From an uncultured Verrucomicrobiae bacterium (GTDB lineage: Bacteria; Verrucomicrobiota; Verrucomicrobiia; Limisphaerales; Palsa-1400), in assembly GCA_963764165.1 (NCBI GenBank), contig CAVXRD010000002.1:1952001-2016000 (forward strand): DNA of 64,000 nt. Direction: 5' to 3'. The notes under the pieces are model-generated. The model did no database searches and was not told the DNA's origin. It saw only the letters and a program-made list of their open reading frames with translations. Of this stretch, positions 1 to 64,000 are shown in pieces (within the stretch, counting starts at the first letter, position 1; the number at the start of each line of letters is the position of its first letter). Made by a program: the position numbers and the translations under genes.

Positions 1-556
1 CCGTGGACGGAACGACGTTCCCGGCGGTGAATCCCGCGCCGCGCAACGATTGCAAAGCTGCGGCTTCCGGCGCGAGCCCTTCCACCGCGCGATGCTCCGG
101 AACAATAACGGAAAGCTGCGAACTCGGCCCCGGCGCGCCGGGATCAAGTTCCGCCACAGCCAACCCGTAGAACCGTCCTGCTGTCAAATTCTGGCTTTGA
201 GGCGGCGGCCCTCCGAAGCGTCCGCGCGTGGGCGCCGCATTGGTGGCGGCGGCGGACGCAATGGTAAGATAAGGATCGATGAACCCGGCGTAAATGGTCG
301 TCCCCTTCATGTCCCAGACCCGGGCGTCCGGCGGAGCAGTGACGTCTTTTCCAACTTTCTCAATCAACCCATCGCGAATGACGATGGTGGCCGAATCGAG
401 AGTTTCACCGGGTTTGACAACAACTTTGCCTCCGACGAGAGCATGGACGCCGAGGGGGACGGCCCTGTTGCCGGGAGGCAGAATCTCCGCTTGCGCCGCG
501 GCCGCAGCCGTCAAGCACGCCAATCCGAGAGAAATAGTTTTTGGAAACTGGCTCAC
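1..556 (-). CDS. Amidohydrolase-family protein, N-terminal part (runs off window start)
   Basis: Not in the ORF track. Minus-strand translation from GTG at 556 gives a signal peptide (SLGLACLTAAAAAQA), then HALVGGKVVVKPGETLDSATIVIRDGLIEKVG...VWDMKGTTIYAGFIDP, the typical amidohydrolase N-terminal beta-sandwich. Confidence 0.75.
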   Translation of the reverse strand, partial: MSQFPKTISLGLACLTAAAAAQAEILPPGNRAVPLGVHALVGGKVVVKPGETLDSATIVIRDGLIEKVGKDVTAPPDARVWDMKGTTIYAGFIDPYLTIASAAATNAAPTRGRFGGPPPQSQNLTAGRFYGLAVAELDPGAPGPSSQLSVIVPEHRAVEGLAPEAAALQSLRGAGFTAGNVVPST

Positions 557-619
557 GAACGGGGGCGAGACTGTCGCCTCTCAAAAACAAATTCAAGCAC
601 AAATGTTACAAAATTGAGG

Positions 620-756
620 GCCACGCGCTTACACAGATCAACACAGATTTTAAGACCCACGCTTTGATTGACGGCCGAGAGCCCGGTTTAATCATGCATG
701 ACCGCCCGCCCAGCCCATTTTTGATTCATCTGTGTTGAGCTGTGCAAATCTGTGGC
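620..756. repeat. REP-like inverted repeat pair, family D (CCACAGATGGACACAGATCAACACAGAT type)
   Basis: Arm 620-648 gccacgcgcttacacagatcaacacagat and inverted arm 728-756 atctgtgttgagctgtgcaaatctgtggc; same family at 5029, 5119, 22134 and 36008. Confidence 0.8.
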
Positions 757-790
757 TCTAAGGGGCGGATTTGTGGCAGTATTGCCGCAA

Positions 791-1285
791 ATGAGCGGCA
801 GCCACGAATTTTCCGATCTGCTTCCCTCCGATGCGCCCGCCATCCAAGCCCTGATCACAGCGGCGATGGATGCGGATGAAGGCGTCCTGGCGGCGGAGAC
901 GATTCGCAGGCACTTCGCGGCGGCTGGGGCGGGAATTTCAGACGGACGGAGGTATTATGTTTACAGGGAAGGCGGCTCGGTTGCAGGCATGGTGGGGCTG
1001 CATCACTACGAATGGGGGCCGGCGGAAAATGTCTGGCTCGGCTGGTTTGCAGTGCATCCGAGCCGCCAGGGAAACGGCATTGGCAAATCATTGCTCGCAC
1101 TGGCAGAGAAGAAAGCCCTCGAAACGGGATACAAGAAATTCTTCGTCGAGACCTACGGATCGCCCACCTTTGCCCGGGCGCGGGAATTTTATGCGCGCCA
1201 AGGGTTCGTGGTCGCCGGCCAAGTAGCCAACTACCTTCCCGACGGCGGCGACATGGTTGTCTTCTGCAAATGGCTCAATCGTTGA
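791..1285 (+). CDS. GNAT-family N-acetyltransferase
   Basis: Acetyl-CoA binding motif FAVHPSRQGNGIGKSLL and AREFYARQGF; ATG 791 preferred over GTG 752, which lies in the repeat. Confidence 0.9.
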   Translation: MSGSHEFSDLLPSDAPAIQALITAAMDADEGVLAAETIRRHFAAAGAGISDGRRYYVYREGGSVAGMVGLHHYEWGPAENVWLGWFAVHPSRQGNGIGKSLLALAEKKALETGYKKFFVETYGSPTFARAREFYARQGFVVAGQVANYLPDGGDMVVFCKWLNR

Positions 1286-1384
1286 AATCCGATGGTGTCG
1301 CTTCGCTCAACCGCGGCTGCAAGCTGTGCGCCGCCGGCATCTTCCGCCAGCGCGCTTCGGCGCCATATTCTTCTGAGACTGATT

Positions 1385-3718
1385 CTAAGGGGCGTCCATC
1401 GCGCGGGCGATGGAGTTCCACCAAAGGTCATGCAGTTCCGTGAGCGCCCATTTGCCTTCCCATGGGCCGGCTTTGATGGCCAATTCGGCGCCTCCGACAA
1501 TGCCGAGTTTCATTGCGCCTAATCCAAGGATTTTCGCGCGCTCGATGACTTTGGCGGCGTTGTCCGGGGCGACCGAGACAACGACACGGCTCTGCGTTTC
1601 GCCAAATAAAAGCACCTCGAGCCGTGTCGATTCGTTTGCGGAGCTGGACAAATCGATTTGCGCGCCAATCAAGCGGGGCGTTTCGCGGGCGATTTGCTGG
1701 GAGATGCAGCTTTCGGCCAGCGCGACGGCCAGGCCGCCTTCGCTGCAATCGTGCGCGCTCTTGATGCAGCCGGTTTGGATAAACCCGCGCACGGCGTTGT
1801 GAAGCGTGCGCTCTTTTTCCATGTCACAGCGCGGCGGCGTGCCGGTTTTCAAATGGCGCGCGACTTGCAGCCACGCGGAGCCGCCCATGCCGCGCATCGG
1901 GTCTTGTTCGTCAACAATATCTCCCAGCAGCACAATGACGTCGCCCTCGTCCTTGAACCATTGCGTAGTGATGTGTTCGGCTCTTTCGATCAAGCCGACC
2001 AGCGCCACCGTTGGCGTCGGATCGATGGGGCCGTTGGGACTTTGATTGTAGAGGCTGCAATTGCCGCCGGTGACGGGGGCGTTGAAAAATCGGCAAGCCT
2101 CCGCCAGTCCGCGCACGGATTCCTTCAATTGCCAAAACAACTCGGGATTATGCGGGTTGGCAAAATTCAAATTATCGGTCGAACCGAGCGGTGTTGCGCC
2201 TGCGCACGCGAGATTGCGCGCTGCTTCGGCCACCGCTGTTTTTGCGCCTTCGTAAGGATCGAGGTAAACGTAAGTTGCATTGCAATCCACTGTTAGCGCG
2301 ATGTATTTCTCGACCGTCGTGACTGGGCCGCCCACTTCCGGCAGCGAATCTTCCTTGATGCGAATGACCGCCGCGTCCGAACCGGGGCAAACGATTGTGC
2401 CGTCGCGAACAGTATGGTCGTATTGGCGATAGACCCAATTCTTTGAGGCAATTACGGGCCAGGCCAGCAGCGCTTTCAAATCCGCCACCGGGTCCGCCGA
2501 CACGGCCACGCCGGCCAGCGCGAATTCGCGGACGGCTTTCAGATACTCCGGCTCCTTCGCGTCGCGCGTGTAAACCGGCGCTTCGTCGGCCAGTTTCCTC
2601 GCGGGAATGTCCGCCACCACGCTGCCGTTATGTTTGACAACCATGTGACCGGTGTTGGTGACCTGCCCGACTCTGGCCCACGGCAAATCCCACTTGTCGA
2701 AAATCTTTTTGACTTCGTCCTCGCGGCCCGCTTTCACGATGATTAGCATGCGCTCCTGCGATTCGCTGAGCATGATTTCGTAGGAGGTCATCCCCGGCGC
2801 GCGCTGCGGGACGAGCGCCAATTCGATTTCAATTCCCGTTCCGGCGCGTGCGGCTGTTTCGCAAGTGGAGCACGTCAATCCGGCCGCGCCCATGTCCTGA
2901 ATTCCCGCCACCGCGTCGGTCGCCAGCAATTCGAGGCACGCTTCGCAAACCAGCTTCTCCATAAATGGATCGCCGACCTGCACCGCGCCGCGCTGTTGCT
3001 CGGCGGATTCTTCGGTCAAATCGCGCGAGGCAAACGCCGCGCCCGCCAACCCATCCCGCCCCGTCGCGGGGCCGACGTAGAAAACCGGATTCCCTTCGCC
3101 CTTGGCCGCGCCGCGCGCAATTTGCTCGTGGCGCAAGACACCGAGGCAAAAGGCGTTGACCAGCGGATTTCCCTCGTAACTGCTGTCAAAGTAAACTTCG
3201 CCCGCGATGGTCGGAATGCCGAAGCAATTCCCGTAATGCGCGATGCCGCTGACCACGCCGCTGAAAAGCCTTCGATTGTTGGCGGCGCTTCCATTATTCC
3301 CGTTGCCGGTGATCGGGCCGAAGCGCAAGGAATCAATCGCGCAAATGGGCCGCGCTCCCATCGTAAAGATGTCACGTATAATTCCACCGACGCCGGTGGC
3401 CGCGCCCTGGAACGGCTCGACCGCGCTCGGGTGATTGTGGGATTCGATTTTGAACGCGATGGCCAGTCCGTCGCCAATGTCAATAATACCCGCGTTTTCC
3501 TCGCCCGCGCCGACAAGAATGCGCGGCGATTTGGTGGGGAATGTTTTCAGCAGCGGACGCGTGTTTTTATAGGAGCAATGCTCGCTCCACATGACGGAAA
3601 AAATGCCCAATTCCGTGTAGCTCGGAGCGCGCCCGAGGATGCCGAGGATTTTGTCGTATTCCTCGGGGGTGAGGTTGTGCTGCTTGACCAATTCTGGAGT
3701 GATGGCTGGTTCGCTCAT
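1385..3718 (-). CDS. purL: Phosphoribosylformylglycinamidine synthase subunit PurL
   Basis: [25 protein letters not shown] and SESQERM motifs; next to purQ and purS. Confidence 0.98.
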
Positions 3719-3726
3719 GACTAATT

Positions 3727-3952
3727 AAGGTAGGGACGCCTCGCTGAGGCGTCCGGGTCGAGGTAAGCGCCATTGCCGTTGCTTTCGAACAGTCGGCACG
3801 CTCGGCAGGGCGAGGCTCCTGCCGAGCCGTCTTTGTCGGGGACTGGCTCCGCAGGAGCGTCGCGCCACCGCATTTGCTTGCTCGCGGGAACATCCGTCCT
3901 CGGGCGTGAATAGAGCCTCACCCCGGACGCCTCGGCGAGGCGTCCCTACCTT
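3727..3952. repeat. REPIN-like doublet family A with a family-B doublet nested inside
   Basis: Outer arms GGTAGGGACGCCTCGCTGAGGCGTCCGGG (3729-3757) and CCCGGACGCCTCGGCGAGGCGTCCCTACC (3922-3950); inner arms 3804-3828 and 3845-3869 resemble the 60383-60539 repeats. Confidence 0.85.
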
Positions 3953-3981
3953 GATCAGCGCTTCGCGCAAGTTGTCCATGG

Positions 3982-4692
3982 TCACGCGGCTTTCGCCAAG
4001 CGGCCTTCAAGCCAGCTCACGAGTCCCTCAAAAATCAAACGCCCATCGGCCGAGCCCAAAATATCCTCGCTCGCCCGCTCTGGGTGCGGCATCAGGCCTG
4101 CGACGTTTCTCGCTTCATTACAAATGCCGGCGATGTTTCGCAAAGAGCCATTCGGATTCGCGGCATCGGTCAATTCGCCTTGGGCCGTCGCATACTGCCA
4201 CAAAATTCGATTCTGCTTTTCCAATTGCTCAAGCGTCGCGTCGTCCGCGAAATAACACCCTTCGCCGTGGGCGATGGGAATGCGCAGGATTTTTCCATCC
4301 GGAATTTTATTCGTGAATGGCGATTGCGTGGTCACCGTTTTGAGAAAAACTTTCTCGCAGCGAAATTGGAGCGAGCGATTCCGAATCAACGCGCCTGGCA
4401 GCAAGCCAGCTTCGCAGAGAATTTGAAAGCCGTTGCATATCCCCAGCACCGGACCGCCGCTGGCCGCGAAGTCTCGCACCGCGCCCATGATCGGACTGAA
4501 TCGCGCAATTGCGCCGGTGCGCAAATAATCGCCATAGCTGAATCCTCCCGGGACAATGACCGCGTCAAATCCCGCCAGCGAGCTTTCTTTGTGCCAGACG
4601 AAGCGGCCCGATTTTCCCAAAACGCGGCGCACGACGTGCAGGGCATCCTGGTCGCAATTGGAAGCGGGAAATTGAAGGACGGCAAAATTCAT
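3982..4692 (-). CDS. purQ: Phosphoribosylformylglycinamidine synthase glutaminase subunit PurQ
   Basis: [18 protein letters not shown] and MPHPER motifs. Confidence 0.98.
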
Positions 4693-4703
4693 ATCACATC
4701 ACG

Positions 4704-4943
4704 TTACTCAATCACGAAACGGTAATCCTCGATGACGGGATTGCTGAGAATCTTGTGGCAGGCGTCGTCGATTTGTTTGCGCCACGCCTCGGCGTCCGCG
4801 CCGGGCAATTCAATTTCGAGATATTTGCCGACGTGGACAGCGCCGATGCCGCTGTAGCCCATTTGTTCGAGGGCGTTCTGGACCGTTTTTCCCTGCGGAT
4901 CAAGGACGGCCTTTTTTGGTGTGACGATGATTTTCGCTTTCAT
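4704..4943 (-). CDS. purS: Phosphoribosylformylglycinamidine synthase subunit PurS
   Basis: MKAKIIVTPKKAVLDPQGK...LSNPVIEDY; true start at 4943, inside the longer 218-aa track ORF. Confidence 0.95.
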   Translation of the reverse strand: MKAKIIVTPKKAVLDPQGKTVQNALEQMGYSGIGAVHVGKYLEIELPGADAEAWRKQIDDACHKILSNPVIEDYRFVIE

Positions 4944-5028
4944 TTCAAATGGCCGGCGGAGCGCGGCGCACCCGGATGCTAAAGAACGACAGCCGCCGAC
5001 GCCAATATAATTTAAGCCGGGCAGGAAA

Positions 5029-5145
5029 GCCACAGATGGACACAGATCAACACAGATTTTGGGACAAGGCATTTGTTGACAGGCATCGGCGGGCCGCATC
5101 ACGAATCCCGAAATTCTTATCTGTGTTGATCTGTGTCCATCTGTG
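5029..5145. repeat. Family-D palindromic repeat whose right arm is interrupted (left end of island 1)
   Basis: gccacagatggacacagatcaacacagat (5029-5057) and atctgtgttgatctgtgtccatctgtg (5119-5145); the terminal GC needed to complete the arm follows the partial copy at 22134-22150. Confidence 0.8.
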
Positions 5146-5196
5146 TTCAAGTTTTGCAAAGCCTTGCAAATACGAGGCTTATTGAACCGATGGACG

Positions 5197-5223
5197 GCCA
5201 CTGTCAGCGGAACTGTCAGTAAA
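5197..5223. promoter_or_regulatory. Putative integrase arm-type binding sites (tandem ACTGTCAG)
   Basis: GCCACTGTCAG (5197-5207) and ACTGTCAGTAAA (5212-5223); GCCACTGTCAGTAAA recurs at 22004-22018. Confidence 0.6.
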
Positions 5224-5343
5224 GCGGCGATTGCCAAAACAATTCGCCACAACTGTTCGAGAACTCGCTGAAACTTTGCCACCACTGGCGTTCGAAAACG
5301 CCGCGGATGCAGGACTGGAATATCGAAAACAGGTAATCCAGTT

Positions 5344-6381
5344 ATGAAAACGAAATTCACAATGTTCCGGCGCGGGGAAATGTTCTACATGCAGGACAGC
5401 GCGACGGGGAGACAGACCAGCCTGCGCACCAAAGACGAAACCGAAGCCAAGCGGCTACTAAGCGCCCGCAATGAAGCGCAGCAGCAGCCGACACTTAACC
5501 TTCACCTTGCCCGCGCTTACCTGACGGCAAGCGATCCTGTCTTTGTGGATCGCAATTGGCAGACCGTCATGGAGCAATTGCAGAGCCGAGGCAAGGACAG
5601 CAGCAAAGAGCGTTACGCGAGCGTGTTCAAGTCGGCATCCTTCGACGCCTTGCGCCGAAAGAAATTGTTGGAAACCACCGCCGATGATTTCTTTGCCATA
5701 TTCAAAGACGGCAAAGTGTCCATCGTCGATTTTCTGAAACGGTTGCACAATTTTGCCTTAAGCATGGGCTGGATTGCGCTGCCGGTGGTTGCGCCTTACC
5801 TCTGGCCGAAATATCAGGCCAAAGACCGGCGCGGCATCACTTCGAGCGAACAGCAGAGCATCCTTGCCCACGAGAAGAAACTCGAATGGAAGCTGTTTTT
5901 GGAACTCCTTTGGGAAACTGGCGCGGCCCAAGGCGACGCCGTGAGCATGACCGCCGAGGATGTTGATTGGCAGAGCCGGACGATCACCTATTTTCGGAAA
6001 AAGACTGGCTCGCGGGCGCAGTTCACCATCAGCAACAGGCTGGAAATGGTTTTAAGCCAGTTGCCGCGAACCGGCCCGCTGTTTCCGAACTTATCCCAAT
6101 TCACGTCCAATGACCGGGCAACCCGCTTTCGCCGCCGTTGCCAGCGGGCGGGCGTGTCGGGCGTGACGCTGCATTGCTACCGTTACGCATGGGCAGAACG
6201 GGCGCGGGTTGTCGGGATGCCGGAACGGTTTGCCCAGGCGGCACTCGGTCACAACAGCAGCGCAATTCACCGCGCCTATGCGAAGAAAGCGCAAATCATC
6301 GTGCCATCGCTTGAGGAATACGAAAGGAAGTTTGTGGCAGCCAATGACAACATTTCGCCACAAAAGGCAGTTGCGGCGTGA
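5344..6381 (+). CDS. Tyrosine recombinase/integrase
   Basis: N-terminal SLRTKD arm-binding-like motif, RKKTG, HCYR (HxxR) and LGH...HRAY; box I reads ETGAAQGD instead of TGxRxxE. Confidence 0.9.
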   Translation: MKTKFTMFRRGEMFYMQDSATGRQTSLRTKDETEAKRLLSARNEAQQQPTLNLHLARAYLTASDPVFVDRNWQTVMEQLQSRGKDSSKERYASVFKSASFDALRRKKLLETTADDFFAIFKDGKVSIVDFLKRLHNFALSMGWIALPVVAPYLWPKYQAKDRRGITSSEQQSILAHEKKLEWKLFLELLWETGAAQGDAVSMTAEDVDWQSRTITYFRKKTGSRAQFTISNRLEMVLSQLPRTGPLFPNLSQFTSNDRATRFRRRCQRAGVSGVTLHCYRYAWAERARVVGMPERFAQAALGHNSSAIHRAYAKKAQIIVPSLEEYERKFVAANDNISPQKAVAA

Positions 6382-6481
6382 AGCCGCCAAAATAATACGA
6401 AGCGGTTGAGTCTCAATAACTCAATCGCTTCTTCGCGGGAAACGCACGATTCGAAATGTCTTGATACCTCAGACTCTTTCA

Positions 6482-7417
6482 TCACGACAGAGCCTGCACG
6501 AATGTGTCCGTTCCCATGCCAGCGGGCATCCACACCGCGACGGCGGCAACGCGTTGCGCCAGTGCTCGGCTTTGTGGCGGGCGTTCTTGGAGATTCAAAA
6601 GATGAATCTGAATCGTAAATTCGTCCGCTACTTTAATGTCACGGTCACCCGGATAAACTTCCCCACGTCGAAAATTGCCGCGTTCGATACTTGCACCCTG
6701 AAATAGCTGTTCGATTTCTGAATCCTCGTCCACTGAACGAAGCCTTGGTACCTGCCCATTCCTGGGTGACCAAGACATCAAATAAACGCACGCGGTCGCG
6801 GAAGGATTCCGGTTTAGATATTCTTTTAATTGGAGCAGCAGCCCTATGAATTGCTGGCTGTCACCCGGACTGACGAATTGCAGTTGCGTGAGAAAAGAGT
6901 TGTATAATTCCTCCAAAGCAACGTGCGCATAGCCATGCTTTTGTGCCTCCGTCCGACTCGCATGACCGACGTCTGGCACAAAATTCACTGAGCCGATCAG
7001 CTGATTAACGATTGTCCTATTATGATCCAGAGATGCTTCTGTGAAATGAGGAACGCGTGGATAGAACCACTCTGACGAAAAATTCACATTTTGGTAATCG
7101 AGATCGAGAACACATTTTCGGGTCGGTTCAAATAATTGATCAAGAAAAAATGCTCTCCGCCATTCAGAAAGCGGTCGTCCAGCGACTGCATGCTGCCGGA
7201 GTTGCTCCCGTAAATGTTCTTCATGACTGACATAGGCTGTAAACGCGTCCTGCACTTCGCTTTCTAGGAAAACCCGGCACAGTCCCAGGTAGTTTCGTTT
7301 GTAACCGAGAAACCGCGCCCGCTGTTGTATCGTATCAGCATTGCCGACACCTTTTCCGCGCGGCATATAGGTGATCGTTAATCCTTCGACCGTAAATCCG
7401 CGATCCATAGCTTGGCC
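6482..7417 (-). pseudogene. Z1-domain protein (restriction-associated), 5'-truncated
   Basis: GQAMDRGFTVEGLTITYMPR...ADTIQQRARFLGY is the conserved Z1 core; everything upstream of it is missing. Confidence 0.75.
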
Positions 7418-9210
7418 GCGAGTTTACTCAAACGGATTTTGAAAGTCTTTGTCGAAGCGCGGCTTCATCGAAGCATCGCGGAACGAGCATAGGTTATCGC
7501 GGCATAGGGTTTAAATCTGTCGTGGGATTCGCCAAAGTGATTCATATTTTCAGCGGCCAGCTTGAGACAACATTTTCTCGCGAACTGACGGCGCACGCCG
7601 TTCCCCAAGCAACTCGCGTCCCGCTGGTGAGAATCCCGCACCCCGTTGAACCGAGTTTGCGGTCAAAACTCACCGACAGCCTGGATGGACTTACGAGCGA
7701 TGGATTCAAGACTGTGTTTGTTTTTACAGACCTCGTTGCCAGTGGAATCGAAGCTGAGTTTGCTGCGTTTGATCCCACTTCTTTGTTGTTTCTTCGGAAC
7801 ATTCGGCAAGTGGAACTGAAATCTGACATCGAGGCCGTCATCACAATCCGACGCGAAACGGTGGATTCCCGCACACGCTCAATTCGTCTGGCTAGTTCTG
7901 AGGGGGTGAGTAAATGGACGGTGATCGAACGGGATGGTGTGGCTCTAGCGTTTATCCATGCTGAATCTGGAATCGCGCGTCTTGAGGAACGGCAGGCAAT
8001 AATTCACGCCTTTCTGCCCACGCTCGAAACAACAGGCTTTCCGTTCAAAGTGAATGGGGATATTTCAACCGACCCTTCCCGCACCCGGATTATTTTGGAT
8101 GAGCGCACTGCCTCAGGCATTAATTCCGCCGCCAAATTGATGGTTGATCTGATTGCCGAGTGTCTCAACGCTGCATCGCCGCAAGCAGACACGAAATTAC
8201 TTGCCGCCCTTATGCCGATTTCCGATCCGCGAATGGCTTCATTTCAAAGACGAAGTTTCAGGACCGAGCTTTATTCCGCGATCAAACGCGAAGCTAATGG
8301 ACGTTTTGGCGGTTTTCTGTGTCGTCCCCAATGGCTAAATGCAGTCGATTTCTCTAAGCTAACGGAAGCGTCGGGGGCTAAATCTGTCCCTCGCAATTTG
8401 GAAAGTGTCGAGGGATTATCTGGCTTTCTCAAATTTCTCGGAGCGGGAGAAGCAACACTGAAGGATTTCTCGCCCGCTTTGACCCAGGCCGCACCTTCTT
8501 TGGCGGGCGCCGCTGAAATCGTCACACACCTGACAAATCTTCATGCCACGAAACAAATTCAGGCTGATTCAATCAAATCGGATTGGAAGCTATGGCCGGT
8601 GGACGAAATGCCGCTTTCGTTGGATGAAGCCAAAAACACATCCAAACCACTTGCTCAAAGCTTTACGGATTTGATTGCCGAGAAGTCAGGAAGCAGGACT
8701 GAATTGCCGCGAATGGTTGAAAGCCTCACCGACGCGCCGACAGCAACCACGCTGATTCCGAGCAAGCCGTTAATACCATCTCAGTCAAATGATGTAGTTG
8801 CGTCTCAGAAATCGCCAAGTCAACAATTCAGCTTAAAACGCTGGCGGGGTGCAGAGCAGCAAGTGCTTGCAGTTCTGGTAGCATGGGGGTGGAAAGTCGA
8901 GGATGTAAGCCGACAAAATATCGGCTACGACATTGAAGGAAGCACGCCAGAAGATGAGCCGGTGTGCATCGAGGTCAAATCTATCGATTATCCCGGCCAA
9001 TCTTTTACGCTCACGAGCAATGAAGAGGCGGTTGCGAGAGAAAAGGGCGATTCTTATAGACTAGCATTGGTTCGGCAGACCAACACACACCTTGAGATTG
9101 CTTTCATCCGCGACCCGGCGCGTCAACTAAAGGTCACGCGGCAGTGCCGACAATGGGTTTGGGAATGTGCCACGTACGAATTCACGCCGGAAAGGTTTCG
9201 ACTTGAATAG
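7414..9210 (+). pseudogene. Sacsin-like GHKL ATPase plus DUF3883 (NOV) nuclease-domain protein, 5'-truncated
   Basis: The frame extends upstream of the track start as GREFTQTDFESLC...SIGYRGIGFKSV (GHKL motifs) but has no N-box and no start codon. C-terminal GYDIEG...IEVKS...LTSNE is DUF3883-like. Confidence 0.75.
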
Positions 9211-9296
9211 TATGCTTCGGTTGATATGCGAATGCCCCACTCTAGGGTGCGTTTACACGGACGATGATACCATCGGAAATCGCCAAAACTGGAATT

Positions 9297-10211
9297 CTAA
9301 CTCTCGTTAGCCCGATTTGGTCTTTTTTGATTGGAATTCACGTACAAACTTTCCACATGTCTTAGGAATTCCTCTGTATTTTTAGCGTATCGTTTCTCCT
9401 TTTCACCTACGATCTTGCCGTTATCCGTGAAAGCCTCATAAACGCTGTTAGAAATGCAAGGATCATAATTATCGGTTGCGCCCTTTTTATGAAACCATTT
9501 AATCACCCGATCAAGCGCAGGCCGTGCCGTTTCCGATCCTATCGAGTCCGACTTTAATGGAACTCGGTATTCCACACACACTTGTTCCATAATATCTTTG
9601 AAAAAGGGTCCTCTTTTTTGCCAGATTTGTTCCAGCCTTTCCCATGCCGTACCAACTATGGCGCAACCGCACCATGCCGATTGCCTCTCTAATTCGTGGC
9701 ATTCAATGATTGGCTTTCCCACAAAACAATGTTGTTCAATAAAAAAATTACCCTCTGAAATTGCGCCACGCAACGGCAGGCCATAGTTGAACATTCGTTC
9801 CATCAGTGCAGCGCAGTCGGAAAAAAAATCGAACCAGTAGAGCGGTTCTGCTTCAGATGCTCTTTCCCCTTGTGGAATCTCATACCAAAGAAGAATTGAA
9901 TCGGCAAAAATGATTGAGCTTGTAGGTTTTTCACGCGGACCAGATTTCCGCACTGTTTCTTCTCTGATCTCATTTTGAATACTCAACAATCTCCCTTTTA
10001 TGATTTTGGCCGCCTCGCGAATGTTTTCATCGGAAGCAATCTTGCTGAATCCTAAAATGTCGAAATAGGCCACCAACCCCTGTTGGATTCCATCACAATT
10101 GCCAAGCAGCGATTCCTGCACAGTATTGAAACCGAATTCTACCCTCTTTCTTCCGCTACCGTTGCTGACAGCGCATGGTTGCGGCGACATCCTTAAATCT
10201 TCAAAGTTCAT
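9297..10211 (-). CDS. Stand-alone class III nucleotide-cyclase-like protein
   Basis: VAYFDILGF, IIFADSILL, LRGAISEG and VGKPIIECHELE motifs in cyclase order; start uncertain (10211 or 10190). Confidence 0.65.
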   Translation of the reverse strand: MNFEDLRMSPQPCAVSNGSGRKRVEFGFNTVQESLLGNCDGIQQGLVAYFDILGFSKIASDENIREAAKIIKGRLLSIQNEIREETVRKSGPREKPTSSIIFADSILLWYEIPQGERASEAEPLYWFDFFSDCAALMERMFNYGLPLRGAISEGNFFIEQHCFVGKPIIECHELERQSAWCGCAIVGTAWERLEQIWQKRGPFFKDIMEQVCVEYRVPLKSDSIGSETARPALDRVIKWFHKKGATDNYDPCISNSVYEAFTDNGKIVGEKEKRYAKNTEEFLRHVESLYVNSNQKRPNRANES

Positions 10212-10516
10212 TGCAGCGGTCCAATGTAAGCGTGCGGAAGAAAAAGTCAATGAAGGTTGAAGTTTGTGCCAGGACGGTTTGTTGCGCTCATTCTGACCGC
10301 CTCCTTGAACGCATTCCCCGGTTACACCACGCGGCCTTTTGATGGCTTGGCTTAAAGTCCCAGCCGCGACACGCAAGCAGAAAATCGGTTCCCCCTGAAG
10401 GTTTCCCCCAATTTTCCGCCTTGCGCGTTGCGCTTCGCCCCGGCTCCGAGGGACTTTTTTCGCTCACCATCAGGCCGCGATGGGCGCAGCCCGACAAACT
10501 TAACAAGGAGACTACC

Positions 10517-10729
10517 ATGAGTGATTCCACCAACAACCAAACCGCCGCTTCCAAAACTCCCAGCCACATCGTTTACCATGTCCGAGACCGCGAAGGCGGC
10601 GAGGGCTTCTGGACTCGCATCGGTGCAGCTTGGCCGCACAACGACGGCAAAGACTTCAACATCCAGATCGAAACCGTGCCGCTGGACGGACGCATCACGC
10701 TCCGCGTCGCTGCCGAAAAAGCGAAGTAA
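10517..10729 (+). CDS. Small conserved mobile-element protein (WTRIGAAW motif)
   Basis: AAGGAG ribosome-binding site; 70 aa with FWTRIGAAWPHNDGK, typical of plasmid/ICE leading-region hypotheticals. Confidence 0.7.
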   Translation: MSDSTNNQTAASKTPSHIVYHVRDREGGEGFWTRIGAAWPHNDGKDFNIQIETVPLDGRITLRVAAEKAK

Positions 10730-10784
10730 CGCATCAACCGGGCGGGCTTCACGGCCCGCCCTTCACCCCGAAAGGAACTTTCCC

Positions 10785-11039
10785 ATGCCAACATCACCAA
10801 CACGCGACTTGCCCACTCGCTTTGACGACTACGAAATCCACGGCGTCAAGGTATTCAAGGAATCCGGCAACAAATGGTGCGAACAAGTGCCCGACCACGA
10901 AGCGGATTTTTGGAGCCTCTACGGCCACATCCCCGGCCAAGGCTTAACCGTTCTCGGTGACTTCACGACTCGTGAGCACACGGACGAACTCTACGCCCGC
11001 ATCACTGGACGCAGCTATTCCGAAGGGAGCGACGTATGA
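10785..11039 (+). CDS. Hypothetical mobile-element protein
   Basis: AAAGGA ribosome-binding site; ATGA overlap with the next gene. Confidence 0.6.
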   Translation: MPTSPTRDLPTRFDDYEIHGVKVFKESGNKWCEQVPDHEADFWSLYGHIPGQGLTVLGDFTTREHTDELYARITGRSYSEGSDV

Positions 11040-11365
11040 CCCACACCAACCACACAATCAATCCGCTATATGCGGCCCGCATGGCACGAACCGCACACCA
11101 GCCGTCGGCGCGTCGCCAAAACGTGCCGGTCTATGCCCGGCTTCCGTTGGCACCTGTCAACGCCAGCCCTGTGCCGCATCTGACCAGCCTCTATCATTTC
11201 CACCGCGCCGGTGAATACGGCGACCGCAGTTACCCAGGCAACTGTGGCGGCAAGCTCACCGACATCATCCGGTTCAGTCACGGGGCATCCAGCAGCCGCA
11301 AGATTTACCGCAGCAGCTTCATCCCCGGTCTCCACGACGTGTGTATGGTCTTTGAAAAGGCGTAA
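11036..11365 (+). pseudogene. DNA methyltransferase remnant with internal deletion
   Basis: N-terminal YGDRSYPGNCGG is joined directly to C-terminal TDIIRFSHG...IPGLHDVCMVF; SAM-binding and catalytic motifs are absent. Confidence 0.55.
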
Positions 11366-11377
11366 CGGCTCGGAGCC

Positions 11378-11590
11378 GTGGAAGTTGTGAGGGGTTCTCC
11401 AATCATACTCGGACCTGCCATAAACGCAGGTTCGGGAATTTATCCCGACACGATTTTCGATGCGACCAACAGTTATCAGATTCAGGCGTCCACCAATCTC
11501 ACAAACTATAGCAGCGGTGGCGCGCAGACCTTTATTGACCCAAGCGCAACCAACTTGAATCGTCGTTTCTACCGCACGGCAACCCCGTGA
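11378..11590 (+). pseudogene. Orphan C-terminal fragment of a verrucomicrobial secreted protein
   Basis: YQIQASTNLTNY...FIDPSATNLNRRFYR resembles the C-termini ending at 30359, 47805 and 52534. Confidence 0.55.
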
Positions 11591-11658
11591 AGGAATAGCA
11601 GAGTCGGCTCCGGCACTGAACCAGTCAACTGCTGCGGCAACAGCTGATTGTGGGCAGG

Positions 11659-12204
11659 CTACTCTGACTTTCGGTATGAATTGAATCCGATCAGAATACA
11701 AAAGCCTATCGAACCTATGTAGGCTAATGCATAGCGACAATCTACGACGAATTGCCATGCACCGATGTGAGTGGAAAGTCTCAATACGTGCCAAGTAGCA
11801 AGCGCAAACCAAAGCAAAACGAAGAAGAAAGAAATGCCAACCGCAACAGCCGAAACGGAAAATCGTCGAAGCGGAAAAATGAAAATCCTCCGCTTTTCAT
11901 CAACCTTGTGGTCCCCAAAAAAGCCTTTCTCAAGCACTTCCTCGTACTCCTGGACTTTTATTTCCCACGCCTCGTGCCACCATTTGGAGCCGATGTTCAG
12001 GAGCGTCCAACAGAATGAACTGACAAAACCAAAGCATGAAACCAAAAGCAAAATGCCATCGGTCCGATCCTTCACACCTACATAGCCAACAAGCGCCGCA
12101 GCACTGATAAGCCAAAAGTAGTTAAAACGCTTCCAGAATAGTTCGATCTCGAAGTTTCGCAGTTGAAGTGCCTTTTCAAGTTTGGCTAGTTTGTTTTCGT
12201 CCAC
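11659..12204 (-). CDS. Multi-pass membrane protein resembling RipA-family/defence-island membrane proteins
   Basis: ALQLRNFEIELFWKRFNYFW motif followed by about four hydrophobic helices; AT-rich. Confidence 0.6.
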   Translation of the reverse strand: MDENKLAKLEKALQLRNFEIELFWKRFNYFWLISAAALVGYVGVKDRTDGILLLVSCFGFVSSFCWTLLNIGSKWWHEAWEIKVQEYEEVLEKGFFGDHKVDEKRRIFIFPLRRFSVSAVAVGISFFFVLLWFALATWHVLRLSTHIGAWQFVVDCRYALAYIGSIGFCILIGFNSYRKSE

Positions 12205-12613
12205 GATTTTTTGATCCTCCAGAATGGTGTGGTTGTTAGAGGGCCAACTATCAATATAAAACTGCAGATTGGTGTTTTAGAAGGGTCCAATAATGACCCA
12301 CGAAGTAGTGCTCCGAGTTCCCATTAGGCTCGCCGAAAGCATCTTGCGCTGAGCACAGCCCGTAGTTGCTGCGCCTAGCCTAAGCGATTTTACCACTAGC
12401 CCAACCAGTTTCTGTTTCATTCAACCACTCATAATTTCGCCATCGGCACGCAAAATCAAGCCTTTAACGCGATTATCGTTCTCAACCAGGATGTACGCCC
12501 CTAGCTGACGCATCGTTTAGTCAAATTCCTCACCGGCATGATCTTCTTTCATGTTACCTCAGACGCCCAAAGCACCCCAAACCGAACAGCGTGATTTCCC
12601 CCCTTCTTCTGAC

Positions 12614-12850
12614 TCAAAGCCCACGGAGGAAATCGCTCACAGGAATCCCGACCTCTTTCGCAATCCGCATCAACGCTTCAATGGAGATGATTTTCTCTCC
12701 TCGCTCCACTTCTCCGATGTATTTCCAGTTGAGGTCAACTTTTTCCGCCAGCATTTCTTGGGTCAGCTTCGCTTCCTTCCGGTAGCGGCGAATCGCTGCA
12801 CCGATTATCTTCCGATGCGGTAAAATGGTCTTCGGTTTGGATTTGCCCAC
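12614..12850 (-). CDS. XRE-family HTH regulator
   Basis: IRRYRKEAKLTQEMLAEKVDLNWKYIGEVERGE. Confidence 0.85.
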   Translation of the reverse strand: MGKSKPKTILPHRKIIGAAIRRYRKEAKLTQEMLAEKVDLNWKYIGEVERGEKIISIEALMRIAKEVGIPVSDFLRGL

Positions 12851-12888
12851 GGTGAGCCGTAGTTAGGCAAAATCCCCTCCAAAGCGAC

Positions 12889-12905
12889 ACCAGCAACATG
12901 CTGGT
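12889..12905. promoter_or_regulatory. Palindromic operator candidate ACCAGCA-N3-TGCTGGT
   Basis: Perfect 7-bp inverted repeat between the divergent XRE gene and the 12991 gene. Confidence 0.45.
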
Positions 12906-12990
12906 ATTTTGTTCTTGAATTCTTTGGCGCTATTTCACAAGATTCTCACGCCAGCGGCGCATAAACGCTGACGAATTACTCAAAAAAATT

Positions 12991-13236
12991 ATGAAAATTA
13001 TACGAAGACTTGGTCCCGACCCTCACGAGGGCGGAAAACAATCCGCCGGAATGCGTGGTTGCCCCGATATTCTCGAACTCGAATCCGGGGATTTTGCCAT
13101 CATCGGCGCGGACATCACTGATGCCGCCAGCGCCCACCTTCCTCCGTCCGTCGGCTGTGGCCCCGATGAGCGGATTGTCCGCATCCCAAGGGCGACGCTT
13201 GTGCTCGCCCGCTCCGACATCCCAGCGACCGTCTGA
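12991..13236 (+). CDS. Small conserved hypothetical protein (CPDILEL...FAIIG motif)
   Basis: 81-aa ORF with coding-like composition, divergent from the XRE gene. Confidence 0.7.
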   Translation: MKIIRRLGPDPHEGGKQSAGMRGCPDILELESGDFAIIGADITDAASAHLPPSVGCGPDERIVRIPRATLVLARSDIPATV

Positions 13237-13372
13237 GCACACCGCAGAACGTTCGCTACACCCCGTAATGCGGCTGAAAGCAGCGCGTTGCGGGGTTTGT
13301 CTTTTCCAGCACGCCACCCGGATTTCTACACCAACTTGGGCTAAACCATTTTTCCCGTCACACTGCGGCCCC

Positions 13373-13678
13373 ATGAAATACTCCCCCAAATACGGACGCT
13401 TTCGCGCTTTGCTGCGCAAAATCAGAGAGGAAGCCGGTTTGAGCCAAACCGCTCTGGCAGTGAAGCTTGGGAGACCGCAGACATTTGTCTCCAAATCCGA
13501 GCTTGGCGAACGCCGAGTCGATTTTACGGAAGCGGTCGAATTTTGCAAAGCGTGTCGCGTCACGGTGGGGCAGTTCGCAAAACAGCTGGAAGAAGCCACC
13601 GCGCATGATGAAACAACGAGCAGGCAAAAACGACGCAGTCCACGGAAGATGGACAGTGCAGGCCGATTGGCGGATTAA
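13373..13678 (+). CDS. XRE-family HTH regulator
   Basis: LRKIREEAGLSQTALAVKLGRPQTFVSKSELGERRVD; ATG at 13373. Confidence 0.85.
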   Translation: MKYSPKYGRFRALLRKIREEAGLSQTALAVKLGRPQTFVSKSELGERRVDFTEAVEFCKACRVTVGQFAKQLEEATAHDETTSRQKRRSPRKMDSAGRLAD

Positions 13679-13709
13679 TACTGATTTTGGGAAAAGGGGA
13701 GCGGCGGTT

Positions 13710-14165
13710 ATGGGGTTAGTGGCTTCGTGGTTGTCAATCCATTGGTTTAATTTACTCCAAACCATCGGCATCGTCGGTGGACTGATTTACAACGGATATT
13801 CGCTGCGACTTAATGCACGCGTTCGCAGGGTCGAGACGTTGTTCAAAGTCACCGAGCAGCAACGTTCTATTTGGCTGAAACTGGTCGATCCGGCCCACCT
13901 GAAACGATTATTACATGAACACGTAAATCTGGACGAGCACCCGCTGACGAATGATGAGGAGTTGTTTGTTAACCTGCTGCTATTGCATTTTGAAGCGGTC
14001 TTGGAGGCCACGCGCTCCCGCGTGTTCAAAAAGCCTGCCGGGATGGACGTTGATGTTCGGGCATTTCTGTCGCTGCCGATTCCCAATGCGGCTTGGAACA
14101 AACTGAAAGAATATCGTGACGCGAGGACGATCCGATATGTGGAGGGATTCTTAAGGGTTCGTTGA
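13710..14165 (+). CDS. Hypothetical protein with N-terminal membrane helix (DUF6082-like)
   Basis: WFNLLQTIGIVGGLIY helix followed by a helical soluble domain; GGGGAG upstream. Confidence 0.6.
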   Translation: MGLVASWLSIHWFNLLQTIGIVGGLIYNGYSLRLNARVRRVETLFKVTEQQRSIWLKLVDPAHLKRLLHEHVNLDEHPLTNDEELFVNLLLLHFEAVLEATRSRVFKKPAGMDVDVRAFLSLPIPNAAWNKLKEYRDARTIRYVEGFLRVR

Positions 14166-14557
14166 TGGGACAGGAGTCGGGGCCGAATGTCATTATTGCA
14201 TTATAGCGGTCAATTAAATGCACCAATTTCCACTCCCCGGCAAAAAATTCGACTTGAACGGCGCTGCCTCGTCGAAATTAAAGTCGCCGGAATTTAAAAT
14301 TGGTCGCGGAAGGAACCCTTTTCAAGGGTTTGTGCGATGACCCGCAGCATCCACTCAAGCAATTTATGGAGGGGAGGTTTCTCGTATTGCACGCACAGAA
14401 TGTCGTCGCCATCACGATATTCGGACCGCACCCACAATTCGTCTTCGATCATTTCCAAAGTTTGAATACTCATAATGCTTCAGATTATCGTCGCTTCTTT
14501 TGATGCTGTCATCCGTTACGAGTCGGGAAACGATGCAACCAATACGAGGGCACCGCG

Positions 14558-14690
14558 TTACGAAACGTAACTGTCCCATCGTGAAAGTCGTTTAAACGAC
14601 GACTGAGCCAAGCGGAGCACCGCTTCCCTTTCGAGGGCATCCTGAAGAATTATCCATTTACGCAACGTAACTAATCGTAAAGCTGCGTAA
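14558..14690. promoter_or_regulatory. Repeated operator-like sites TTACG-N3-CGTAA
   Basis: Palindromes at 14558-14570 and 14658-14670, extra CGTAA at 14676 and 14686, and palindrome GTCGTTTAAACGAC at 14587-14600. Confidence 0.6.
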
Positions 14691-14738
14691 ATGTTGCGAT
14701 GCCCAGACATTCAGTCTATCGTCCTCCCGTCTGTGGCT

Positions 14739-16574
14739 ATGAGCAATCAAAAGCAAGACCCCAGCATCGGAATTCGATGGGACGAAGTCAAAAAGGACTT
14801 CGCTCAACTCCTCGGCGCACTCATGCACAAGCATATTCTGTCAACCGAGGAATTGGCGATCCGTCTTGGTTTAAGTGAATCCGTGATCAGGCAGCTTCAT
14901 AATGCCAATTATCCCTACCCCGGCCCTCTCCGTAAACTCGTCAAAATCCATTCGGCAAAACCCGAGGAGGCGCCGTTTTACTTCAAACAAGGAATGGATC
15001 ACGCATTCGCCCTTGAGGCGATTGATTTTTTAAAGCTTAAGGATTTTGTCGCCTACATTTTCGAAGGGAATAATGAACGTCTGAACATTCCGCTCCGACC
15101 AATTACGACGACAATCGTCTCTACGAGGGTAAGCACCTTACCCAGGATCGAGGCTGACCAGCCGAAGTTAACTCAACATTTCAGATCGCGCACAAACACC
15201 ACTCATCCAAAAATTGCCATCTGCATGGCCGACTTTGCACATGTAGGTTTGATCAAGGATGTAGAAGCTGAAAAAAGCCGAGCAGATGACATCCGGAATT
15301 GCCTATTCGAGGCACTCGACGCAGCATTACAAGAAGCTCTCGATGCTCTACACGATCGCTCCGAATTCGTGCTCCATGTAAAAGCATCAGCAACACCGAC
15401 TCTCAAGACCACGTCTGGAATGGGCGCAATGATCATCTGGGAATATCCAACTATTTCACGCCAAATCGAACTCGGTCTCGATCTGTTCTTGATTGATTAC
15501 GCTGCCTACGCCCAATCCTATCTCTATAAAAGTCTAAACGCATTCCACGGATATTTAGGTTTTCCGTGGCTTAAACAGTTGCATCCTAGAATCGTTCTTA
15601 CCAAGGGACCGGGACTAAAGCATTTAGGCTCAAATGGCTGGGTGTTGAGTTACGAAAGTCGCAAAATAGACGAAGCGAAACGGCTCCAAAAATTGGTTCA
15701 ACGACCTGGAGTAATTATTCAAGCCGAGTTTGCGCCCGATCTCTTAATGGAGCGTTTTTGCTTTGATCAAAACAGCAGTGTAACACAGATCAATTTCGCC
15801 AAGGATGTCAACAATTCTCTCGTCAACAATCCTCAAGTATGGATGAAATTGCAAGCGGACTCAAAAGACGGGGATGGAAATCGCATCAATCGAATAGGTT
15901 GGAGGCTCCCTCGGTCCAACTTGAAAGCTGCGCCGAACATTGGAGAAGTCAAAAAGTTATTCGAGTGCCCTTACGATTTAGAATCATTGGAATGGGAAAT
16001 GAAATTTTCGGAACATGACATTGTTTCCCTCTTTGAAGTGCGCGCTCGAATTGAGGCGCAGTTTGCGGGAGAAGCGGCTTCCGCTGCTGCGAATCCTTCA
16101 TCTTTCGCAAATGGGATGCTAAATGATATTAATGCATCTGTGACGAAGATGGAAGAGATGGCAAAGACTGGCTCCGAAGCCAAAGCCATTCGAGATAAAG
16201 CTTGGCGAGCACTTGGCGATCAATTTCATTGCGGAATTGCTAGACTTTCGGACCAGCATCAAGGGGAAAAAAGAGCTGATGTTGTAAATTTAGCTTATAT
16301 CTCTACGCAGCGTGTCTGCGGTGCTGTCGAAGATCGAATTCCTCCAGTGGAAGTAGCTCGCCAGCACCGGCGAATTTTTGAAGCGATAAGGCGAGGGAAA
16401 GCAAAGGAAGCAACATCCGAAATGGAGGAACATATCTCGGCTCATTACAGAATTGCCAGAGAAGAATTGTTCAAGCAATCTATAGATGTTGCGCCGGGCG
16501 CTGCCTGCTTTCTCCAGGACTGTCCTCTTTTAACGTCACTGACCGACCAAAATAACAACTTATGCAAAATCTAA
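14739..16574 (+). CDS. Multidomain regulator: XRE-like HTH, degenerate class III cyclase-like domain, FCD (GntR C-terminal) domain
   Basis: LSTEELAIRLGLSESVIRQL; IAICMADF / SGMGAMIIW / RIVLTKGP / IDEAKRLQ / PGVII; LFEVRARIE...DQFHCGIA...QHRRIFEAI...MEEHI. Confidence 0.65.
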   Translation: MSNQKQDPSIGIRWDEVKKDFAQLLGALMHKHILSTEELAIRLGLSESVIRQLHNANYPYPGPLRKLVKIHSAKPEEAPFYFKQGMDHAFALEAIDFLKLKDFVAYIFEGNNERLNIPLRPITTTIVSTRVSTLPRIEADQPKLTQHFRSRTNTTHPKIAICMADFAHVGLIKDVEAEKSRADDIRNCLFEALDAALQEALDALHDRSEFVLHVKASATPTLKTTSGMGAMIIWEYPTISRQIELGLDLFLIDYAAYAQSYLYKSLNAFHGYLGFPWLKQLHPRIVLTKGPGLKHLGSNGWVLSYESRKIDEAKRLQKLVQRPGVIIQAEFAPDLLMERFCFDQNSSVTQINFAKDVNNSLVNNPQVWMKLQADSKDGDGNRINRIGWRLPRSNLKAAPNIGEVKKLFECPYDLESLEWEMKFSEHDIVSLFEVRARIEAQFAGEAASAAANPSSFANGMLNDINASVTKMEEMAKTGSEAKAIRDKAWRALGDQFHCGIARLSDQHQGEKRADVVNLAYISTQRVCGAVEDRIPPVEVARQHRRIFEAIRRGKAKEATSEMEEHISAHYRIAREELFKQSIDVAPGAACFLQDCPLLTSLTDQNNNLCKI

Positions 16575-17404
16575 CTGCCACGCCAATAATTCCGAAAAAT
16601 AAAGATGACATTGCTTCAATCGCTTATCGAGGCGTTTCCCTTGTCCAAAATTCCACATTACGAGATGCGCTTTCCGATACTTATCGTTCGCCGAATGGCA
16701 AAAGGGCTTTGGCTGCGGCACATGACACCTTTGACAGGCTTATTTCATCCAACTGGAGCGAAGACACGCTTTGTCGGTTCTTGTCCGGTTGGCAGTCCAT
16801 GCACGGAACGGCGCTATTTGTTAGTGGATTGGTAATTCGCTTGCACAGGCAAGCGAGTGAAACCTCCGGAGAAGCTTCTGTTGCCATGTATCGAGCCGCT
16901 GGCCAAGTGGGAGAAATAATTCCTGAGGACACCGGCGTTGATGATGTGCCTCATAACGAACGCTTCGAAGTGTTTGCGAATCAAATAGTGGGCGGCGACC
17001 GCTGGAAATTAAGTCGTTACTCTATAGATGGTTGTAATACGTTCCGTCGTTACATCAAGCAGCAAAGACTTGCGGCATCAATCGAGGATGCAATTCTTAC
17101 TACGGCGGCGTCCGAAAACTGGAATACAGGAGAATATACGTTTCTTGATTCCGTGATCCCGGCTTGGATGGTTCGTGCTTTCGGCGTTACTAAAGAACTT
17201 GCAATCGAGAAGAGCGCTTACATTTCCGTCCACGCAGGCGAAACAGAGTTGGGGCATTTTCTCCATGCCCTGGAAGCTTGGGAACTATACTGTATCGGAT
17301 CGGGGACGCGCCCTGAGCCGGATCACGCCTATCGTGTATTTGATCGCTATCTTGGACGGTTAGCAGAAGCCTTCCTCGATTTGGGCCAAGTGTTTGATAA
17401 GTGA
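16562..17404 (+). CDS. Heme-oxygenase-like diiron oxidase/oxygenase (HDO; PqqC/CADD-like fold)
   Basis: Helical protein with the ligand pattern PEDTGVDDVPH ... ASENW ... VHAGETELGH; overlaps the upstream gene by 13 bp. Confidence 0.65.
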   Translation: MQNLTATPIIPKNKDDIASIAYRGVSLVQNSTLRDALSDTYRSPNGKRALAAAHDTFDRLISSNWSEDTLCRFLSGWQSMHGTALFVSGLVIRLHRQASETSGEASVAMYRAAGQVGEIIPEDTGVDDVPHNERFEVFANQIVGGDRWKLSRYSIDGCNTFRRYIKQQRLAASIEDAILTTAASENWNTGEYTFLDSVIPAWMVRAFGVTKELAIEKSAYISVHAGETELGHFLHALEAWELYCIGSGTRPEPDHAYRVFDRYLGRLAEAFLDLGQVFDK

Positions 17405-17406
17405 CC

Positions 17407-17760
17407 TTATCGTTGCCGGAGTTTCGACCTTGAAATTCCATCCAATGCCACAGAATCGATGAAAAGGTTTTCCTGTTGATAACCACTGGTTGCAGCGCCC
17501 AAGAGGGCATACATATCCCACGCGCTCAATTTTTCTGCATGAAATCCATCCATCCCTGCCGCGATAAAAAAGGAACGCAAATCCTCAGACCGAACGCATC
17601 CCTGCTCGTGCATATTGATCGATCCGAGAAATTTCTTAAGCCGTGCCGCGCCCTCGGGAGTAAGCGCAAAATACGGCTCGTGGCCTTTAGTTTCTTTGTA
17701 GTTCGCAGTATTTCTTTCCAGGTTCTCTTGCAGTTTAAGTCCATCGCTGACTTTGGTCAT
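17407..17760 (-). CDS. Hypothetical protein
   Basis: GGAGGAG ribosome-binding site before ATG 17760; convergent with the HDO gene. Confidence 0.55.
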   Translation of the reverse strand: MTKVSDGLKLQENLERNTANYKETKGHEPYFALTPEGAARLKKFLGSINMHEQGCVRSEDLRSFFIAAGMDGFHAEKLSAWDMYALLGAATSGYQQENLFIDSVALDGISRSKLRQR

Positions 17761-17944
17761 AACTCCTCCCAAATGAATGAGCGATTATACTCTACTTTAA
17801 TGGAATCAACAATAAGCTTTGCGATGGTAGGAAACTTACTCACACGACGCTGTCGTCGTCCGGTGGAGTGTTGGAGGGCCTCGCATAGTCACGACAACTT
17901 TATCAGCTATAATTCAGTATGTTAGCGCAATAACTGGAGTCGCA

Positions 17945-19441
17945 ATGAACAATACACTGTCAGCGAACACCGGAGTGGCCATTCTCATTATCTACGGGAT
18001 CGCCATGTTTTTCCTGTCGCTTTGGGTTGTTCGAGGGCGTAGGCAAACCAAGGCCGAATTCTTGCTTGCCAGTCGCAGTGTTGGAATTATTCCAGGAGCC
18101 ATGTCTATCGCAGCGTCATGGATATGGGCTCCTGCTTTGTTTGTATCTTCTTCAAAAACTTATCAGCAAGGATTGGCGGGCCTTTTTTGGTATCTCGCGC
18201 CCAACGTCGCAACCCTTATGATTTTTGGCCCTTTTGCAGCGAAATTAAGAACAAGGTTGCCTGACGGCTATACTCTGCCGCAGCATATGCGAAACGAATA
18301 CGGCAGCGGTGTCCATGTCCTCTATTTGATTCAATTCTTTGGTCTCCAGATTTGTTGCTTCGCGGTCGAGATTTTCGCAGGAGCTACTCTCATGCATTTA
18401 ATTACGGGCCTCAGCTTCGTCTCCGTGGCGCTGTCGTTGATCGGCATTGTGCTCGCATACGCCGTGATGGGGGGCTTGAGAGCGTCTGTGGCAACGGATT
18501 ACGTCCAAATGGCAGCGATGATTGTCATTTGCGGCCTTGTCGTCCCGTGGGCTGTAGCCAAGGCCGGGGGACTTTCGGTAATTTTAGCGGGTTTGGGTGG
18601 ATTGAATGGGGCATACGTTGATCCAAACAACCCAACCAGCCCCTCCTACTCGTATGCGAACCCGCTGAACCCTTGGGTCATTTGGTCGTTTGGAATATCC
18701 AACACTATCAGCTTATTTTCCGGTCCACTTGGTGATCAAATGCAATGGCAGAGGGCTTTCGCGTTGCGCTCTCAAGGAACAGTCAAGCGGACTTTTTTTC
18801 TTGCGGCTTTACTTTTTGGGTCGGTGCCTCTGGCTTTGAGCAACCTCGGATTCATAGCATCAAACAAGGAAATTTCATCCGGCTGGAATATTACTGATCC
18901 GCAAATGGTAGGCCCCATCACTGTCGCTCACCTTTTGCCACACATGATGATAGTGATTTATGTAATCATGATATTATCAGGCCTTTGTGCGACACTGGAT
19001 TCAGTTTTATGTGCTATAGCGTCCCTTACCACGACAGACGTTTTTGGATATCAGAGTGAAAAAGCAGAGAAAGATCAGCAAGCTGTATTTATTTCACGTT
19101 GGGCAATGATTGTCGGTGCATTCTTGGGTTTTATTGTCGCGTATGTATGGCACGCTCTGCACCTCACAATCCTTGATTTGTTTCTTTTTTATGGAACGCT
19201 GAGAGCATCAACAATGATTCCAACAGTTGTTACCCTTCTTTGGCCCGGTTTGAGACCCGGAGTGATTTTTGCGACGATTCTCGCTTCCCTCCTGTTTGGT
19301 GCGCCTCTTATGGCGGCGGCTCGCCTTTCAAATGATGAACATGTCAAAGCAATTCTTAGTGTTGCGGGAAGCTTAGCCGTGGTAACCATCGGGATTGTCG
19401 GCTGCTGGATTGCTAAACGCTTCAGACAGACACAGTTGTAA
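17945..19441 (+). CDS. Sodium:solute symporter family transporter (DUR3/PutP-like)
   Basis: About 13 hydrophobic helices; SIAASWIWAPAL, GGLRASVATDYVQ, DQMQWQRAFA and LCATLDS motifs. Confidence 0.9.
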   Translation: MNNTLSANTGVAILIIYGIAMFFLSLWVVRGRRQTKAEFLLASRSVGIIPGAMSIAASWIWAPALFVSSSKTYQQGLAGLFWYLAPNVATLMIFGPFAAKLRTRLPDGYTLPQHMRNEYGSGVHVLYLIQFFGLQICCFAVEIFAGATLMHLITGLSFVSVALSLIGIVLAYAVMGGLRASVATDYVQMAAMIVICGLVVPWAVAKAGGLSVILAGLGGLNGAYVDPNNPTSPSYSYANPLNPWVIWSFGISNTISLFSGPLGDQMQWQRAFALRSQGTVKRTFFLAALLFGSVPLALSNLGFIASNKEISSGWNITDPQMVGPITVAHLLPHMMIVIYVIMILSGLCATLDSVLCAIASLTTTDVFGYQSEKAEKDQQAVFISRWAMIVGAFLGFIVAYVWHALHLTILDLFLFYGTLRASTMIPTVVTLLWPGLRPGVIFATILASLLFGAPLMAAARLSNDEHVKAILSVAGSLAVVTIGIVGCWIAKRFRQTQL

Positions 19442-19500
19442 TCCAAACACACTGTTATACCAACAATTGTTAAGGCTAGGGGGAAATTACTAACATACTT

Positions 19501-19755
19501 ATGAAAACGTGTTCTAGTTGTGGTGGTTGTGGTCGCATGGACTGTCCTCGAAGTAGCTTTGGAACAGTCACATGCACCTGCTGCGGCGGAGACGGTAAAG
19601 TTTTTGAAGGAACACGGGAGGTATTTTCCCTACTTTGCTTTTTTGGAGTGGGAAAATACGAAGTCACTTGTGCTAATTGTAAGCATGTGCATTCATACTA
19701 TTATGGCCCCATTAAACGAGCCACGTGCGAGAATTGTGGGTGCAACTTTGTTTGA
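19501..19755 (+). CDS. Small Cys-rich zinc-finger-like protein
   Basis: CSSCGGCG, CTCCGGDG (DnaJ-type CxxCxGxG), CANC and CENC in 84 aa. Confidence 0.5.
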   Translation: MKTCSSCGGCGRMDCPRSSFGTVTCTCCGGDGKVFEGTREVFSLLCFFGVGKYEVTCANCKHVHSYYYGPIKRATCENCGCNFV

Positions 19756-20265
19756 TCGATGCTCAAACCAGTGCCGCAATGTAGTTATTAGTGGGATTTG
19801 CTTTTGAACTAGATCGCATGTGTGTCCACTTCTTGATGCAGGAGTCCCTCATGTCCCGAGCGCGGCGGCTTTGCTTCGCCTTCGCACCCCGTACCCCGCC
19901 GCTGCGCTACGCAAAACCGCCGCACTCAGTCCGCCCCGGATTCGAGCTTGTCCCTCAGACGGAAAAACGCTCTGTTCCGCTTACTCGCCTGCCCCCCTTT
20001 CCCACGGGCGACCGCTCCACTGCGCGCCTTTCCGTCTGAGCGACAAAGTTTCGCGGCCCCCGCGCCCCATTTGGTAGTCATTGGGTTGTTTCCAAATCCA
20101 TTTTTTTGCGCGGTTCTCCTGCCTATCGCCCTCACCAGCCTGCTTTTCGAGCCGGGGGCCGGGCGCGGTTCCTCCTGAAGGCGACCTCCGCTGGCCGCCC
20201 GTCTCGGCAGGCTTTCTCGGTTGAAGGGCGATAGGCCGAGAACGCACAGAGCAAAAAAAAAGATT

Positions 20266-20652
20266 ATGAAAACAAAACAAAATCCAAAATCAGTTTCAGA
20301 GCTCCAGAACCGGACCGCACAGGGCAGTGAAGGCAAAGCGGAATTGCCGAAGATCGATTTGAACAAGCGCAACCGCAACCGGGTTTTGCCGATGGAATCC
20401 TTGCTTGAGTTGATTCGGAAGGAAGGACCCGCGTTTTGGGATGCCGTGGAAGTCGTCGGCAAATGGGTTTGGTTGCAGTTGGACGGCAAGCAGCCGAAGG
20501 AGATTACCGCCGTAATTTCGCAACTTGGCTTTCATTGGAACAACCGCCGCCAAGTCTGGCAGCACCCATGCGGACAGGTGACTGTCAGGGCCGACTTTGA
20601 CCCCCGCCGCAAATACCGCTCCTACTTCCCATCAGACCAGAAACCGGCCTAA
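20266..20652 (+). CDS. Hypothetical mobile-element protein
   Basis: EVVGKWVW...LGFHWNNRRQVW motif; TAATG coupling to the JAB gene. Confidence 0.65.
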   Translation: MKTKQNPKSVSELQNRTAQGSEGKAELPKIDLNKRNRNRVLPMESLLELIRKEGPAFWDAVEVVGKWVWLQLDGKQPKEITAVISQLGFHWNNRRQVWQHPCGQVTVRADFDPRRKYRSYFPSDQKPA

Positions 20653-21179
20653 TGGAGATTTTACCCATGAACGAACAAATACCATTGTTTCCGGGTTTCG
20701 ACATCGTGAAACCGTTCAAGTTTCCGGCGCAGCCTTATGAATACAAGGTGACCGCCTTGCGGGAGTGTCCGACACCGGAACACATGCAGGAATGCGACAC
20801 ACCGGGCAAGGTTGCGGATTACTGGCGCAGGCACGTTCCCGCCCATCCGTATTTTAGCCCGGAATGCGAATGTTTCGTTGTCCTGATTCTCAACACCCGC
20901 CGCAGGGTGAAAGGTCATTACTTGGTCAGTGTCGGCACGATGGACTGTATTCTTGTCCACCCTCGGGAGGTTTTCAGGCTCGCGATTATGACCGCCGCAT
21001 CGGGCATCGTGTTGACCCACAACCACCCCAGCGGGGAGGCGTCCCCATCCGAAGCTGACATTAAGGTGACGCGTGACCTGATACGCGCCGGGCAACTTCT
21101 GAAAATCGAAGTCATTGACCACGTTGTGATCGGCAACCCCGGCCATGTTTCGCTCCATGAGCTTGGATACTTGTCTTGA
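20652..21179 (+). CDS. RadC-like JAB/MPN domain protein
   Basis: VHPREVF, HNHPSG...PSEADI and IDHVVIG. Confidence 0.92.
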   Translation: MEILPMNEQIPLFPGFDIVKPFKFPAQPYEYKVTALRECPTPEHMQECDTPGKVADYWRRHVPAHPYFSPECECFVVLILNTRRRVKGHYLVSVGTMDCILVHPREVFRLAIMTAASGIVLTHNHPSGEASPSEADIKVTRDLIRAGQLLKIEVIDHVVIGNPGHVSLHELGYLS

Positions 21180-21183
21180 ACCC

Positions 21184-21377
21184 ATGAAACGCAACAAACG
21201 CCGCTTGCCTATCCCGCAGCACGAATTTGGTTTGTGCCCGACACGTTCACCCTGATTCAGGAAACCGGACTGGACGGAGATCGTTTGGCCCACGAACGCG
21301 CCGAGGCAGACCGCGCCCGGACTTTGGCCGAGAAAGCGCAAGCGGCTTTGTTCAACCCACCACCACGCAAAAACTGA
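21184..21377 (+). pseudogene. Small hypothetical gene with a 1-bp frameshift
   Basis: MKRNKRRLPIPQHEFG continues as VPDTFTLIQETGLDGDRLAHERAEA...KN* if one T is added to the run at 21231-21233; this fills the gap between the flanking genes. Confidence 0.5.
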
Positions 21378-21378
21378 T

Positions 21379-21780
21379 ATGAACACCGACGAAAACGAAT
21401 CGCCCTTTGGGCCAATTATTTACAGCTACACACGCGCCCAAGCCCTTGCCGATGGCGTGCAGGTTGACGTAACCACCACAGCGCAGGAAGCCGGAATTCG
21501 TTTTCCTGTATTCCTGACCCGCACTGTCTTTGACGCATACGTGACCGTTCCGCCCGGCATAGACGGGCAGGATGAAGCCGGGAGACTTTGGGACGTGCTT
21601 ACCCTCTTACGGCACGCCATCCGCGCCGCACGGCCCGGCCAAGACCGCTTGCCGTTTGCGCTCTACGTGCGCAACGACAACCGCCGCGCAAAACTCGTGA
21701 AGTTGATCGCCGCTTGCGGCGCAAAAGACATCGACGATCCGCAGCCGGCCATTACGGTAATGATGCGGGGGGAGGATTGA
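21379..21780 (+). CDS. DUF6573-like mobile-element protein
   Basis: IYSYTRAQALADGVQVDV...QDEAGRLWDVL...PAITVM. Confidence 0.75.
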   Translation: MNTDENESPFGPIIYSYTRAQALADGVQVDVTTTAQEAGIRFPVFLTRTVFDAYVTVPPGIDGQDEAGRLWDVLTLLRHAIRAARPGQDRLPFALYVRNDNRRAKLVKLIAACGAKDIDDPQPAITVMMRGED

Positions 21781-22174
21781 TCCACCCGAAAACACACGCC
21801 CGGCTAGACTGAAAACAGTTCAGCCGGTTTTTAAGTTTGGGGACTCGCGCCGTCCCCAAACCCCCACCGCCAGAGGCATGGCCTCTGGACTCCATCACTC
21901 GCTTGCGCTGGCTTTTCCGCTTTCGCGCCCTTTCCGACATCGCGGAAAGGATATTGTTTGAAATCACCGGCACCGCTGAAATTCTGGCGGGTCAAACGAG
22001 CGTGCCACTGTCAGTAAAACCTCCAGTGAAAGCACCTGAAAGTTAGCAAAAATAGTGGCGAGTTAGGGCGAATTTTCATTGATTTTCAGAGGGAAAAGCT
22101 GTATTTTCCTCGTGTCTGAATTCGATAGACAGACTGTGTCAATCTGTGGCCAGAATCAGATGCGGCCCTGGCAA

Positions 22175-24235
22175 TCAGCGGGCTCTGGCCTTGGCGCCTT
22201 GTTTCCTGCCGCGCGATTTTTTGTAATTGACGCTGCTGCCGGCGGCTGGCGCGGTGCCGCTTTCGACTCCCGCGCCAAAGCTGCGTTTCAATTCGCGGAT
22301 TTGGTCGCGCAGCAGCGCGGCTTTCTCAAATTGCAAATTATTGGACGCTTCAATCATTTCCTCCTGCAATCCGCGCAACGTCTCTGTCAAATCGAAATCG
22401 CCGCCGGCCTCGCGCAGCACCATGTCCGCCCGCTGGCGCTGATTCTGGTAGACGGCCAGGCTTTCCTCCACCGCGCGGACGACGCTCCGGGGCGTGATGT
22501 TGTGCTGCGTGTTGTAGGCGATCTGCCGCTCACGGCGATAGGCCGAAACCGCGAGAAATTGCTCAATGCTGTGCGTGCGGACATCGGCGTATAAAATCAC
22601 CTCGCCGTTGAGGTGGCGCGCGGCGCGGCCGGCGGTTTGGATCAGGCTGGTCGCGCTGCGGAGAAAACCTTCCTTGTCGGCGTCAAGTATAGCGACCAAA
22701 GAGACTTCGGGCAGGTCGAGGCCCTCGCGCAGAAGATTGATGCCGACCAGCACGTCGAATTCCCCTTTGCGCAGCGCGCGCAGGACTTCCACGCGCTCAA
22801 CGGCGTCAATTTCGCTGTGCAGATAGCGGACGAGAATGCCGAGTTCGCGCAAATAATCCGTCAATTCCTCGGCGGATTTTTTGGTCAGCGTCGTCACCAG
22901 TGTGCGTTCCTTGCTGGTGGCGCGTTTGCGGACTTCCTCCAGCAAATCATCAATCTGCCCCTTTAACGGCTTGAGCGTAATCTTGGGATCAATCAGGCCG
23001 GTGGGGCGGACGATTTGCTCAACCACCCAGCCTTGCGACCATTCCAGTTCCTGCGCCTGCGGGGTCGCGCTGATGTAAATGGTCTGCTTCTGGAACGCTT
23101 GAAATTCCTTGAAATCCAAGGGCCGGTTATCCAGCGCGCTCGGCAATCGAAAACCGTGCTCTACCAGCACCGTTTTGCGCGAGCGATCACCCGCATACAT
23201 GCCGCCGATTTGCGGAATGGTCGTATGCGATTCGTCGACGACGAGCATGTAATCGCCCGGGAAAAAATCCAGCAGCGTGCCCGGGCGCGACCCGGCGGGG
23301 CGACCCGCGAGATGGCGCGAATAATTTTCGATGCCGGAGCAAAATCCCATTTCCTCCATCATTTCCAAATCGTACTCCGTGCGCATCTTGATGCGCTGCG
23401 CCTCGATCAGTTTGCCTTCCTTTTCGAACCACGCTATCCGGTGGCCGAGTTCCTCGCGGATATTCAGGATGGCGCTCTTGATCTTGTCCTGCGGCGTGAC
23501 GAATTGCTTGGCGGGAAAAATCACGATGGATTGCGGGCTTTCCGTTTTCTCGCCCGTCAGCGGCTCGAAGCGGGAAAGGCGCTCGATTTCATCGCCGAAA
23601 AATTCGATGCGCAAGCCGTCCTCGCTCCACGAGGGGCGCAATTCCACCACATCGCCGCGGACGCGGAATTGGCCGCGCTCGAACGCGACGTCGTTGCGCG
23701 CATATTGCAAATCGACAAAGCGGCAGAGCAATTGGTCGCGCGAAATCTGCTGGCCGACGAACACCTGCTGCACCAGCGCCTCGTAATTCTCGCGGCTGCC
23801 GATGCCGTAAATGCACGACACACTGGCCACCACGATCGTGTCGCGCCGCGTGAGCAGCGAACTCATGGTCGAGAGCCGCAGCCGCTCGATTTCCTCGTTA
23901 ATGCTCGAGTCCTTTTCGATGAACGTGTCAGTGCGCGGAATGTAGGCTTCCGGCTGGTAGTAATCGAAATAGCTGACGAAATATTCGACGGCGTTCTTGG
24001 GGAAAAACGATTTGAATTCCGCGTAAAGCTGCGCCGCCAGCGTTTTGTTGTGCGAGATGACGAGAGTTGGGCGGTTGACGTTCTGGATGACGTTCGCGAC
24101 AGTGAAGGTCTTGCCCGATCCGGTGACGCCGACGAGCGTTTGATGCTTCGCGCCCGCCAGCACGCCTTCAGTGAGTTTGGCGATGGCTTTAGGCTGGTCG
24201 CCGGCGGGCTGGTAGGGAGCGGACAATTCAAACAT
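22175..24235 (-). CDS. uvrB: Excinuclease ABC subunit B
   Basis: GVTGSGKT, FVSYFDYYQPEAY, DESH, GINLLREGLD and QTAGRAAR. Confidence 0.99.
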   Translation of the reverse strand: MFELSAPYQPAGDQPKAIAKLTEGVLAGAKHQTLVGVTGSGKTFTVANVIQNVNRPTLVISHNKTLAAQLYAEFKSFFPKNAVEYFVSYFDYYQPEAYIPRTDTFIEKDSSINEEIERLRLSTMSSLLTRRDTIVVASVSCIYGIGSRENYEALVQQVFVGQQISRDQLLCRFVDLQYARNDVAFERGQFRVRGDVVELRPSWSEDGLRIEFFGDEIERLSRFEPLTGEKTESPQSIVIFPAKQFVTPQDKIKSAILNIREELGHRIAWFEKEGKLIEAQRIKMRTEYDLEMMEEMGFCSGIENYSRHLAGRPAGSRPGTLLDFFPGDYMLVVDESHTTIPQIGGMYAGDRSRKTVLVEHGFRLPSALDNRPLDFKEFQAFQKQTIYISATPQAQELEWSQGWVVEQIVRPTGLIDPKITLKPLKGQIDDLLEEVRKRATSKERTLVTTLTKKSAEELTDYLRELGILVRYLHSEIDAVERVEVLRALRKGEFDVLVGINLLREGLDLPEVSLVAILDADKEGFLRSATSLIQTAGRAARHLNGEVILYADVRTHSIEQFLAVSAYRRERQIAYNTQHNITPRSVVRAVEESLAVYQNQRQRADMVLREAGGDFDLTETLRGLQEEMIEASNNLQFEKAALLRDQIRELKRSFGAGVESGTAPAAGSSVNYKKSRGRKQGAKARAR

Positions 24236-24380
24236 AGCCCAGCAACGTAAGAACTGCGCGTGAATGTGTCAAACCCGAGCGCAGCAAGCATTCCTCGAAA
24301 TTTGGATCGAGCGCCTCACGGCTGTTCCGCGGCAGGTGTGATTTGATGTGGGTGGGGCGCAAGTGATTTTGAATTGAGCG

Positions 24381-24558
24381 GATCGCGGCTGTGTCGAAGA
24401 CCGGCCGCAGCCGTTTCGATACAACTAGCGCGCTGGAGAGATTTCCAAGCTTCGCCAGTCGCGGTTCCGAAGGCTTGATATGTTTTTCGGTGATGGCCAC
24501 AACAAGATTCGTTTCCGGTTGTTCGAGTGTTGCGGCGGCTGGTCTTCGATACGGCAGC
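24381..24558. repeat. REP-like inverted repeat pair (GCGGCTGTGTCGAAGACC family)
   Basis: gcggctgtgtcgaagaccggccgcagc at ~24385-24411 and inverted gcggctggtcttcgatacggc at ~24535-24555. Confidence 0.6.
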
Positions 24559-24811
24559 CTAAAGAGCTGCATCCCTCACCCATTTCTAATCATACCCTTC
24601 CGTGGCTGTTTGCCTCCTTTGGGCTTGACCCGGCCAGGGTAAATGCCCGATTCTATATGCGGAAACAGATTTGGCATCTTGTTGGCTTCCGGGTCTGCGT
24701 TCCTGGCGATTTGCTCATAGTGGTCCAAATCCTGCCGGACGCGATTTCGCGGTCAACACGCAGTTCAACAGGGCCAGTGGCGAGCTGCGCAGTCGTGGAT
24801 GCAGAGCTGTT

Positions 24812-26168
<1,357 letters not shown>

Positions 26169-26172
<4 letters not shown>

Positions 26173-26360
26173 GTTAATCCTCCTTCAATTAAACTTTGCA
26201 CGTCGCTCAACCGAAACCGGACGCTGCCGAGGACCTTGACCTGAGCCAACCGCCCGACAGCTACCAATCTCTCCACTGTCCGTTCCGAACATGCCAATAG
26301 TTGCGCGACCTCTTTTTTGCGCAGCAATTTGTCTTTCGCTATTTCAATCACTTCTCGCAT
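26169..26360 (-). CDS. Excisionase-like HTH protein
   Basis: LLRKKEVAQLLACSERTVERLV...SVRFRLSDV; ATGA overlap with the integrase. Confidence 0.85.
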
Positions 26361-26361
26361 T

Positions 26362-26727
26362 TCAAATCTCCTTTAACAGCCGTTCGGCAGTGTGTTCCCG
26401 GTCTTCCGCTTCGGCCTGATCCGGTGACAGATGTTTGGTGTAAACGCGATAGACCGCGCTATGGTCTGCGTCAATGTTGCGCTCTCCGAGCCAGTCCGAA
26501 ATCTGGCGGTAGGTAAAGCCCTTTTCTCGCAGCTTGGCAATGACCTGCCAGTACTTGTCCAGATCAAGCTGATTGGATTCCTGTTCGGCTTCCTCTAGCA
26601 AGTCATCCGGGAAGGGCGGGGGTGCGAGTTTTTTGGCCGGTTCATCGGCGGTGGCTCCTGGCCGAGCGGTTGACGATGGCGGTTTCTCCGGGCCAGCGGA
26701 GTGCCGTTTTGCCGCTTTATTTTTCAT
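26362..26727 (-). CDS. Hypothetical HTH-like protein
   Basis: LREKGFTYRQISDWL...HSAVYRVY; co-oriented with xis-int. Confidence 0.65.
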   Translation of the reverse strand: MKNKAAKRHSAGPEKPPSSTARPGATADEPAKKLAPPPFPDDLLEEAEQESNQLDLDKYWQVIAKLREKGFTYRQISDWLGERNIDADHSAVYRVYTKHLSPDQAEAEDREHTAERLLKEI

Positions 26728-27292
26728 GCGCTCACACTAAACGAACAAAACGAACGGTGCAAGCCAAAATTTTCACTTTTCACCAAATTTAGTCAAGAAG
26801 AATTATCGCGCCGCGCTCGTATCTTGAATTTGAACCGACACTGCGCCCACCGCCACCGAGCAACTGCCGACTTCGAGTGACAAAATGAAACTTAAAGGCT
26901 GCAGCACCCCTTTTTTAACGATAAAACCGAGATTTCAGGCCACTTTTTCCTTGCCAATCGGCAGATTGTGCCAAAGAGTCGCAACAGTTCTTTACATAGG
27001 CCAAGGTCATTTGAATCCTTGGTTATGAGTCTTTGCGTTGCGAGGACTCGAACTTCATTCCGAACACGACCAAATTCGATCTCACGAAGTTTGCCTTGAC
27101 GCGCGCCTAATCGCGCGTCCTGGTGTGCTTTCGTGAGAAGGCCGCTTGGTCGTGGCCTGGAATGAGGGTGCGCTAGGCGCGCCTATTCTTTTTCCAAGGA
27201 TTCTTCGAGTTTCCCGCCATCATTTTCACAGTTGACCGAATTATTGACACGATGTATAAGTGTTCCTGAGGAAGGTTTTAAGTTTTGCTGCA

Positions 27293-28135
27293 ATGAGTCC
27301 GAAAAAGGCATATTGGGCTTTTACGCTCATCGAGTTGCTGGTGGTCATTGCCATCATCGCGATACTCGCTGCGCTTCTGCTTCCCGCCTTATCCGCAGCC
27401 AAACATCACGCCCTAGACATCAAATGTGTCAGTAATCTCAAACAAATCACCGGCGGCGGGCTGATGTACATGGATGATTCGGGGCAAACTATTTTGTTTT
27501 GCGACACAAACCTCACGGGTTCTTGGGCCAGGCAATTGACCCCCTATGGTATGACAAGCAATCTGTTGCTTTGCCCAGCTACGAAGGCGCAAGGCCCTCC
27601 AATCTTGGACGGCGGATTGACTGGAACGGCGAGTCTCGCTTGGAACAATTGCCCTCCAGACTTCCCAAACTCGATTAACGGCAGCTATGGGATAAACGGC
27701 TGGCTTTTCTCCTACGACCCAAGCATCACGAGCGATATTACGACCTGGATTGGCCCACCGGTGCCTCCTGTTGCAAACAATCCAAATTACATCTTTGACA
27801 AACCAACATCGGTTCAACGGCCTTCGAGTACTCCGTTTTTCAGCGATGCTACCTGTTGGAACGAATGGCCCTTGGAAGTAGACGCGCCGGCCACCGATCT
27901 TTCAATAGGGGACGCATTTAACGTGTGGGGCATGGGCCGTTCAACCATTTGGCGGCACGGCGGCAAAACCGCCACCTCTAAAACACCCGTTCAACACATA
28001 AATCTCGCTCCCTATTATATTTTTCCAAATTCTGCCGCTATAAATATCGGATTCGTGGATGGGCACTCTCAGCAAGTGAAGGTTAAAGACCTTTGGAACC
28101 AGTATTGGCACTATAATTGGACGCCTCCGCCGTGA
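27293..28135 (+). CDS. Prepilin-type N-terminal cleavage/methylation protein with H-X9-DG-like C-terminus
   Basis: [33 protein letters not shown] and RHG...INIGFVDGH. Confidence 0.92.
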
Positions 28136-28244
28136 TTTTCGATTTCTTCCAACAACACCACAACAAACCAAATTCCTCTCGACCAGAAGTGTCGAAGGGC
28201 GAGCGCACATTGCTGCTCGTAAACCCGTCAGAAAGGCCCCCAAC

Positions 28245-29784
28245 ATGAAAAGCTCTCTCAGAATATCTGCGTTATTAGCTGTTATCTTGACTGTCTTCGT
28301 CGTCACCCTGCCATCGGAATGCTGGGCGCAGGGCGAACCGGAGGCGCCCAATTTGGTGCAAGTGACAGTCATGCCCACCAATGGCTTGTTTTGGAGCATG
28401 CAGATTACGAATCTTTTTCCTTTTCCGGCAGACCCGTACCCTTCACTTTCGCTCTACACGGACGGAAACGGCAATTATTACTACGACGACACGAGTGTCG
28501 ATTATTCCATTGGCGCCGATGTGAAGGGAAATCGGAATAAAACGGGGCGCTCCGGGGGAAATGGCCCAAAAGCCCAAGATGAACCGCCATTGCCCGGGGG
28601 AACCAACTATGGGACGAACGGCGGAACGGGTTATCCCATCGCCGCACTTGTCATCCCGACAAACTACGTGCCCTGTGAAAGCTTTACGAACTTTGCATTG
28701 GATATTTTTGCCAACTCCGGTGACGTCGATATTTACATTACAAACTCTCTGGCCTCGATGTCGTATAATCTGGTGATAACGACGAACTTGGCGCAGCCAA
28801 ATTGGACGGTCATTCGGACAGTGACGGCCAGCAATTACCTTACTTTTGCCACAAATATGGCAATTGGAACAAACGCGTGCCTTTTCTTTGGGGCAACGCT
28901 GACTACCAATGATTTGCCTCCGGTAATCACCGTTCCCCCGACCAATCGCATTGTTGGGACCGGTTCCTCTGCCACCTTTACGGTTTCCGCCTTCGGCCTG
29001 GAGCCATTAAGCTATCAATGGCAGTTGAACGGCACCAACTTGCCCGGCGCGACCGCAACGAATTTGACAATCAGCAGCGCGCAAGCAACCAATGTCGGCA
29101 TCTATACCGTCGTTGTGTCAAACGTGATCTGCTGGGCCGATGCCTCGGCCAATCTTGGCTTGATTTGGTCGAACTATATCGGCGCGGGTTACGGCATCGA
29201 CGCTTCGCCTGCCATTGGCAGCAATGGCGTGGTTTATATCGCCACCACAGGCAACCAAATTTATGCGTTGGACGGAGCTACCGGCAACGGCAAATGGACA
29301 AACACAATTTCGACTGGCGGAGAGATTACTTCTTCCGCGGCTCTCAGTGCTGACAACACGAGCGTAATCGTTGGCTCGCAAAACGGTTATCTTTATGCAT
29401 TTTATGCTTCCAATGGCGCGCCCCGGTGGAGCAACAACCTCGGGGGAGCCATTTATTCATCTCCTGCAATTAGCCATTCAAACGGTGCAATCTACATTGC
29501 CACCTCGGGCACGACCAACGGTCTCTTTGCTGTCAACCCAACCACCGGGGCCATAGAATGGTTACTTTCCCACCGATGACGTTAACAGCCAAAATAGCGG
29601 CATTGATTCCTCTCCCGCCATCGGTACTGATAACACCATCTATTTTGTCAGCAGCGGAGGGGGACTCTATGCTATAAATCCAAATGGCACGTTAAAATGG
29701 TTTTTCCCGTTGCCTGCCGGGTCAAGTCCCGATAGCTCGCCGGCGATTGGATCGAATGAAATTTACGTGGGTTCGGCAATCTGA
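28245..29784 (+). pseudogene. Secreted Ig plus PQQ-like beta-propeller protein, frameshifted and 3'-truncated
   Basis: Signal peptide, Ig domain (LSYQWQLNG) and SSPAI repeats. After an extra T at 29562-29563 the repeats continue (IDSSPAIGTD...DSSPAIGSN) to TGA at 29784. Confidence 0.7.
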
Positions 29785-30359
29785 GTTCGCGGCTCTCGTT
29801 TTCCGGCAATCTCAACAGCGCCAATGATCCGTATTACGGGATGTGGCTCAACTACACCGGCAGCGGAATCTCGTTCCTTTTGGAAGGCTCCAAGTTCTAT
29901 GCCGCGCCCAGCACGAATTCGCCCTACACTCTCCAACTTTCCGTCGATGGCGCAGGCAACGGCACAGCGTTGCTGGCGGACACGAATGGAAACATCCTGT
30001 CGTTGGAAACAGAGCTATCCGTGGGCCTCGATCCTCTCTGCGTGGTGCTGGCGCAGCGTGAAGGCCAGCCCAATCCAAACGCCGTCGGAACAAATGTCTC
30101 CATCTGGAATTGCGCGACGGTAGTCAGCGGCGCCATTCCTCCCGTCCAAATTGCCCCGGGCTATCCGCAGAGCGTGACGCCGTCCGGCTTCAAGATGATG
30201 CTGCAGGGGCCAATTGGCTCCAATTACGTCATTGAGACATCGACTGATCTTCAGTCGTGGTCGACGCTGACCAACATCGTTAGCACGAATACGCCGTTCT
30301 TTTTCAATGACGCGACGCGCGGCGCAGCGCGATACTACCGGGCAGGATTGCAACGGTGA
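29772..30359 (+). pseudogene. 3' fragment of another secreted protein with the verrucomicrobial C-terminal domain
   Basis: Open frame from ~29772 without a signal peptide; ends GSNYVIETSTDLQSW...ARYYRA. Confidence 0.6.
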
Positions 30360-30450
30360 TAGACTGGCCGAGAGGCGGCAATCGTCACTTGCGTCTCACC
30401 CAGCTTCAGCGACACCACGTGCCGGGGTTCGAATCTCCCCCTCCCCGCCA
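30358..30450 (+). pseudogene. Degenerate tRNA-like sequence / attR of island 2
   Basis: TGGCCGAGAGG D-arm-like motif and GGGGTTCGAATC...CCGCCA end at tRNA-Ser spacing; no intact acceptor or anticodon stem. Confidence 0.55.
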
Positions 30451-30563
30451 ATTTTTCCCGCCCACCGCCGCTTGCTCCATCGTCAATGGCTCTCAAATAT
30501 AATTCGCAGGCCACAATTTTTTTCAAAGGTTTCCGGGCACCCGGCAGTCAAACGGGCTGTAGC

Positions 30564-33500
30564 ATGAAATTCCGGCGCGTCCTACTCATCGGTTTGCTTA
30601 TTGCCTCCATCGGCGTCTTAATTGGCGTGCGCATTTACACATCCCGCCTGCCGTCCCGGATCGGCACGTTTTCAGACGAAGAGTTCATCGCGGCGCGGCG
30701 GCTGGCGGGTGATTCCAATGAGCCGGCGCCGACGATGATCGTTCAAACTCCAATCGATTATTCCAAGCGCGTTCGCGTTTCCATCGGCAGCTTGGGGCTC
30801 CGCGGGGACGAGGATCAAAAAGTGGCCGCGCTCACGCTCGCCAACCTCAGCGCGGCCCGAGGTGTGGAATTGATCGAGCGAGAGGAGTTGGAGAAAGCGC
30901 TGCAGGAAATCCATATGCTCATGGACGGCTTCGTCCGGGCAAAGGACACTCTGCAGGTCGGCCAGATCCTTCACGCTGACTGGTTTGTCCTCGGTTCGTG
31001 GTATGATTTCAACGGAACAAATTCCGTCGTCATCCGAATTGTTGACGCGCACACGGGCGTTTTGCGCGCCGCGCGATTTCTCGACGGAGACTCCAGCCCG
31101 GCCCAAATGGCGGCGGAGCTGGCGGAGATTGTTCAAAATGCCCGCTCGCTCGCCACCACGACGAATCCTCCCGTGTTCGTGGGCTTGAGCGGATTTGACA
31201 ACGTAGGCGTCAATGACCGCCTGGCGGATTTCCCTCAGCAGCTCCGCGCCGGACTCACCGCCGAATATCGGGATTCGCACATCACCCTGGTGGAGCGCGA
31301 ACGCGTGGGCTTCCTGCTCCACGAAATGGCTCTCGACGCGTCCGGCTTCGCGGATTCCTCGAACAGCGCTCCGTTCGTTCCGCAGCCGGCGTTCTGGATT
31401 GTGGGCGGCTCTTACCAATCGTACGAAACAACCCAGCGCACCGTCGAACTCCGCGTCGAGATCGATCAAGTCTTCGGCACCTTGCGCGAAAAGTCGTTCC
31501 GGGTGCCAACGGGAGCGGAAGCTGTCGCGGCGGTGAAATCGTATGTGGACCAGACGATCGCCGCGCGAAGCCCGGCCGTGCATTACTCGAGAGTCACCGA
31601 AGCAAGCTGGTATCTTGATGTTGGAAAGCGAATTGCGGGATTGACTCCTGGCTCCCGGTCTTCGATTTTCAACACCACATACTCCCAGCAGCCAACGCCC
31701 ATGGAAGCGCGAAACATTCGCGAGGCGATGTCCGCCTTTCAATCCGCTGTTTTGCTGGAACCCACGAATCGGCCGGCGCGTTTGTATCTGGCCCAATGCC
31801 TGAAAATGCATTCCATCGGCAAGTATGAGGAGGCGCGTGAGATGCTGAAAAGCATCATCGATGAGGGTGTCCGCGACCAGTGGAAGATTCCCGCAGAAAT
31901 GCAGATGCAATTTCGCTACGAGATTAGCACGGAGAATATGGTGCGGTGGCTTGACGAGGCCGCGGCCAAGGCCACAAACGCAGTGGCAGCCGATTTTTAC
32001 AAATCGGCTTCTGAACGAACCCGTTCCTGGGCCGCGCGTGGCGAAATGTCAGCAGACACGGGCAAATCTCAAAAGGAGATTTTATTTGAAAGATTGAAGC
32101 AGCCAGGAGACTTCGACTCATATCGTTATTTTTATGGATTGGAAGGCGGCAAGAAGCGGCAGGCGATGGATGAATTGATCTCGTCCTTGCCGGAGATCAA
32201 ATCCACCTTTTCAAACCAGTATTTCAACGTCCTCGCCGCCGCTCTGAAGGAAGGCGCCGATACAAATGCTCTGGTGGCAGATGCGTTCGCTTCGCTCTAC
32301 AAGTCACAACTTCCCCGGGCCACAAACTCAGGGCAGGCCATCATCGACCTCGTGCTGACGCTAAATGACGTTGCCACCGCCTCGGCGAAGCGCACGAATT
32401 ATGGGTTTGCGATCGATATATTCACCAACCTGCTCGCTTCCAGTTTCGCGCACAAGCACGCGGATATGACATTAAACGATGCGAAGATGAGCCTTGCTTA
32501 CACGCTGGAAAATGCGGGCCGCTGGCAGGAAGCTCTCGATATATTCGAAACGTATTCCAACCGCCCGCTCCAAATGGCCAATACCGGCGTTTACGGGGAC
32601 GGGCTTACGCTGGTTTTCCCGCACATGCACGCGAGGCATTGCCGCAAAGAGCTTGGCCTGCCGCCGCTGCGGGATCCCCGCCAGTTCTCGGTTACAAATG
32701 ACGTCAACTGGGGTGGCCCATTTTGCTTTTCGGCGGAGAGCGGAAGCATTTGGGTCGGAGCAAAGAATGTCCTGTGGAACTTAAGCGCCGACGGCGAAAA
32801 GACAAACTCGTCCACTACGCTTCCCATCTCGCGGGAGGACGCGGTGACGGCCTTATACGGCGCGCCGGATGAGATTTGGCTGGGCACGCGGGCTAGCGGC
32901 TTGCTCGCGGTCAATCGCCGGACCAAGTCTGTTCGCCAATGGAAGCAGGCAGATGGTTTGTTGATGGATTCGATTAGTTCGCTGGCGATGGATGGCAAAA
33001 TACTTTGGATCGGTTACGGACAGAGGTGGAGGGAATACAGTGGGAGTGTTTCCGGATCGGCCAAAGGAGGATTGGGTTGCATGGATTTAGAGACCGGCCA
33101 CTTTACAACTTTGGGACACTCCATGAACCGGGAGATCAAAGGCGGCCCAGAAACGTTCGTCAGCGATATGATTGTGCCAGTCCCAAACGAGCTATGGTAT
33201 ATCGCCGGCTACGGGATTTTCCATTACGTGGCTGCCGAACATACCCACACGTCAGTCCTCGGCAACGTATTGAGCATGTCAGCGGACAGCGGCATCATCG
33301 CCGCAACAGGCAATAATCAGAAATCGCCTCTCGGTTTGTCGATTTTGGATCCAGCGTCAAAAAAATGGATGCCGGTTTTTGAAAAGAGCGATGCGCCGAT
33401 TGGGAACGCAAGCCTGGTCCGGGTTTTGAACGGCTCCGTCTGGCTCGGTGGCCTCGGCTTCGTTGCTTCGATCGATCCGAAGGAGAGCCGCGTCCGGCAT

Positions 33501-33611
33501 TTTGCCTACATCAACAGCCCTTACGGCATAGATGATTTGCAATGGTCGAACGGCGAACTATGGGGCCGGAAAGATTGGTGGCTGTTTCACGCGCGGGTGC
33601 CGGCGGATTGA
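30564..33611 (+). CDS. Large exported protein: two CsgG/HfaB-like domains, TPR-like region, beta-propeller
   Basis: N-terminal hydrophobic helix; ELIEREELEKALQE and TLVERERVGFLLHE; EIWLGTRASGL and DGL...ILWIG repeats. Confidence 0.7.
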   Translation: MKFRRVLLIGLLIASIGVLIGVRIYTSRLPSRIGTFSDEEFIAARRLAGDSNEPAPTMIVQTPIDYSKRVRVSIGSLGLRGDEDQKVAALTLANLSAARGVELIEREELEKALQEIHMLMDGFVRAKDTLQVGQILHADWFVLGSWYDFNGTNSVVIRIVDAHTGVLRAARFLDGDSSPAQMAAELAEIVQNARSLATTTNPPVFVGLSGFDNVGVNDRLADFPQQLRAGLTAEYRDSHITLVERERVGFLLHEMALDASGFADSSNSAPFVPQPAFWIVGGSYQSYETTQRTVELRVEIDQVFGTLREKSFRVPTGAEAVAAVKSYVDQTIAARSPAVHYSRVTEASWYLDVGKRIAGLTPGSRSSIFNTTYSQQPTPMEARNIREAMSAFQSAVLLEPTNRPARLYLAQCLKMHSIGKYEEAREMLKSIIDEGVRDQWKIPAEMQMQFRYEISTENMVRWLDEAAAKATNAVAADFYKSASERTRSWAARGEMSADTGKSQKEILFERLKQPGDFDSYRYFYGLEGGKKRQAMDELISSLPEIKSTFSNQYFNVLAAALKEGADTNALVADAFASLYKSQLPRATNSGQAIIDLVLTLNDVATASAKRTNYGFAIDIFTNLLASSFAHKHADMTLNDAKMSLAYTLENAGRWQEALDIFETYSNRPLQMANTGVYGDGLTLVFPHMHARHCRKELGLPPLRDPRQFSVTNDVNWGGPFCFSAESGSIWVGAKNVLWNLSADGEKTNSSTTLPISREDAVTALYGAPDEIWLGTRASGLLAVNRRTKSVRQWKQADGLLMDSISSLAMDGKILWIGYGQRWREYSGSVSGSAKGGLGCMDLETGHFTTLGHSMNREIKGGPETFVSDMIVPVPNELWYIAGYGIFHYVAAEHTHTSVLGNVLSMSADSGIIAATGNNQKSPLGLSILDPASKKWMPVFEKSDAPIGNASLVRVLNGSVWLGGLGFVASIDPKESRVRHFAYINSPYGIDDLQWSNGELWGRKDWWLFHARVPAD

Positions 33612-33864
33612 GGACACAATCGCGCAAGCGCAGACCTTGCGTTGAGTGCGAAGCGCCCCGCCGCCATCCCCTTGGTCACGTCCGCTCCGTGAATGAGATG
33701 CAAAACGGCGTATTACAGGACAGGCTGGAAACTATCCTAGAAAGGCATGACTCTAAGCTTGGATCCTGAGCCATAACCTGCAATGCGGCCTGAAAGGGCG
33801 ATATGTCGCGAAGCTTAATGCCTTGCTCCGACGAACGGGCGTTCGCACCGCGAAGCGGACTGCC

Positions 33865-34515
33865 TTACTTCTTCTCCTTCAACATCCAGTCAAAAATAAT
33901 TTTAACATCGTCGCCGCACTTCATTGCGCCCATGCTGAGGGTGGGTGTCGGCGGTTCCACGCCGAAATCTGTCATCTTGACGGCTGCGGTTCCTGTCACC
34001 CGGAGCTTGCCTTCCGCCTCCGGTTCGATGGTGATCGGGAACGTCACGGGCTTGGTCTGGCCAGCAATAGTAAGTGCTCCCTTGGCTTCAAAGTCAAATG
34101 GCTTCCCAGCTTCGTGCGGACCCTTGAATTTCAATTCCGCCAGCTTGAACTCGACCACGTGGAAATCCGACTCCTTCATGTTTTTCTTCATGAGGTCATC
34201 CATGACTTCCGGAAGATGCTCGGCTTTGCTGTGAAAACCCGCTACCGCAACGAGCACACGAGATTTCACCGTGAGTTTGTCGCCCTGCATTCCAGCGGGG
34301 GCGGCTTGCGATTTGTCCAATGTCATGCCCGGCGGGAATTCAATGGTTCCACCAATGTTTTTCGACTCCATTTCCCAATCGTGCAAGGTCGACGTGCCGG
34401 TGATCTTGATGGAGGTGCCCGCCGCTTGTGATTTATACGTTGTCTGGGCGTGGGCGGCCATGCATGCGGCGAGGCTGCAGGCCCAGATGACGGCGGAGGT
34501 TCGGATGATGCTCAT
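33865..34515 (-). CDS. YceI-family protein
   Basis: Signal peptide; ITGTSTLHDW, GALTIAGQTK and MTDFGVEPP. Confidence 0.88.
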   Translation of the reverse strand: MSIIRTSAVIWACSLAACMAAHAQTTYKSQAAGTSIKITGTSTLHDWEMESKNIGGTIEFPPGMTLDKSQAAPAGMQGDKLTVKSRVLVAVAGFHSKAEHLPEVMDDLMKKNMKESDFHVVEFKLAELKFKGPHEAGKPFDFEAKGALTIAGQTKPVTFPITIEPEAEGKLRVTGTAAVKMTDFGVEPPTPTLSMGAMKCGDDVKIIFDWMLKEKK

Positions 34516-35927
34516 AATTCAAACCATTCTTTCTTGAATTCGATCTTTTGTTGTTTGAGGGCAGCCTCGTTGGCGATGATGGCCATGACGGTGGCCTCGA
34601 GTCCGTCCTGCCAGGTTGCTGTGGGCTTGGAGTTGATGGCGGGAATTGTCTTAAGATAATCGGCCAAGTCCTTGGGATCCTCGTCGGGATACGATTCGGC
34701 GCGCAATTTGACTTCGCCCGCCTGGCGGCCGGCTTTGTTGACGAAGTTATCGAGCGCGTAATAAAGCGGCTCGTGCTCGTAGGGCTTGAACGACTCGGCG
34801 CTGCCGGCCAGGGTCGTTTGCTTCGAGGCGCCAGCCACGAGGGCAATGCCCAATTCGTCGTAAAATGTGTCGTGCCGCGCATAGACTTCCCAGCCGCCCA
34901 GGGCCGCGCTTCGCTCCTTGAACAGCCACGCCTTGAAATCGCGCATCATCATCGCCGCTTCGGCGCCGAGGTAGGTTTCGTAGGAGCGCTCATAGGAATT
35001 GCACAGCGTCAGATCGTGGAAAAAATTGACGCCATGCGGAAATTCAAATACGCCCTGCACGGTGTCCGGCATGGTCCGGTTGTCGGTGTATTCGCCAATG
35101 GTGGAACTGAAGCCAGTGACGGCTTTGGGCCGCGCGTGAAGGAAATTGCTGACCGTATCAATCTGGTGAATTCCCACTTCCGCAAACAGCCCGTTGGCAG
35201 TCTTTCGATCCAAACGCCAGTTCAATTCTTTCTCCCGCTGCTCGCTTGGAGCGGTCTGATGCCAGGAATCCTTGATGTGCGTCTGGGCGCGCGCCATGAC
35301 GAACTTGCCCAACGCTCCCGTGCGGACGAACGGCAAAAGAAACGTGAGCTGCGGATGCGAACGCTGCTGCAAGCCGGGCTGGAAAACGAGTTTGACGGCA
35401 TCACGAGCGGCTCTGCAAATCGCTTTCGCGTCATCAATTGTATTGGCCAGGGGCGCCTCGCAATAAACATTCTTGCCGGCGGCCAGGGCGTCCAGCGCGA
35501 TTTCTTTGTGCGTGCCTGTTGGCGTGGCAATCACAACGGCTTGGACGTTGGGATCGGCGAGCAGCATTTTGTAATCCTCGTAAGATTGCGCTCCCGGAAG
35601 ATCTTTGGCTGCACGGCGGAGCCACGACTTGTAAGTATCGCAGATCGCAACTACGGGGCTGTTGTTTTGCTTTTCGCGGAGAGGATCGTTGTTGAGCGCT
35701 TTAAATTGCGTCAGGATTTCCCGCCCCCACTGGCCAACGCCGATGACGCCGACATTGACCTGCGGTCCGGCGGGAATTTTGGTCAGGGCGGTTTCGGCGG
35801 GGGCGGTTGTTTTGCTGTCGTCCGCCCGCAATTCCACGCCTCCCATGAGAGCCATCACAGTGGCCAGAGACGCTTGTTTGAGGAAATCGCGCCGATTCGG
35901 GTCCGGGATGTCGTTTGTGTTCTTCAT
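34512..35927 (-). CDS. Tat-exported Gfo/Idh/MocA oxidoreductase
   Basis: NRRDFLK Tat motif, VGVIGVGQWG and AVVIATPTGTH...VYCEAP. Confidence 0.9.
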   Translation of the reverse strand: MKNTNDIPDPNRRDFLKQASLATVMALMGGVELRADDSKTTAPAETALTKIPAGPQVNVGVIGVGQWGREILTQFKALNNDPLREKQNNSPVVAICDTYKSWLRRAAKDLPGAQSYEDYKMLLADPNVQAVVIATPTGTHKEIALDALAAGKNVYCEAPLANTIDDAKAICRAARDAVKLVFQPGLQQRSHPQLTFLLPFVRTGALGKFVMARAQTHIKDSWHQTAPSEQREKELNWRLDRKTANGLFAEVGIHQIDTVSNFLHARPKAVTGFSSTIGEYTDNRTMPDTVQGVFEFPHGVNFFHDLTLCNSYERSYETYLGAEAAMMMRDFKAWLFKERSAALGGWEVYARHDTFYDELGIALVAGASKQTTLAGSAESFKPYEHEPLYYALDNFVNKAGRQAGEVKLRAESYPDEDPKDLADYLKTIPAINSKPTATWQDGLEATVMAIIANEAALKQQKIEFKKEWFEL

Positions 35928-36006
35928 GTCTGTAGTCAGATTAGAGCCATAATGAGACGATTCAAAGCAAGCCACAATTCAAATGAAGGCGCAGATCAAC
36001 GCAGCA

Positions 36007-36044
36007 TGGCCACAGATGGACACAGATCCACACAGATAAGAATT
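36007..36044. repeat. Intact single arm of the family-D repeat
   Basis: tggccacagatggacacagatccacacagataagaatt. Confidence 0.75.
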
Positions 36045-36293
36045 CCTGAACTCGAAACGGCGAGGCCGATCACATGGGTGTAATTAGAAATGGTTATGCC
36101 CGAACGCGCTCCGACGGAGAAGCGCAAAGAGTAAGTAAGGCCTGGCTCGGCTGGCAGCCTCACCCTGCCGAGTTCATGGTTCAATGCGCGAAAATTCCAT
36201 TAGGAGAATTCTCTCTCCATCACTCTCCTCCCGCCGCTGCGGGACGGGGCGGGAGGGAAGATCAATTCAGCTCCGGAAGCTTTATTGGCACAG

Positions 36294-36725
36294 CTACGGC
36301 AGATCGAGTTTCTGAATGCGCTGAAGGTGGCGTCCGCCCGCGAAGGGTGTCGCCAGCCAGATGCGCACAATTTCCAGGGCAAGTTCAATGGCCATCATGC
36401 GCTGGCCGATGGAAAGGACGTTGGCATCGTTATGCTCACGGCCCAGGCGGGCGCTTTCCAAATTCCAGCAGAGCGCGCAGCGCACTCCGCGAATGCGATT
36501 GGCCATGATGGCTTCGCCATTGCCGGAACCGCCGAGCACAATGCCGCGTTCAACTTCGCCTTTCGCCACCGCTTCCGCCACCGGGCGAATGAAGTCCGGA
36601 TAATCGACTGGTTCGGTGCTGGTCGTGCCGAAATCGCGCACCTCATGGCTGAGTTCGCGCAGCAATGATTTGATCCGCTCCTTGTAACCGTAACCAGCAT
36701 GATCCGACCCGATCCCGATTTTCAT
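36294..36725 (-). CDS. rpiB: Ribose-5-phosphate isomerase B
   Basis: IGSDHAG, DYPD, GGSGNGE, REHNDAN and GGRH. Confidence 0.95.
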   Translation of the reverse strand: MKIGIGSDHAGYGYKERIKSLLRELSHEVRDFGTTSTEPVDYPDFIRPVAEAVAKGEVERGIVLGGSGNGEAIMANRIRGVRCALCWNLESARLGREHNDANVLSIGQRMMAIELALEIVRIWLATPFAGGRHLQRIQKLDLP

Positions 36726-36740
36726 AAATTCACTTTACTC

Positions 36741-37913
36741 CTAAGCGCAGCCTTGCACGAATCTTTTCATCCGCCGCGCCGCCTCCTCGAGACGATCCGG
36801 CGCGGTGGCGAAACAGCAGCGAATAAATCCCTCGCCGCTGGGCCCGAATGCCGTTCCCGGCACGCAGGCCACTTTCTCGCCGTGCAATAATTTCAGGGCA
36901 AACTGTTTTGAATCAAGTCCGGTGGCACGAATATTGGGAAAAGCGTAAAATGAGCCGTGCGGAATGTGGCAGCTCAGCCCCATCTCGATCAGCGCGTTCA
37001 CAAAAAAATCCCGGCGCGAGCGGTATTGGTCGCGCATATGCGCTGTGTCGGGTTCGCCGCACTCCAGCGCCTGGATCGCCGCCTCCTGGCTGATGAGGCT
37101 CGCGCACAGCATTGAGTATTGATGAATCTTCATCATCGCTTCGACAACTTCCACCGGGCCGCACGCGTAGCCGATGCGAAAGCCCGTCATGGCGTAAGCC
37201 TTGGAAAATCCGTGCGCAAAAATCGTCCGCTCGCGCATCCCCGGCAGCGACGCGATGCTGGTATGCTCGCCTTCAAAGGTAAGCTCGGCGTAAATCTCGT
37301 CTGTCAATACGATTAAATCGCGGCTCTTGGCGATCTCGGCGATTTTTTCCAATTCCGGGCGCGTCATCGTGCCGCCGGTCGGATTCGTCGGAAAATTCAG
37401 GACAAGCATTTTGCTGCGCGGCGTGATGGCTTTTTCGATCTCTTCCGCCGTCACCGAAAATCCATCCTCAGCCCGGCAAACCACCGGCACAGGCACGCCG
37501 CCGGCAAGCGTGATTCCGGGCGCGTAGCTGACGTAACACGGTTCGTGGTAAATGACTTCGTCGCCGGGATTAATGATGGCGCGAAATGCCAGGTCCATCG
37601 CCTCGCTGACGCCGACGGCCACGAGGATGTCGGTTTTCGGACTATACGCGACATGAAAATTCTTCTCGACGTGTTTTGAGATGGCCTCGCGCAGCTTGAG
37701 CAGCCCGAGATTGGAAGTGTAGGTCGTGCGCCCGGTTTCAATGGCGGTGATGGCGGCCTTGCGGATGTGCAGCGGGGTCACGAAATCCGGCTCGCCCACT
37801 CCCAGGGAAATGATGTCTTTCATCTCCGACACGATGTCGAAGAATTCCCGAATGCCTGACCGCGGAAGGGCGGCGACGTGGCGGGCGACGAATCTTTGTG
37901 GGTTTTGCTCCAC
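36741..37913 (-). CDS. PLP-dependent aminotransferase class I/II
   Basis: LGVGEPD, NFPTNPTG, DEIY and FSKAYAMTGFRIG; GTG start at 37913 assumed. Confidence 0.93.
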   Translation of the reverse strand: MEQNPQRFVARHVAALPRSGIREFFDIVSEMKDIISLGVGEPDFVTPLHIRKAAITAIETGRTTYTSNLGLLKLREAISKHVEKNFHVAYSPKTDILVAVGVSEAMDLAFRAIINPGDEVIYHEPCYVSYAPGITLAGGVPVPVVCRAEDGFSVTAEEIEKAITPRSKMLVLNFPTNPTGGTMTRPELEKIAEIAKSRDLIVLTDEIYAELTFEGEHTSIASLPGMRERTIFAHGFSKAYAMTGFRIGYACGPVEVVEAMMKIHQYSMLCASLISQEAAIQALECGEPDTAHMRDQYRSRRDFFVNALIEMGLSCHIPHGSFYAFPNIRATGLDSKQFALKLLHGEKVACVPGTAFGPSGEGFIRCCFATAPDRLEEAARRMKRFVQGCA

Positions 37914-37951
37914 GGCGTAATCGTAGCAGCCCAATGGAGAAGGGCAAGTTG

Positions 37952-39235
37952 CTAGGCCGCCGCTTGGTCGGTCTTGCGGCGGATGATCGGCTTGGCTTCG
38001 CCGAGAACGGCGGGCCGGGTGATCGTCACGCTCGCCATGTCCTCAGCGGCGGGCGCCTCGTACATGATATCAAGCATAAGTTTTTCCAGCAGGCTGCGGA
38101 GGGCGCGCGCGCCGGTTCCCTTCTTGATGGCCTGGGCCGCCAGTTCCCGCAAGGCGTCGGGAGTAAATTCCAATTCCACACCCTCCATATAGAGCAGCTT
38201 CTGGTACTGCTTGATGAGGGCGTTCCGGGTTTCGGTGAGAATCAAAACCAATTGATCCTCGGTCAATTCCTCCAAAACCGTCGTCATCGGCAGGCGGCCG
38301 ACAAATTCAGGAATGAAGCCAAATGAAATCAAATCTTCCGGCTCAACCATGCTGAGCACCTTGTCGCGCCCGATGGAGCTGGAGCGCGCATTCTGCTCCG
38401 CCGCGCCAAAACCCATTACGCGATTGCCGATGCGGCGCTGAATGATTTTTTCCAATCCAACAAAAGCGCCGCCGCAGACAAACAATATGCCGCTCGTATC
38501 CACCCGGATATATTCCTGCTGCGGATGCTTGCGGCCGCCCTGAGGTGGGACGTTGCAAATGGTGCCCTCGAGAATTTTCAACAGCGCCTGCTGCACACCC
38601 TCGCCGGAAACGTCGCGAGTGATGGAAACATTTTCGGTCTTGCGGGCGATTTTGTCGATTTCGTCGATGTAAACAATTCCCATTTGGGCGCGTTTGACGT
38701 CGTAATCGGCGTTTTGCAGCAAACGCAAAATGATATTCTCGACGTCTTCGCCTACATAACCGGCCTCGGTTAAAGTGGTGGCGTCAGCGATGGCAAACGG
38801 CACATCCAAAATGCGGGCCAGCGTGCGGGCGAGAAGCGTCTTGCCGGAGCCAGTCGGGCCGATCAGCAGGATGTTGCTCTTTTCGATTTCAACTTCCGCG
38901 TGGCGCGCCTCGCTCAGTTCGTCGGAACCGGCGCGGGCTGTTTCCTGCATGAGGCGCTTGAAATGGTTATGGACGGCAACCGCCAGAGTCTTCTTGGCAT
39001 GATCCTGGCCAATGCAATGGATATCGAGGTGCGCCTTAATATCACACGGCTTGGGAATCGCGAACTTCGGCGCATTGCGCTTCGTCTCCGCCGACAATTC
39101 CTTGTCGAGGACGCTTTTGCATAGCGTGATGCAATTGTCGCAGATGTAGACGCCGGGGCCGGCAATGAGCTTTTTGACTTCGGCGTGGGACTTTCCGCAG
39201 AAGCTGCAAAGCGTGATATTATTCGGTCTGGCCAT
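37952..39235 (-). CDS. clpX: ATP-dependent Clp protease ATP-binding subunit ClpX
   Basis: CSFCGK zinc finger, GPTGSGKT and [13 protein letters not shown]. Confidence 0.99.
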
Positions 39236-39241
39236 TTCGAC

Positions 39242-39877
39242 TTAAGGGATTTTATCCGCAGGAGTTTGATCCGTCAAACCGGGAATCTGCTTCCTGGATT
39301 GCACGACCTCATCAACCAGGCCGTAGGCTTTGGCTTCGTCGGCCGTCATGAAATTGTCGCGATCACAATCCTTTTCGACTTGTTCAATCGGCTTTCCAGT
39401 GTGTTTGGAGATGATCGAATTGAGGCGATGCTTCAATTTGAGCATGTACTTCACACGGATTTCGACGTCGCTGGCCTGGCCTTCGGCGCCGCCGAGGACC
39501 TGGTGGATCATGATATTGGCGTTGGGCAGCGCGTAGCGTTTGCCCTTTGTTCCGCCGCACAAAAGAACCGCGCCCATGCTCGCCGCCTGGCCGATGCAAT
39601 ATGTATTCGTATCGCAGGTCAGGAATTGCATGGTGTCGTAAATGGCCAGACCCGCCGTGACGCTGCCGCCCGGCGAATTGATATAAAGATGAATGTCCTT
39701 CTTCGGATCGGCCATTTGAAGGAAGAGCAGTTGGGCAATAATCAAATTCGCCACCATGTCATCAACCGGCGTCCCGAGAAAAACGATGCGGTCGACCAGC
39801 AAGCGCGAATAAATATCGTAACCGCGTTCGCCGCGTCCGGTCTGCTCCACCACCATTGGCACTAAAAAATTTTGCAT
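39242..39877 (-). CDS. clpP: ATP-dependent Clp protease proteolytic subunit
   Basis: [21 protein letters not shown] and MIHQ. Confidence 0.99.
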
Positions 39878-40039
39878 AAGGTCCTAAATGTGCTTCCGAC
39901 TGTTTGTGCAACCTAACGGAAGTAACACTGACCGTCAAGCAGCCCAGCCCCCGCCTCCCAGCGGCGCCAACGAGGGCTGGCCTCAACCGTATATCGGCAC
40001 AATGCGTCCAGCACTTTAGGCAGGGCGGAGGCTTTTTGC

Positions 40040-40125
40040 GCAGCGCCGATTTCCAATCTGCTGCATCGCAGGATTCCAGGCTGGCTTGCGGTGTTCCGGC
40101 AAGCAGGTTTGGAAACCTGCGCTGC
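40040..40125. repeat. REP-like repeat family C (AGCAGGTTTGGAAACCTGC)
   Basis: Palindromic unit at 40102-40125 with degenerate partners at 40040-40078; same unit at 60483-60506. Confidence 0.65.
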
Positions 40126-40165
40126 GAACACCGTGTGACAAAACACCCGCCGTTATGTCAAATCG

Positions 40166-40324
40166 ATGATGTTGCAATGGCGAAAGACAAATCGCGGGAA
40201 GGCAAGCGGGTTCAGCTTGACGGAATTGTTGTGCGTGATGCTGATCATTGCGATTCTCGCGGCGCTTTATCTGGGATCGATTTCGAAGGCCTTCGCCCAC
40301 GTGATAAAATTTCTGAAACAATAG
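40166..40324 (+). CDS. Very short type IV prepilin-like protein (52 aa)
   Basis: Below the track cut-off: [52 protein letters not shown]; basic leader, G|F cleavage site and E5. Confidence 0.75.
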   Translation: MMLQWRKTNRGKASGFSLTELLCVMLIIAILAALYLGSISKAFAHVIKFLKQ

Positions 40325-40369
40325 CCCATTCCGTTTGACAACAGCGGCCCGGGGCGTTTTTTTTGCTTC

Positions 40370-40783
40370 ATGGCTTCATCAGGATACTCCGGCACTCCCC
40401 TCTGGAAAAAGCTTGGCTGCAAGACTGGCATGGCTGCCTATGTGGACGGCGCTCCGAAAAATTACCTCGATCTATTGTCTTTGCCGGCGGACGTGCGGAT
40501 CCGGTGGCTCAAACGTCCCGCATCGGGCATGAACTTTGTGCATTTGTTTTCTGCTGGAGCCTCCGCGCTGATGACAAGGCTGAATTCCTGCCGGGAAAAA
40601 ATCGCTCCCGACGCCATAGTGTGGATTTCGTGGCCGAAGAAAACATCGGGCGTGAAAAGCGACCTCTCCGAGAATTTGATTCGTGACATGATTCTGCCGA
40701 CCGGCTTGGTGGATATAAAAGTTTGCGCGCTGGACGAGACATGGTCGGGATTGAAGTTCATGATTCGGAAGGAACTTCGGTAA
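40370..40783 (+). CDS. DUF3052-like protein
   Basis: GYSGTPLWKKLG, WISWPKK and GLVDIKVCALDETWSGLKF. Confidence 0.85.
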   Translation: MASSGYSGTPLWKKLGCKTGMAAYVDGAPKNYLDLLSLPADVRIRWLKRPASGMNFVHLFSAGASALMTRLNSCREKIAPDAIVWISWPKKTSGVKSDLSENLIRDMILPTGLVDIKVCALDETWSGLKFMIRKELR

Positions 40784-41343
40784 CCAAGCGAAACCGCGCC
40801 CCATGTTGCCTCGGCGCGCTGGCGAGGCAGTTTTGTGGTTCCTCAATGTTTTCAGTGGAATGAGACAACTCGTTAGCCGTCGTTGCGGGACAACCCATTT
40901 GGAATCCAGGCTTGGCACTGGCTTGGCCAAAGCTCGTTATAGTGTATGATCTCGAAAAAGGGGCAACACCCGCTACACGGTTGACCATCAACGAGATAAG
41001 GGGCAACAAAAATAGCAACAAACCCGCAACAGACCCGCAACATTTCTTCCCGCGCTGTCGGGTTGCATGAAACGCGGCGTCTTTCCGTCGTTCCCTGAAA
41101 ATTTACATCAAGATGCCTGCACCAGCATTGTTCCATTGAAAACAGCGAGGAACCAGTTTTGTCGCATGGCAACCACGAGCAAATTTCCAGAGAACTTGCG
41201 GGCGGCGATGCAGGAAGCGTTACGAATTCAAGACCGGTTCATCATTGAACCGATGTGTTTCCAGACAGGCTGCGGCCATATGAAAAGCGAAGGCATCGCG
41301 ACCCTGCCATTAATGATTCTAAGAAGCATGACGCATTCTTTGT

Positions 41344-42117
41344 CTAACTGCGAGTCTTGATCTCCAGGTTGGCGAAGGCGTTGTTGCCGAATTCCTGGCC
41401 GCCGCGCGCGCCGGCTTCGACCGGGCGGGCTTCCTTGCCATCCCGAATCGGAACCGCGTTGGGGGACGGCGTTCTCGCTGGCACAACCACGACCGGCGTG
41501 ACGGCTGCGGGGCCGGAACCGTTGCCTGCAACACTCTCAGGCGAGCCTTTGGGATTCTTGGCCCGTTTAGCTCGCGGCAGAGGGCTCAGCATGACGTTGA
41601 TGCCCTTGCCAATCAATTTCGCCGGGGCATCGGGATGCCCAAAGGGCATGAGGCTCTGCACCAATCGCTCCACCTGCTGAAAGCCGATTTCTTTGTGCGC
41701 CATCTCGCGGCCGCGAAAACGCAGGGTGACCTTCACCTTCATGTCTTCGCAAAGAAAATCGATGGCGTGCTGGAGCTTGGTCGAAAAATCGTGCGGATCA
41801 ATATTAGGGCTGAGTTGAATTTCCTTAACCTTGTTCGCGTGCTGGTGCTTGCGGGATTCCTTCTCGCGCTTGGCTTGTTCATAACGGTATTTTCCGAAAT
41901 CAACCAACCGGCATACGGGCGGCACGGCGGCCGGATTGACTTCAACCAGGTCGACACCTTGGGCGCGGGCCATATTGATCGCCTCGCCGAGAGGGATGAC
42001 ACCGATATTTTTCTGGTCTCCATCAATGACGCGGACTTCCCGGGCGCGAATTTTCCCATTAACGCGCGTGAAGGAAGCGGGTGGAGTAAACGGACGGGAA
42101 GGGAAAGGGCGACTCAA
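41344..42117 (-). CDS. infC: Translation initiation factor IF-3 with C-terminal extension
   Basis: RVNGKIRAREVRVI, DLVEV...PPVCR and KVKVTLRFRGRE; TTG start. Confidence 0.96.
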   Translation of the reverse strand: MSRPFPSRPFTPPASFTRVNGKIRAREVRVIDGDQKNIGVIPLGEAINMARAQGVDLVEVNPAAVPPVCRLVDFGKYRYEQAKREKESRKHQHANKVKEIQLSPNIDPHDFSTKLQHAIDFLCEDMKVKVTLRFRGREMAHKEIGFQQVERLVQSLMPFGHPDAPAKLIGKGINVMLSPLPRAKRAKNPKGSPESVAGNGSGPAAVTPVVVVPARTPSPNAVPIRDGKEARPVEAGARGGQEFGNNAFANLEIKTRS

Positions 42118-42373
42118 GAGGCCCTCACGGGTTCGAATTTGTTCATGTACGATTCAACAAGTGTTCAAACAACCGGGCAAGCCCGGCTACTTTCAATACT
42201 AAAGCTTCTTTTGAACATTTTGCAAGTTGAATTGTTAAGATCGAATCTTGCAAAGGAAACGCGAAATATTTTTCACTTTCAAGGAACCCGTGAAGATTCG
42301 TTAAGCATTTGAACCTCAATCATTTATAATTATAGCAAAGAAACCGGGGCGTATTAGCCCGAAATATTTGCGC

Positions 42374-42400
42374 TAAAGTCCGAACCACTTGACGCCGATA
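42374..42400 (+). promoter_or_regulatory. Possible sigma-28-type promoter
   Basis: TAAA-N16-GCCGATA about 90 bp upstream of the histidine kinase. Confidence 0.35.
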
Positions 42401-42488
42401 GGGGTTTTTACCGGGTTAACTCGATGAAATGGAATTATCCAGGAGTTGTCATGTCCCGCTTTTTTGGGCACCGGCGGGAATGTCATAA

Positions 42489-44759
42489 ATGAACGCGGCA
42501 AACAGCACCGCCGGAAGCATGGAATTAACAGGCGAGCATCTTAAGCCTGCGCTGCTGATTTCTTTGTTGAGCGTGTGGATGCTGGTGGGTGTTTTCTATT
42601 TCCTCAACACCTACACGCGCAAGCGCTACTTTACCATCTGGACGGCTGCGTGGCTTTTCTACGCGCTATGGTTGTCACTCATTTTCTGGGCGCAAATGAT
42701 GCTGGGCCGGTCAACCAGCGTGGTTTGGCTTCAGGAATGGTGCCTTTCGGTCTCGGCGCTGTTCCTGCTATGGGGAAGCTTTCGATTCCTCGGGCAGCGG
42801 GTGAAGCAGCGGCTCATCGGTTTGAGCATTATTTTTCTGCTGGGGTGGAGCTACGTGGATGCCTTTGGGCTGGATGGCAAGATGCATGCCCAGTTGCATG
42901 GCACGGTGTTCGCTTTCATCGGGCTGGCCAGTCTGATAACCGCGGGGGCGTTCTTCCAATATCGGCGCAGGCGGGCATTCTTGGGGGCGGCCTTGCTGGC
43001 CGTCGGATTTTTCTGCTGGGGCGGATATCTCGTTGCCTACCCGATGTTCGAAACACCCCTTCTTGAAGCGACCGGCTATCTCATTTCGGCGGTGCTGCAA
43101 TTGTTGATCGCCGTCAGCATGATTATCCTGGTGTTGGAACAGGTGCGATATAATCACCAGCGCCGGCACTTCTTTGAACGTGAGAAACTCCAAACCACTG
43201 TGTGGTTCAGCGAGGAACGTTACCAGCGCCTCTTCCAGCAGGCGCAGGAGCCGATTGTCATCGCGGCGCGTTCGGATCTTCGCCTTATGGAGCTGAATAA
43301 GGCGGCTGAAAATCTGCTTGGCATTGACCTCTCGCAAGCCACGGCGCAATCGCTGGTTTCCGTTTGCCAGATCAAGACGGAGCGAGAGACTGCGCCGACC
43401 TCGGGTCCGCAATGGTTCGACCTGATTTGCTCCCAGCGCCCGCTGCGGCTCATGCATAAAAGCGGGAAGAGCATCCCGGTGGATCTCGTGGGCGCGCCGG
43501 TGGATTTCGGCGGGCAGAGAGCCTACCAATTTTTCTTCCGGGAAATCACCGACCGCTCCCGGATGGAACAGCAATTGCGCCAGGCTGAAAAATTGTCGTC
43601 CCTGGGGCAAATGATTTCGGGAGTGGCCCATGAATTGAATAATCCGCTCGCGGTCATTGGCGGGTATTTGGAACTCATTCTCGCCAGTCATCCTTTGCCG
43701 GAAAAAACAAGGCAGGACCTGGAAAAAGTCGCGCATGAAAGCAGCCGGGCCGCCCGCCTGGTCCGAAACTTTCTGGCTTTCTCCCGTTCGCGGCCTGCGC
43801 AGCGGCAGATGTCCAGCATCAACGACCTCATCAACGGCGTCGTTGAACTCCGGAAATTCGATTTGTCGCTGGCGCGCATTGAACTCGGCACCGTGCTGGA
43901 TCCGTTTTTGCCGACGACCAGTGTCGAGCCGGATCAAATCCAGCAGATTCTCATAATATTGATCAACAACGCGATGCAGGCCATGGACGGAACCCCGGAT
44001 CCTCGGCGCATTCGGTTGAGCACAGCGGTGCGGGATGGGCGGATCAGAATTCTAGTCGAGGACAACGGCCCGGGAGTGCCCTCGGATATCGAGATGCGAA
44101 TCTTCGAGCCATTTTTCACTACGAAGGACGTGGGCGTCGGGACCGGGTTGGGCCTGTCCATCGCGCACAGCATCATGACCGAGCATGGCGGAAGCATCCA
44201 TTACGAGAAGGCCGCCCTTGGCGGGGCCGGGTTCGTGCTGGATCTGCCGGTTGTCACCGCCGAAGCGCCCCAAGCTTCCACCACGCAAATTATTTCGCTC
44301 CCGAACTTGCCGGAATTGACCCCGACGTCCGTGTCCGCGAAAATCCTCATTGTGGACGACGAAAAAGCGATTGTCGAAATGCTGGGGGAAATGCTGGATT
44401 TGCTGGGCCATCAGCCGACACTCTGCAATTCCGCCGCGGAAGGGCTCAAGAAAATCCGCGCCATTAAATTTGACTTGGTTCTTTCCGATCTGCGCATGCC
44501 GGAAATTGACGGCCCTCAATTTTACCGCAGCGCCGTGGAAATTGAGGAGCGGCTGCAACGGCGATTCATTTTTTTGACAGGCGACACCGTAAATGAGGAG
44601 ACAAAGGCGTTTCTCAAATCCGCCGGCCAGCCCTACCTCGCCAAACCCTTCCGCCTGGCCAGCATCGAGGAAGTTACCCGGCGAACGCTCGTGGCCGCGC
44701 AGGAAGATGTCTCGGAACCGCAAGAACTGGTGGGCCGGTCGGCGTCGGGTTCCTCATAA
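42489..44759 (+). CDS. Hybrid sensor histidine kinase (multi-TM, PAS, HisKA, HATPase, receiver)
   Basis: GVAHELNNPL, DNGPG, FEPFFTTK, GTGLGL and ILIVDDE...DLRMP. Confidence 0.95.
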   Translation: MNAANSTAGSMELTGEHLKPALLISLLSVWMLVGVFYFLNTYTRKRYFTIWTAAWLFYALWLSLIFWAQMMLGRSTSVVWLQEWCLSVSALFLLWGSFRFLGQRVKQRLIGLSIIFLLGWSYVDAFGLDGKMHAQLHGTVFAFIGLASLITAGAFFQYRRRRAFLGAALLAVGFFCWGGYLVAYPMFETPLLEATGYLISAVLQLLIAVSMIILVLEQVRYNHQRRHFFEREKLQTTVWFSEERYQRLFQQAQEPIVIAARSDLRLMELNKAAENLLGIDLSQATAQSLVSVCQIKTERETAPTSGPQWFDLICSQRPLRLMHKSGKSIPVDLVGAPVDFGGQRAYQFFFREITDRSRMEQQLRQAEKLSSLGQMISGVAHELNNPLAVIGGYLELILASHPLPEKTRQDLEKVAHESSRAARLVRNFLAFSRSRPAQRQMSSINDLINGVVELRKFDLSLARIELGTVLDPFLPTTSVEPDQIQQILIILINNAMQAMDGTPDPRRIRLSTAVRDGRIRILVEDNGPGVPSDIEMRIFEPFFTTKDVGVGTGLGLSIAHSIMTEHGGSIHYEKAALGGAGFVLDLPVVTAEAPQASTTQIISLPNLPELTPTSVSAKILIVDDEKAIVEMLGEMLDLLGHQPTLCNSAAEGLKKIRAIKFDLVLSDLRMPEIDGPQFYRSAVEIEERLQRRFIFLTGDTVNEETKAFLKSAGQPYLAKPFRLASIEEVTRRTLVAAQEDVSEPQELVGRSASGSS

Positions 44760-45024
44760 TTCTCATTCCGTCCTCTTCATAATCTTTGAAAGAGTTCAAC
44801 AACCGCATCGTTAGTATCCGCTTCCAATAAGAACGAAGCAGTGAAGACAGTTGTCTCACGCCCGTTTTAGGGAGTTTTTTCAACTTTTGCCGTGACAGAA
44901 CGGGCGGGGTCGACTACTGTTTGCCCGTTACCAAAAAGCAACTCGGCGGCATAACCGTCTCTATGAAAGAAAAGTCGACCCATTCCGTCGGCAGCTCTCG
45001 CCGAGCTGGCGCTTCTGCTATTTT

Positions 45025-47805
45025 ATGAAAACACCATTCCGCAACTCGAAACGTCTTTTCGTTCTTCTATCCATCGCCTCGGTTTCCTTCGGGCCATCCG
45101 CGGCGCTCCATGCCCAAACGCTCACTCATCGTTACAGCTTCCAGGATCCGGCCGGCAGCCAGACGTTCGCTGACTCGGTGGGCGGAACGAACTGGGACGG
45201 AGTCCTGGTTAATGAATTTTCCGACGCCTATTTGACCGGATCAAGCTTGGTGCTGGATGGCAGCGGAGATTACGCTGAATTGCCCGCCGGGCTGATGACC
45301 AATTACACACAGATCACGGTGGAATTTTGGGCGGATTTAAGTTCCGGCAATCCCACCTGGACGCGTGTTTTCTCGTTCGGCGACCAAAATTCGAGCGGCG
45401 GAAAGAATTCGGGTGTCGATTACTGCCACTACGCAGGCGGCAATTACCAAAACCTCGACGTATTGAGCACAAACGGGGCGGACGCTTACGCTAATAATAA
45501 TTCCGGCCTCAACGGCGCGACCGGCGTTCACGTCACCGTTGTAGTCGATCCAGTCCACAGCAACATGCTCTACTACAACGGCATCTCCGTTGTATCCACG
45601 CAGCACGGCAATCCGGCTCCGCTGTCCCAGATGAACGACACATACAATTTGATCGGCAAATCTCTCTACAACGCCGATCCGACCCTCGCCGCGACGCTTT
45701 ACGAATTCCGCGTTTACAGCGGAGCGCTTTCGGAATCGGCGGTGGTTTTGAACGATGCGGCCGGTCCTGGCGTTTATTTGACGAGCCCTGGCGCCATTCA
45801 ATCGTTGATTTTCAGCAACAACGTTAATCCGCTGATTGTCCACCAAAGCTCGCAGGAAACTGTCATCGGCAATTTTCCCAGCGTTACCAATCTTAACCTT
45901 GCGCTCTATGGCGGCGTCACCTATAGCTCCGCGAATACGAATATCGTGACGATCAGCACGAATGGCGTCGTCAAGGGCATCGGTCAGGGCACCACGAGCA
46001 TTATTGCGACTTACGGAAGCCTCTCCGTCACCAACAGCATTACGGTCGTGTCCGTTCCGACGGCGCTGGTGCATCGCTATAGCTTTGCGAGTGACGCGAG
46101 CGACTCCGTCGGCGGCGCCAACGGCACGCTGATGGGCGATGCTTCAGTCTCGGGCCAGCTCGTCCTGGACGGCGGCGGGTATGTGAGCCTGCCGGGAAAC
46201 ATCATCAACATCCCAACCAACGCGGCCGTGACATTCGAAGCATGGGTTTCAATTGGGCAAACGGCGGAATGGTCGCACATGTTTGAGTTCGGCGCGACGG
46301 CGGCCAACAACGTTTACTGCGCGCCAGCGGCCGACGCGGGCGGCTTCCACGAATTTGGATTGAGCGAAGGTTTCTCCGGCGGCAACACGCTGAGCTGGGC
46401 GCACGGCTGGGCGAACACCACCTTTCATTACACCGGCATTATCGATCCAACCACCTCGACGCTGGCCGTTTATTCCAACGGCGTCATAATGCAGGCCATC
46501 TACAATGCTTCAGCGCCTCTCACGGATATTTCCACCAACAACGCCACCATCGGCATGTCCAGCTACGGGGATCCCGATGCGACGTTCACGATGAAGGAAT
46601 TCCGCATTTACAACGGCGCGCTGACGCCGGCGCAAATCGCGATGAGCGATGTGAACGGGCCGGCCGCAACGAACTTCAACCCGGGCACGCTGAATTCCAT
46701 CACCGTGATTCCGACCAACTACCCCGCGTTCACTCCGCTGGTGGCGCCGGTGGTCAAGGCTAATTATTCAATCCTTGGGAACTTCAACCTGCTGCCGAAC
46801 ACGTTCGCCGCGGAAGAAGGGCTGGTGGTGACTTCGAGCGATCCAACCATCGTGAGCGTCAATTCGCAGAACATGCTGACGACGCTCCGGCCCGGCACGG
46901 TTACCTTGACCGCTACGTATCTTGGCAAGAGCAGCAGCGCGACGGTGAGCGTGGCGAATCAAGCCGTGCTGGCGCATCGCTACAGCTTCACGAATGATGC
47001 CAGCGATTCTGTCGGCGGCGCCGATGGCACGCTGGTCGGCACGGCGAGTGTCTCCGGCGGCCAGGTGCAATTGGACGGCGGCAGCGGGGATTACGTGAAT
47101 CTGCCCGGCGGTTTGCTGAGTTCTTACGACTCCGCCACGATGGATATCTGGGCCACCATCAGCAGCAGCCAGCAGCATTGGTCGCGCCTGTGGGAATTTG
47201 CCGACATCGGCCCGGCCACGGCGAACGAACTGTATTTCGCCCCCGCCTGGAACGGCGGCGCCAACGCGGCCTTCTTTAGCTACGGAGTGCCGTTCGGCGG
47301 CGCAAATCTCGGGCCGCAGAGTCCGGCGCTGGTCAATCAAACTGTGCATTTGACATGCGTGCTGGGCGACGGCGCGATTGATCTCTACACAAATGGATCG
47401 CTGTATATGTCCACCACCAATTACATCGCCCCAGCCAGCCAGGCGGGCATTGTGGGAAGCTGGATCGGCTTTTCGCCCTACGGCGATCCTGGAATCACCG
47501 GCTCTGTCGATGAATACCGCATTTACCAAGGCCGCCTTTCACCGGAAGAAATTGCAGCCTCCGATGTGCTGGGGCCGAATGCGACGCTCTCCACCACGCC
47601 GGGCGCACTGACGGTTTCGGCGGCTTCTGGAAGCATCACGCTGTCCTGGCCGGTCGCCAGCGCTGGCTTCGCGGTGCAATCCACCACGGATTTGAGCACG
47701 CATAAATGGACCACTTTGACCAACGCGCCAACATTGTCCGGCTCGCAGTGGCAGGTGACATTGCCGAAATCCGGCGCGGATCAATTTTTCCGGCTGATCC
47801 GGTAG
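45025..47805 (+). CDS. Secreted LamG-like jellyroll repeat plus Ig-like protein
   Basis: Signal peptide; three HRYSF...EFRVY/EYRIY LamG-like modules; Ig-like spacers; ends ...DQFFRLIR. Confidence 0.85.
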   Translation: MKTPFRNSKRLFVLLSIASVSFGPSAALHAQTLTHRYSFQDPAGSQTFADSVGGTNWDGVLVNEFSDAYLTGSSLVLDGSGDYAELPAGLMTNYTQITVEFWADLSSGNPTWTRVFSFGDQNSSGGKNSGVDYCHYAGGNYQNLDVLSTNGADAYANNNSGLNGATGVHVTVVVDPVHSNMLYYNGISVVSTQHGNPAPLSQMNDTYNLIGKSLYNADPTLAATLYEFRVYSGALSESAVVLNDAAGPGVYLTSPGAIQSLIFSNNVNPLIVHQSSQETVIGNFPSVTNLNLALYGGVTYSSANTNIVTISTNGVVKGIGQGTTSIIATYGSLSVTNSITVVSVPTALVHRYSFASDASDSVGGANGTLMGDASVSGQLVLDGGGYVSLPGNIINIPTNAAVTFEAWVSIGQTAEWSHMFEFGATAANNVYCAPAADAGGFHEFGLSEGFSGGNTLSWAHGWANTTFHYTGIIDPTTSTLAVYSNGVIMQAIYNASAPLTDISTNNATIGMSSYGDPDATFTMKEFRIYNGALTPAQIAMSDVNGPAATNFNPGTLNSITVIPTNYPAFTPLVAPVVKANYSILGNFNLLPNTFAAEEGLVVTSSDPTIVSVNSQNMLTTLRPGTVTLTATYLGKSSSATVSVANQAVLAHRYSFTNDASDSVGGADGTLVGTASVSGGQVQLDGGSGDYVNLPGGLLSSYDSATMDIWATISSSQQHWSRLWEFADIGPATANELYFAPAWNGGANAAFFSYGVPFGGANLGPQSPALVNQTVHLTCVLGDGAIDLYTNGSLYMSTTNYIAPASQAGIVGSWIGFSPYGDPGITGSVDEYRIYQGRLSPEEIAASDVLGPNATLSTTPGALTVSAASGSITLSWPVASAGFAVQSTTDLSTHKWTTLTNAPTLSGSQWQVTLPKSGADQFFRLIR

Positions 47806-47814
47806 TGATTCACA

Positions 47815-47858
47815 CGCCGCCACCGCCAATTTCCGCTGGCGGTGGCGGCGGCGTTTTT
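47815..47858 (+). terminator. Rho-independent terminator
   Basis: 14-bp stem CGCCGCCACCGCCA/TGGCGGTGGCGGCG followed shortly by a T-run. Confidence 0.7.
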
Positions 47859-47892
47859 GATAGGCAGCGGGAGACAAAGCAGAATTGTATTT

Positions 47893-48792
47893 GTGATCGT
47901 ATTAGGAGGAATTGGAGGCAGGGACGCCTCGCCGAGGCGTCCGGTTGCGCGGGAAAGTTTTTGTGGGCCGCACCGTTCAAGGACACCTCACCCCGGACGC
48001 CTCGGCGAGGCGTCCCTGCCTTCACGAGGCAGTTCGTTGGCAGCCTCGCCCCACCGCGATTTCGTTAAAAATTCGCGAAGTGTCCAATCCGCCTTCACCC
48101 TGATTGAATTGCTGGTGGTCATTGCCATTATAGCCATATTGGCGGCGATGCTGCTGCCAGTTCTGGCCAAGGCGAAGGAGGATGGCAAACGCACCCAATG
48201 CAAAAACAACATGCATCAGTTGGGCATCGCGACGCTTATGTACGCGCAGGACAATCGCGATATGCTGCCGGATTTGCAGTACGAAGGCGCGTGGTTTTGG
48301 GATATGAATCGAACCGCCGCCTCAAACCTGCTGGTGAACATTAGCAAGAGCACGACGGTGTTCTACTGTCCGAATGAGTATTATTTGTATAACAACGGTT
48401 CGCCGGATGCGTGGGACGCCTTTCCCGAATATGTTGTGACCGGCTATGGCTGGTTGTTTCCGCATAGCCCAATCATGACGAACAACGAGAATCCGCAAAT
48501 CAGTGGCACAAACATGGTGACCAAAATCACCGAGGGCCGCCCCGGCCGCGGCGTCTCGGCCACGGAAATGATCATCGACGCCACCATATTCGAGGCGAGC
48601 CTTTCTGGGGGATTGATTTATTACGATATCGGCGCGGCGGGCAGCACAAAGGTGCGGTCGGCCCATCTGAATGTGAACAACAGCCCGGCGGGTGGAAATA
48701 TCTGTTTTCTCGACAACCACGTGGAGTGGCGCCCCTTCAAGGCGATGACAAATAACCTGACGACAGATTCGGGAATATATTTTAAGTTCTGA
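47893..48792 (+). CDS. Prepilin-type N-terminal cleavage/methylation protein with H-X9-DG-like C-terminus
   Basis: [33 protein letters not shown] and [10 protein letters not shown]; start is GTG 47893 or TTG 48037. Confidence 0.88.
47917..48020. repeat. Family-A REPIN-like doublet (104 bp)
   Basis: GGCAGGGACGCCTCGCCGAGGCGTCCGG ... CCGGACGCCTCGGCGAGGCGTCCCTGCC. Confidence 0.85.
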
Positions 48793-48793
48793 G

Positions 48794-51700
48794 ATGCGTT
48801 CTGAATGTCTGCTGAGAGGTGGGGATGTCTCACCGAGGCGTCCGGGCCGACGTGCAAAAAGGATTGATGTGCCGGAATTGAGAGAACCTCACTCCGGACG
48901 CCTCGGCGAGGCGTCCCTGCCTCGCCTCGCGACCACGAGAGGAAAATTTTCGGTAATTTGGGCCCTGCTGTTGGTGTCGGTGATTTTCGCCGAGCTTCCT
49001 GTCCGCGCGCAATCCTCCGGCCCTCCGCTTCGCGGTTATCTCACGGCGCACGATCCATCCACAGTCATTCAATGCAAGAATCGCTACTATATGTTTTACA
49101 CGGGCCAGGGGATTCTCTCCAAGTCCTCGAGCGACCGTGTGTTCTGGGCGCCTGGGCCGGCTGTTTTTTCCAATCCCCCGGCGTGGACGTCGAACGCGGT
49201 GCCGGGATTCACGGGTTTGTTCTGGGCGCCGGACGTTTTGTATTTCAATAATCTGTATCACCTCTGGTACGCGGTTTCGACCTTTGGCAGTCAGGTTTCC
49301 GCAATTGGCCTTGTGACCAGTCCGACGCTTGACCCAACAGATCCCACTTGCAAATGGACCGATCAAGGGCCGGTGATCACTTCGACGAACGGCTCGCCTT
49401 ACAACACCATCGACCCGAGCTTCACTTGGGATGGCGCGGGGAATTTGTGGATGGCGTTTGGCTCGTATTGGAACGGCATTTACATGGTGCAATTGAATGC
49501 CACCAACGGGCTGCGCATTTCGGCCAATTCTCCAACTTACCACCTGGCCTACAACAGTTCGATTGAAGCTTCCTATGTTTACAAACGCGGCGGCTATTAT
49601 TATCTCTTTGCCGATTGGGGTTCGTGCTGTTCGGGGGTGAACAGCACTTACAATATTCGCATGGGCCGCAGCACGAGCGTGACCGGCCCTTACCTCGATC
49701 AAAATGGGGTCGATATGGTGAACAACGGCGGGACGCTTTTTCAGGGGCCGACCGGCAAATTCGTTGGCCCCGGCCATGTCGGCATCTTGAATCTGAACGG
49801 CACCCAATGGTGGAGCTACCATTATTACGACGCCAACGCGTGGGCTCCGCAATACGGCGCCTACGGCGCTCCGGACTTGGCCTTGGTGCCGTTGTCGTGG
49901 ACGACCGACAACTGGCCCACCTTCACCAACACTTGGTCGGCCCTTTACCGATTCCAAGCTGACGCGCGCGATGACAACGGCCAGTTTTACGGCTTGCTGG
50001 AAAACGGGGCGGAGGTCCTGACAAATTCCATTTATGGCCACGTGCTCAATCTTAACGGAAATGACCAATTCGCGTGGCTTCCGCCCGGCGCGGGTTATGG
50101 GCAGACATTTGCCGCAGTCGTCAATTGGCGCGGCGGGGCGGATTGGCAGAGAATTTTCGACTTCGGCGTCAACACTGCGGCCACAGTTATGTTGACAGCA
50201 GCGTCGAGCGACAACGCGCTTCGCTGCGACATCAATCCCGGCGGCAATCTGCAAACCGTGCAATGGACCAAGCCGCTGCCGACCAATGCGTGGACGCATG
50301 TCGCGGTGACGTTCAATGGTTCGCAGGGCGTTCTTTACGTCAACGGCCTGCCTGTGGCGACCAACACCTCCATGACGCTTGAGCCGTTCAATGTCGCCCC
50401 GCAAACCAACGCGCTCGGCCAGAGCAAATTCTCCGCCGACCCGTATTTCAACGGGCAGTACGCCGCGTTCCGCGCTTATTCGCACGCTCTGAGCCCGCAG
50501 GAAATCGTCGCGCCCGTCCCCGAGATTTCTCAGCCGGCCGACGGATCCGCGTATACGCCCGGGGCCACGATTTCATTCGCCGGAACTGCCACCGATTTTG
50601 CCGCCGTGCCGCTCGCCGCCGCGAATTTGACGTGGCAAATCAATTATATTCAGGATCACGTTACAAATGCGGTCTATGGGCCCGTTTCAGGAATTTCAAA
50701 CGGCGCGTATATAATCCCGACGAATTCCACAGGCGGCGGAAATTACGTCGTCGTTCTCACCGCGGCGGATAAGTCGAATCGCGTGGCCACCGCGACCGCG
50801 ACGCTGTCACCCGCCAATCCGCCCGCAGGCTGGTCATCTTATTTTCCGCTGCAAAGCGACGCGAACGACGCCAATGGCCATTACAACGGAACTCTGCACG
50901 GCGGCGCCTCGTTCGTGAACGACGCGGTGCGCGGAAATGTATTGAGCCTCAACGGCAACAGCCAGTACGTCAGCTTTCCTCCCGGCCTCGGCGGGATGCT
51001 GACGTTCATGGCGTGGGTGAAATGGAACGGCGGCGCGGAATGGCAGCGCATTTATGACTTCGGCAACGACACGAATTTTTACAGCGTGCTGACGCCGGCG
51101 GCCTCGAGCGGCGATCTCCGTTTCAACATCAGCGTGGACAGCACTGGCGGCGAACAAATCATTGACGCGCCGGGGCCGTTGCCTATTGGAGTATGGACGC
51201 ATGTGGCGGTGGTGATGGATGGGGATTCGGTCACGCTTTATACGAACGGAATCCCGGTTGGGACGAATCTCCACGCGAATCTTTCCCCCGTCAGCCTCAA
51301 TGCGACCAACATTTATTTTGGAAAAAGCCAGTGGCCGGCTGATCCCTATTTCAATGGCGAATTGAGCGACGTGCGCATTTTCTCGTATCCACTCGCCTCG
51401 AACCAAATCGCCGCTCCACAAATTACGATTCAGCAGCCCGCCCAAGGCTCCATGTGCAGCCCGGGCAACACCATTGCCTTCAGCGCCAGCGCGAATGATT
51501 TTTCCAACACGCCTATCGCCGCCGCGAATTTCATTTGGACTGTAAACTATATTAACGGGAGCACGACGAACGTTGTGGGCGGCCCGTGGAGTGGCGTCGC
51601 CAGCGGAACGTTCCTTGTCCCGGCCACGGGGCCGGCGGCTCGCGGGCATTATCAATTTTCGGTGGCGGTCACGGATTCAGCAGGACGGAGCGGGACGAAT

Positions 51701-52534
51701 AGTTCTTCAATTTACCTCGCTGCGACCGCCATGCCCACGAATTGGGCTTCGTATTATCCGTTCAATTCCGGCGCGCAAGATGCCGCCAGTCTCTACAACG
51801 GGACGCTACAGGGCGGCGCTTCGATTGCCACCGATCCCACACGCGGGCCTGTGCTGAGTCTCTCGGGCAGCAGCCAGTATGTGAGTCTTCCTGCCGGGGC
51901 GGGCGATGCCCAGACGGTTGCCGGATGGGTGAAATGGGAGGGCGGCAGCTCGTGGCAGCGCATTTTTGATTTTGGACAGGGCGATCAGGATTATTTCTTT
52001 TTGACAACGTCCGACGGGTCAAACCGGCCTCAATTTTCGATCACGACGGACATCGGTGTTTACAATCAGGAAGTCGAAGGGCCGGCTGCCTTTCCGTTAA
52101 ACCAGTGGACTTATGTCGCGGTGGTCATGGACACGCGCGAGGCCATCCTTTATCTCAATGGCAGCGCCGTCGCTGTTAATAATAGCATCAACCTTCTCCC
52201 TTCTGATGTCGCACCGACTCAATGTTTTCTTGGGCGCAGCGAATATGCGGGCGACCCCTATTTTTACGGGATGATGGATTCTTTTTTGTTGAATTCGCAG
52301 CCGCTTCCCATCAGCCAATTTCTCCAGCCGCCGCCGATCTCAATCTCGGCGGCGGGTTCGGTTTTGAATCTTTCATGGCCGCAATGGGCCGGGGCGCTGA
52401 GTCTTTATGCGGCAACAAATCTGGCGGCGGGCGGCTGGATTCCGGTGGCGAATAATCCCGTCGCCACGAATCAGCAATTCAGCGTATCCTTGCCCATGAC
52501 AAATTTCGCGCAATTCTTCCGATTGCAGCCCTGA
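48794..52534 (+). CDS. GH43 endo-1,5-alpha-L-arabinanase-like enzyme with three LamG-like domains
   Basis: AHDPS, WAPD, NTIDP, FGSYWNGI, IEA, CCSG and GPGH motifs; WQRIFDFG repeats; ends ...QFFRLQP. Confidence 0.88.
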   Translation: MRSECLLRGGDVSPRRPGRRAKRIDVPELREPHSGRLGEASLPRLATTRGKFSVIWALLLVSVIFAELPVRAQSSGPPLRGYLTAHDPSTVIQCKNRYYMFYTGQGILSKSSSDRVFWAPGPAVFSNPPAWTSNAVPGFTGLFWAPDVLYFNNLYHLWYAVSTFGSQVSAIGLVTSPTLDPTDPTCKWTDQGPVITSTNGSPYNTIDPSFTWDGAGNLWMAFGSYWNGIYMVQLNATNGLRISANSPTYHLAYNSSIEASYVYKRGGYYYLFADWGSCCSGVNSTYNIRMGRSTSVTGPYLDQNGVDMVNNGGTLFQGPTGKFVGPGHVGILNLNGTQWWSYHYYDANAWAPQYGAYGAPDLALVPLSWTTDNWPTFTNTWSALYRFQADARDDNGQFYGLLENGAEVLTNSIYGHVLNLNGNDQFAWLPPGAGYGQTFAAVVNWRGGADWQRIFDFGVNTAATVMLTAASSDNALRCDINPGGNLQTVQWTKPLPTNAWTHVAVTFNGSQGVLYVNGLPVATNTSMTLEPFNVAPQTNALGQSKFSADPYFNGQYAAFRAYSHALSPQEIVAPVPEISQPADGSAYTPGATISFAGTATDFAAVPLAAANLTWQINYIQDHVTNAVYGPVSGISNGAYIIPTNSTGGGNYVVVLTAADKSNRVATATATLSPANPPAGWSSYFPLQSDANDANGHYNGTLHGGASFVNDAVRGNVLSLNGNSQYVSFPPGLGGMLTFMAWVKWNGGAEWQRIYDFGNDTNFYSVLTPAASSGDLRFNISVDSTGGEQIIDAPGPLPIGVWTHVAVVMDGDSVTLYTNGIPVGTNLHANLSPVSLNATNIYFGKSQWPADPYFNGELSDVRIFSYPLASNQIAAPQITIQQPAQGSMCSPGNTIAFSASANDFSNTPIAAANFIWTVNYINGSTTNVVGGPWSGVASGTFLVPATGPAARGHYQFSVAVTDSAGRSGTNSSSIYLAATAMPTNWASYYPFNSGAQDAASLYNGTLQGGASIATDPTRGPVLSLSGSSQYVSLPAGAGDAQTVAGWVKWEGGSSWQRIFDFGQGDQDYFFLTTSDGSNRPQFSITTDIGVYNQEVEGPAAFPLNQWTYVAVVMDTREAILYLNGSAVAVNNSINLLPSDVAPTQCFLGRSEYAGDPYFYGMMDSFLLNSQPLPISQFLQPPPISISAAGSVLNLSWPQWAGALSLYAATNLAAGGWIPVANNPVATNQQFSVSLPMTNFAQFFRLQP
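48818..48921. repeat. Family-A REPIN-like doublet (104 bp) inside the 5' end of the GH43 gene
   Basis: GGTGGGGATGTCTCACCGAGGCGTCCGGG ... CCGGACGCCTCGGCGAGGCGTCCCTGCC. Confidence 0.8.
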
Positions 52535-53560
52535 TGAAACGGCTGCTTCTGATGCTGTTCTTGGCGCCGGTGTTCATGCTCTGCGGACAGGAGCGCTTCG
52601 CCAATCCCATCTGCGAACAGGCCGACCCGTGGTTCATCCGATACAACGGGCATTATTTAGCGTGCTTTTCCATCAGCAACCACGCCATTTCGGTGCAGGC
52701 CTCGGATCGATTGGAAGTGGTCGGGCCGGAGCATGTGGTTTGGACCGCGCCCGGGAGCGGGCCGGCTCGGGCGGAAATTTGGGCGCCGGAACTGCACGTG
52801 ATCGGCGGGAAATGGCGTATCTATTTTGCCGCTTCCGATGGCGAGAATCGAAATCATCGCGCCTGGGTCCTGCAGTCCGCGGGCGCAGACCCCTTCGGCC
52901 CTTACACCTTGCACGGACCGCTTTACACCGGCGACGATCCGAACATGGTGGCGGACAATCGCTGGGCCATTGATTTGACAGTATTCGAGTGGAAAAAGCG
53001 GCTTTATGCTGTGTGGTCTGGCTGGCCCGGCACGGCGGATATGCAATGCCTTTACATTGCGCCCATGAAGGATCCGCTGACGATTGCCTCTCCCCGAAAA
53101 CTTCTTTGCCAGAACGACACCTATTTATGGGAACGGGTCGACGAAACCGCCAACAGCCGCGGATTGAATGAGGGCCCCGAAGCCCTCGAACACAACGGGC
53201 GTTCTGTTTTTGGCCTACTCCTGCAGCGCGTCATGGCGTCCAAGTTACAAACTTGGGTTGCTGGCATTGAAACCCGGCGGCGAGCCGCTGGAGCCCAAAA
53301 ATTGGACGAAGCTCGCGCAGCCTGTTTTTCAATCCACGGCGGCCACGTATGGCGTGGGGCATAATTCATTTGTGAAATCGCCAGACGGCAGGGAGGACTG
53401 GATTATTTACCACGCCAAATTGGATCGGCAGGACGGCTGGCATCGCGCGGTTTTTGCCCAGCCGTTCACATGGCTGGCGAATGGCTTTCCGGATTTTGGC
53501 CGGCCTGTTGCGGCGGGAGAAAAGCTGCTTGTTCCGTCAGGCGAAGGCGCTCCACATTAG
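52534..53560 (+). pseudogene. GH43 alpha-L-arabinofuranosidase-like gene with a single frameshift
   Basis: ADPW, IWAPELH, WAID and NEGP; after an extra T at 53202-53203 it continues LFLAYSCSASW...GVGHNSF...YHA. May be a sequencing error. Confidence 0.8.
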
Positions 53561-53819
53561 GGCTCGGAAAGCCAGACGGTTATTTCCCCAGGTTCACGAT
53601 TTGGTTCGCGGAGCACGTCTCGCTTTTTCACGGCCAAGGTCTCGGCAAATAAACCCCTCCGGGCAATCGCCGCCCGTCACTTTTTTGAAACAATTGGCCC
53701 CCGTGCCGTGTTGTGAACTTAACGAGAATGCGTGACATAGCTCATGAAACCAGCGAAACAGTTTTGCCTGACACGGTGTGCAAACCGTAGACTCCAGTCC
53801 AGTTGGCCGACGACCGGCG

Positions 53820-54374
53820 ATGACAGACGCGCAACAATTCGAAGCGTTCGTAACAGCTTACCAAAACATGGTTTTTAGCACCGCCATGCGCCTCACCGCG
53901 AACCCGTCCGAAGCCGAAGACATCTCGCAGGAGACTTTTATGCGGGCCTTTGAGCATTTCGAGGAACTGCGCGAAGACCCGCGCGCGGGCGGATGGCTCA
54001 AGACGGTCGCCGTCAACCTGAGCCTGAATCACCTCTCCCGTTACCGGAAACGCTGGAGCTTTTTTTCCGAATTGGTGCGGCACGACAGTGACGGCGATGA
54101 GACGGAATTGGAATACGCCGCGCCGGATGACGTGGAGGCAGCTTTTGCCATCGAGGAACGGCGGTTGATGGTGGAGGCGGCGCTTCGGCAATTGCCCGCC
54201 GCCCAGCGTGTTCCGCTGGTGCTGTTCCACTTGGAAGGCATGAAGTATGAGGAAATCGCCGCCCGTCTCGGCGTTTCGCTGGGCAAAGTGAAGACGGATA
54301 TTTTTCGCGCCCGGGCGGTCTTGCACAAGAAGCTCGGACATCTTTTACACGGCGAAGGAAGCACAGCAGCATGA
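53820..54374 (+). CDS. ECF RNA polymerase sigma factor
   Basis: AEDISQETF, WLKTVAVN and YEEIAARLGVSLGKVKTDIFRAR. Confidence 0.93.
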   Translation: MTDAQQFEAFVTAYQNMVFSTAMRLTANPSEAEDISQETFMRAFEHFEELREDPRAGGWLKTVAVNLSLNHLSRYRKRWSFFSELVRHDSDGDETELEYAAPDDVEAAFAIEERRLMVEAALRQLPAAQRVPLVLFHLEGMKYEEIAARLGVSLGKVKTDIFRARAVLHKKLGHLLHGEGSTAA

Positions 54375-54847
54375 ACTCAGATAAAGATAATAAACAATTG
54401 GAACAGGACGTTCAGAGGTTATTGCAAAACCTCCCTGAATTTTCCGCCCCGCCCGCCATTCTGGCCCGCACGATGGCGGCCCTGGACCGTCAGCCCGCGG
54501 CGCAGCATCACATTCAGCCGTGGGCCAAGTGGCCGTTCTCCGCCCGCATTTTATTCCTGGCTCTTGGGATGGCGACGATGGGTTTGGCGGTATTCGAGTT
54601 GAAGGCGCTGATGCCCGAAATGACGACTTCAGCCGTTCACTTCATGGCTCCCATTGAATCCGGGTTCGCCTGGTTCTGGAATGCGGTTTGCGCCCTGGTC
54701 GGGGCGTTCGAATTGGCGCTCGGTCAAATCAGCCGCGCCTGGATTTGCGCGGGCGTTGCCATCGCGGTGGTGGCGTGGATCGCGTGCATCGGATTTGGAA
54801 CAATTTTTGTGCGCCTCGTTTCGCCGAGGGGGGAAAGAAATTTATGA
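54371..54847 (+). CDS. Putative membrane anti-sigma factor
   Basis: Coupled to the ECF gene; LPEFSAP N-terminus followed by membrane helices. Confidence 0.65.
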   Translation: MNSDKDNKQLEQDVQRLLQNLPEFSAPPAILARTMAALDRQPAAQHHIQPWAKWPFSARILFLALGMATMGLAVFELKALMPEMTTSAVHFMAPIESGFAWFWNAVCALVGAFELALGQISRAWICAGVAIAVVAWIACIGFGTIFVRLVSPRGERNL

Positions 54848-56343
54848 TCAACATGACAGCCAAACTCAAACATTGGGCCTGCGCGGCCCTCGCGGCGGCA
54901 ACGCTTTGCCCGCTGGCGATTCATGCGCAATCCGCAACCACCACCAACGCGCCCGTCAAAAAAGGCTCCTACCACCGGGAAATCGTGGTCATCGGGCACG
55001 ATGTCGAACTGCGGGCTGAAGATACGGCGGGCACAGTCGTCGTTATTGGCGGTTCGGCGAAAATTCATGGGAAGGTCGAGCAGGACGTCGTGGCCGTCGG
55101 GGGCAACATTGTTATTGACGGAGCTGTCGAAGGTGAAGTGGTGACCGTGATGGGTGATCTGACCGTGGCCGAAGGCGGCCGCGTCGAGCGCGACCTTACC
55201 TGCGTGCTCGGCGAGAGCAGCGTCGTGGACGGCGGCAAAGTGGAAGGCGAAGTGCATAACATCATGGGCGGTATTGCCAGAGGCGGGCGATTCCGAATGA
55301 ACGGATTGGGAGACTGGTTCCAGCATTGCTTCATGATGGCGCGGCCTCTGTCATTAAGCGTCCCGTGGGTCTGGTGGATCGCGAGCTTGTTTCTAGCGAT
55401 GTATTTTTTCATCGCGATGCTGTTCCGCTACCCGGTGCAATGCTGCGTGGCGCAACTCAATGAGAGGCCCGCCACGACGTTCGCGGTCGGAATTTTGGCC
55501 AAGGTAGCAATGCCGGTGGTGTGCATCTTGTTGCCGATCACGGTCATTGGATTCTTCCTGATTCCATTCTTGATTGTGGGTTGTCTGCTGGCGGCGTGGG
55601 TCGGAAAATCGGCGCTGATGGAATTCATCGGCGGACGGTTCGGCAGCGCATTTGGAGTGAAGATACATCCGCTGCTGGCTTACATCATCGGCGCGGCTTT
55701 TGTGACGGCGCTTTATCTTATTCCAGTGGTTGGATTTCTTGCCTTCTGGGTGTTCGGCTTCTGGGGATTTGGCGCGGGCGTGACGGCGTTGCACGTGGCG
55801 TGGGTCGCCCGGCGCAAAGCGGCTGCGCTCAACCGCCCCCTCCCAACTCCGCCGACGGCCCCGCCTTCCTCGCCAATGCCACCCACCGATTCCGGGAGCG
55901 GCCCGAATCCGGTGATGCCCTCCGGCCCTGCTCCGCTGGCTCCGGCGCTGATGCTGCCGCAGGCTCTGCTGCAGCCGCGGGCTGGCTTTTGGGAACGAAT
56001 GGGCGCTGGATTTCTTGACATGGTTTTGGTCGCGTTATCGAGCGCGGTGTTCGGTCCGTTTTGGTTTATATTCGCCATCGCCTACTTTGCGGGCATGTGG
56101 GCCTGGCGGGGAACAACGGTGGGAGGCTCCGTGCTGAGCTTGCAAGTGGTGCGCGAAGACGGCGGCCCCCTGACCTTCCTGACGTGCCTTGTGCGCGCCG
56201 TAGCGGCGATGTTTTCGAGCATGATCTTTTTCCTGGGCTTTTTCTGGATTGGCTGGGATCGCGACAAGCAAGGCTGGCACGACAAGATCGCCGGCACGGT
56301 CGTGGTGCGGCTGCCAAAGGCGGTTTCGCTGGTTTGTTATTGA
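54844..56343 (+). CDS. Bactofilin-like beta-helix, membrane region and RDD-domain protein
   Basis: Repeats VVVIGG/VVAVGG/VVTVMG; RAGFWERMGAGFLD...QGWHDKIAGTVVV. Confidence 0.8.
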   Translation: MINMTAKLKHWACAALAAATLCPLAIHAQSATTTNAPVKKGSYHREIVVIGHDVELRAEDTAGTVVVIGGSAKIHGKVEQDVVAVGGNIVIDGAVEGEVVTVMGDLTVAEGGRVERDLTCVLGESSVVDGGKVEGEVHNIMGGIARGGRFRMNGLGDWFQHCFMMARPLSLSVPWVWWIASLFLAMYFFIAMLFRYPVQCCVAQLNERPATTFAVGILAKVAMPVVCILLPITVIGFFLIPFLIVGCLLAAWVGKSALMEFIGGRFGSAFGVKIHPLLAYIIGAAFVTALYLIPVVGFLAFWVFGFWGFGAGVTALHVAWVARRKAAALNRPLPTPPTAPPSSPMPPTDSGSGPNPVMPSGPAPLAPALMLPQALLQPRAGFWERMGAGFLDMVLVALSSAVFGPFWFIFAIAYFAGMWAWRGTTVGGSVLSLQVVREDGGPLTFLTCLVRAVAAMFSSMIFFLGFFWIGWDRDKQGWHDKIAGTVVVRLPKAVSLVCY

Positions 56344-58208
56344 GCCTGACGCAGCACTTCGGGATTGACCCAAATCGCCCAGGAATTGTAATTGTGCCCT
56401 TCGCCTCCGTCTGTCAACAACTCCAGTTTCTTTACGTTCGCGATGCTTACATTGACGGATTCCTGCTCCCCAGCCCGCAGCAGGCGCGAGCGATATAATT
56501 CCTTTCCATCACCGCGCACGGTGAAGATCGCGGAGCCCTGCTGCGCCGCGCCATCGCGCAAACCAACGAGCGCAGTGAATTGTTCCCAACGGCGATCCAC
56601 CGCAAAAACATACCGCGAGGGCGAGTGGGCGTAGAGGCCCTTTTCGTAGAAACGCCCGTTGAGCATCAGAAAGACGCCGTCCTGAATGCCGTGGTCGAAC
56701 CAATAATGATTGCGCGCGACGCGCCCCCAGCCGACTTTTGCGGAGGCCCACGACACATCGGAAAGAAAGACCTGGTTTGTTCGGACGGCGCGAAGTTTCA
56801 CCGGCGTGGGCGGACGGATGGCCGCGCGCAGCACGCGCAGCTTTTGGCTTGCTTCCAACGTGGAGACGGCCGTCGCGGAAGTGTCATTAAGAAATGCTCG
56901 CGCCTGCGCTTTTCCCTGCATCACGGCGCGTTCGGCCTGACTGACAATCCACTCGTCATTCAATGCGGCCACCTCGGCTTTTCCCTGCGCATCGAATGAA
57001 AGGTGGAATTGTTCCTCTGCAGCAGCCCCGTTCACTTGCAATCGAGCCAGCTTGAGATGGAATTGGCGCCAGCGGCCGGCGCGAATCCCGTCCACATCCA
57101 GCGCAAAGGCGCCATTGTTGGGAACACACGGAAAAGTGCGCGCCCAATGGTCGTCAATTTCGCTGTCCTCGGGCCAGACGTAAGCAATCACCGCGTAAGG
57201 CGGAATCGAACCGGCCACGGTTCCGTGAATTGAAACCGCATCGTTGCTGGCGAAAAACTTGAGTGACTTGAATGTGCTTTCGGCATCCTTCCAGCGTCCC
57301 CGATCGGTGCCGCTGATGAGAGGATTCGACAGGAGTTGAAGAATCGAAGCGCGGCCCAGATAGGTCGGCTCTCCGCCGTTCCAAAGCTCCTCCCGATACG
57401 TCAAATTGCCAACGCCCATGAGCGAAACACCAAACGCTTTTTCCGCCGCGCCGCCATTGTCATGCGGAAGACCGAGCGCGTGGCCAAGTTCGTGGGCGAT
57501 CCCGCCGAGATACATCGAATTGAATTTCGCAACGGTGATCTTCAAGCTTTTGTAGTAGTGCTCGCTAATGACCATCGTTCGATTCGTATCCGTGAGCAGA
57601 AGCGGATCGAGCAGCTCGCAATCGGCGGCGTGACACATCCCGCCGCGTTGCGACCCGCCTCCGTAATAGGGAGAGTCAAACACATGCGTCCCGTCGTCTG
57701 ATTTCCGGCACAAAGCGTAAAACACCAGCACGTGCTCGCGCTCAACGTCCATTGTCCCTTTGAGCGCGCTGGCAATTTCCAGCGCCGTGCTCCCGCCCGA
57801 ATCGTAATGATATTCGCGGGACGGCAGTTTTCCTCGAACCAAATGCACGGCCAGCTTGCCGTCCTTTCGCTCCAGCGGCACGCTGGCCTGGATCCCGAGA
57901 CGAACGAATCCCTCATGATAAAAATTGGCGACGTCGGTGACAATCCGGTCCAGCCGGGCTTCGTAATCTGGAAAAGGTTCGCCGTCTTTGGGAACGAAAT
58001 AGACGACGCGCAGCACATTCGTTGCGCCCGCGCGCCCCTTCCCGTATGCGGCCAAAATTTGCTCTGCTTCCTGCACCATTAGCCGCCCGGGCGGATCGTC
58101 AGGAAGAGCCTTTGCTTTCAACAAGCCAGCCGACAACACCAGCAAAACGAGAGCACAACAGGTGCTCGCGGCCCTTCGAGCGGTTGCATCGTTAGCATCA
58201 TCTCGCAT
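56337..58208 (-). CDS. Secreted zinc metallopeptidase with C-terminal NPCBM/NEW2 domain
   Basis: HELGHALGLPH and Met-turn SLMG; KGLYAHS...FTVRGDG...WAIWVNP. Confidence 0.8.
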   Translation of the reverse strand: MRDDANDATARRAASTCCALVLLVLSAGLLKAKALPDDPPGRLMVQEAEQILAAYGKGRAGATNVLRVVYFVPKDGEPFPDYEARLDRIVTDVANFYHEGFVRLGIQASVPLERKDGKLAVHLVRGKLPSREYHYDSGGSTALEIASALKGTMDVEREHVLVFYALCRKSDDGTHVFDSPYYGGGSQRGGMCHAADCELLDPLLLTDTNRTMVISEHYYKSLKITVAKFNSMYLGGIAHELGHALGLPHDNGGAAEKAFGVSLMGVGNLTYREELWNGGEPTYLGRASILQLLSNPLISGTDRGRWKDAESTFKSLKFFASNDAVSIHGTVAGSIPPYAVIAYVWPEDSEIDDHWARTFPCVPNNGAFALDVDGIRAGRWRQFHLKLARLQVNGAAAEEQFHLSFDAQGKAEVAALNDEWIVSQAERAVMQGKAQARAFLNDTSATAVSTLEASQKLRVLRAAIRPPTPVKLRAVRTNQVFLSDVSWASAKVGWGRVARNHYWFDHGIQDGVFLMLNGRFYEKGLYAHSPSRYVFAVDRRWEQFTALVGLRDGAAQQGSAIFTVRGDGKELYRSRLLRAGEQESVNVSIANVKKLELLTDGGEGHNYNSWAIWVNPEVLRQAQ

Positions 58209-60366
58209 ATTGCCGAATTTGCTCCTGCCACCAGCGCGCCAGAGTTCCGCTCGGGCGCAGCCACGCCTGGCGATGCAGCCACGGCATAACTCCGGCATCG
58301 CTCAGGATCAACAGCTTCTCGGTGCGGGAAAGTTTTGCGGGGCCTTCGGCCAGCATTTTTTCGCAAAGCACGCGGACTTCCGGCTTGCCCGCGCCGATGT
58401 CCGCCAGCGCCCTGGCGTAAGCGGGGTTTTGCATTTTTTCGCGGAGAAGCGACACATGAATGGCGTTCACATACGGATCGAGCACCGCGTCGGCCATCCC
58501 GGAATCCGGCGGGCGCGGCGCTGTCTCGCCAGCGGCTTCAAGCATTGCCATGCGGTGGCGCAGGGCGGACAATTCGGGCGGCGGGCCGGTTTCCTCTGGC
58601 GTCAAGAATAAGCTTAGCTGACGCGCCCTGCCGCCGAAACTTGCGCGGCTGGTCAGCACGCTCAGCGGCGCGCTCAAAACCATTCCCGCCACCACCGGCA
58701 TGAACCACCAAAACGCCGCATGATCGAGCCGCCAGATCGCTGCTCCCCAAACAAAGCCGATGGCCGTGTGCCCCCAATGCTGTCGAATCGCCGCCCACCA
58801 CGAGATGCCGTCCGCCGCGCGTTTCTGCGGCCCCCAATGCACTCCAAAAAGCAGCAGCGAAGCCGCCACGAATTGCGAGTGCCACAGCATTTGCAACGGA
58901 GCGTGCAATGTGGAAAATGCCGTTTCGCCGATGGCTCCGCAGGTCGCGGGAAGTATTCCGCCAAAGGCGCGGCGGCGTTTCGTGTCGCGGGCCAGATCAA
59001 TCAGCGCGAGGACTTTCGGCAGAAAAATCATCACCATGCAGATCACGAAAATGAGCAGCGCGTGCTGCGTGGTCGTGACTCTCAAGAAGGGCGTCAGCGG
59101 CCGCACGGTGATGACGGACAGGCCGGTGTGCTCCTCGTAATAAAGCATCCAATTGTAAGTCAACAAGAACAACAGCCAGAGCGGGCTGGCGAGGTAGCCA
59201 AGAATTCCCATCGCCAGATGAATGCGGCTGACGCCCCGCAAACCGCGCGCCCAAACCACCATGCCGTGCTGCATGTTGCCCTGGCACCAGCGGCGGTCGC
59301 GCTTGGCGTTTTCGATCATCGTCTGCGGCGCTTCCTCGTAGCTGCCTTCGAGGTCGTAGGCCAGCCAGACTTCCCAATTCGCCTTCAGCAAAAGCGCCGC
59401 TTCCACAAAATCGTGGCTCAGAATCTGCCCGCCGAATGGTTTTGCACCCGGCAAATGCGGCAGGTCGCAGTGCTGCATGAACGGCTCCGTGCGGATGATC
59501 GCGTTGTGGCCCCAATAATTGCCGAACGCCTGCGTCCAAAAGTTCAACCCCGTGATGAAAATCGGCGCGTAAAGACGATTGGCAAATTGCTGCATGCGCC
59601 CGAAGAGCGAAGTGGCGTTGCTCAGCGCGGGCACGGTTTGGATCAATCCGACTTGCGGATGCGCCTCCATTAATTTGACAAGATCGACGACCGTTTCGCC
59701 GGTCATGATGCTGTCCGCATCGAAGACCATGAAGTAGCGGTAGCGAGCGCCCCAGGTGCTCAAGAAATCGCGGATGTTGCCGCTTTTCTTGCCTTCGTTC
59801 AGGATTCGGCGGCGATAATAAATTCGGCCCAGCGCATCCAAATCCTTCACGAGATCGAACCAGCGGCGCTCCTCCTCCACCCATTTGTCCGGCTCGGTCG
59901 AATCGCTCAGAATATAGAAGTCGAATCTGTCAAGCATTCCTGTTTTTTCGATCGATTCGTAAGTGGCGCGCAAGCCTTCGCAGACGCGCGGCACTTGCTC
60001 GTTGTGAATCGGAAAAACCAGCGCCGTGCTGGCGGATTGGATGTCCTGATGTTTGTATTCCTTAAGCCGCGTAATGCGACGGTCGCCGATCAGCCGCAGC
60101 ACAAAACCGCAAATGCCATGCACGCAGCCAATCGAAATCAGCAGCACGAGAATCGAGAACAGCGCGAGCAGAATGACGCCGTAAATCGACCAGCCGGTGC
60201 GGTCAAGAAGATCAGCGAAAAGCCACGAGGTGGAACCCGCCAGCACAATCGCGGCGGAATAAAAGGTGAACACGCGCCAGCCACGGCGGACGCGGCGCAT
60301 CGCGATCATCCCCGGGGATGAGCCGGGCTCGCTCACGCGATCAGCAGTTGGCGCAGCGGTGTTCAT
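58198..60366 (-). CDS. mdoH: Osmoregulated periplasmic glucan glucosyltransferase
   Basis: KSGNI, FDADS, YWGHNAIIR, LSHDFVE and RDRRWCQGN. Confidence 0.95.
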   Translation of the reverse strand: MNTAAPTADRVSEPGSSPGMIAMRRVRRGWRVFTFYSAAIVLAGSTSWLFADLLDRTGWSIYGVILLALFSILVLLISIGCVHGICGFVLRLIGDRRITRLKEYKHQDIQSASTALVFPIHNEQVPRVCEGLRATYESIEKTGMLDRFDFYILSDSTEPDKWVEEERRWFDLVKDLDALGRIYYRRRILNEGKKSGNIRDFLSTWGARYRYFMVFDADSIMTGETVVDLVKLMEAHPQVGLIQTVPALSNATSLFGRMQQFANRLYAPIFITGLNFWTQAFGNYWGHNAIIRTEPFMQHCDLPHLPGAKPFGGQILSHDFVEAALLLKANWEVWLAYDLEGSYEEAPQTMIENAKRDRRWCQGNMQHGMVVWARGLRGVSRIHLAMGILGYLASPLWLLFLLTYNWMLYYEEHTGLSVITVRPLTPFLRVTTTQHALLIFVICMVMIFLPKVLALIDLARDTKRRRAFGGILPATCGAIGETAFSTLHAPLQMLWHSQFVAASLLLFGVHWGPQKRAADGISWWAAIRQHWGHTAIGFVWGAAIWRLDHAAFWWFMPVVAGMVLSAPLSVLTSRASFGGRARQLSLFLTPEETGPPPELSALRHRMAMLEAAGETAPRPPDSGMADAVLDPYVNAIHVSLLREKMQNPAYARALADIGAGKPEVRVLCEKMLAEGPAKLSRTEKLLILSDAGVMPWLHRQAWLRPSGTLARWWQEQIRQYAR

Positions 60367-60382
60367 GGTTAGAAAACGAATC

Positions 60383-60539
60383 GGTAGGGCGAGACTCCGT
60401 CGAGCCTTGATTCGATTTTTTGGGCGGTCGATTTAGTCATGGCTCGACAGAGTCTCGCCCTACCGAAATTAAAAAGCTCACAAGCAGGTTTGGAAACCTG
60501 CTCTACACGGGGATGGCTCGGCAGGAGCCTCGCCCTACC
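60383..60539. repeat. Cluster of GTAG-type REP units (families B and C)
   Basis: GGTAGGGCGAGACTCCGTCGAGCC (60383-60406), its inverse (60441-60464), a family-C unit (60483-60506) and GGCTCGGCAGGAGCCTCGCCCTACC (60515-60539). Confidence 0.85.
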
Positions 60540-60567
60540 AAGTTTTGTTGCTTGCGGAAGCATCCCT

Positions 60568-61143
60568 TCAATGGTGCGTGAGGTAGAACAGCAGCACCAG
60601 CAGCAATCCGAACAGCGCCCACGTGGCCGCCATTCGGAAGTGCGGCAGATGGCTCAATTGCGTGATCGTGGTGATGGGGCCGAGGTCGAGCGGGCGCGGC
60701 GTCATTTGCGCGAGTTGAAAATCCGGCCCGGCCCGCAAATACATTTCGCGCATCTTCGAGGCGAACTCCGCCGGCCACGGGCCGGGACGCAAAAACTGAT
60801 CCTGCCATTTCCCCGGCATATCTGCCATGACCAGCGCCAACCGCCCGCGCGTGGAAAGCATGTCGGTGCCGGCCGGAGGCTCGCCGAGCACTTGGACAAA
60901 CCATTCGTTGACGAATTTATCCATTTCCTCGACCGCCAGTTCCGTCGCGGAACGCTGCGTCTCCGCCCCGGAGCGCGTCATGGCCCGTTCCAGCACGAGC
61001 GCGACAAGCTGGCCGAGCAGCACGCGGTTGCGCACGCGCAACGCGTGAAAATAACTTTCGACTTTCGAGTAGGCGGCGTTCCATTCCTCGAGCGGACGAC
61101 CCGCCAGAGTGCCCGGAGCGTCGCTGCGGATGGCCGTCGTCAT
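60568..61143 (-). CDS. Hypothetical protein between mdoG and mdoH, with C-terminal membrane helix
   Basis: ATGA overlap with the mdoG stop codon; host-like codon usage. Confidence 0.75.
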   Translation of the reverse strand: MTTAIRSDAPGTLAGRPLEEWNAAYSKVESYFHALRVRNRVLLGQLVALVLERAMTRSGAETQRSATELAVEEMDKFVNEWFVQVLGEPPAGTDMLSTRGRLALVMADMPGKWQDQFLRPGPWPAEFASKMREMYLRAGPDFQLAQMTPRPLDLGPITTITQLSHLPHFRMAATWALFGLLLVLLFYLTHH

Positions 61144-62729
61144 GGCGGGCTCCACCGATAACTCCACGTCTCGCTCGCCATGCCGTCGCTGCGGCGCAGC
61201 GTGCATTTGAGATCGATCGGCTTGTGATCGCCGTCCGCCGGAAGGAGGTCGAGGAAAACGCGCCAGGTGTTGTCAGCGGTGTTGCGGAAAATTTGCGTCA
61301 GCGTAATCGTGCCATTGGTGCTGCAAGTGGTCTCGGCCTTGGGCGGCGTGTCGTCGCCGTTGTTGAGCGGCAGATTGAAGTCAACTATAAGCTGGTGCTG
61401 GCGCTGGTCGCGCGGATCAAGGCCGGCGCGCGTCGAGGTCACGATGTTCGATGAGAGCGGCATGTCAAATCCGCGCGTCCAAGACATCCCGTAACCGAAT
61501 CGATACGGCTGCATCGGCTGCGGTTTCGTGGCCGGATTCCAAAAGGCGACGATGTTGTCCAGCCCCTCATATTGCGTGCTCAATTCGACAAGATGAATTT
61601 GCCCTTCGCCCCAATTGCTGTTCGGTTCAATCCACACGCTGGGCGATGTATCGTAGTTATGGAACAAGTCCTGATAAGCGTCGAACTTGCGCTCGCGCTG
61701 AAGCAGGCCGAACCCGCGAATGTTGCGTCCCTGGAAAATTTCGTGCTGCAACGCAACCGGATTATCCAGCGCGTGAAAGATCCATTCGCCGCTCTCGGTG
61801 TGCATAAGCAAGCCGTCGCTGTCATGGACTTCCGGGCGGTAATCGTTGAATTTGCGCTCCGTGTTTTTGCCGTACCAAAACATGCTCGTCAGCGGCGCAA
61901 GGCCAATCGTTGCCAGCGCCCGGCGGTTCGGATCAGCCGCGAGGATGTCCCGCTGATCGCGAAAATAAATGATCGCTTCCACCTGCGCATGCGTGGTGGC
62001 GCCGGGCGTGATCAAAAATTCGTAAGCGCCCGTGCAGCTTACACTGTCAAGAATCGCGTAGAGCAGCAGGGCCGGATCGCCGTTCTGCGGCTTGCCCAGC
62101 CACCAGTCGGTGAAGATGGGGAATTCCTCCGGCCGCCCGTCTTCGCCGCAATCCAGCGCCAGCCCGCGCGCCGACATTCCGTAGACCTGCCCTTCCCCGA
62201 GCAATCGAAAATAGCTGGCTCCCTGGAACGCCCCCAATTCATCCCATTTCTCGGGCGCATTGGTCGGGATCGGCGTGGCGGGAGTTATGAAATTCGACCA
62301 TTTTACATTGAGGCGGAACCCGGCATAACCGGTGTTGGCCGGAATATCCGACGGCAGCTTCAACGCGCGATAATTGAAAAAATCCGGCGTAAAACGAATC
62401 GGCTGAACGTGGGTGGACGAAAACTCGTTCAAATGCACCGGCTCCTGATAAAGATAACCAAGGTGGAAAAACTCGGCCCGGAACGGAAGATGCTCGGCCC
62501 GCCACAACGCCTGATCGTCGCGGAATTCGATCTGGCGATACTCGTCGTAAGTCAATTTCTTGAGGAAATCCGGCAAATCGGCGCGGGGCGAACGGAATGG
62601 TTTGCGGGCGCGCTCCTCCGCCCGCTTGGCCACGTATTCGAGAGTAACGTGCGCCGCCTCCAGCTTTGGGAGGGCCAGAGCTGGGCAAACCAAGGCGAGG
62701 AGCGAAATAAACGTTAGAAAGCGCGTCAT
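61140..62729 (-). CDS. mdoG: Periplasmic glucan biosynthesis protein G/D
   Basis: FQGASYFR, GMSARGLA, EEFP, PLTSMF, RPEVHDSDGL and DNIVAFW. Confidence 0.95.
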   Translation of the reverse strand: MTRFLTFISLLALVCPALALPKLEAAHVTLEYVAKRAEERARKPFRSPRADLPDFLKKLTYDEYRQIEFRDDQALWRAEHLPFRAEFFHLGYLYQEPVHLNEFSSTHVQPIRFTPDFFNYRALKLPSDIPANTGYAGFRLNVKWSNFITPATPIPTNAPEKWDELGAFQGASYFRLLGEGQVYGMSARGLALDCGEDGRPEEFPIFTDWWLGKPQNGDPALLLYAILDSVSCTGAYEFLITPGATTHAQVEAIIYFRDQRDILAADPNRRALATIGLAPLTSMFWYGKNTERKFNDYRPEVHDSDGLLMHTESGEWIFHALDNPVALQHEIFQGRNIRGFGLLQRERKFDAYQDLFHNYDTSPSVWIEPNSNWGEGQIHLVELSTQYEGLDNIVAFWNPATKPQPMQPYRFGYGMSWTRGFDMPLSSNIVTSTRAGLDPRDQRQHQLIVDFNLPLNNGDDTPPKAETTCSTNGTITLTQIFRNTADNTWRVFLDLLPADGDHKPIDLKCTLRRSDGMASETWSYRWSPP

Positions 62730-62816
62730 CCTGTCCCATGACCAGTAACAAAAATCCGGCAAATTGCAAGAGGGTCAAGCACAGGGTGTTGACCTACCTC
62801 GGGCGGGGGAAGGTTT

Positions 62817-62903
62817 CAACAGAAGGAAACGAAGGGAACGAAGTGGGGAAAAGAAACTGTCCGAGCAGTTCCTCGCCTTCGTTTCCTTTGTTTCCTTCTG
62901 TTG
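62817..62903. repeat. REP-like inverted repeat pair (CAACAGAAGGAAACGAAG family)
   Basis: 62817-62843 and inverted 62877-62903. Confidence 0.75.
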
Positions 62904-62963
62904 GCACTCTATCAGCGACTCGGGTAAAATCCCGTCGTGTGTGCCATTCGACCGTGATGCGCA

Positions 62964-64000
62964 TCACCGGCGGAGCGACATCCCAGGCGAATTGGAAAGC
63001 AGATCCTGCGGATTCACCACGAAATCAAACGACAACGGGCTGGTGGGCACGATGCGGAAAGTCACGGTTTTCGAATTTGGTTTTGGATGAAAAGAAAAGC
63101 CTGCAGTCCCCGCAAAGCTGGCAAGCGAACGCTGTGAGTCCAGCACTTGGCCATCTTGGTCTGTTGTGGACACCAGAACGGCTGCAGCGAGTCGCTTGTC
63201 TCTTACATTGACCATCAACCTCGGCGATCCGTCGTCGGCTAAAGTTTCAAGAGTGCCGCGCGGCGGTTCGGAAATCTGATTTCCCTGCGGCCGGGCCACT
63301 GGCGGCGGGCCGATGACCCGCGTCGTGTTGTAGCCGCGGCTGGTTGACGCACCGTAAAGCCAGGTGACATCGACATCGACGCCCAGCATGTTTGTCTTTT
63401 TATTGATGGCCACCAATTCGCCGGGCTGAGGAATGGCAATGTTACTCAAGATCAACAGTTCATCGCCGACATAACGACTCAAGTTGTATCGAGTGATGAT
63501 GGCATGTATCTTCCACGCTGGTTCATTTGGGGAGAGCGCCACTACGGGTGAAGACAGGGTTTCGAGATTGTTGCCAGTTGCGTCCGAAATGTTTTCAATA
63601 ATCGGGGCCGCGCCGGCCAAATCCGAAATTGTTGACGAGACAGAGAATTGGGGGTTCGAAAAATGAAGCCCGTCGCGATTGCTCTCCAACGCAAGCCCTT
63701 TGAAAGTCAGCGCTGTGTGGCCGTTCGTAACAGTCTGAGGCAAAGGGAGCGCGGTCCAGATCGGAAACGGCCCGGTCTGAGGATTTTTGACGCGAATCCG
63801 TGCCATCGCAGCCCCATCGTCATCGGTAAGTTCCAGCCAAAACTCAGATTGCCGCCGTGGAAAGGAATTGAGCATCATCGCCGATACAATCCTCCCGCTT
63901 GGGCGAAATTTCGTGGTGAACTTTCCCGCGAACCCGGAACAAACCGATCCCGTGTCGTCCACTGCGCGAAAAGAAGTCCAGGGCACCGCCGCTCCGGCAT
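62964..64000 (-). CDS. Hypothetical protein, C-terminal part (runs off window end)
   Basis: Long open frame with SFPRRQ and ISDATGN motifs; no function recognised. Confidence 0.65.
   Translation of the reverse strand, partial: AGAAVPWTSFRAVDDTGSVCSGFAGKFTTKFRPSGRIVSAMMLNSFPRRQSEFWLELTDDDGAAMARIRVKNPQTGPFPIWTALPLPQTVTNGHTALTFKGLALESNRDGLHFSNPQFSVSSTISDLAGAAPIIENISDATGNNLETLSSPVVALSPNEPAWKIHAIITRYNLSRYVGDELLILSNIAIPQPGELVAINKKTNMLGVDVDVTWLYGASTSRGYNTTRVIGPPPVARPQGNQISEPPRGTLETLADDGSPRLMVNVRDKRLAAAVLVSTTDQDGQVLDSQRSLASFAGTAGFSFHPKPNSKTVTFRIVPTSPLSFDFVVNPQDLLSNSPGMSLRR

Follow-up and report, generated by a model that had tools for sequence, protein, structure and literature searches.

A 17,003-bp island in the genome of an uncultured Verrucomicrobiae bacterium lies within one arm of a dispersed host repeat. 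Its tyrosine integrase belongs to a family of integrative mobilizable elements (IMEs) that very probably joins a circular attP to any copy of this tandem 10-mer repeat. The window analysed is the whole stretch of 64,000 nucleotides in which the island was found. The island would be a cargo-laden member of a Verrucomicrobiota IME family. In the proposed mechanism, the N-terminal domain of the integrase would bind ACTGTCAG arm sites, and the cuts would flank an overlap of 7 bp (core positions 2-8), which in attP has a short inverted motif on either side. A match with the target would be needed at the first four bases of the overlap and could be lacking at the last three, as in IntDOT; the heteroduplex products would then segregate, so that the two ends of one element would often differ at the overlap. 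With such tolerance, most repeat variants would be open to one attP in either register of a three-unit arm, which amounts to 136 candidate sites in the genome. The integrase likely recognises its target in double-stranded form and not as a hairpin. Because the elements of this lineage end in the repeat, it likely offers them many insertion sites in each genome, and the intergenic position of the arms suggests that these sites may be neutral.

The island is bounded by two 15-bp cores with a single mismatch, at core position 8, and no further core copy occurs inside it at up to one mismatch on either strand. Its GC content is 51.0%, against 59.2% and 58.1% in the flanks. The host arm consists of three tandem 10-mers, and the end sequences of the split arm are present where a preliminary description of this DNA had placed them. 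The same description held that removal of the island restores an exact inverse of the neighbouring arm. This is true if the left core is kept, whereas keeping the right core leaves one mismatch; the wording is thus conditional on which of the two cores was the host's. The intact copy further along the window, said to match the reconstructed site, is similar to it but short of full identity. The repeat is multicopy as claimed, with 121 arm copies (up to 5 mismatches) in the 7.0-Mb genome and none genome-wide for the reversed arm used as a control; 13 of the 121 lie inside ORFs of at least 150 aa, and such ORFs make up 82% of the genome. The term "palindromic" fits part of the repeat family but not the whole, since only 40 inverted pairs occur among 134 arms. 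The motifs reported just inside both ends are also there, twice at the left end and once at the right, on the same strand. A tRNA was rejected as the target of the island, as the sole tRNA in the window (24812-24903) belongs to another integrase.

Table 1. Features of the island and of the host repeat (positions in the window)
Positions	Strand	Feature	Remarks
5029-5057	+	Partner arm of host repeat (three 10-mer units)	Outside the element
5119-5145	-	Left piece of split arm, ending in attL core 5131-5145	Predicted 7-bp overlap 5132-5138
5200-5219	+	Two tandem ACTGTCAG (5200-5207, 5212-5219), predicted arm-type sites	Also in tRNA-targeting relatives
5344-6381	+	Tyrosine integrase, 345 aa, open frame	PF00589; modelled as three-domain
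6482-7408	-	ORF with partial Z1 domain (cargo)	
7522-9210	+	NOV_C-domain protein (cargo)	Partly similar to Tiamat TmtA models
9297-10376	-	359-aa ORF (cargo)	No family match
10270-11365	+	Backbone remnant common to sister elements	70-90% DNA identity
11659-12204	-	8xMP-family membrane protein (cargo)	
13010-13678	+	XRE-type helix-turn-helix ORF	True start likely downstream
14691-19441	+	Cargo cluster	FCD-domain protein 14691-16574; unassigned 280-aa ORF 16562-17404; sodium:solute symporter 17945-19441
20221-21780	+	Right-end backbone	Small ORF; RadC-like JAB protein 20652-21179; DUF6573 protein 21379-21780
22007-22014	+	Right-end ACTGTCAG, predicted arm-type site	Sequence motif
22134-22152	-	attR core 22134-22148 and outer host-arm end 22149-22152	Predicted overlap 22135-22141
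36007-36044	+	Intact unoccupied repeat arm	37/38 or 36/38 bases as in the reconstructed empty site, by core kept

Homologous integrases carry much of the evidence for the repeat as attB. Their loci were taken from the best 80 of 334 and the best 80 of 105 hits and are mostly related metagenome contigs, so they are not independent. Within these best-hit loci, 92 of the 96 integrases with at least 70% identity and usable flanks end in the repeat by script and the remaining four in a variant of it by eye; homologous elements therefore share this target and do not end in unrelated sequence. Below 55% identity, none of 61 integrases lies at the repeat and 55 lie at tRNA ends; tRNA-Asn, -Cys, -Thr, and -Ser are the tRNA targets among relatives. 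The 87 parsed left ends represent 75 distinct host flanks, while 11 rows failed under a stricter junction parser. At many different host sites, the element ends fall on one and the same base position of the repeat, and two different elements (L049 and L075) occupy the same base of one 99%-identical flank. A right-end pattern matched 33 times, with 19 of 31 genomes represented, and never in the control; as 10 of the 15 core positions are fixed in this pattern, variation is visible at positions 2, 6-8, and 12 only. A profile built on the own genome's three right ends found only 8 matches in the homologue loci. That genome holds a second complete element (E2, C1:568082-584784) with both of its ends in a different arm, shifted by one register, and an integrase that is 84% identical to the island's over 237 aa and then truncated. 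An orphan left end (C1:529640) and an orphan right end (C1:64202) also lie within arms.

In an alternative reading, the arms would be ends or scars of the elements themselves, carried or seeded by them, and not a pre-existing host target. In line with this, attP has 15 bp in common with the arm, and repeat and element occur together in all five element-bearing genomes checked. However, sequence beyond the core follows each host's own repeat variant. Among 60 sampled relatives of the source genome, no clade integrase above 56% identity was found and several genomes hold 38-54 repeat matches; the repeat is thus no guarantee of colonisation. Intact arms stand 3' of GxxExxY genes in 15/15 element-free loci. 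The collected homologue loci contained no empty sites, and these were found by searching relatives. At the site of the sister element L120, the flanking genes are adjacent in 10 of 11 relatives, three of which have one intact arm there; for L129, both flanks fall in one locus in all 11 relatives, with one intact lone arm in L277. At both sites there is either a single intact arm or no arm, never two copies, and orthologous gaps in relatives contain this repeat, other repeats, or none. Seeding of the arms by elements is largely refuted by these empty sites and is highly improbable. Homologue ends and sister empty sites together support the proposal, already made from the window, of an integrase family that uses a dispersed repeat as attB. 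At the island's own locus, purS was beside uvrB in none of five relatives examined (uvrB being found in 5/5), with purS and purQ outside the retrieved loci.

The integrase might act on a folded hairpin of paired arms, as the integron integrase does on attC, and the target arm does have an inverted partner 61 bp away in the window, as do 21 of 61 left ends within 200 bp. Against this, 34 of the 61 have no partner within 600 bp (by a strict pattern that may undercount), so a palindrome is seemingly not required and the partner arm appears dispensable. The empty site of L277 is likewise a lone arm. The AlphaFold model begins with strands 5-10, 13-18, and 24-26 followed by helix 32-47, which suggests an arm-binding type of N-terminus, and the integron-integrase model TIGR02249 gives the protein 16.7 bits against a cut-off of 265. 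We consider hairpin recognition hardly credible and favour reading of double-stranded DNA.

The sole Pfam match of the integrase is PF00589 (E 2.6e-13). Its top Foldseek match is full-length lambda integrase (1z1g, E 2.6e-10); among solved structures, a single-sequence search gave no match and a profile search five weak ones. The set R218-x-K220, H277-x-x-R280, H303, and Y312 is invariant, with A195 at the canonical first-Arg position. The canonical RKHRH-Y set is therefore incomplete, with K, H, R, H, and Y there and the first R not. The box I Arg is missing in 89/89 proteins, all of which keep R218 and K220. This pattern suggests that the first catalytic Arg has shifted downstream and fits the description of IntDOT in PMC8138268. 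Since the missing Arg is common to tRNA-targeting relatives, it is not the cause of the target switch. Fourteen alignment columns are diagnostic of repeat-bound as opposed to tRNA-bound relatives.

Comparison of element ends suggests that a 7-bp overlap at core positions 2-8, in which mismatches are tolerated, is likely. Ends were paired by contig, strand, and distance, leaving aside the nesting of L112's pair. The 12 attL/attR pairs differ at positions 6-8 in six cases, at position 2 in none, and at position 12 in three. In 17 comparisons between near-identical left ends that occupy separate sites, position 12 is the same every time and position 2 in 16, and six pairs differ at 6-8. The identical right ends of L048, L052, and L054 carry three different triplets. 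Two loci with other repeat units (L131 and L142) keep, by eye, inverted motifs that are likewise 7 bp apart. An overlap that is identical at both ends, as expected of lambda-type integrases, fails in 6/12 pairs with the overlap placed as predicted. It is unlikely, though less so than the two readings weighed above, that the overlap is short and homology-strict, the end differences lying outside it or having arisen later by mutation or sister recombination. The other six pairs are identical at 6-8, position 8 is C in 74/75 left and 30/30 right ends of other genomes, and the closest structure is lambda integrase. Yet positions 6-8 vary at both ends of near-identical elements while position 12 is constant at left ends, at attL, E2 and the orphan left end have the triplets of their own genome, and the differences are confined to variable repeat positions. 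Later mutation or chimerism between sister elements could account for the differences at 6-8; mismatch tolerance is the reading we prefer.

In a midpoint-rooted tree, the repeat-targeting clade falls inside the tRNA-Asn group (SH-aLRT 100), and the ATCYGTG group alone has an SH-aLRT of 74. The lineage likely acquired the repeat target after leaving the tRNA-Asn 3' end. Judged by sequence, related integrases use two further repeat families. A wider scenario, to which we give slightly less than an even chance, is a retargetable lineage, mismatch-tolerant and Arg-shifted, that has repeatedly left tRNA 3' ends for expanding intergenic repeats. It would have made at least two independent switches, from tRNA-Asn to the ATCYGTG arms and a second repeat of 21-31 copies, and from tRNA-Thr to a REP-like repeat. 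The ATCYGTG arms would be the ends of GxxExxY cassettes, so that large islands ride on a smaller selfish element, accumulate to several copies in one genome, and rearrange the chromosome via common ends.

No relaxase or coupling-protein genes were found within the island. Among 13 sister regions scanned, a MobA/MobL relaxase is present in five and a TraG/TraD-type protein in six, some of them partial, and the right-end module recurs in several sister elements. Because these transfer genes are present in sisters and absent here, the family would qualify as IMEs and the island as a deleted form. Sisters presumably spread by means of a relaxase and a coupling protein of their own together with a helper conjugation system; the island has lost both transfer genes, which would have to be supplied in trans.

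The integrase family offers a natural series for how an integrase changes target, as the core site and a few residues distinguish tRNA-bound from repeat-bound relatives, which have common arm motifs. If the mismatch tolerance is true, IntDOT-like chemistry reaches an unrelated phylum, and the integrase might serve as a tool for multi-site integration in Verrucomicrobiota. Tyrosine-integrase islands are regarded as occupying a single site in a tRNA gene or another unique gene. A review of IMEs names as targets tRNA ends, gene ends, oriT, and AT-rich DNA, and it describes high-specificity IMEs as rarely multicopy (PMC5704250). The present family resembles tRNA-targeting islands and IMEs in the integrase beside attL, the short direct repeats, the arm-type motifs, and the relaxase and coupling genes of sisters; target homology also begins at the same C position, which is in the T-loop in tRNAs. 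It differs in its target, an intergenic repeat that is dispersed in some 120 copies. At least one att-mining pipeline is described as dropping candidate attB with several copies (PMC12884075), so a repeat-targeting class would be under-counted.

IntDOT of CTnDOT is described with a 7-bp overlap that tolerates mismatches away from the first cut and with several chromosomal sites (PMC2817482, PMC3809561), and its first catalytic Arg is missing, with a downstream Arg in its stead (PMC8138268). The likeness in overlap tolerance and Arg shift is between these descriptions and two traits predicted here. CTnDOT sites differ in that the same accounts (PMC2817482, PMC3809561, PMC8138268) do not present them as members of a dispersed family of repeats. 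In the literature searched, no tyrosine integrase that targets a dispersed repeat in this way was found, and serine-integrase, IS, and filamentous-phage precedents exist. REP13E12 has seven copies, and the MDA phage has an IS110-like transposase. The attB of phiRv1 in Mycobacterium tuberculosis is reported in REP13E12 repeats (via PMC9317374), the filamentous phage MDA of Neisseria in dRS3 repeats (PMC2212043), and ISPa11, ISPpu9, and ISPpu10 as REP-targeting IS elements (PMC1525189). As described, phiRv1 shares a site-specific integrase and an attB in repeated chromosomal sequence with the present family, but it is a prophage-like element with a serine recombinase and few target copies, whereas there are 30-130 here. 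MDA and the REP-targeting IS elements also use a high-copy intergenic repeat as insertion site; they differ in relying on IS-type transposases, whereas the enzyme here is a lambda-type tyrosine integrase descended from tRNA-targeting ones. Newly recognised here are the predicted 7-bp overlap with its likely mismatch tolerance, the IntDOT-like Arg loss, the apparently dispensable hairpin partner, and the two further repeat families.

The island has purS on one side and the 3' end of uvrB on the other; its GC content is 51.0% compared with 58-59% in its flanks, and its cargo is mixed and in part defence-like. The sequences that the preliminary description had given for the left end (5119-5145) and the right end (22134-22152) were found as written. 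The two att cores are identical except at core position 8 and delimit a unit of 17,003 bp, and no further core match (at most one mismatch searched) is present in the interior. The rebuilt empty site had been described as an exact inverse of the repeat arm at 5029-5057, which is correct when the left core is used; the right core leaves a single mismatch. As claimed, it also resembles the intact copy at 36007-36044 (37 or 36 of 38 bases alike). An unoccupied inverted pair of the same arms lies at 620-648 and 728-756. A separate island in the window (24812-26172) begins at tRNA-Ser(GCT), and its 441-aa integrase ORF, encoded on the strand opposite to the tRNA gene, extends into that gene.

Positions of the att cores, counted from the window start
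Feature	Length	Position
attL core	15 bp	5131-5145
attR core	15 bp	22134-22148

Examining the ends of homologous elements for the same repeat had been proposed as a check. Loci were sampled from 61 related genomes (30 loci), the best 80 of 334 metagenome matches and the best 80 of 105 genome matches, and are kin to one another, hence not independent samples. Left ends with less than 230 nt upstream or an absent protein start were dropped (17/113, 3/9 and 7/68 at integrase identities of at least 70%, 55-70% and below 55%, respectively). For integrases of at least 70% identity, island included and with loci from the best 80 of 334 and 80 of 105, the left end lies in the repeat in 92/96 cases, and the remaining four show, by eye, an ATCTGCG variant. 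The 55-70% band (n = 6) comprises three tRNA sites, one repeat and two others, and below 55% identity (n = 61), 55 are at tRNA genes, six are unassigned and none is in the repeat. A stricter junction parser accepted 86 rows and skipped 11; together with the second element of the same genome, these 87 left ends have 75 distinct host flanks. Two different elements, L049 and L075, are inserted at one and the same base in flanks that are 99% identical. A right-end pattern, in which most core positions were fixed, gave 33 matches in 19 of 31 element-bearing genomes and none in the control, and tandem arm-type motifs were seen by eye upstream of all but two of 30 inspected right ends. No integrase of this clade was found among 60 sampled relatives, though several have dozens of repeats.

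The purS and uvrB genes adjoin in none of five relatives examined. For the sister element L120, 10 of 11 relatives have the flanking genes side by side (the contig ends in the other one); three carry a single intact three-unit arm in this position, and the rest have other repeats or none. Both flanks of sister L129 are within the same locus in 11/11 relatives, including one empty site (L277) with a lone intact arm. The ends of homologues and the empty sites of sisters uphold the original interpretation of a real observation, namely an integrase that uses a dispersed repeat as attB, and repeat targeting by this clade is very probable.

The arm is built of three 10-mer units. The 7.0-Mb genome contains 121 arm copies (at most five mismatches; reversed-arm control, 0) and 136 occurrences of the two-unit target pattern. 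Only 13 of the 121 arms are inside ORFs of at least 150 aa, though such ORFs make up 82% of the genome. At up to six mismatches, 40 inverted pairs occur among 134 copies, with mostly unrelated spacers of 9-169 bp. A folded hairpin of paired arms is unlikely to be the integrase target, since no partner arm lies within 600 bp of 34 of the 61 left ends. Apart from targeting, a related repeat pattern is present in 34/61 genomes of the order, and the repeat family in one orthologous intergenic gap varies between relatives. GxxExxY genes (L246-L262, L284-L309) have several different families of inverted three-unit repeats at their flanks; ATCYGTG arms flank 4 of 17 family matches (five genomes), and other matches have other three-unit repeats. 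In 15/15 loci fetched with one GxxExxY flank, the arm follows the GxxExxY stop codon. The ATCYGTG repeat may derive from GxxExxY cassette ends.

The same genome encodes eight further homologues of the island integrase. One belongs to a second complete element of 16.7 kb (L263, G000 C1:568082-584784) with both ends within another arm, inserted at arm units 1-2 rather than units 2-3 as in the island; its integrase has 84% identity over 237 aa and is shortened by deletion after about residue 239. The other seven (41-45%) are at the 3' ends of tRNA-Thr, -Cys and -Asn genes or at tandem copies thereof, and the tRNA-Thr elements share the ACTGTCAG motif as well as a homologous right end. An orphan left end (L265, G000 C1:529640) ends in a repeat arm and has no integrase, and a right-hand part (L264, G000 C1:52000-64234) ends in an arm, lacks a left end and encodes a coupling protein, a truncated relaxase, RadC and DUF6573; decay or rearrangement between sister elements could possibly account for both. 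In 13 sister regions (125/147 ORFs covered), MobA/MobL was found in five and a TraG/TraD-type protein in six; neither was found in the window's island. A second, P4-type integrase (Arm-DNA-bind_3) is present within the backbone of L263, L266, L268 and L269. In another locus (L048:9839-12703), the integrase reading frame extends without a break into a type I restriction R fragment (954 aa), a fusion that probably arose through deletion.

Trees were built from 89 proteins after de-duplication of 165, with a midpoint root and five rows relabelled by eye as repeat variants. The repeat-targeting group and the sister pair L142/L143 form one branch (SH-aLRT 100) within the tRNA-Asn group, and support for the ATCYGTG set on its own is 74. 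With the T-loop C as the anchor for aligning the own-genome tRNA targets, the octamer past the 7-nt stretch is ACCTTTGG in tRNA-Asn and ATCTGTGG in the repeat; 6/8 bases are identical, a closer match than Thr or Cys. This likeness would fit a shift from tRNA-Asn to the repeat in a small step. L142 and L143 (G090 and G091; 61% identity) have their ends in a second dispersed repeat, matched 31 and 21 times in their respective genomes; this repeat is restored when the complete L142 element is taken out. L183/L184 (G092) fall in the tRNA-Thr branch, yet are seated in a REP-like repeat, of which L240, L243 and L244 are empty copies in that genome with nearly the same flank; right ends of L183/L184 were not found. 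An independent switch from tRNA to repeat is likely here.

In attP as pieced together, short inverted motifs (ACAGAC and ATCTGT) surround core positions 2-8, and this 7-bp spacing recurs, by eye, in L131 and L142, where the sequences are different. Twelve end pairs, matched by contig, strand and distance, differ at positions 6-8 in six cases (identical in the other six), at position 2 in none and at position 12 in three. Near-identical left ends at different sites (n = 17) agree at position 12 in 17/17 and at position 2 in 16/17, with six pairs differing at 6-8, and three different triplets occur among identical right ends. This pattern suggests that position 12 is located to the right of the exchange and that either partner can supply positions 6-8 at each end, as a heteroduplex overlap would predict. 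Such comparisons of ends make a mismatch-tolerant overlap a moderately probable reading. Aligned to XerA, the integrase has Ala or Ser at the site of the first catalytic Arg; Arg is found there in 0/89 proteins, whereas R218 and K220 are invariant, so this family-wide trait is older than the switch to the repeat. The best structural match of the integrase model (mean pLDDT 83, pTM 0.58) is full-length lambda integrase, and the N-terminus may be of the arm-binding type. We consider the whole account of targeting, mechanism and origin to be likely.

According to the available sections of the respective sources, IntDOT has a heteroduplex overlap that accepts mismatches between partners (PMC2817482, PMC3809561), which the overlap predicted here would resemble in taking bases from either partner at either end. 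IntDOT also lacks the first catalytic Arg, as the island integrase does, and uses a downstream Arg instead (PMC8138268). The sections available of an IME review (PMC5704250) do not list a dispersed repeat among the targets, and those of PMC13626063 and PMC12884075 report intergenic attB sites without a repeat-targeting class. The literature searched, mostly non-subscription articles, yielded no paper on a tyrosine integrase using such a repeat; supplements may tabulate such elements. Repeat targeting itself is known, in the sections available, from IS elements (PMC1525189), the MDA phage at dRS3 repeats (PMC2212043) and the serine-integrase element phiRv1 (PMC9317374).
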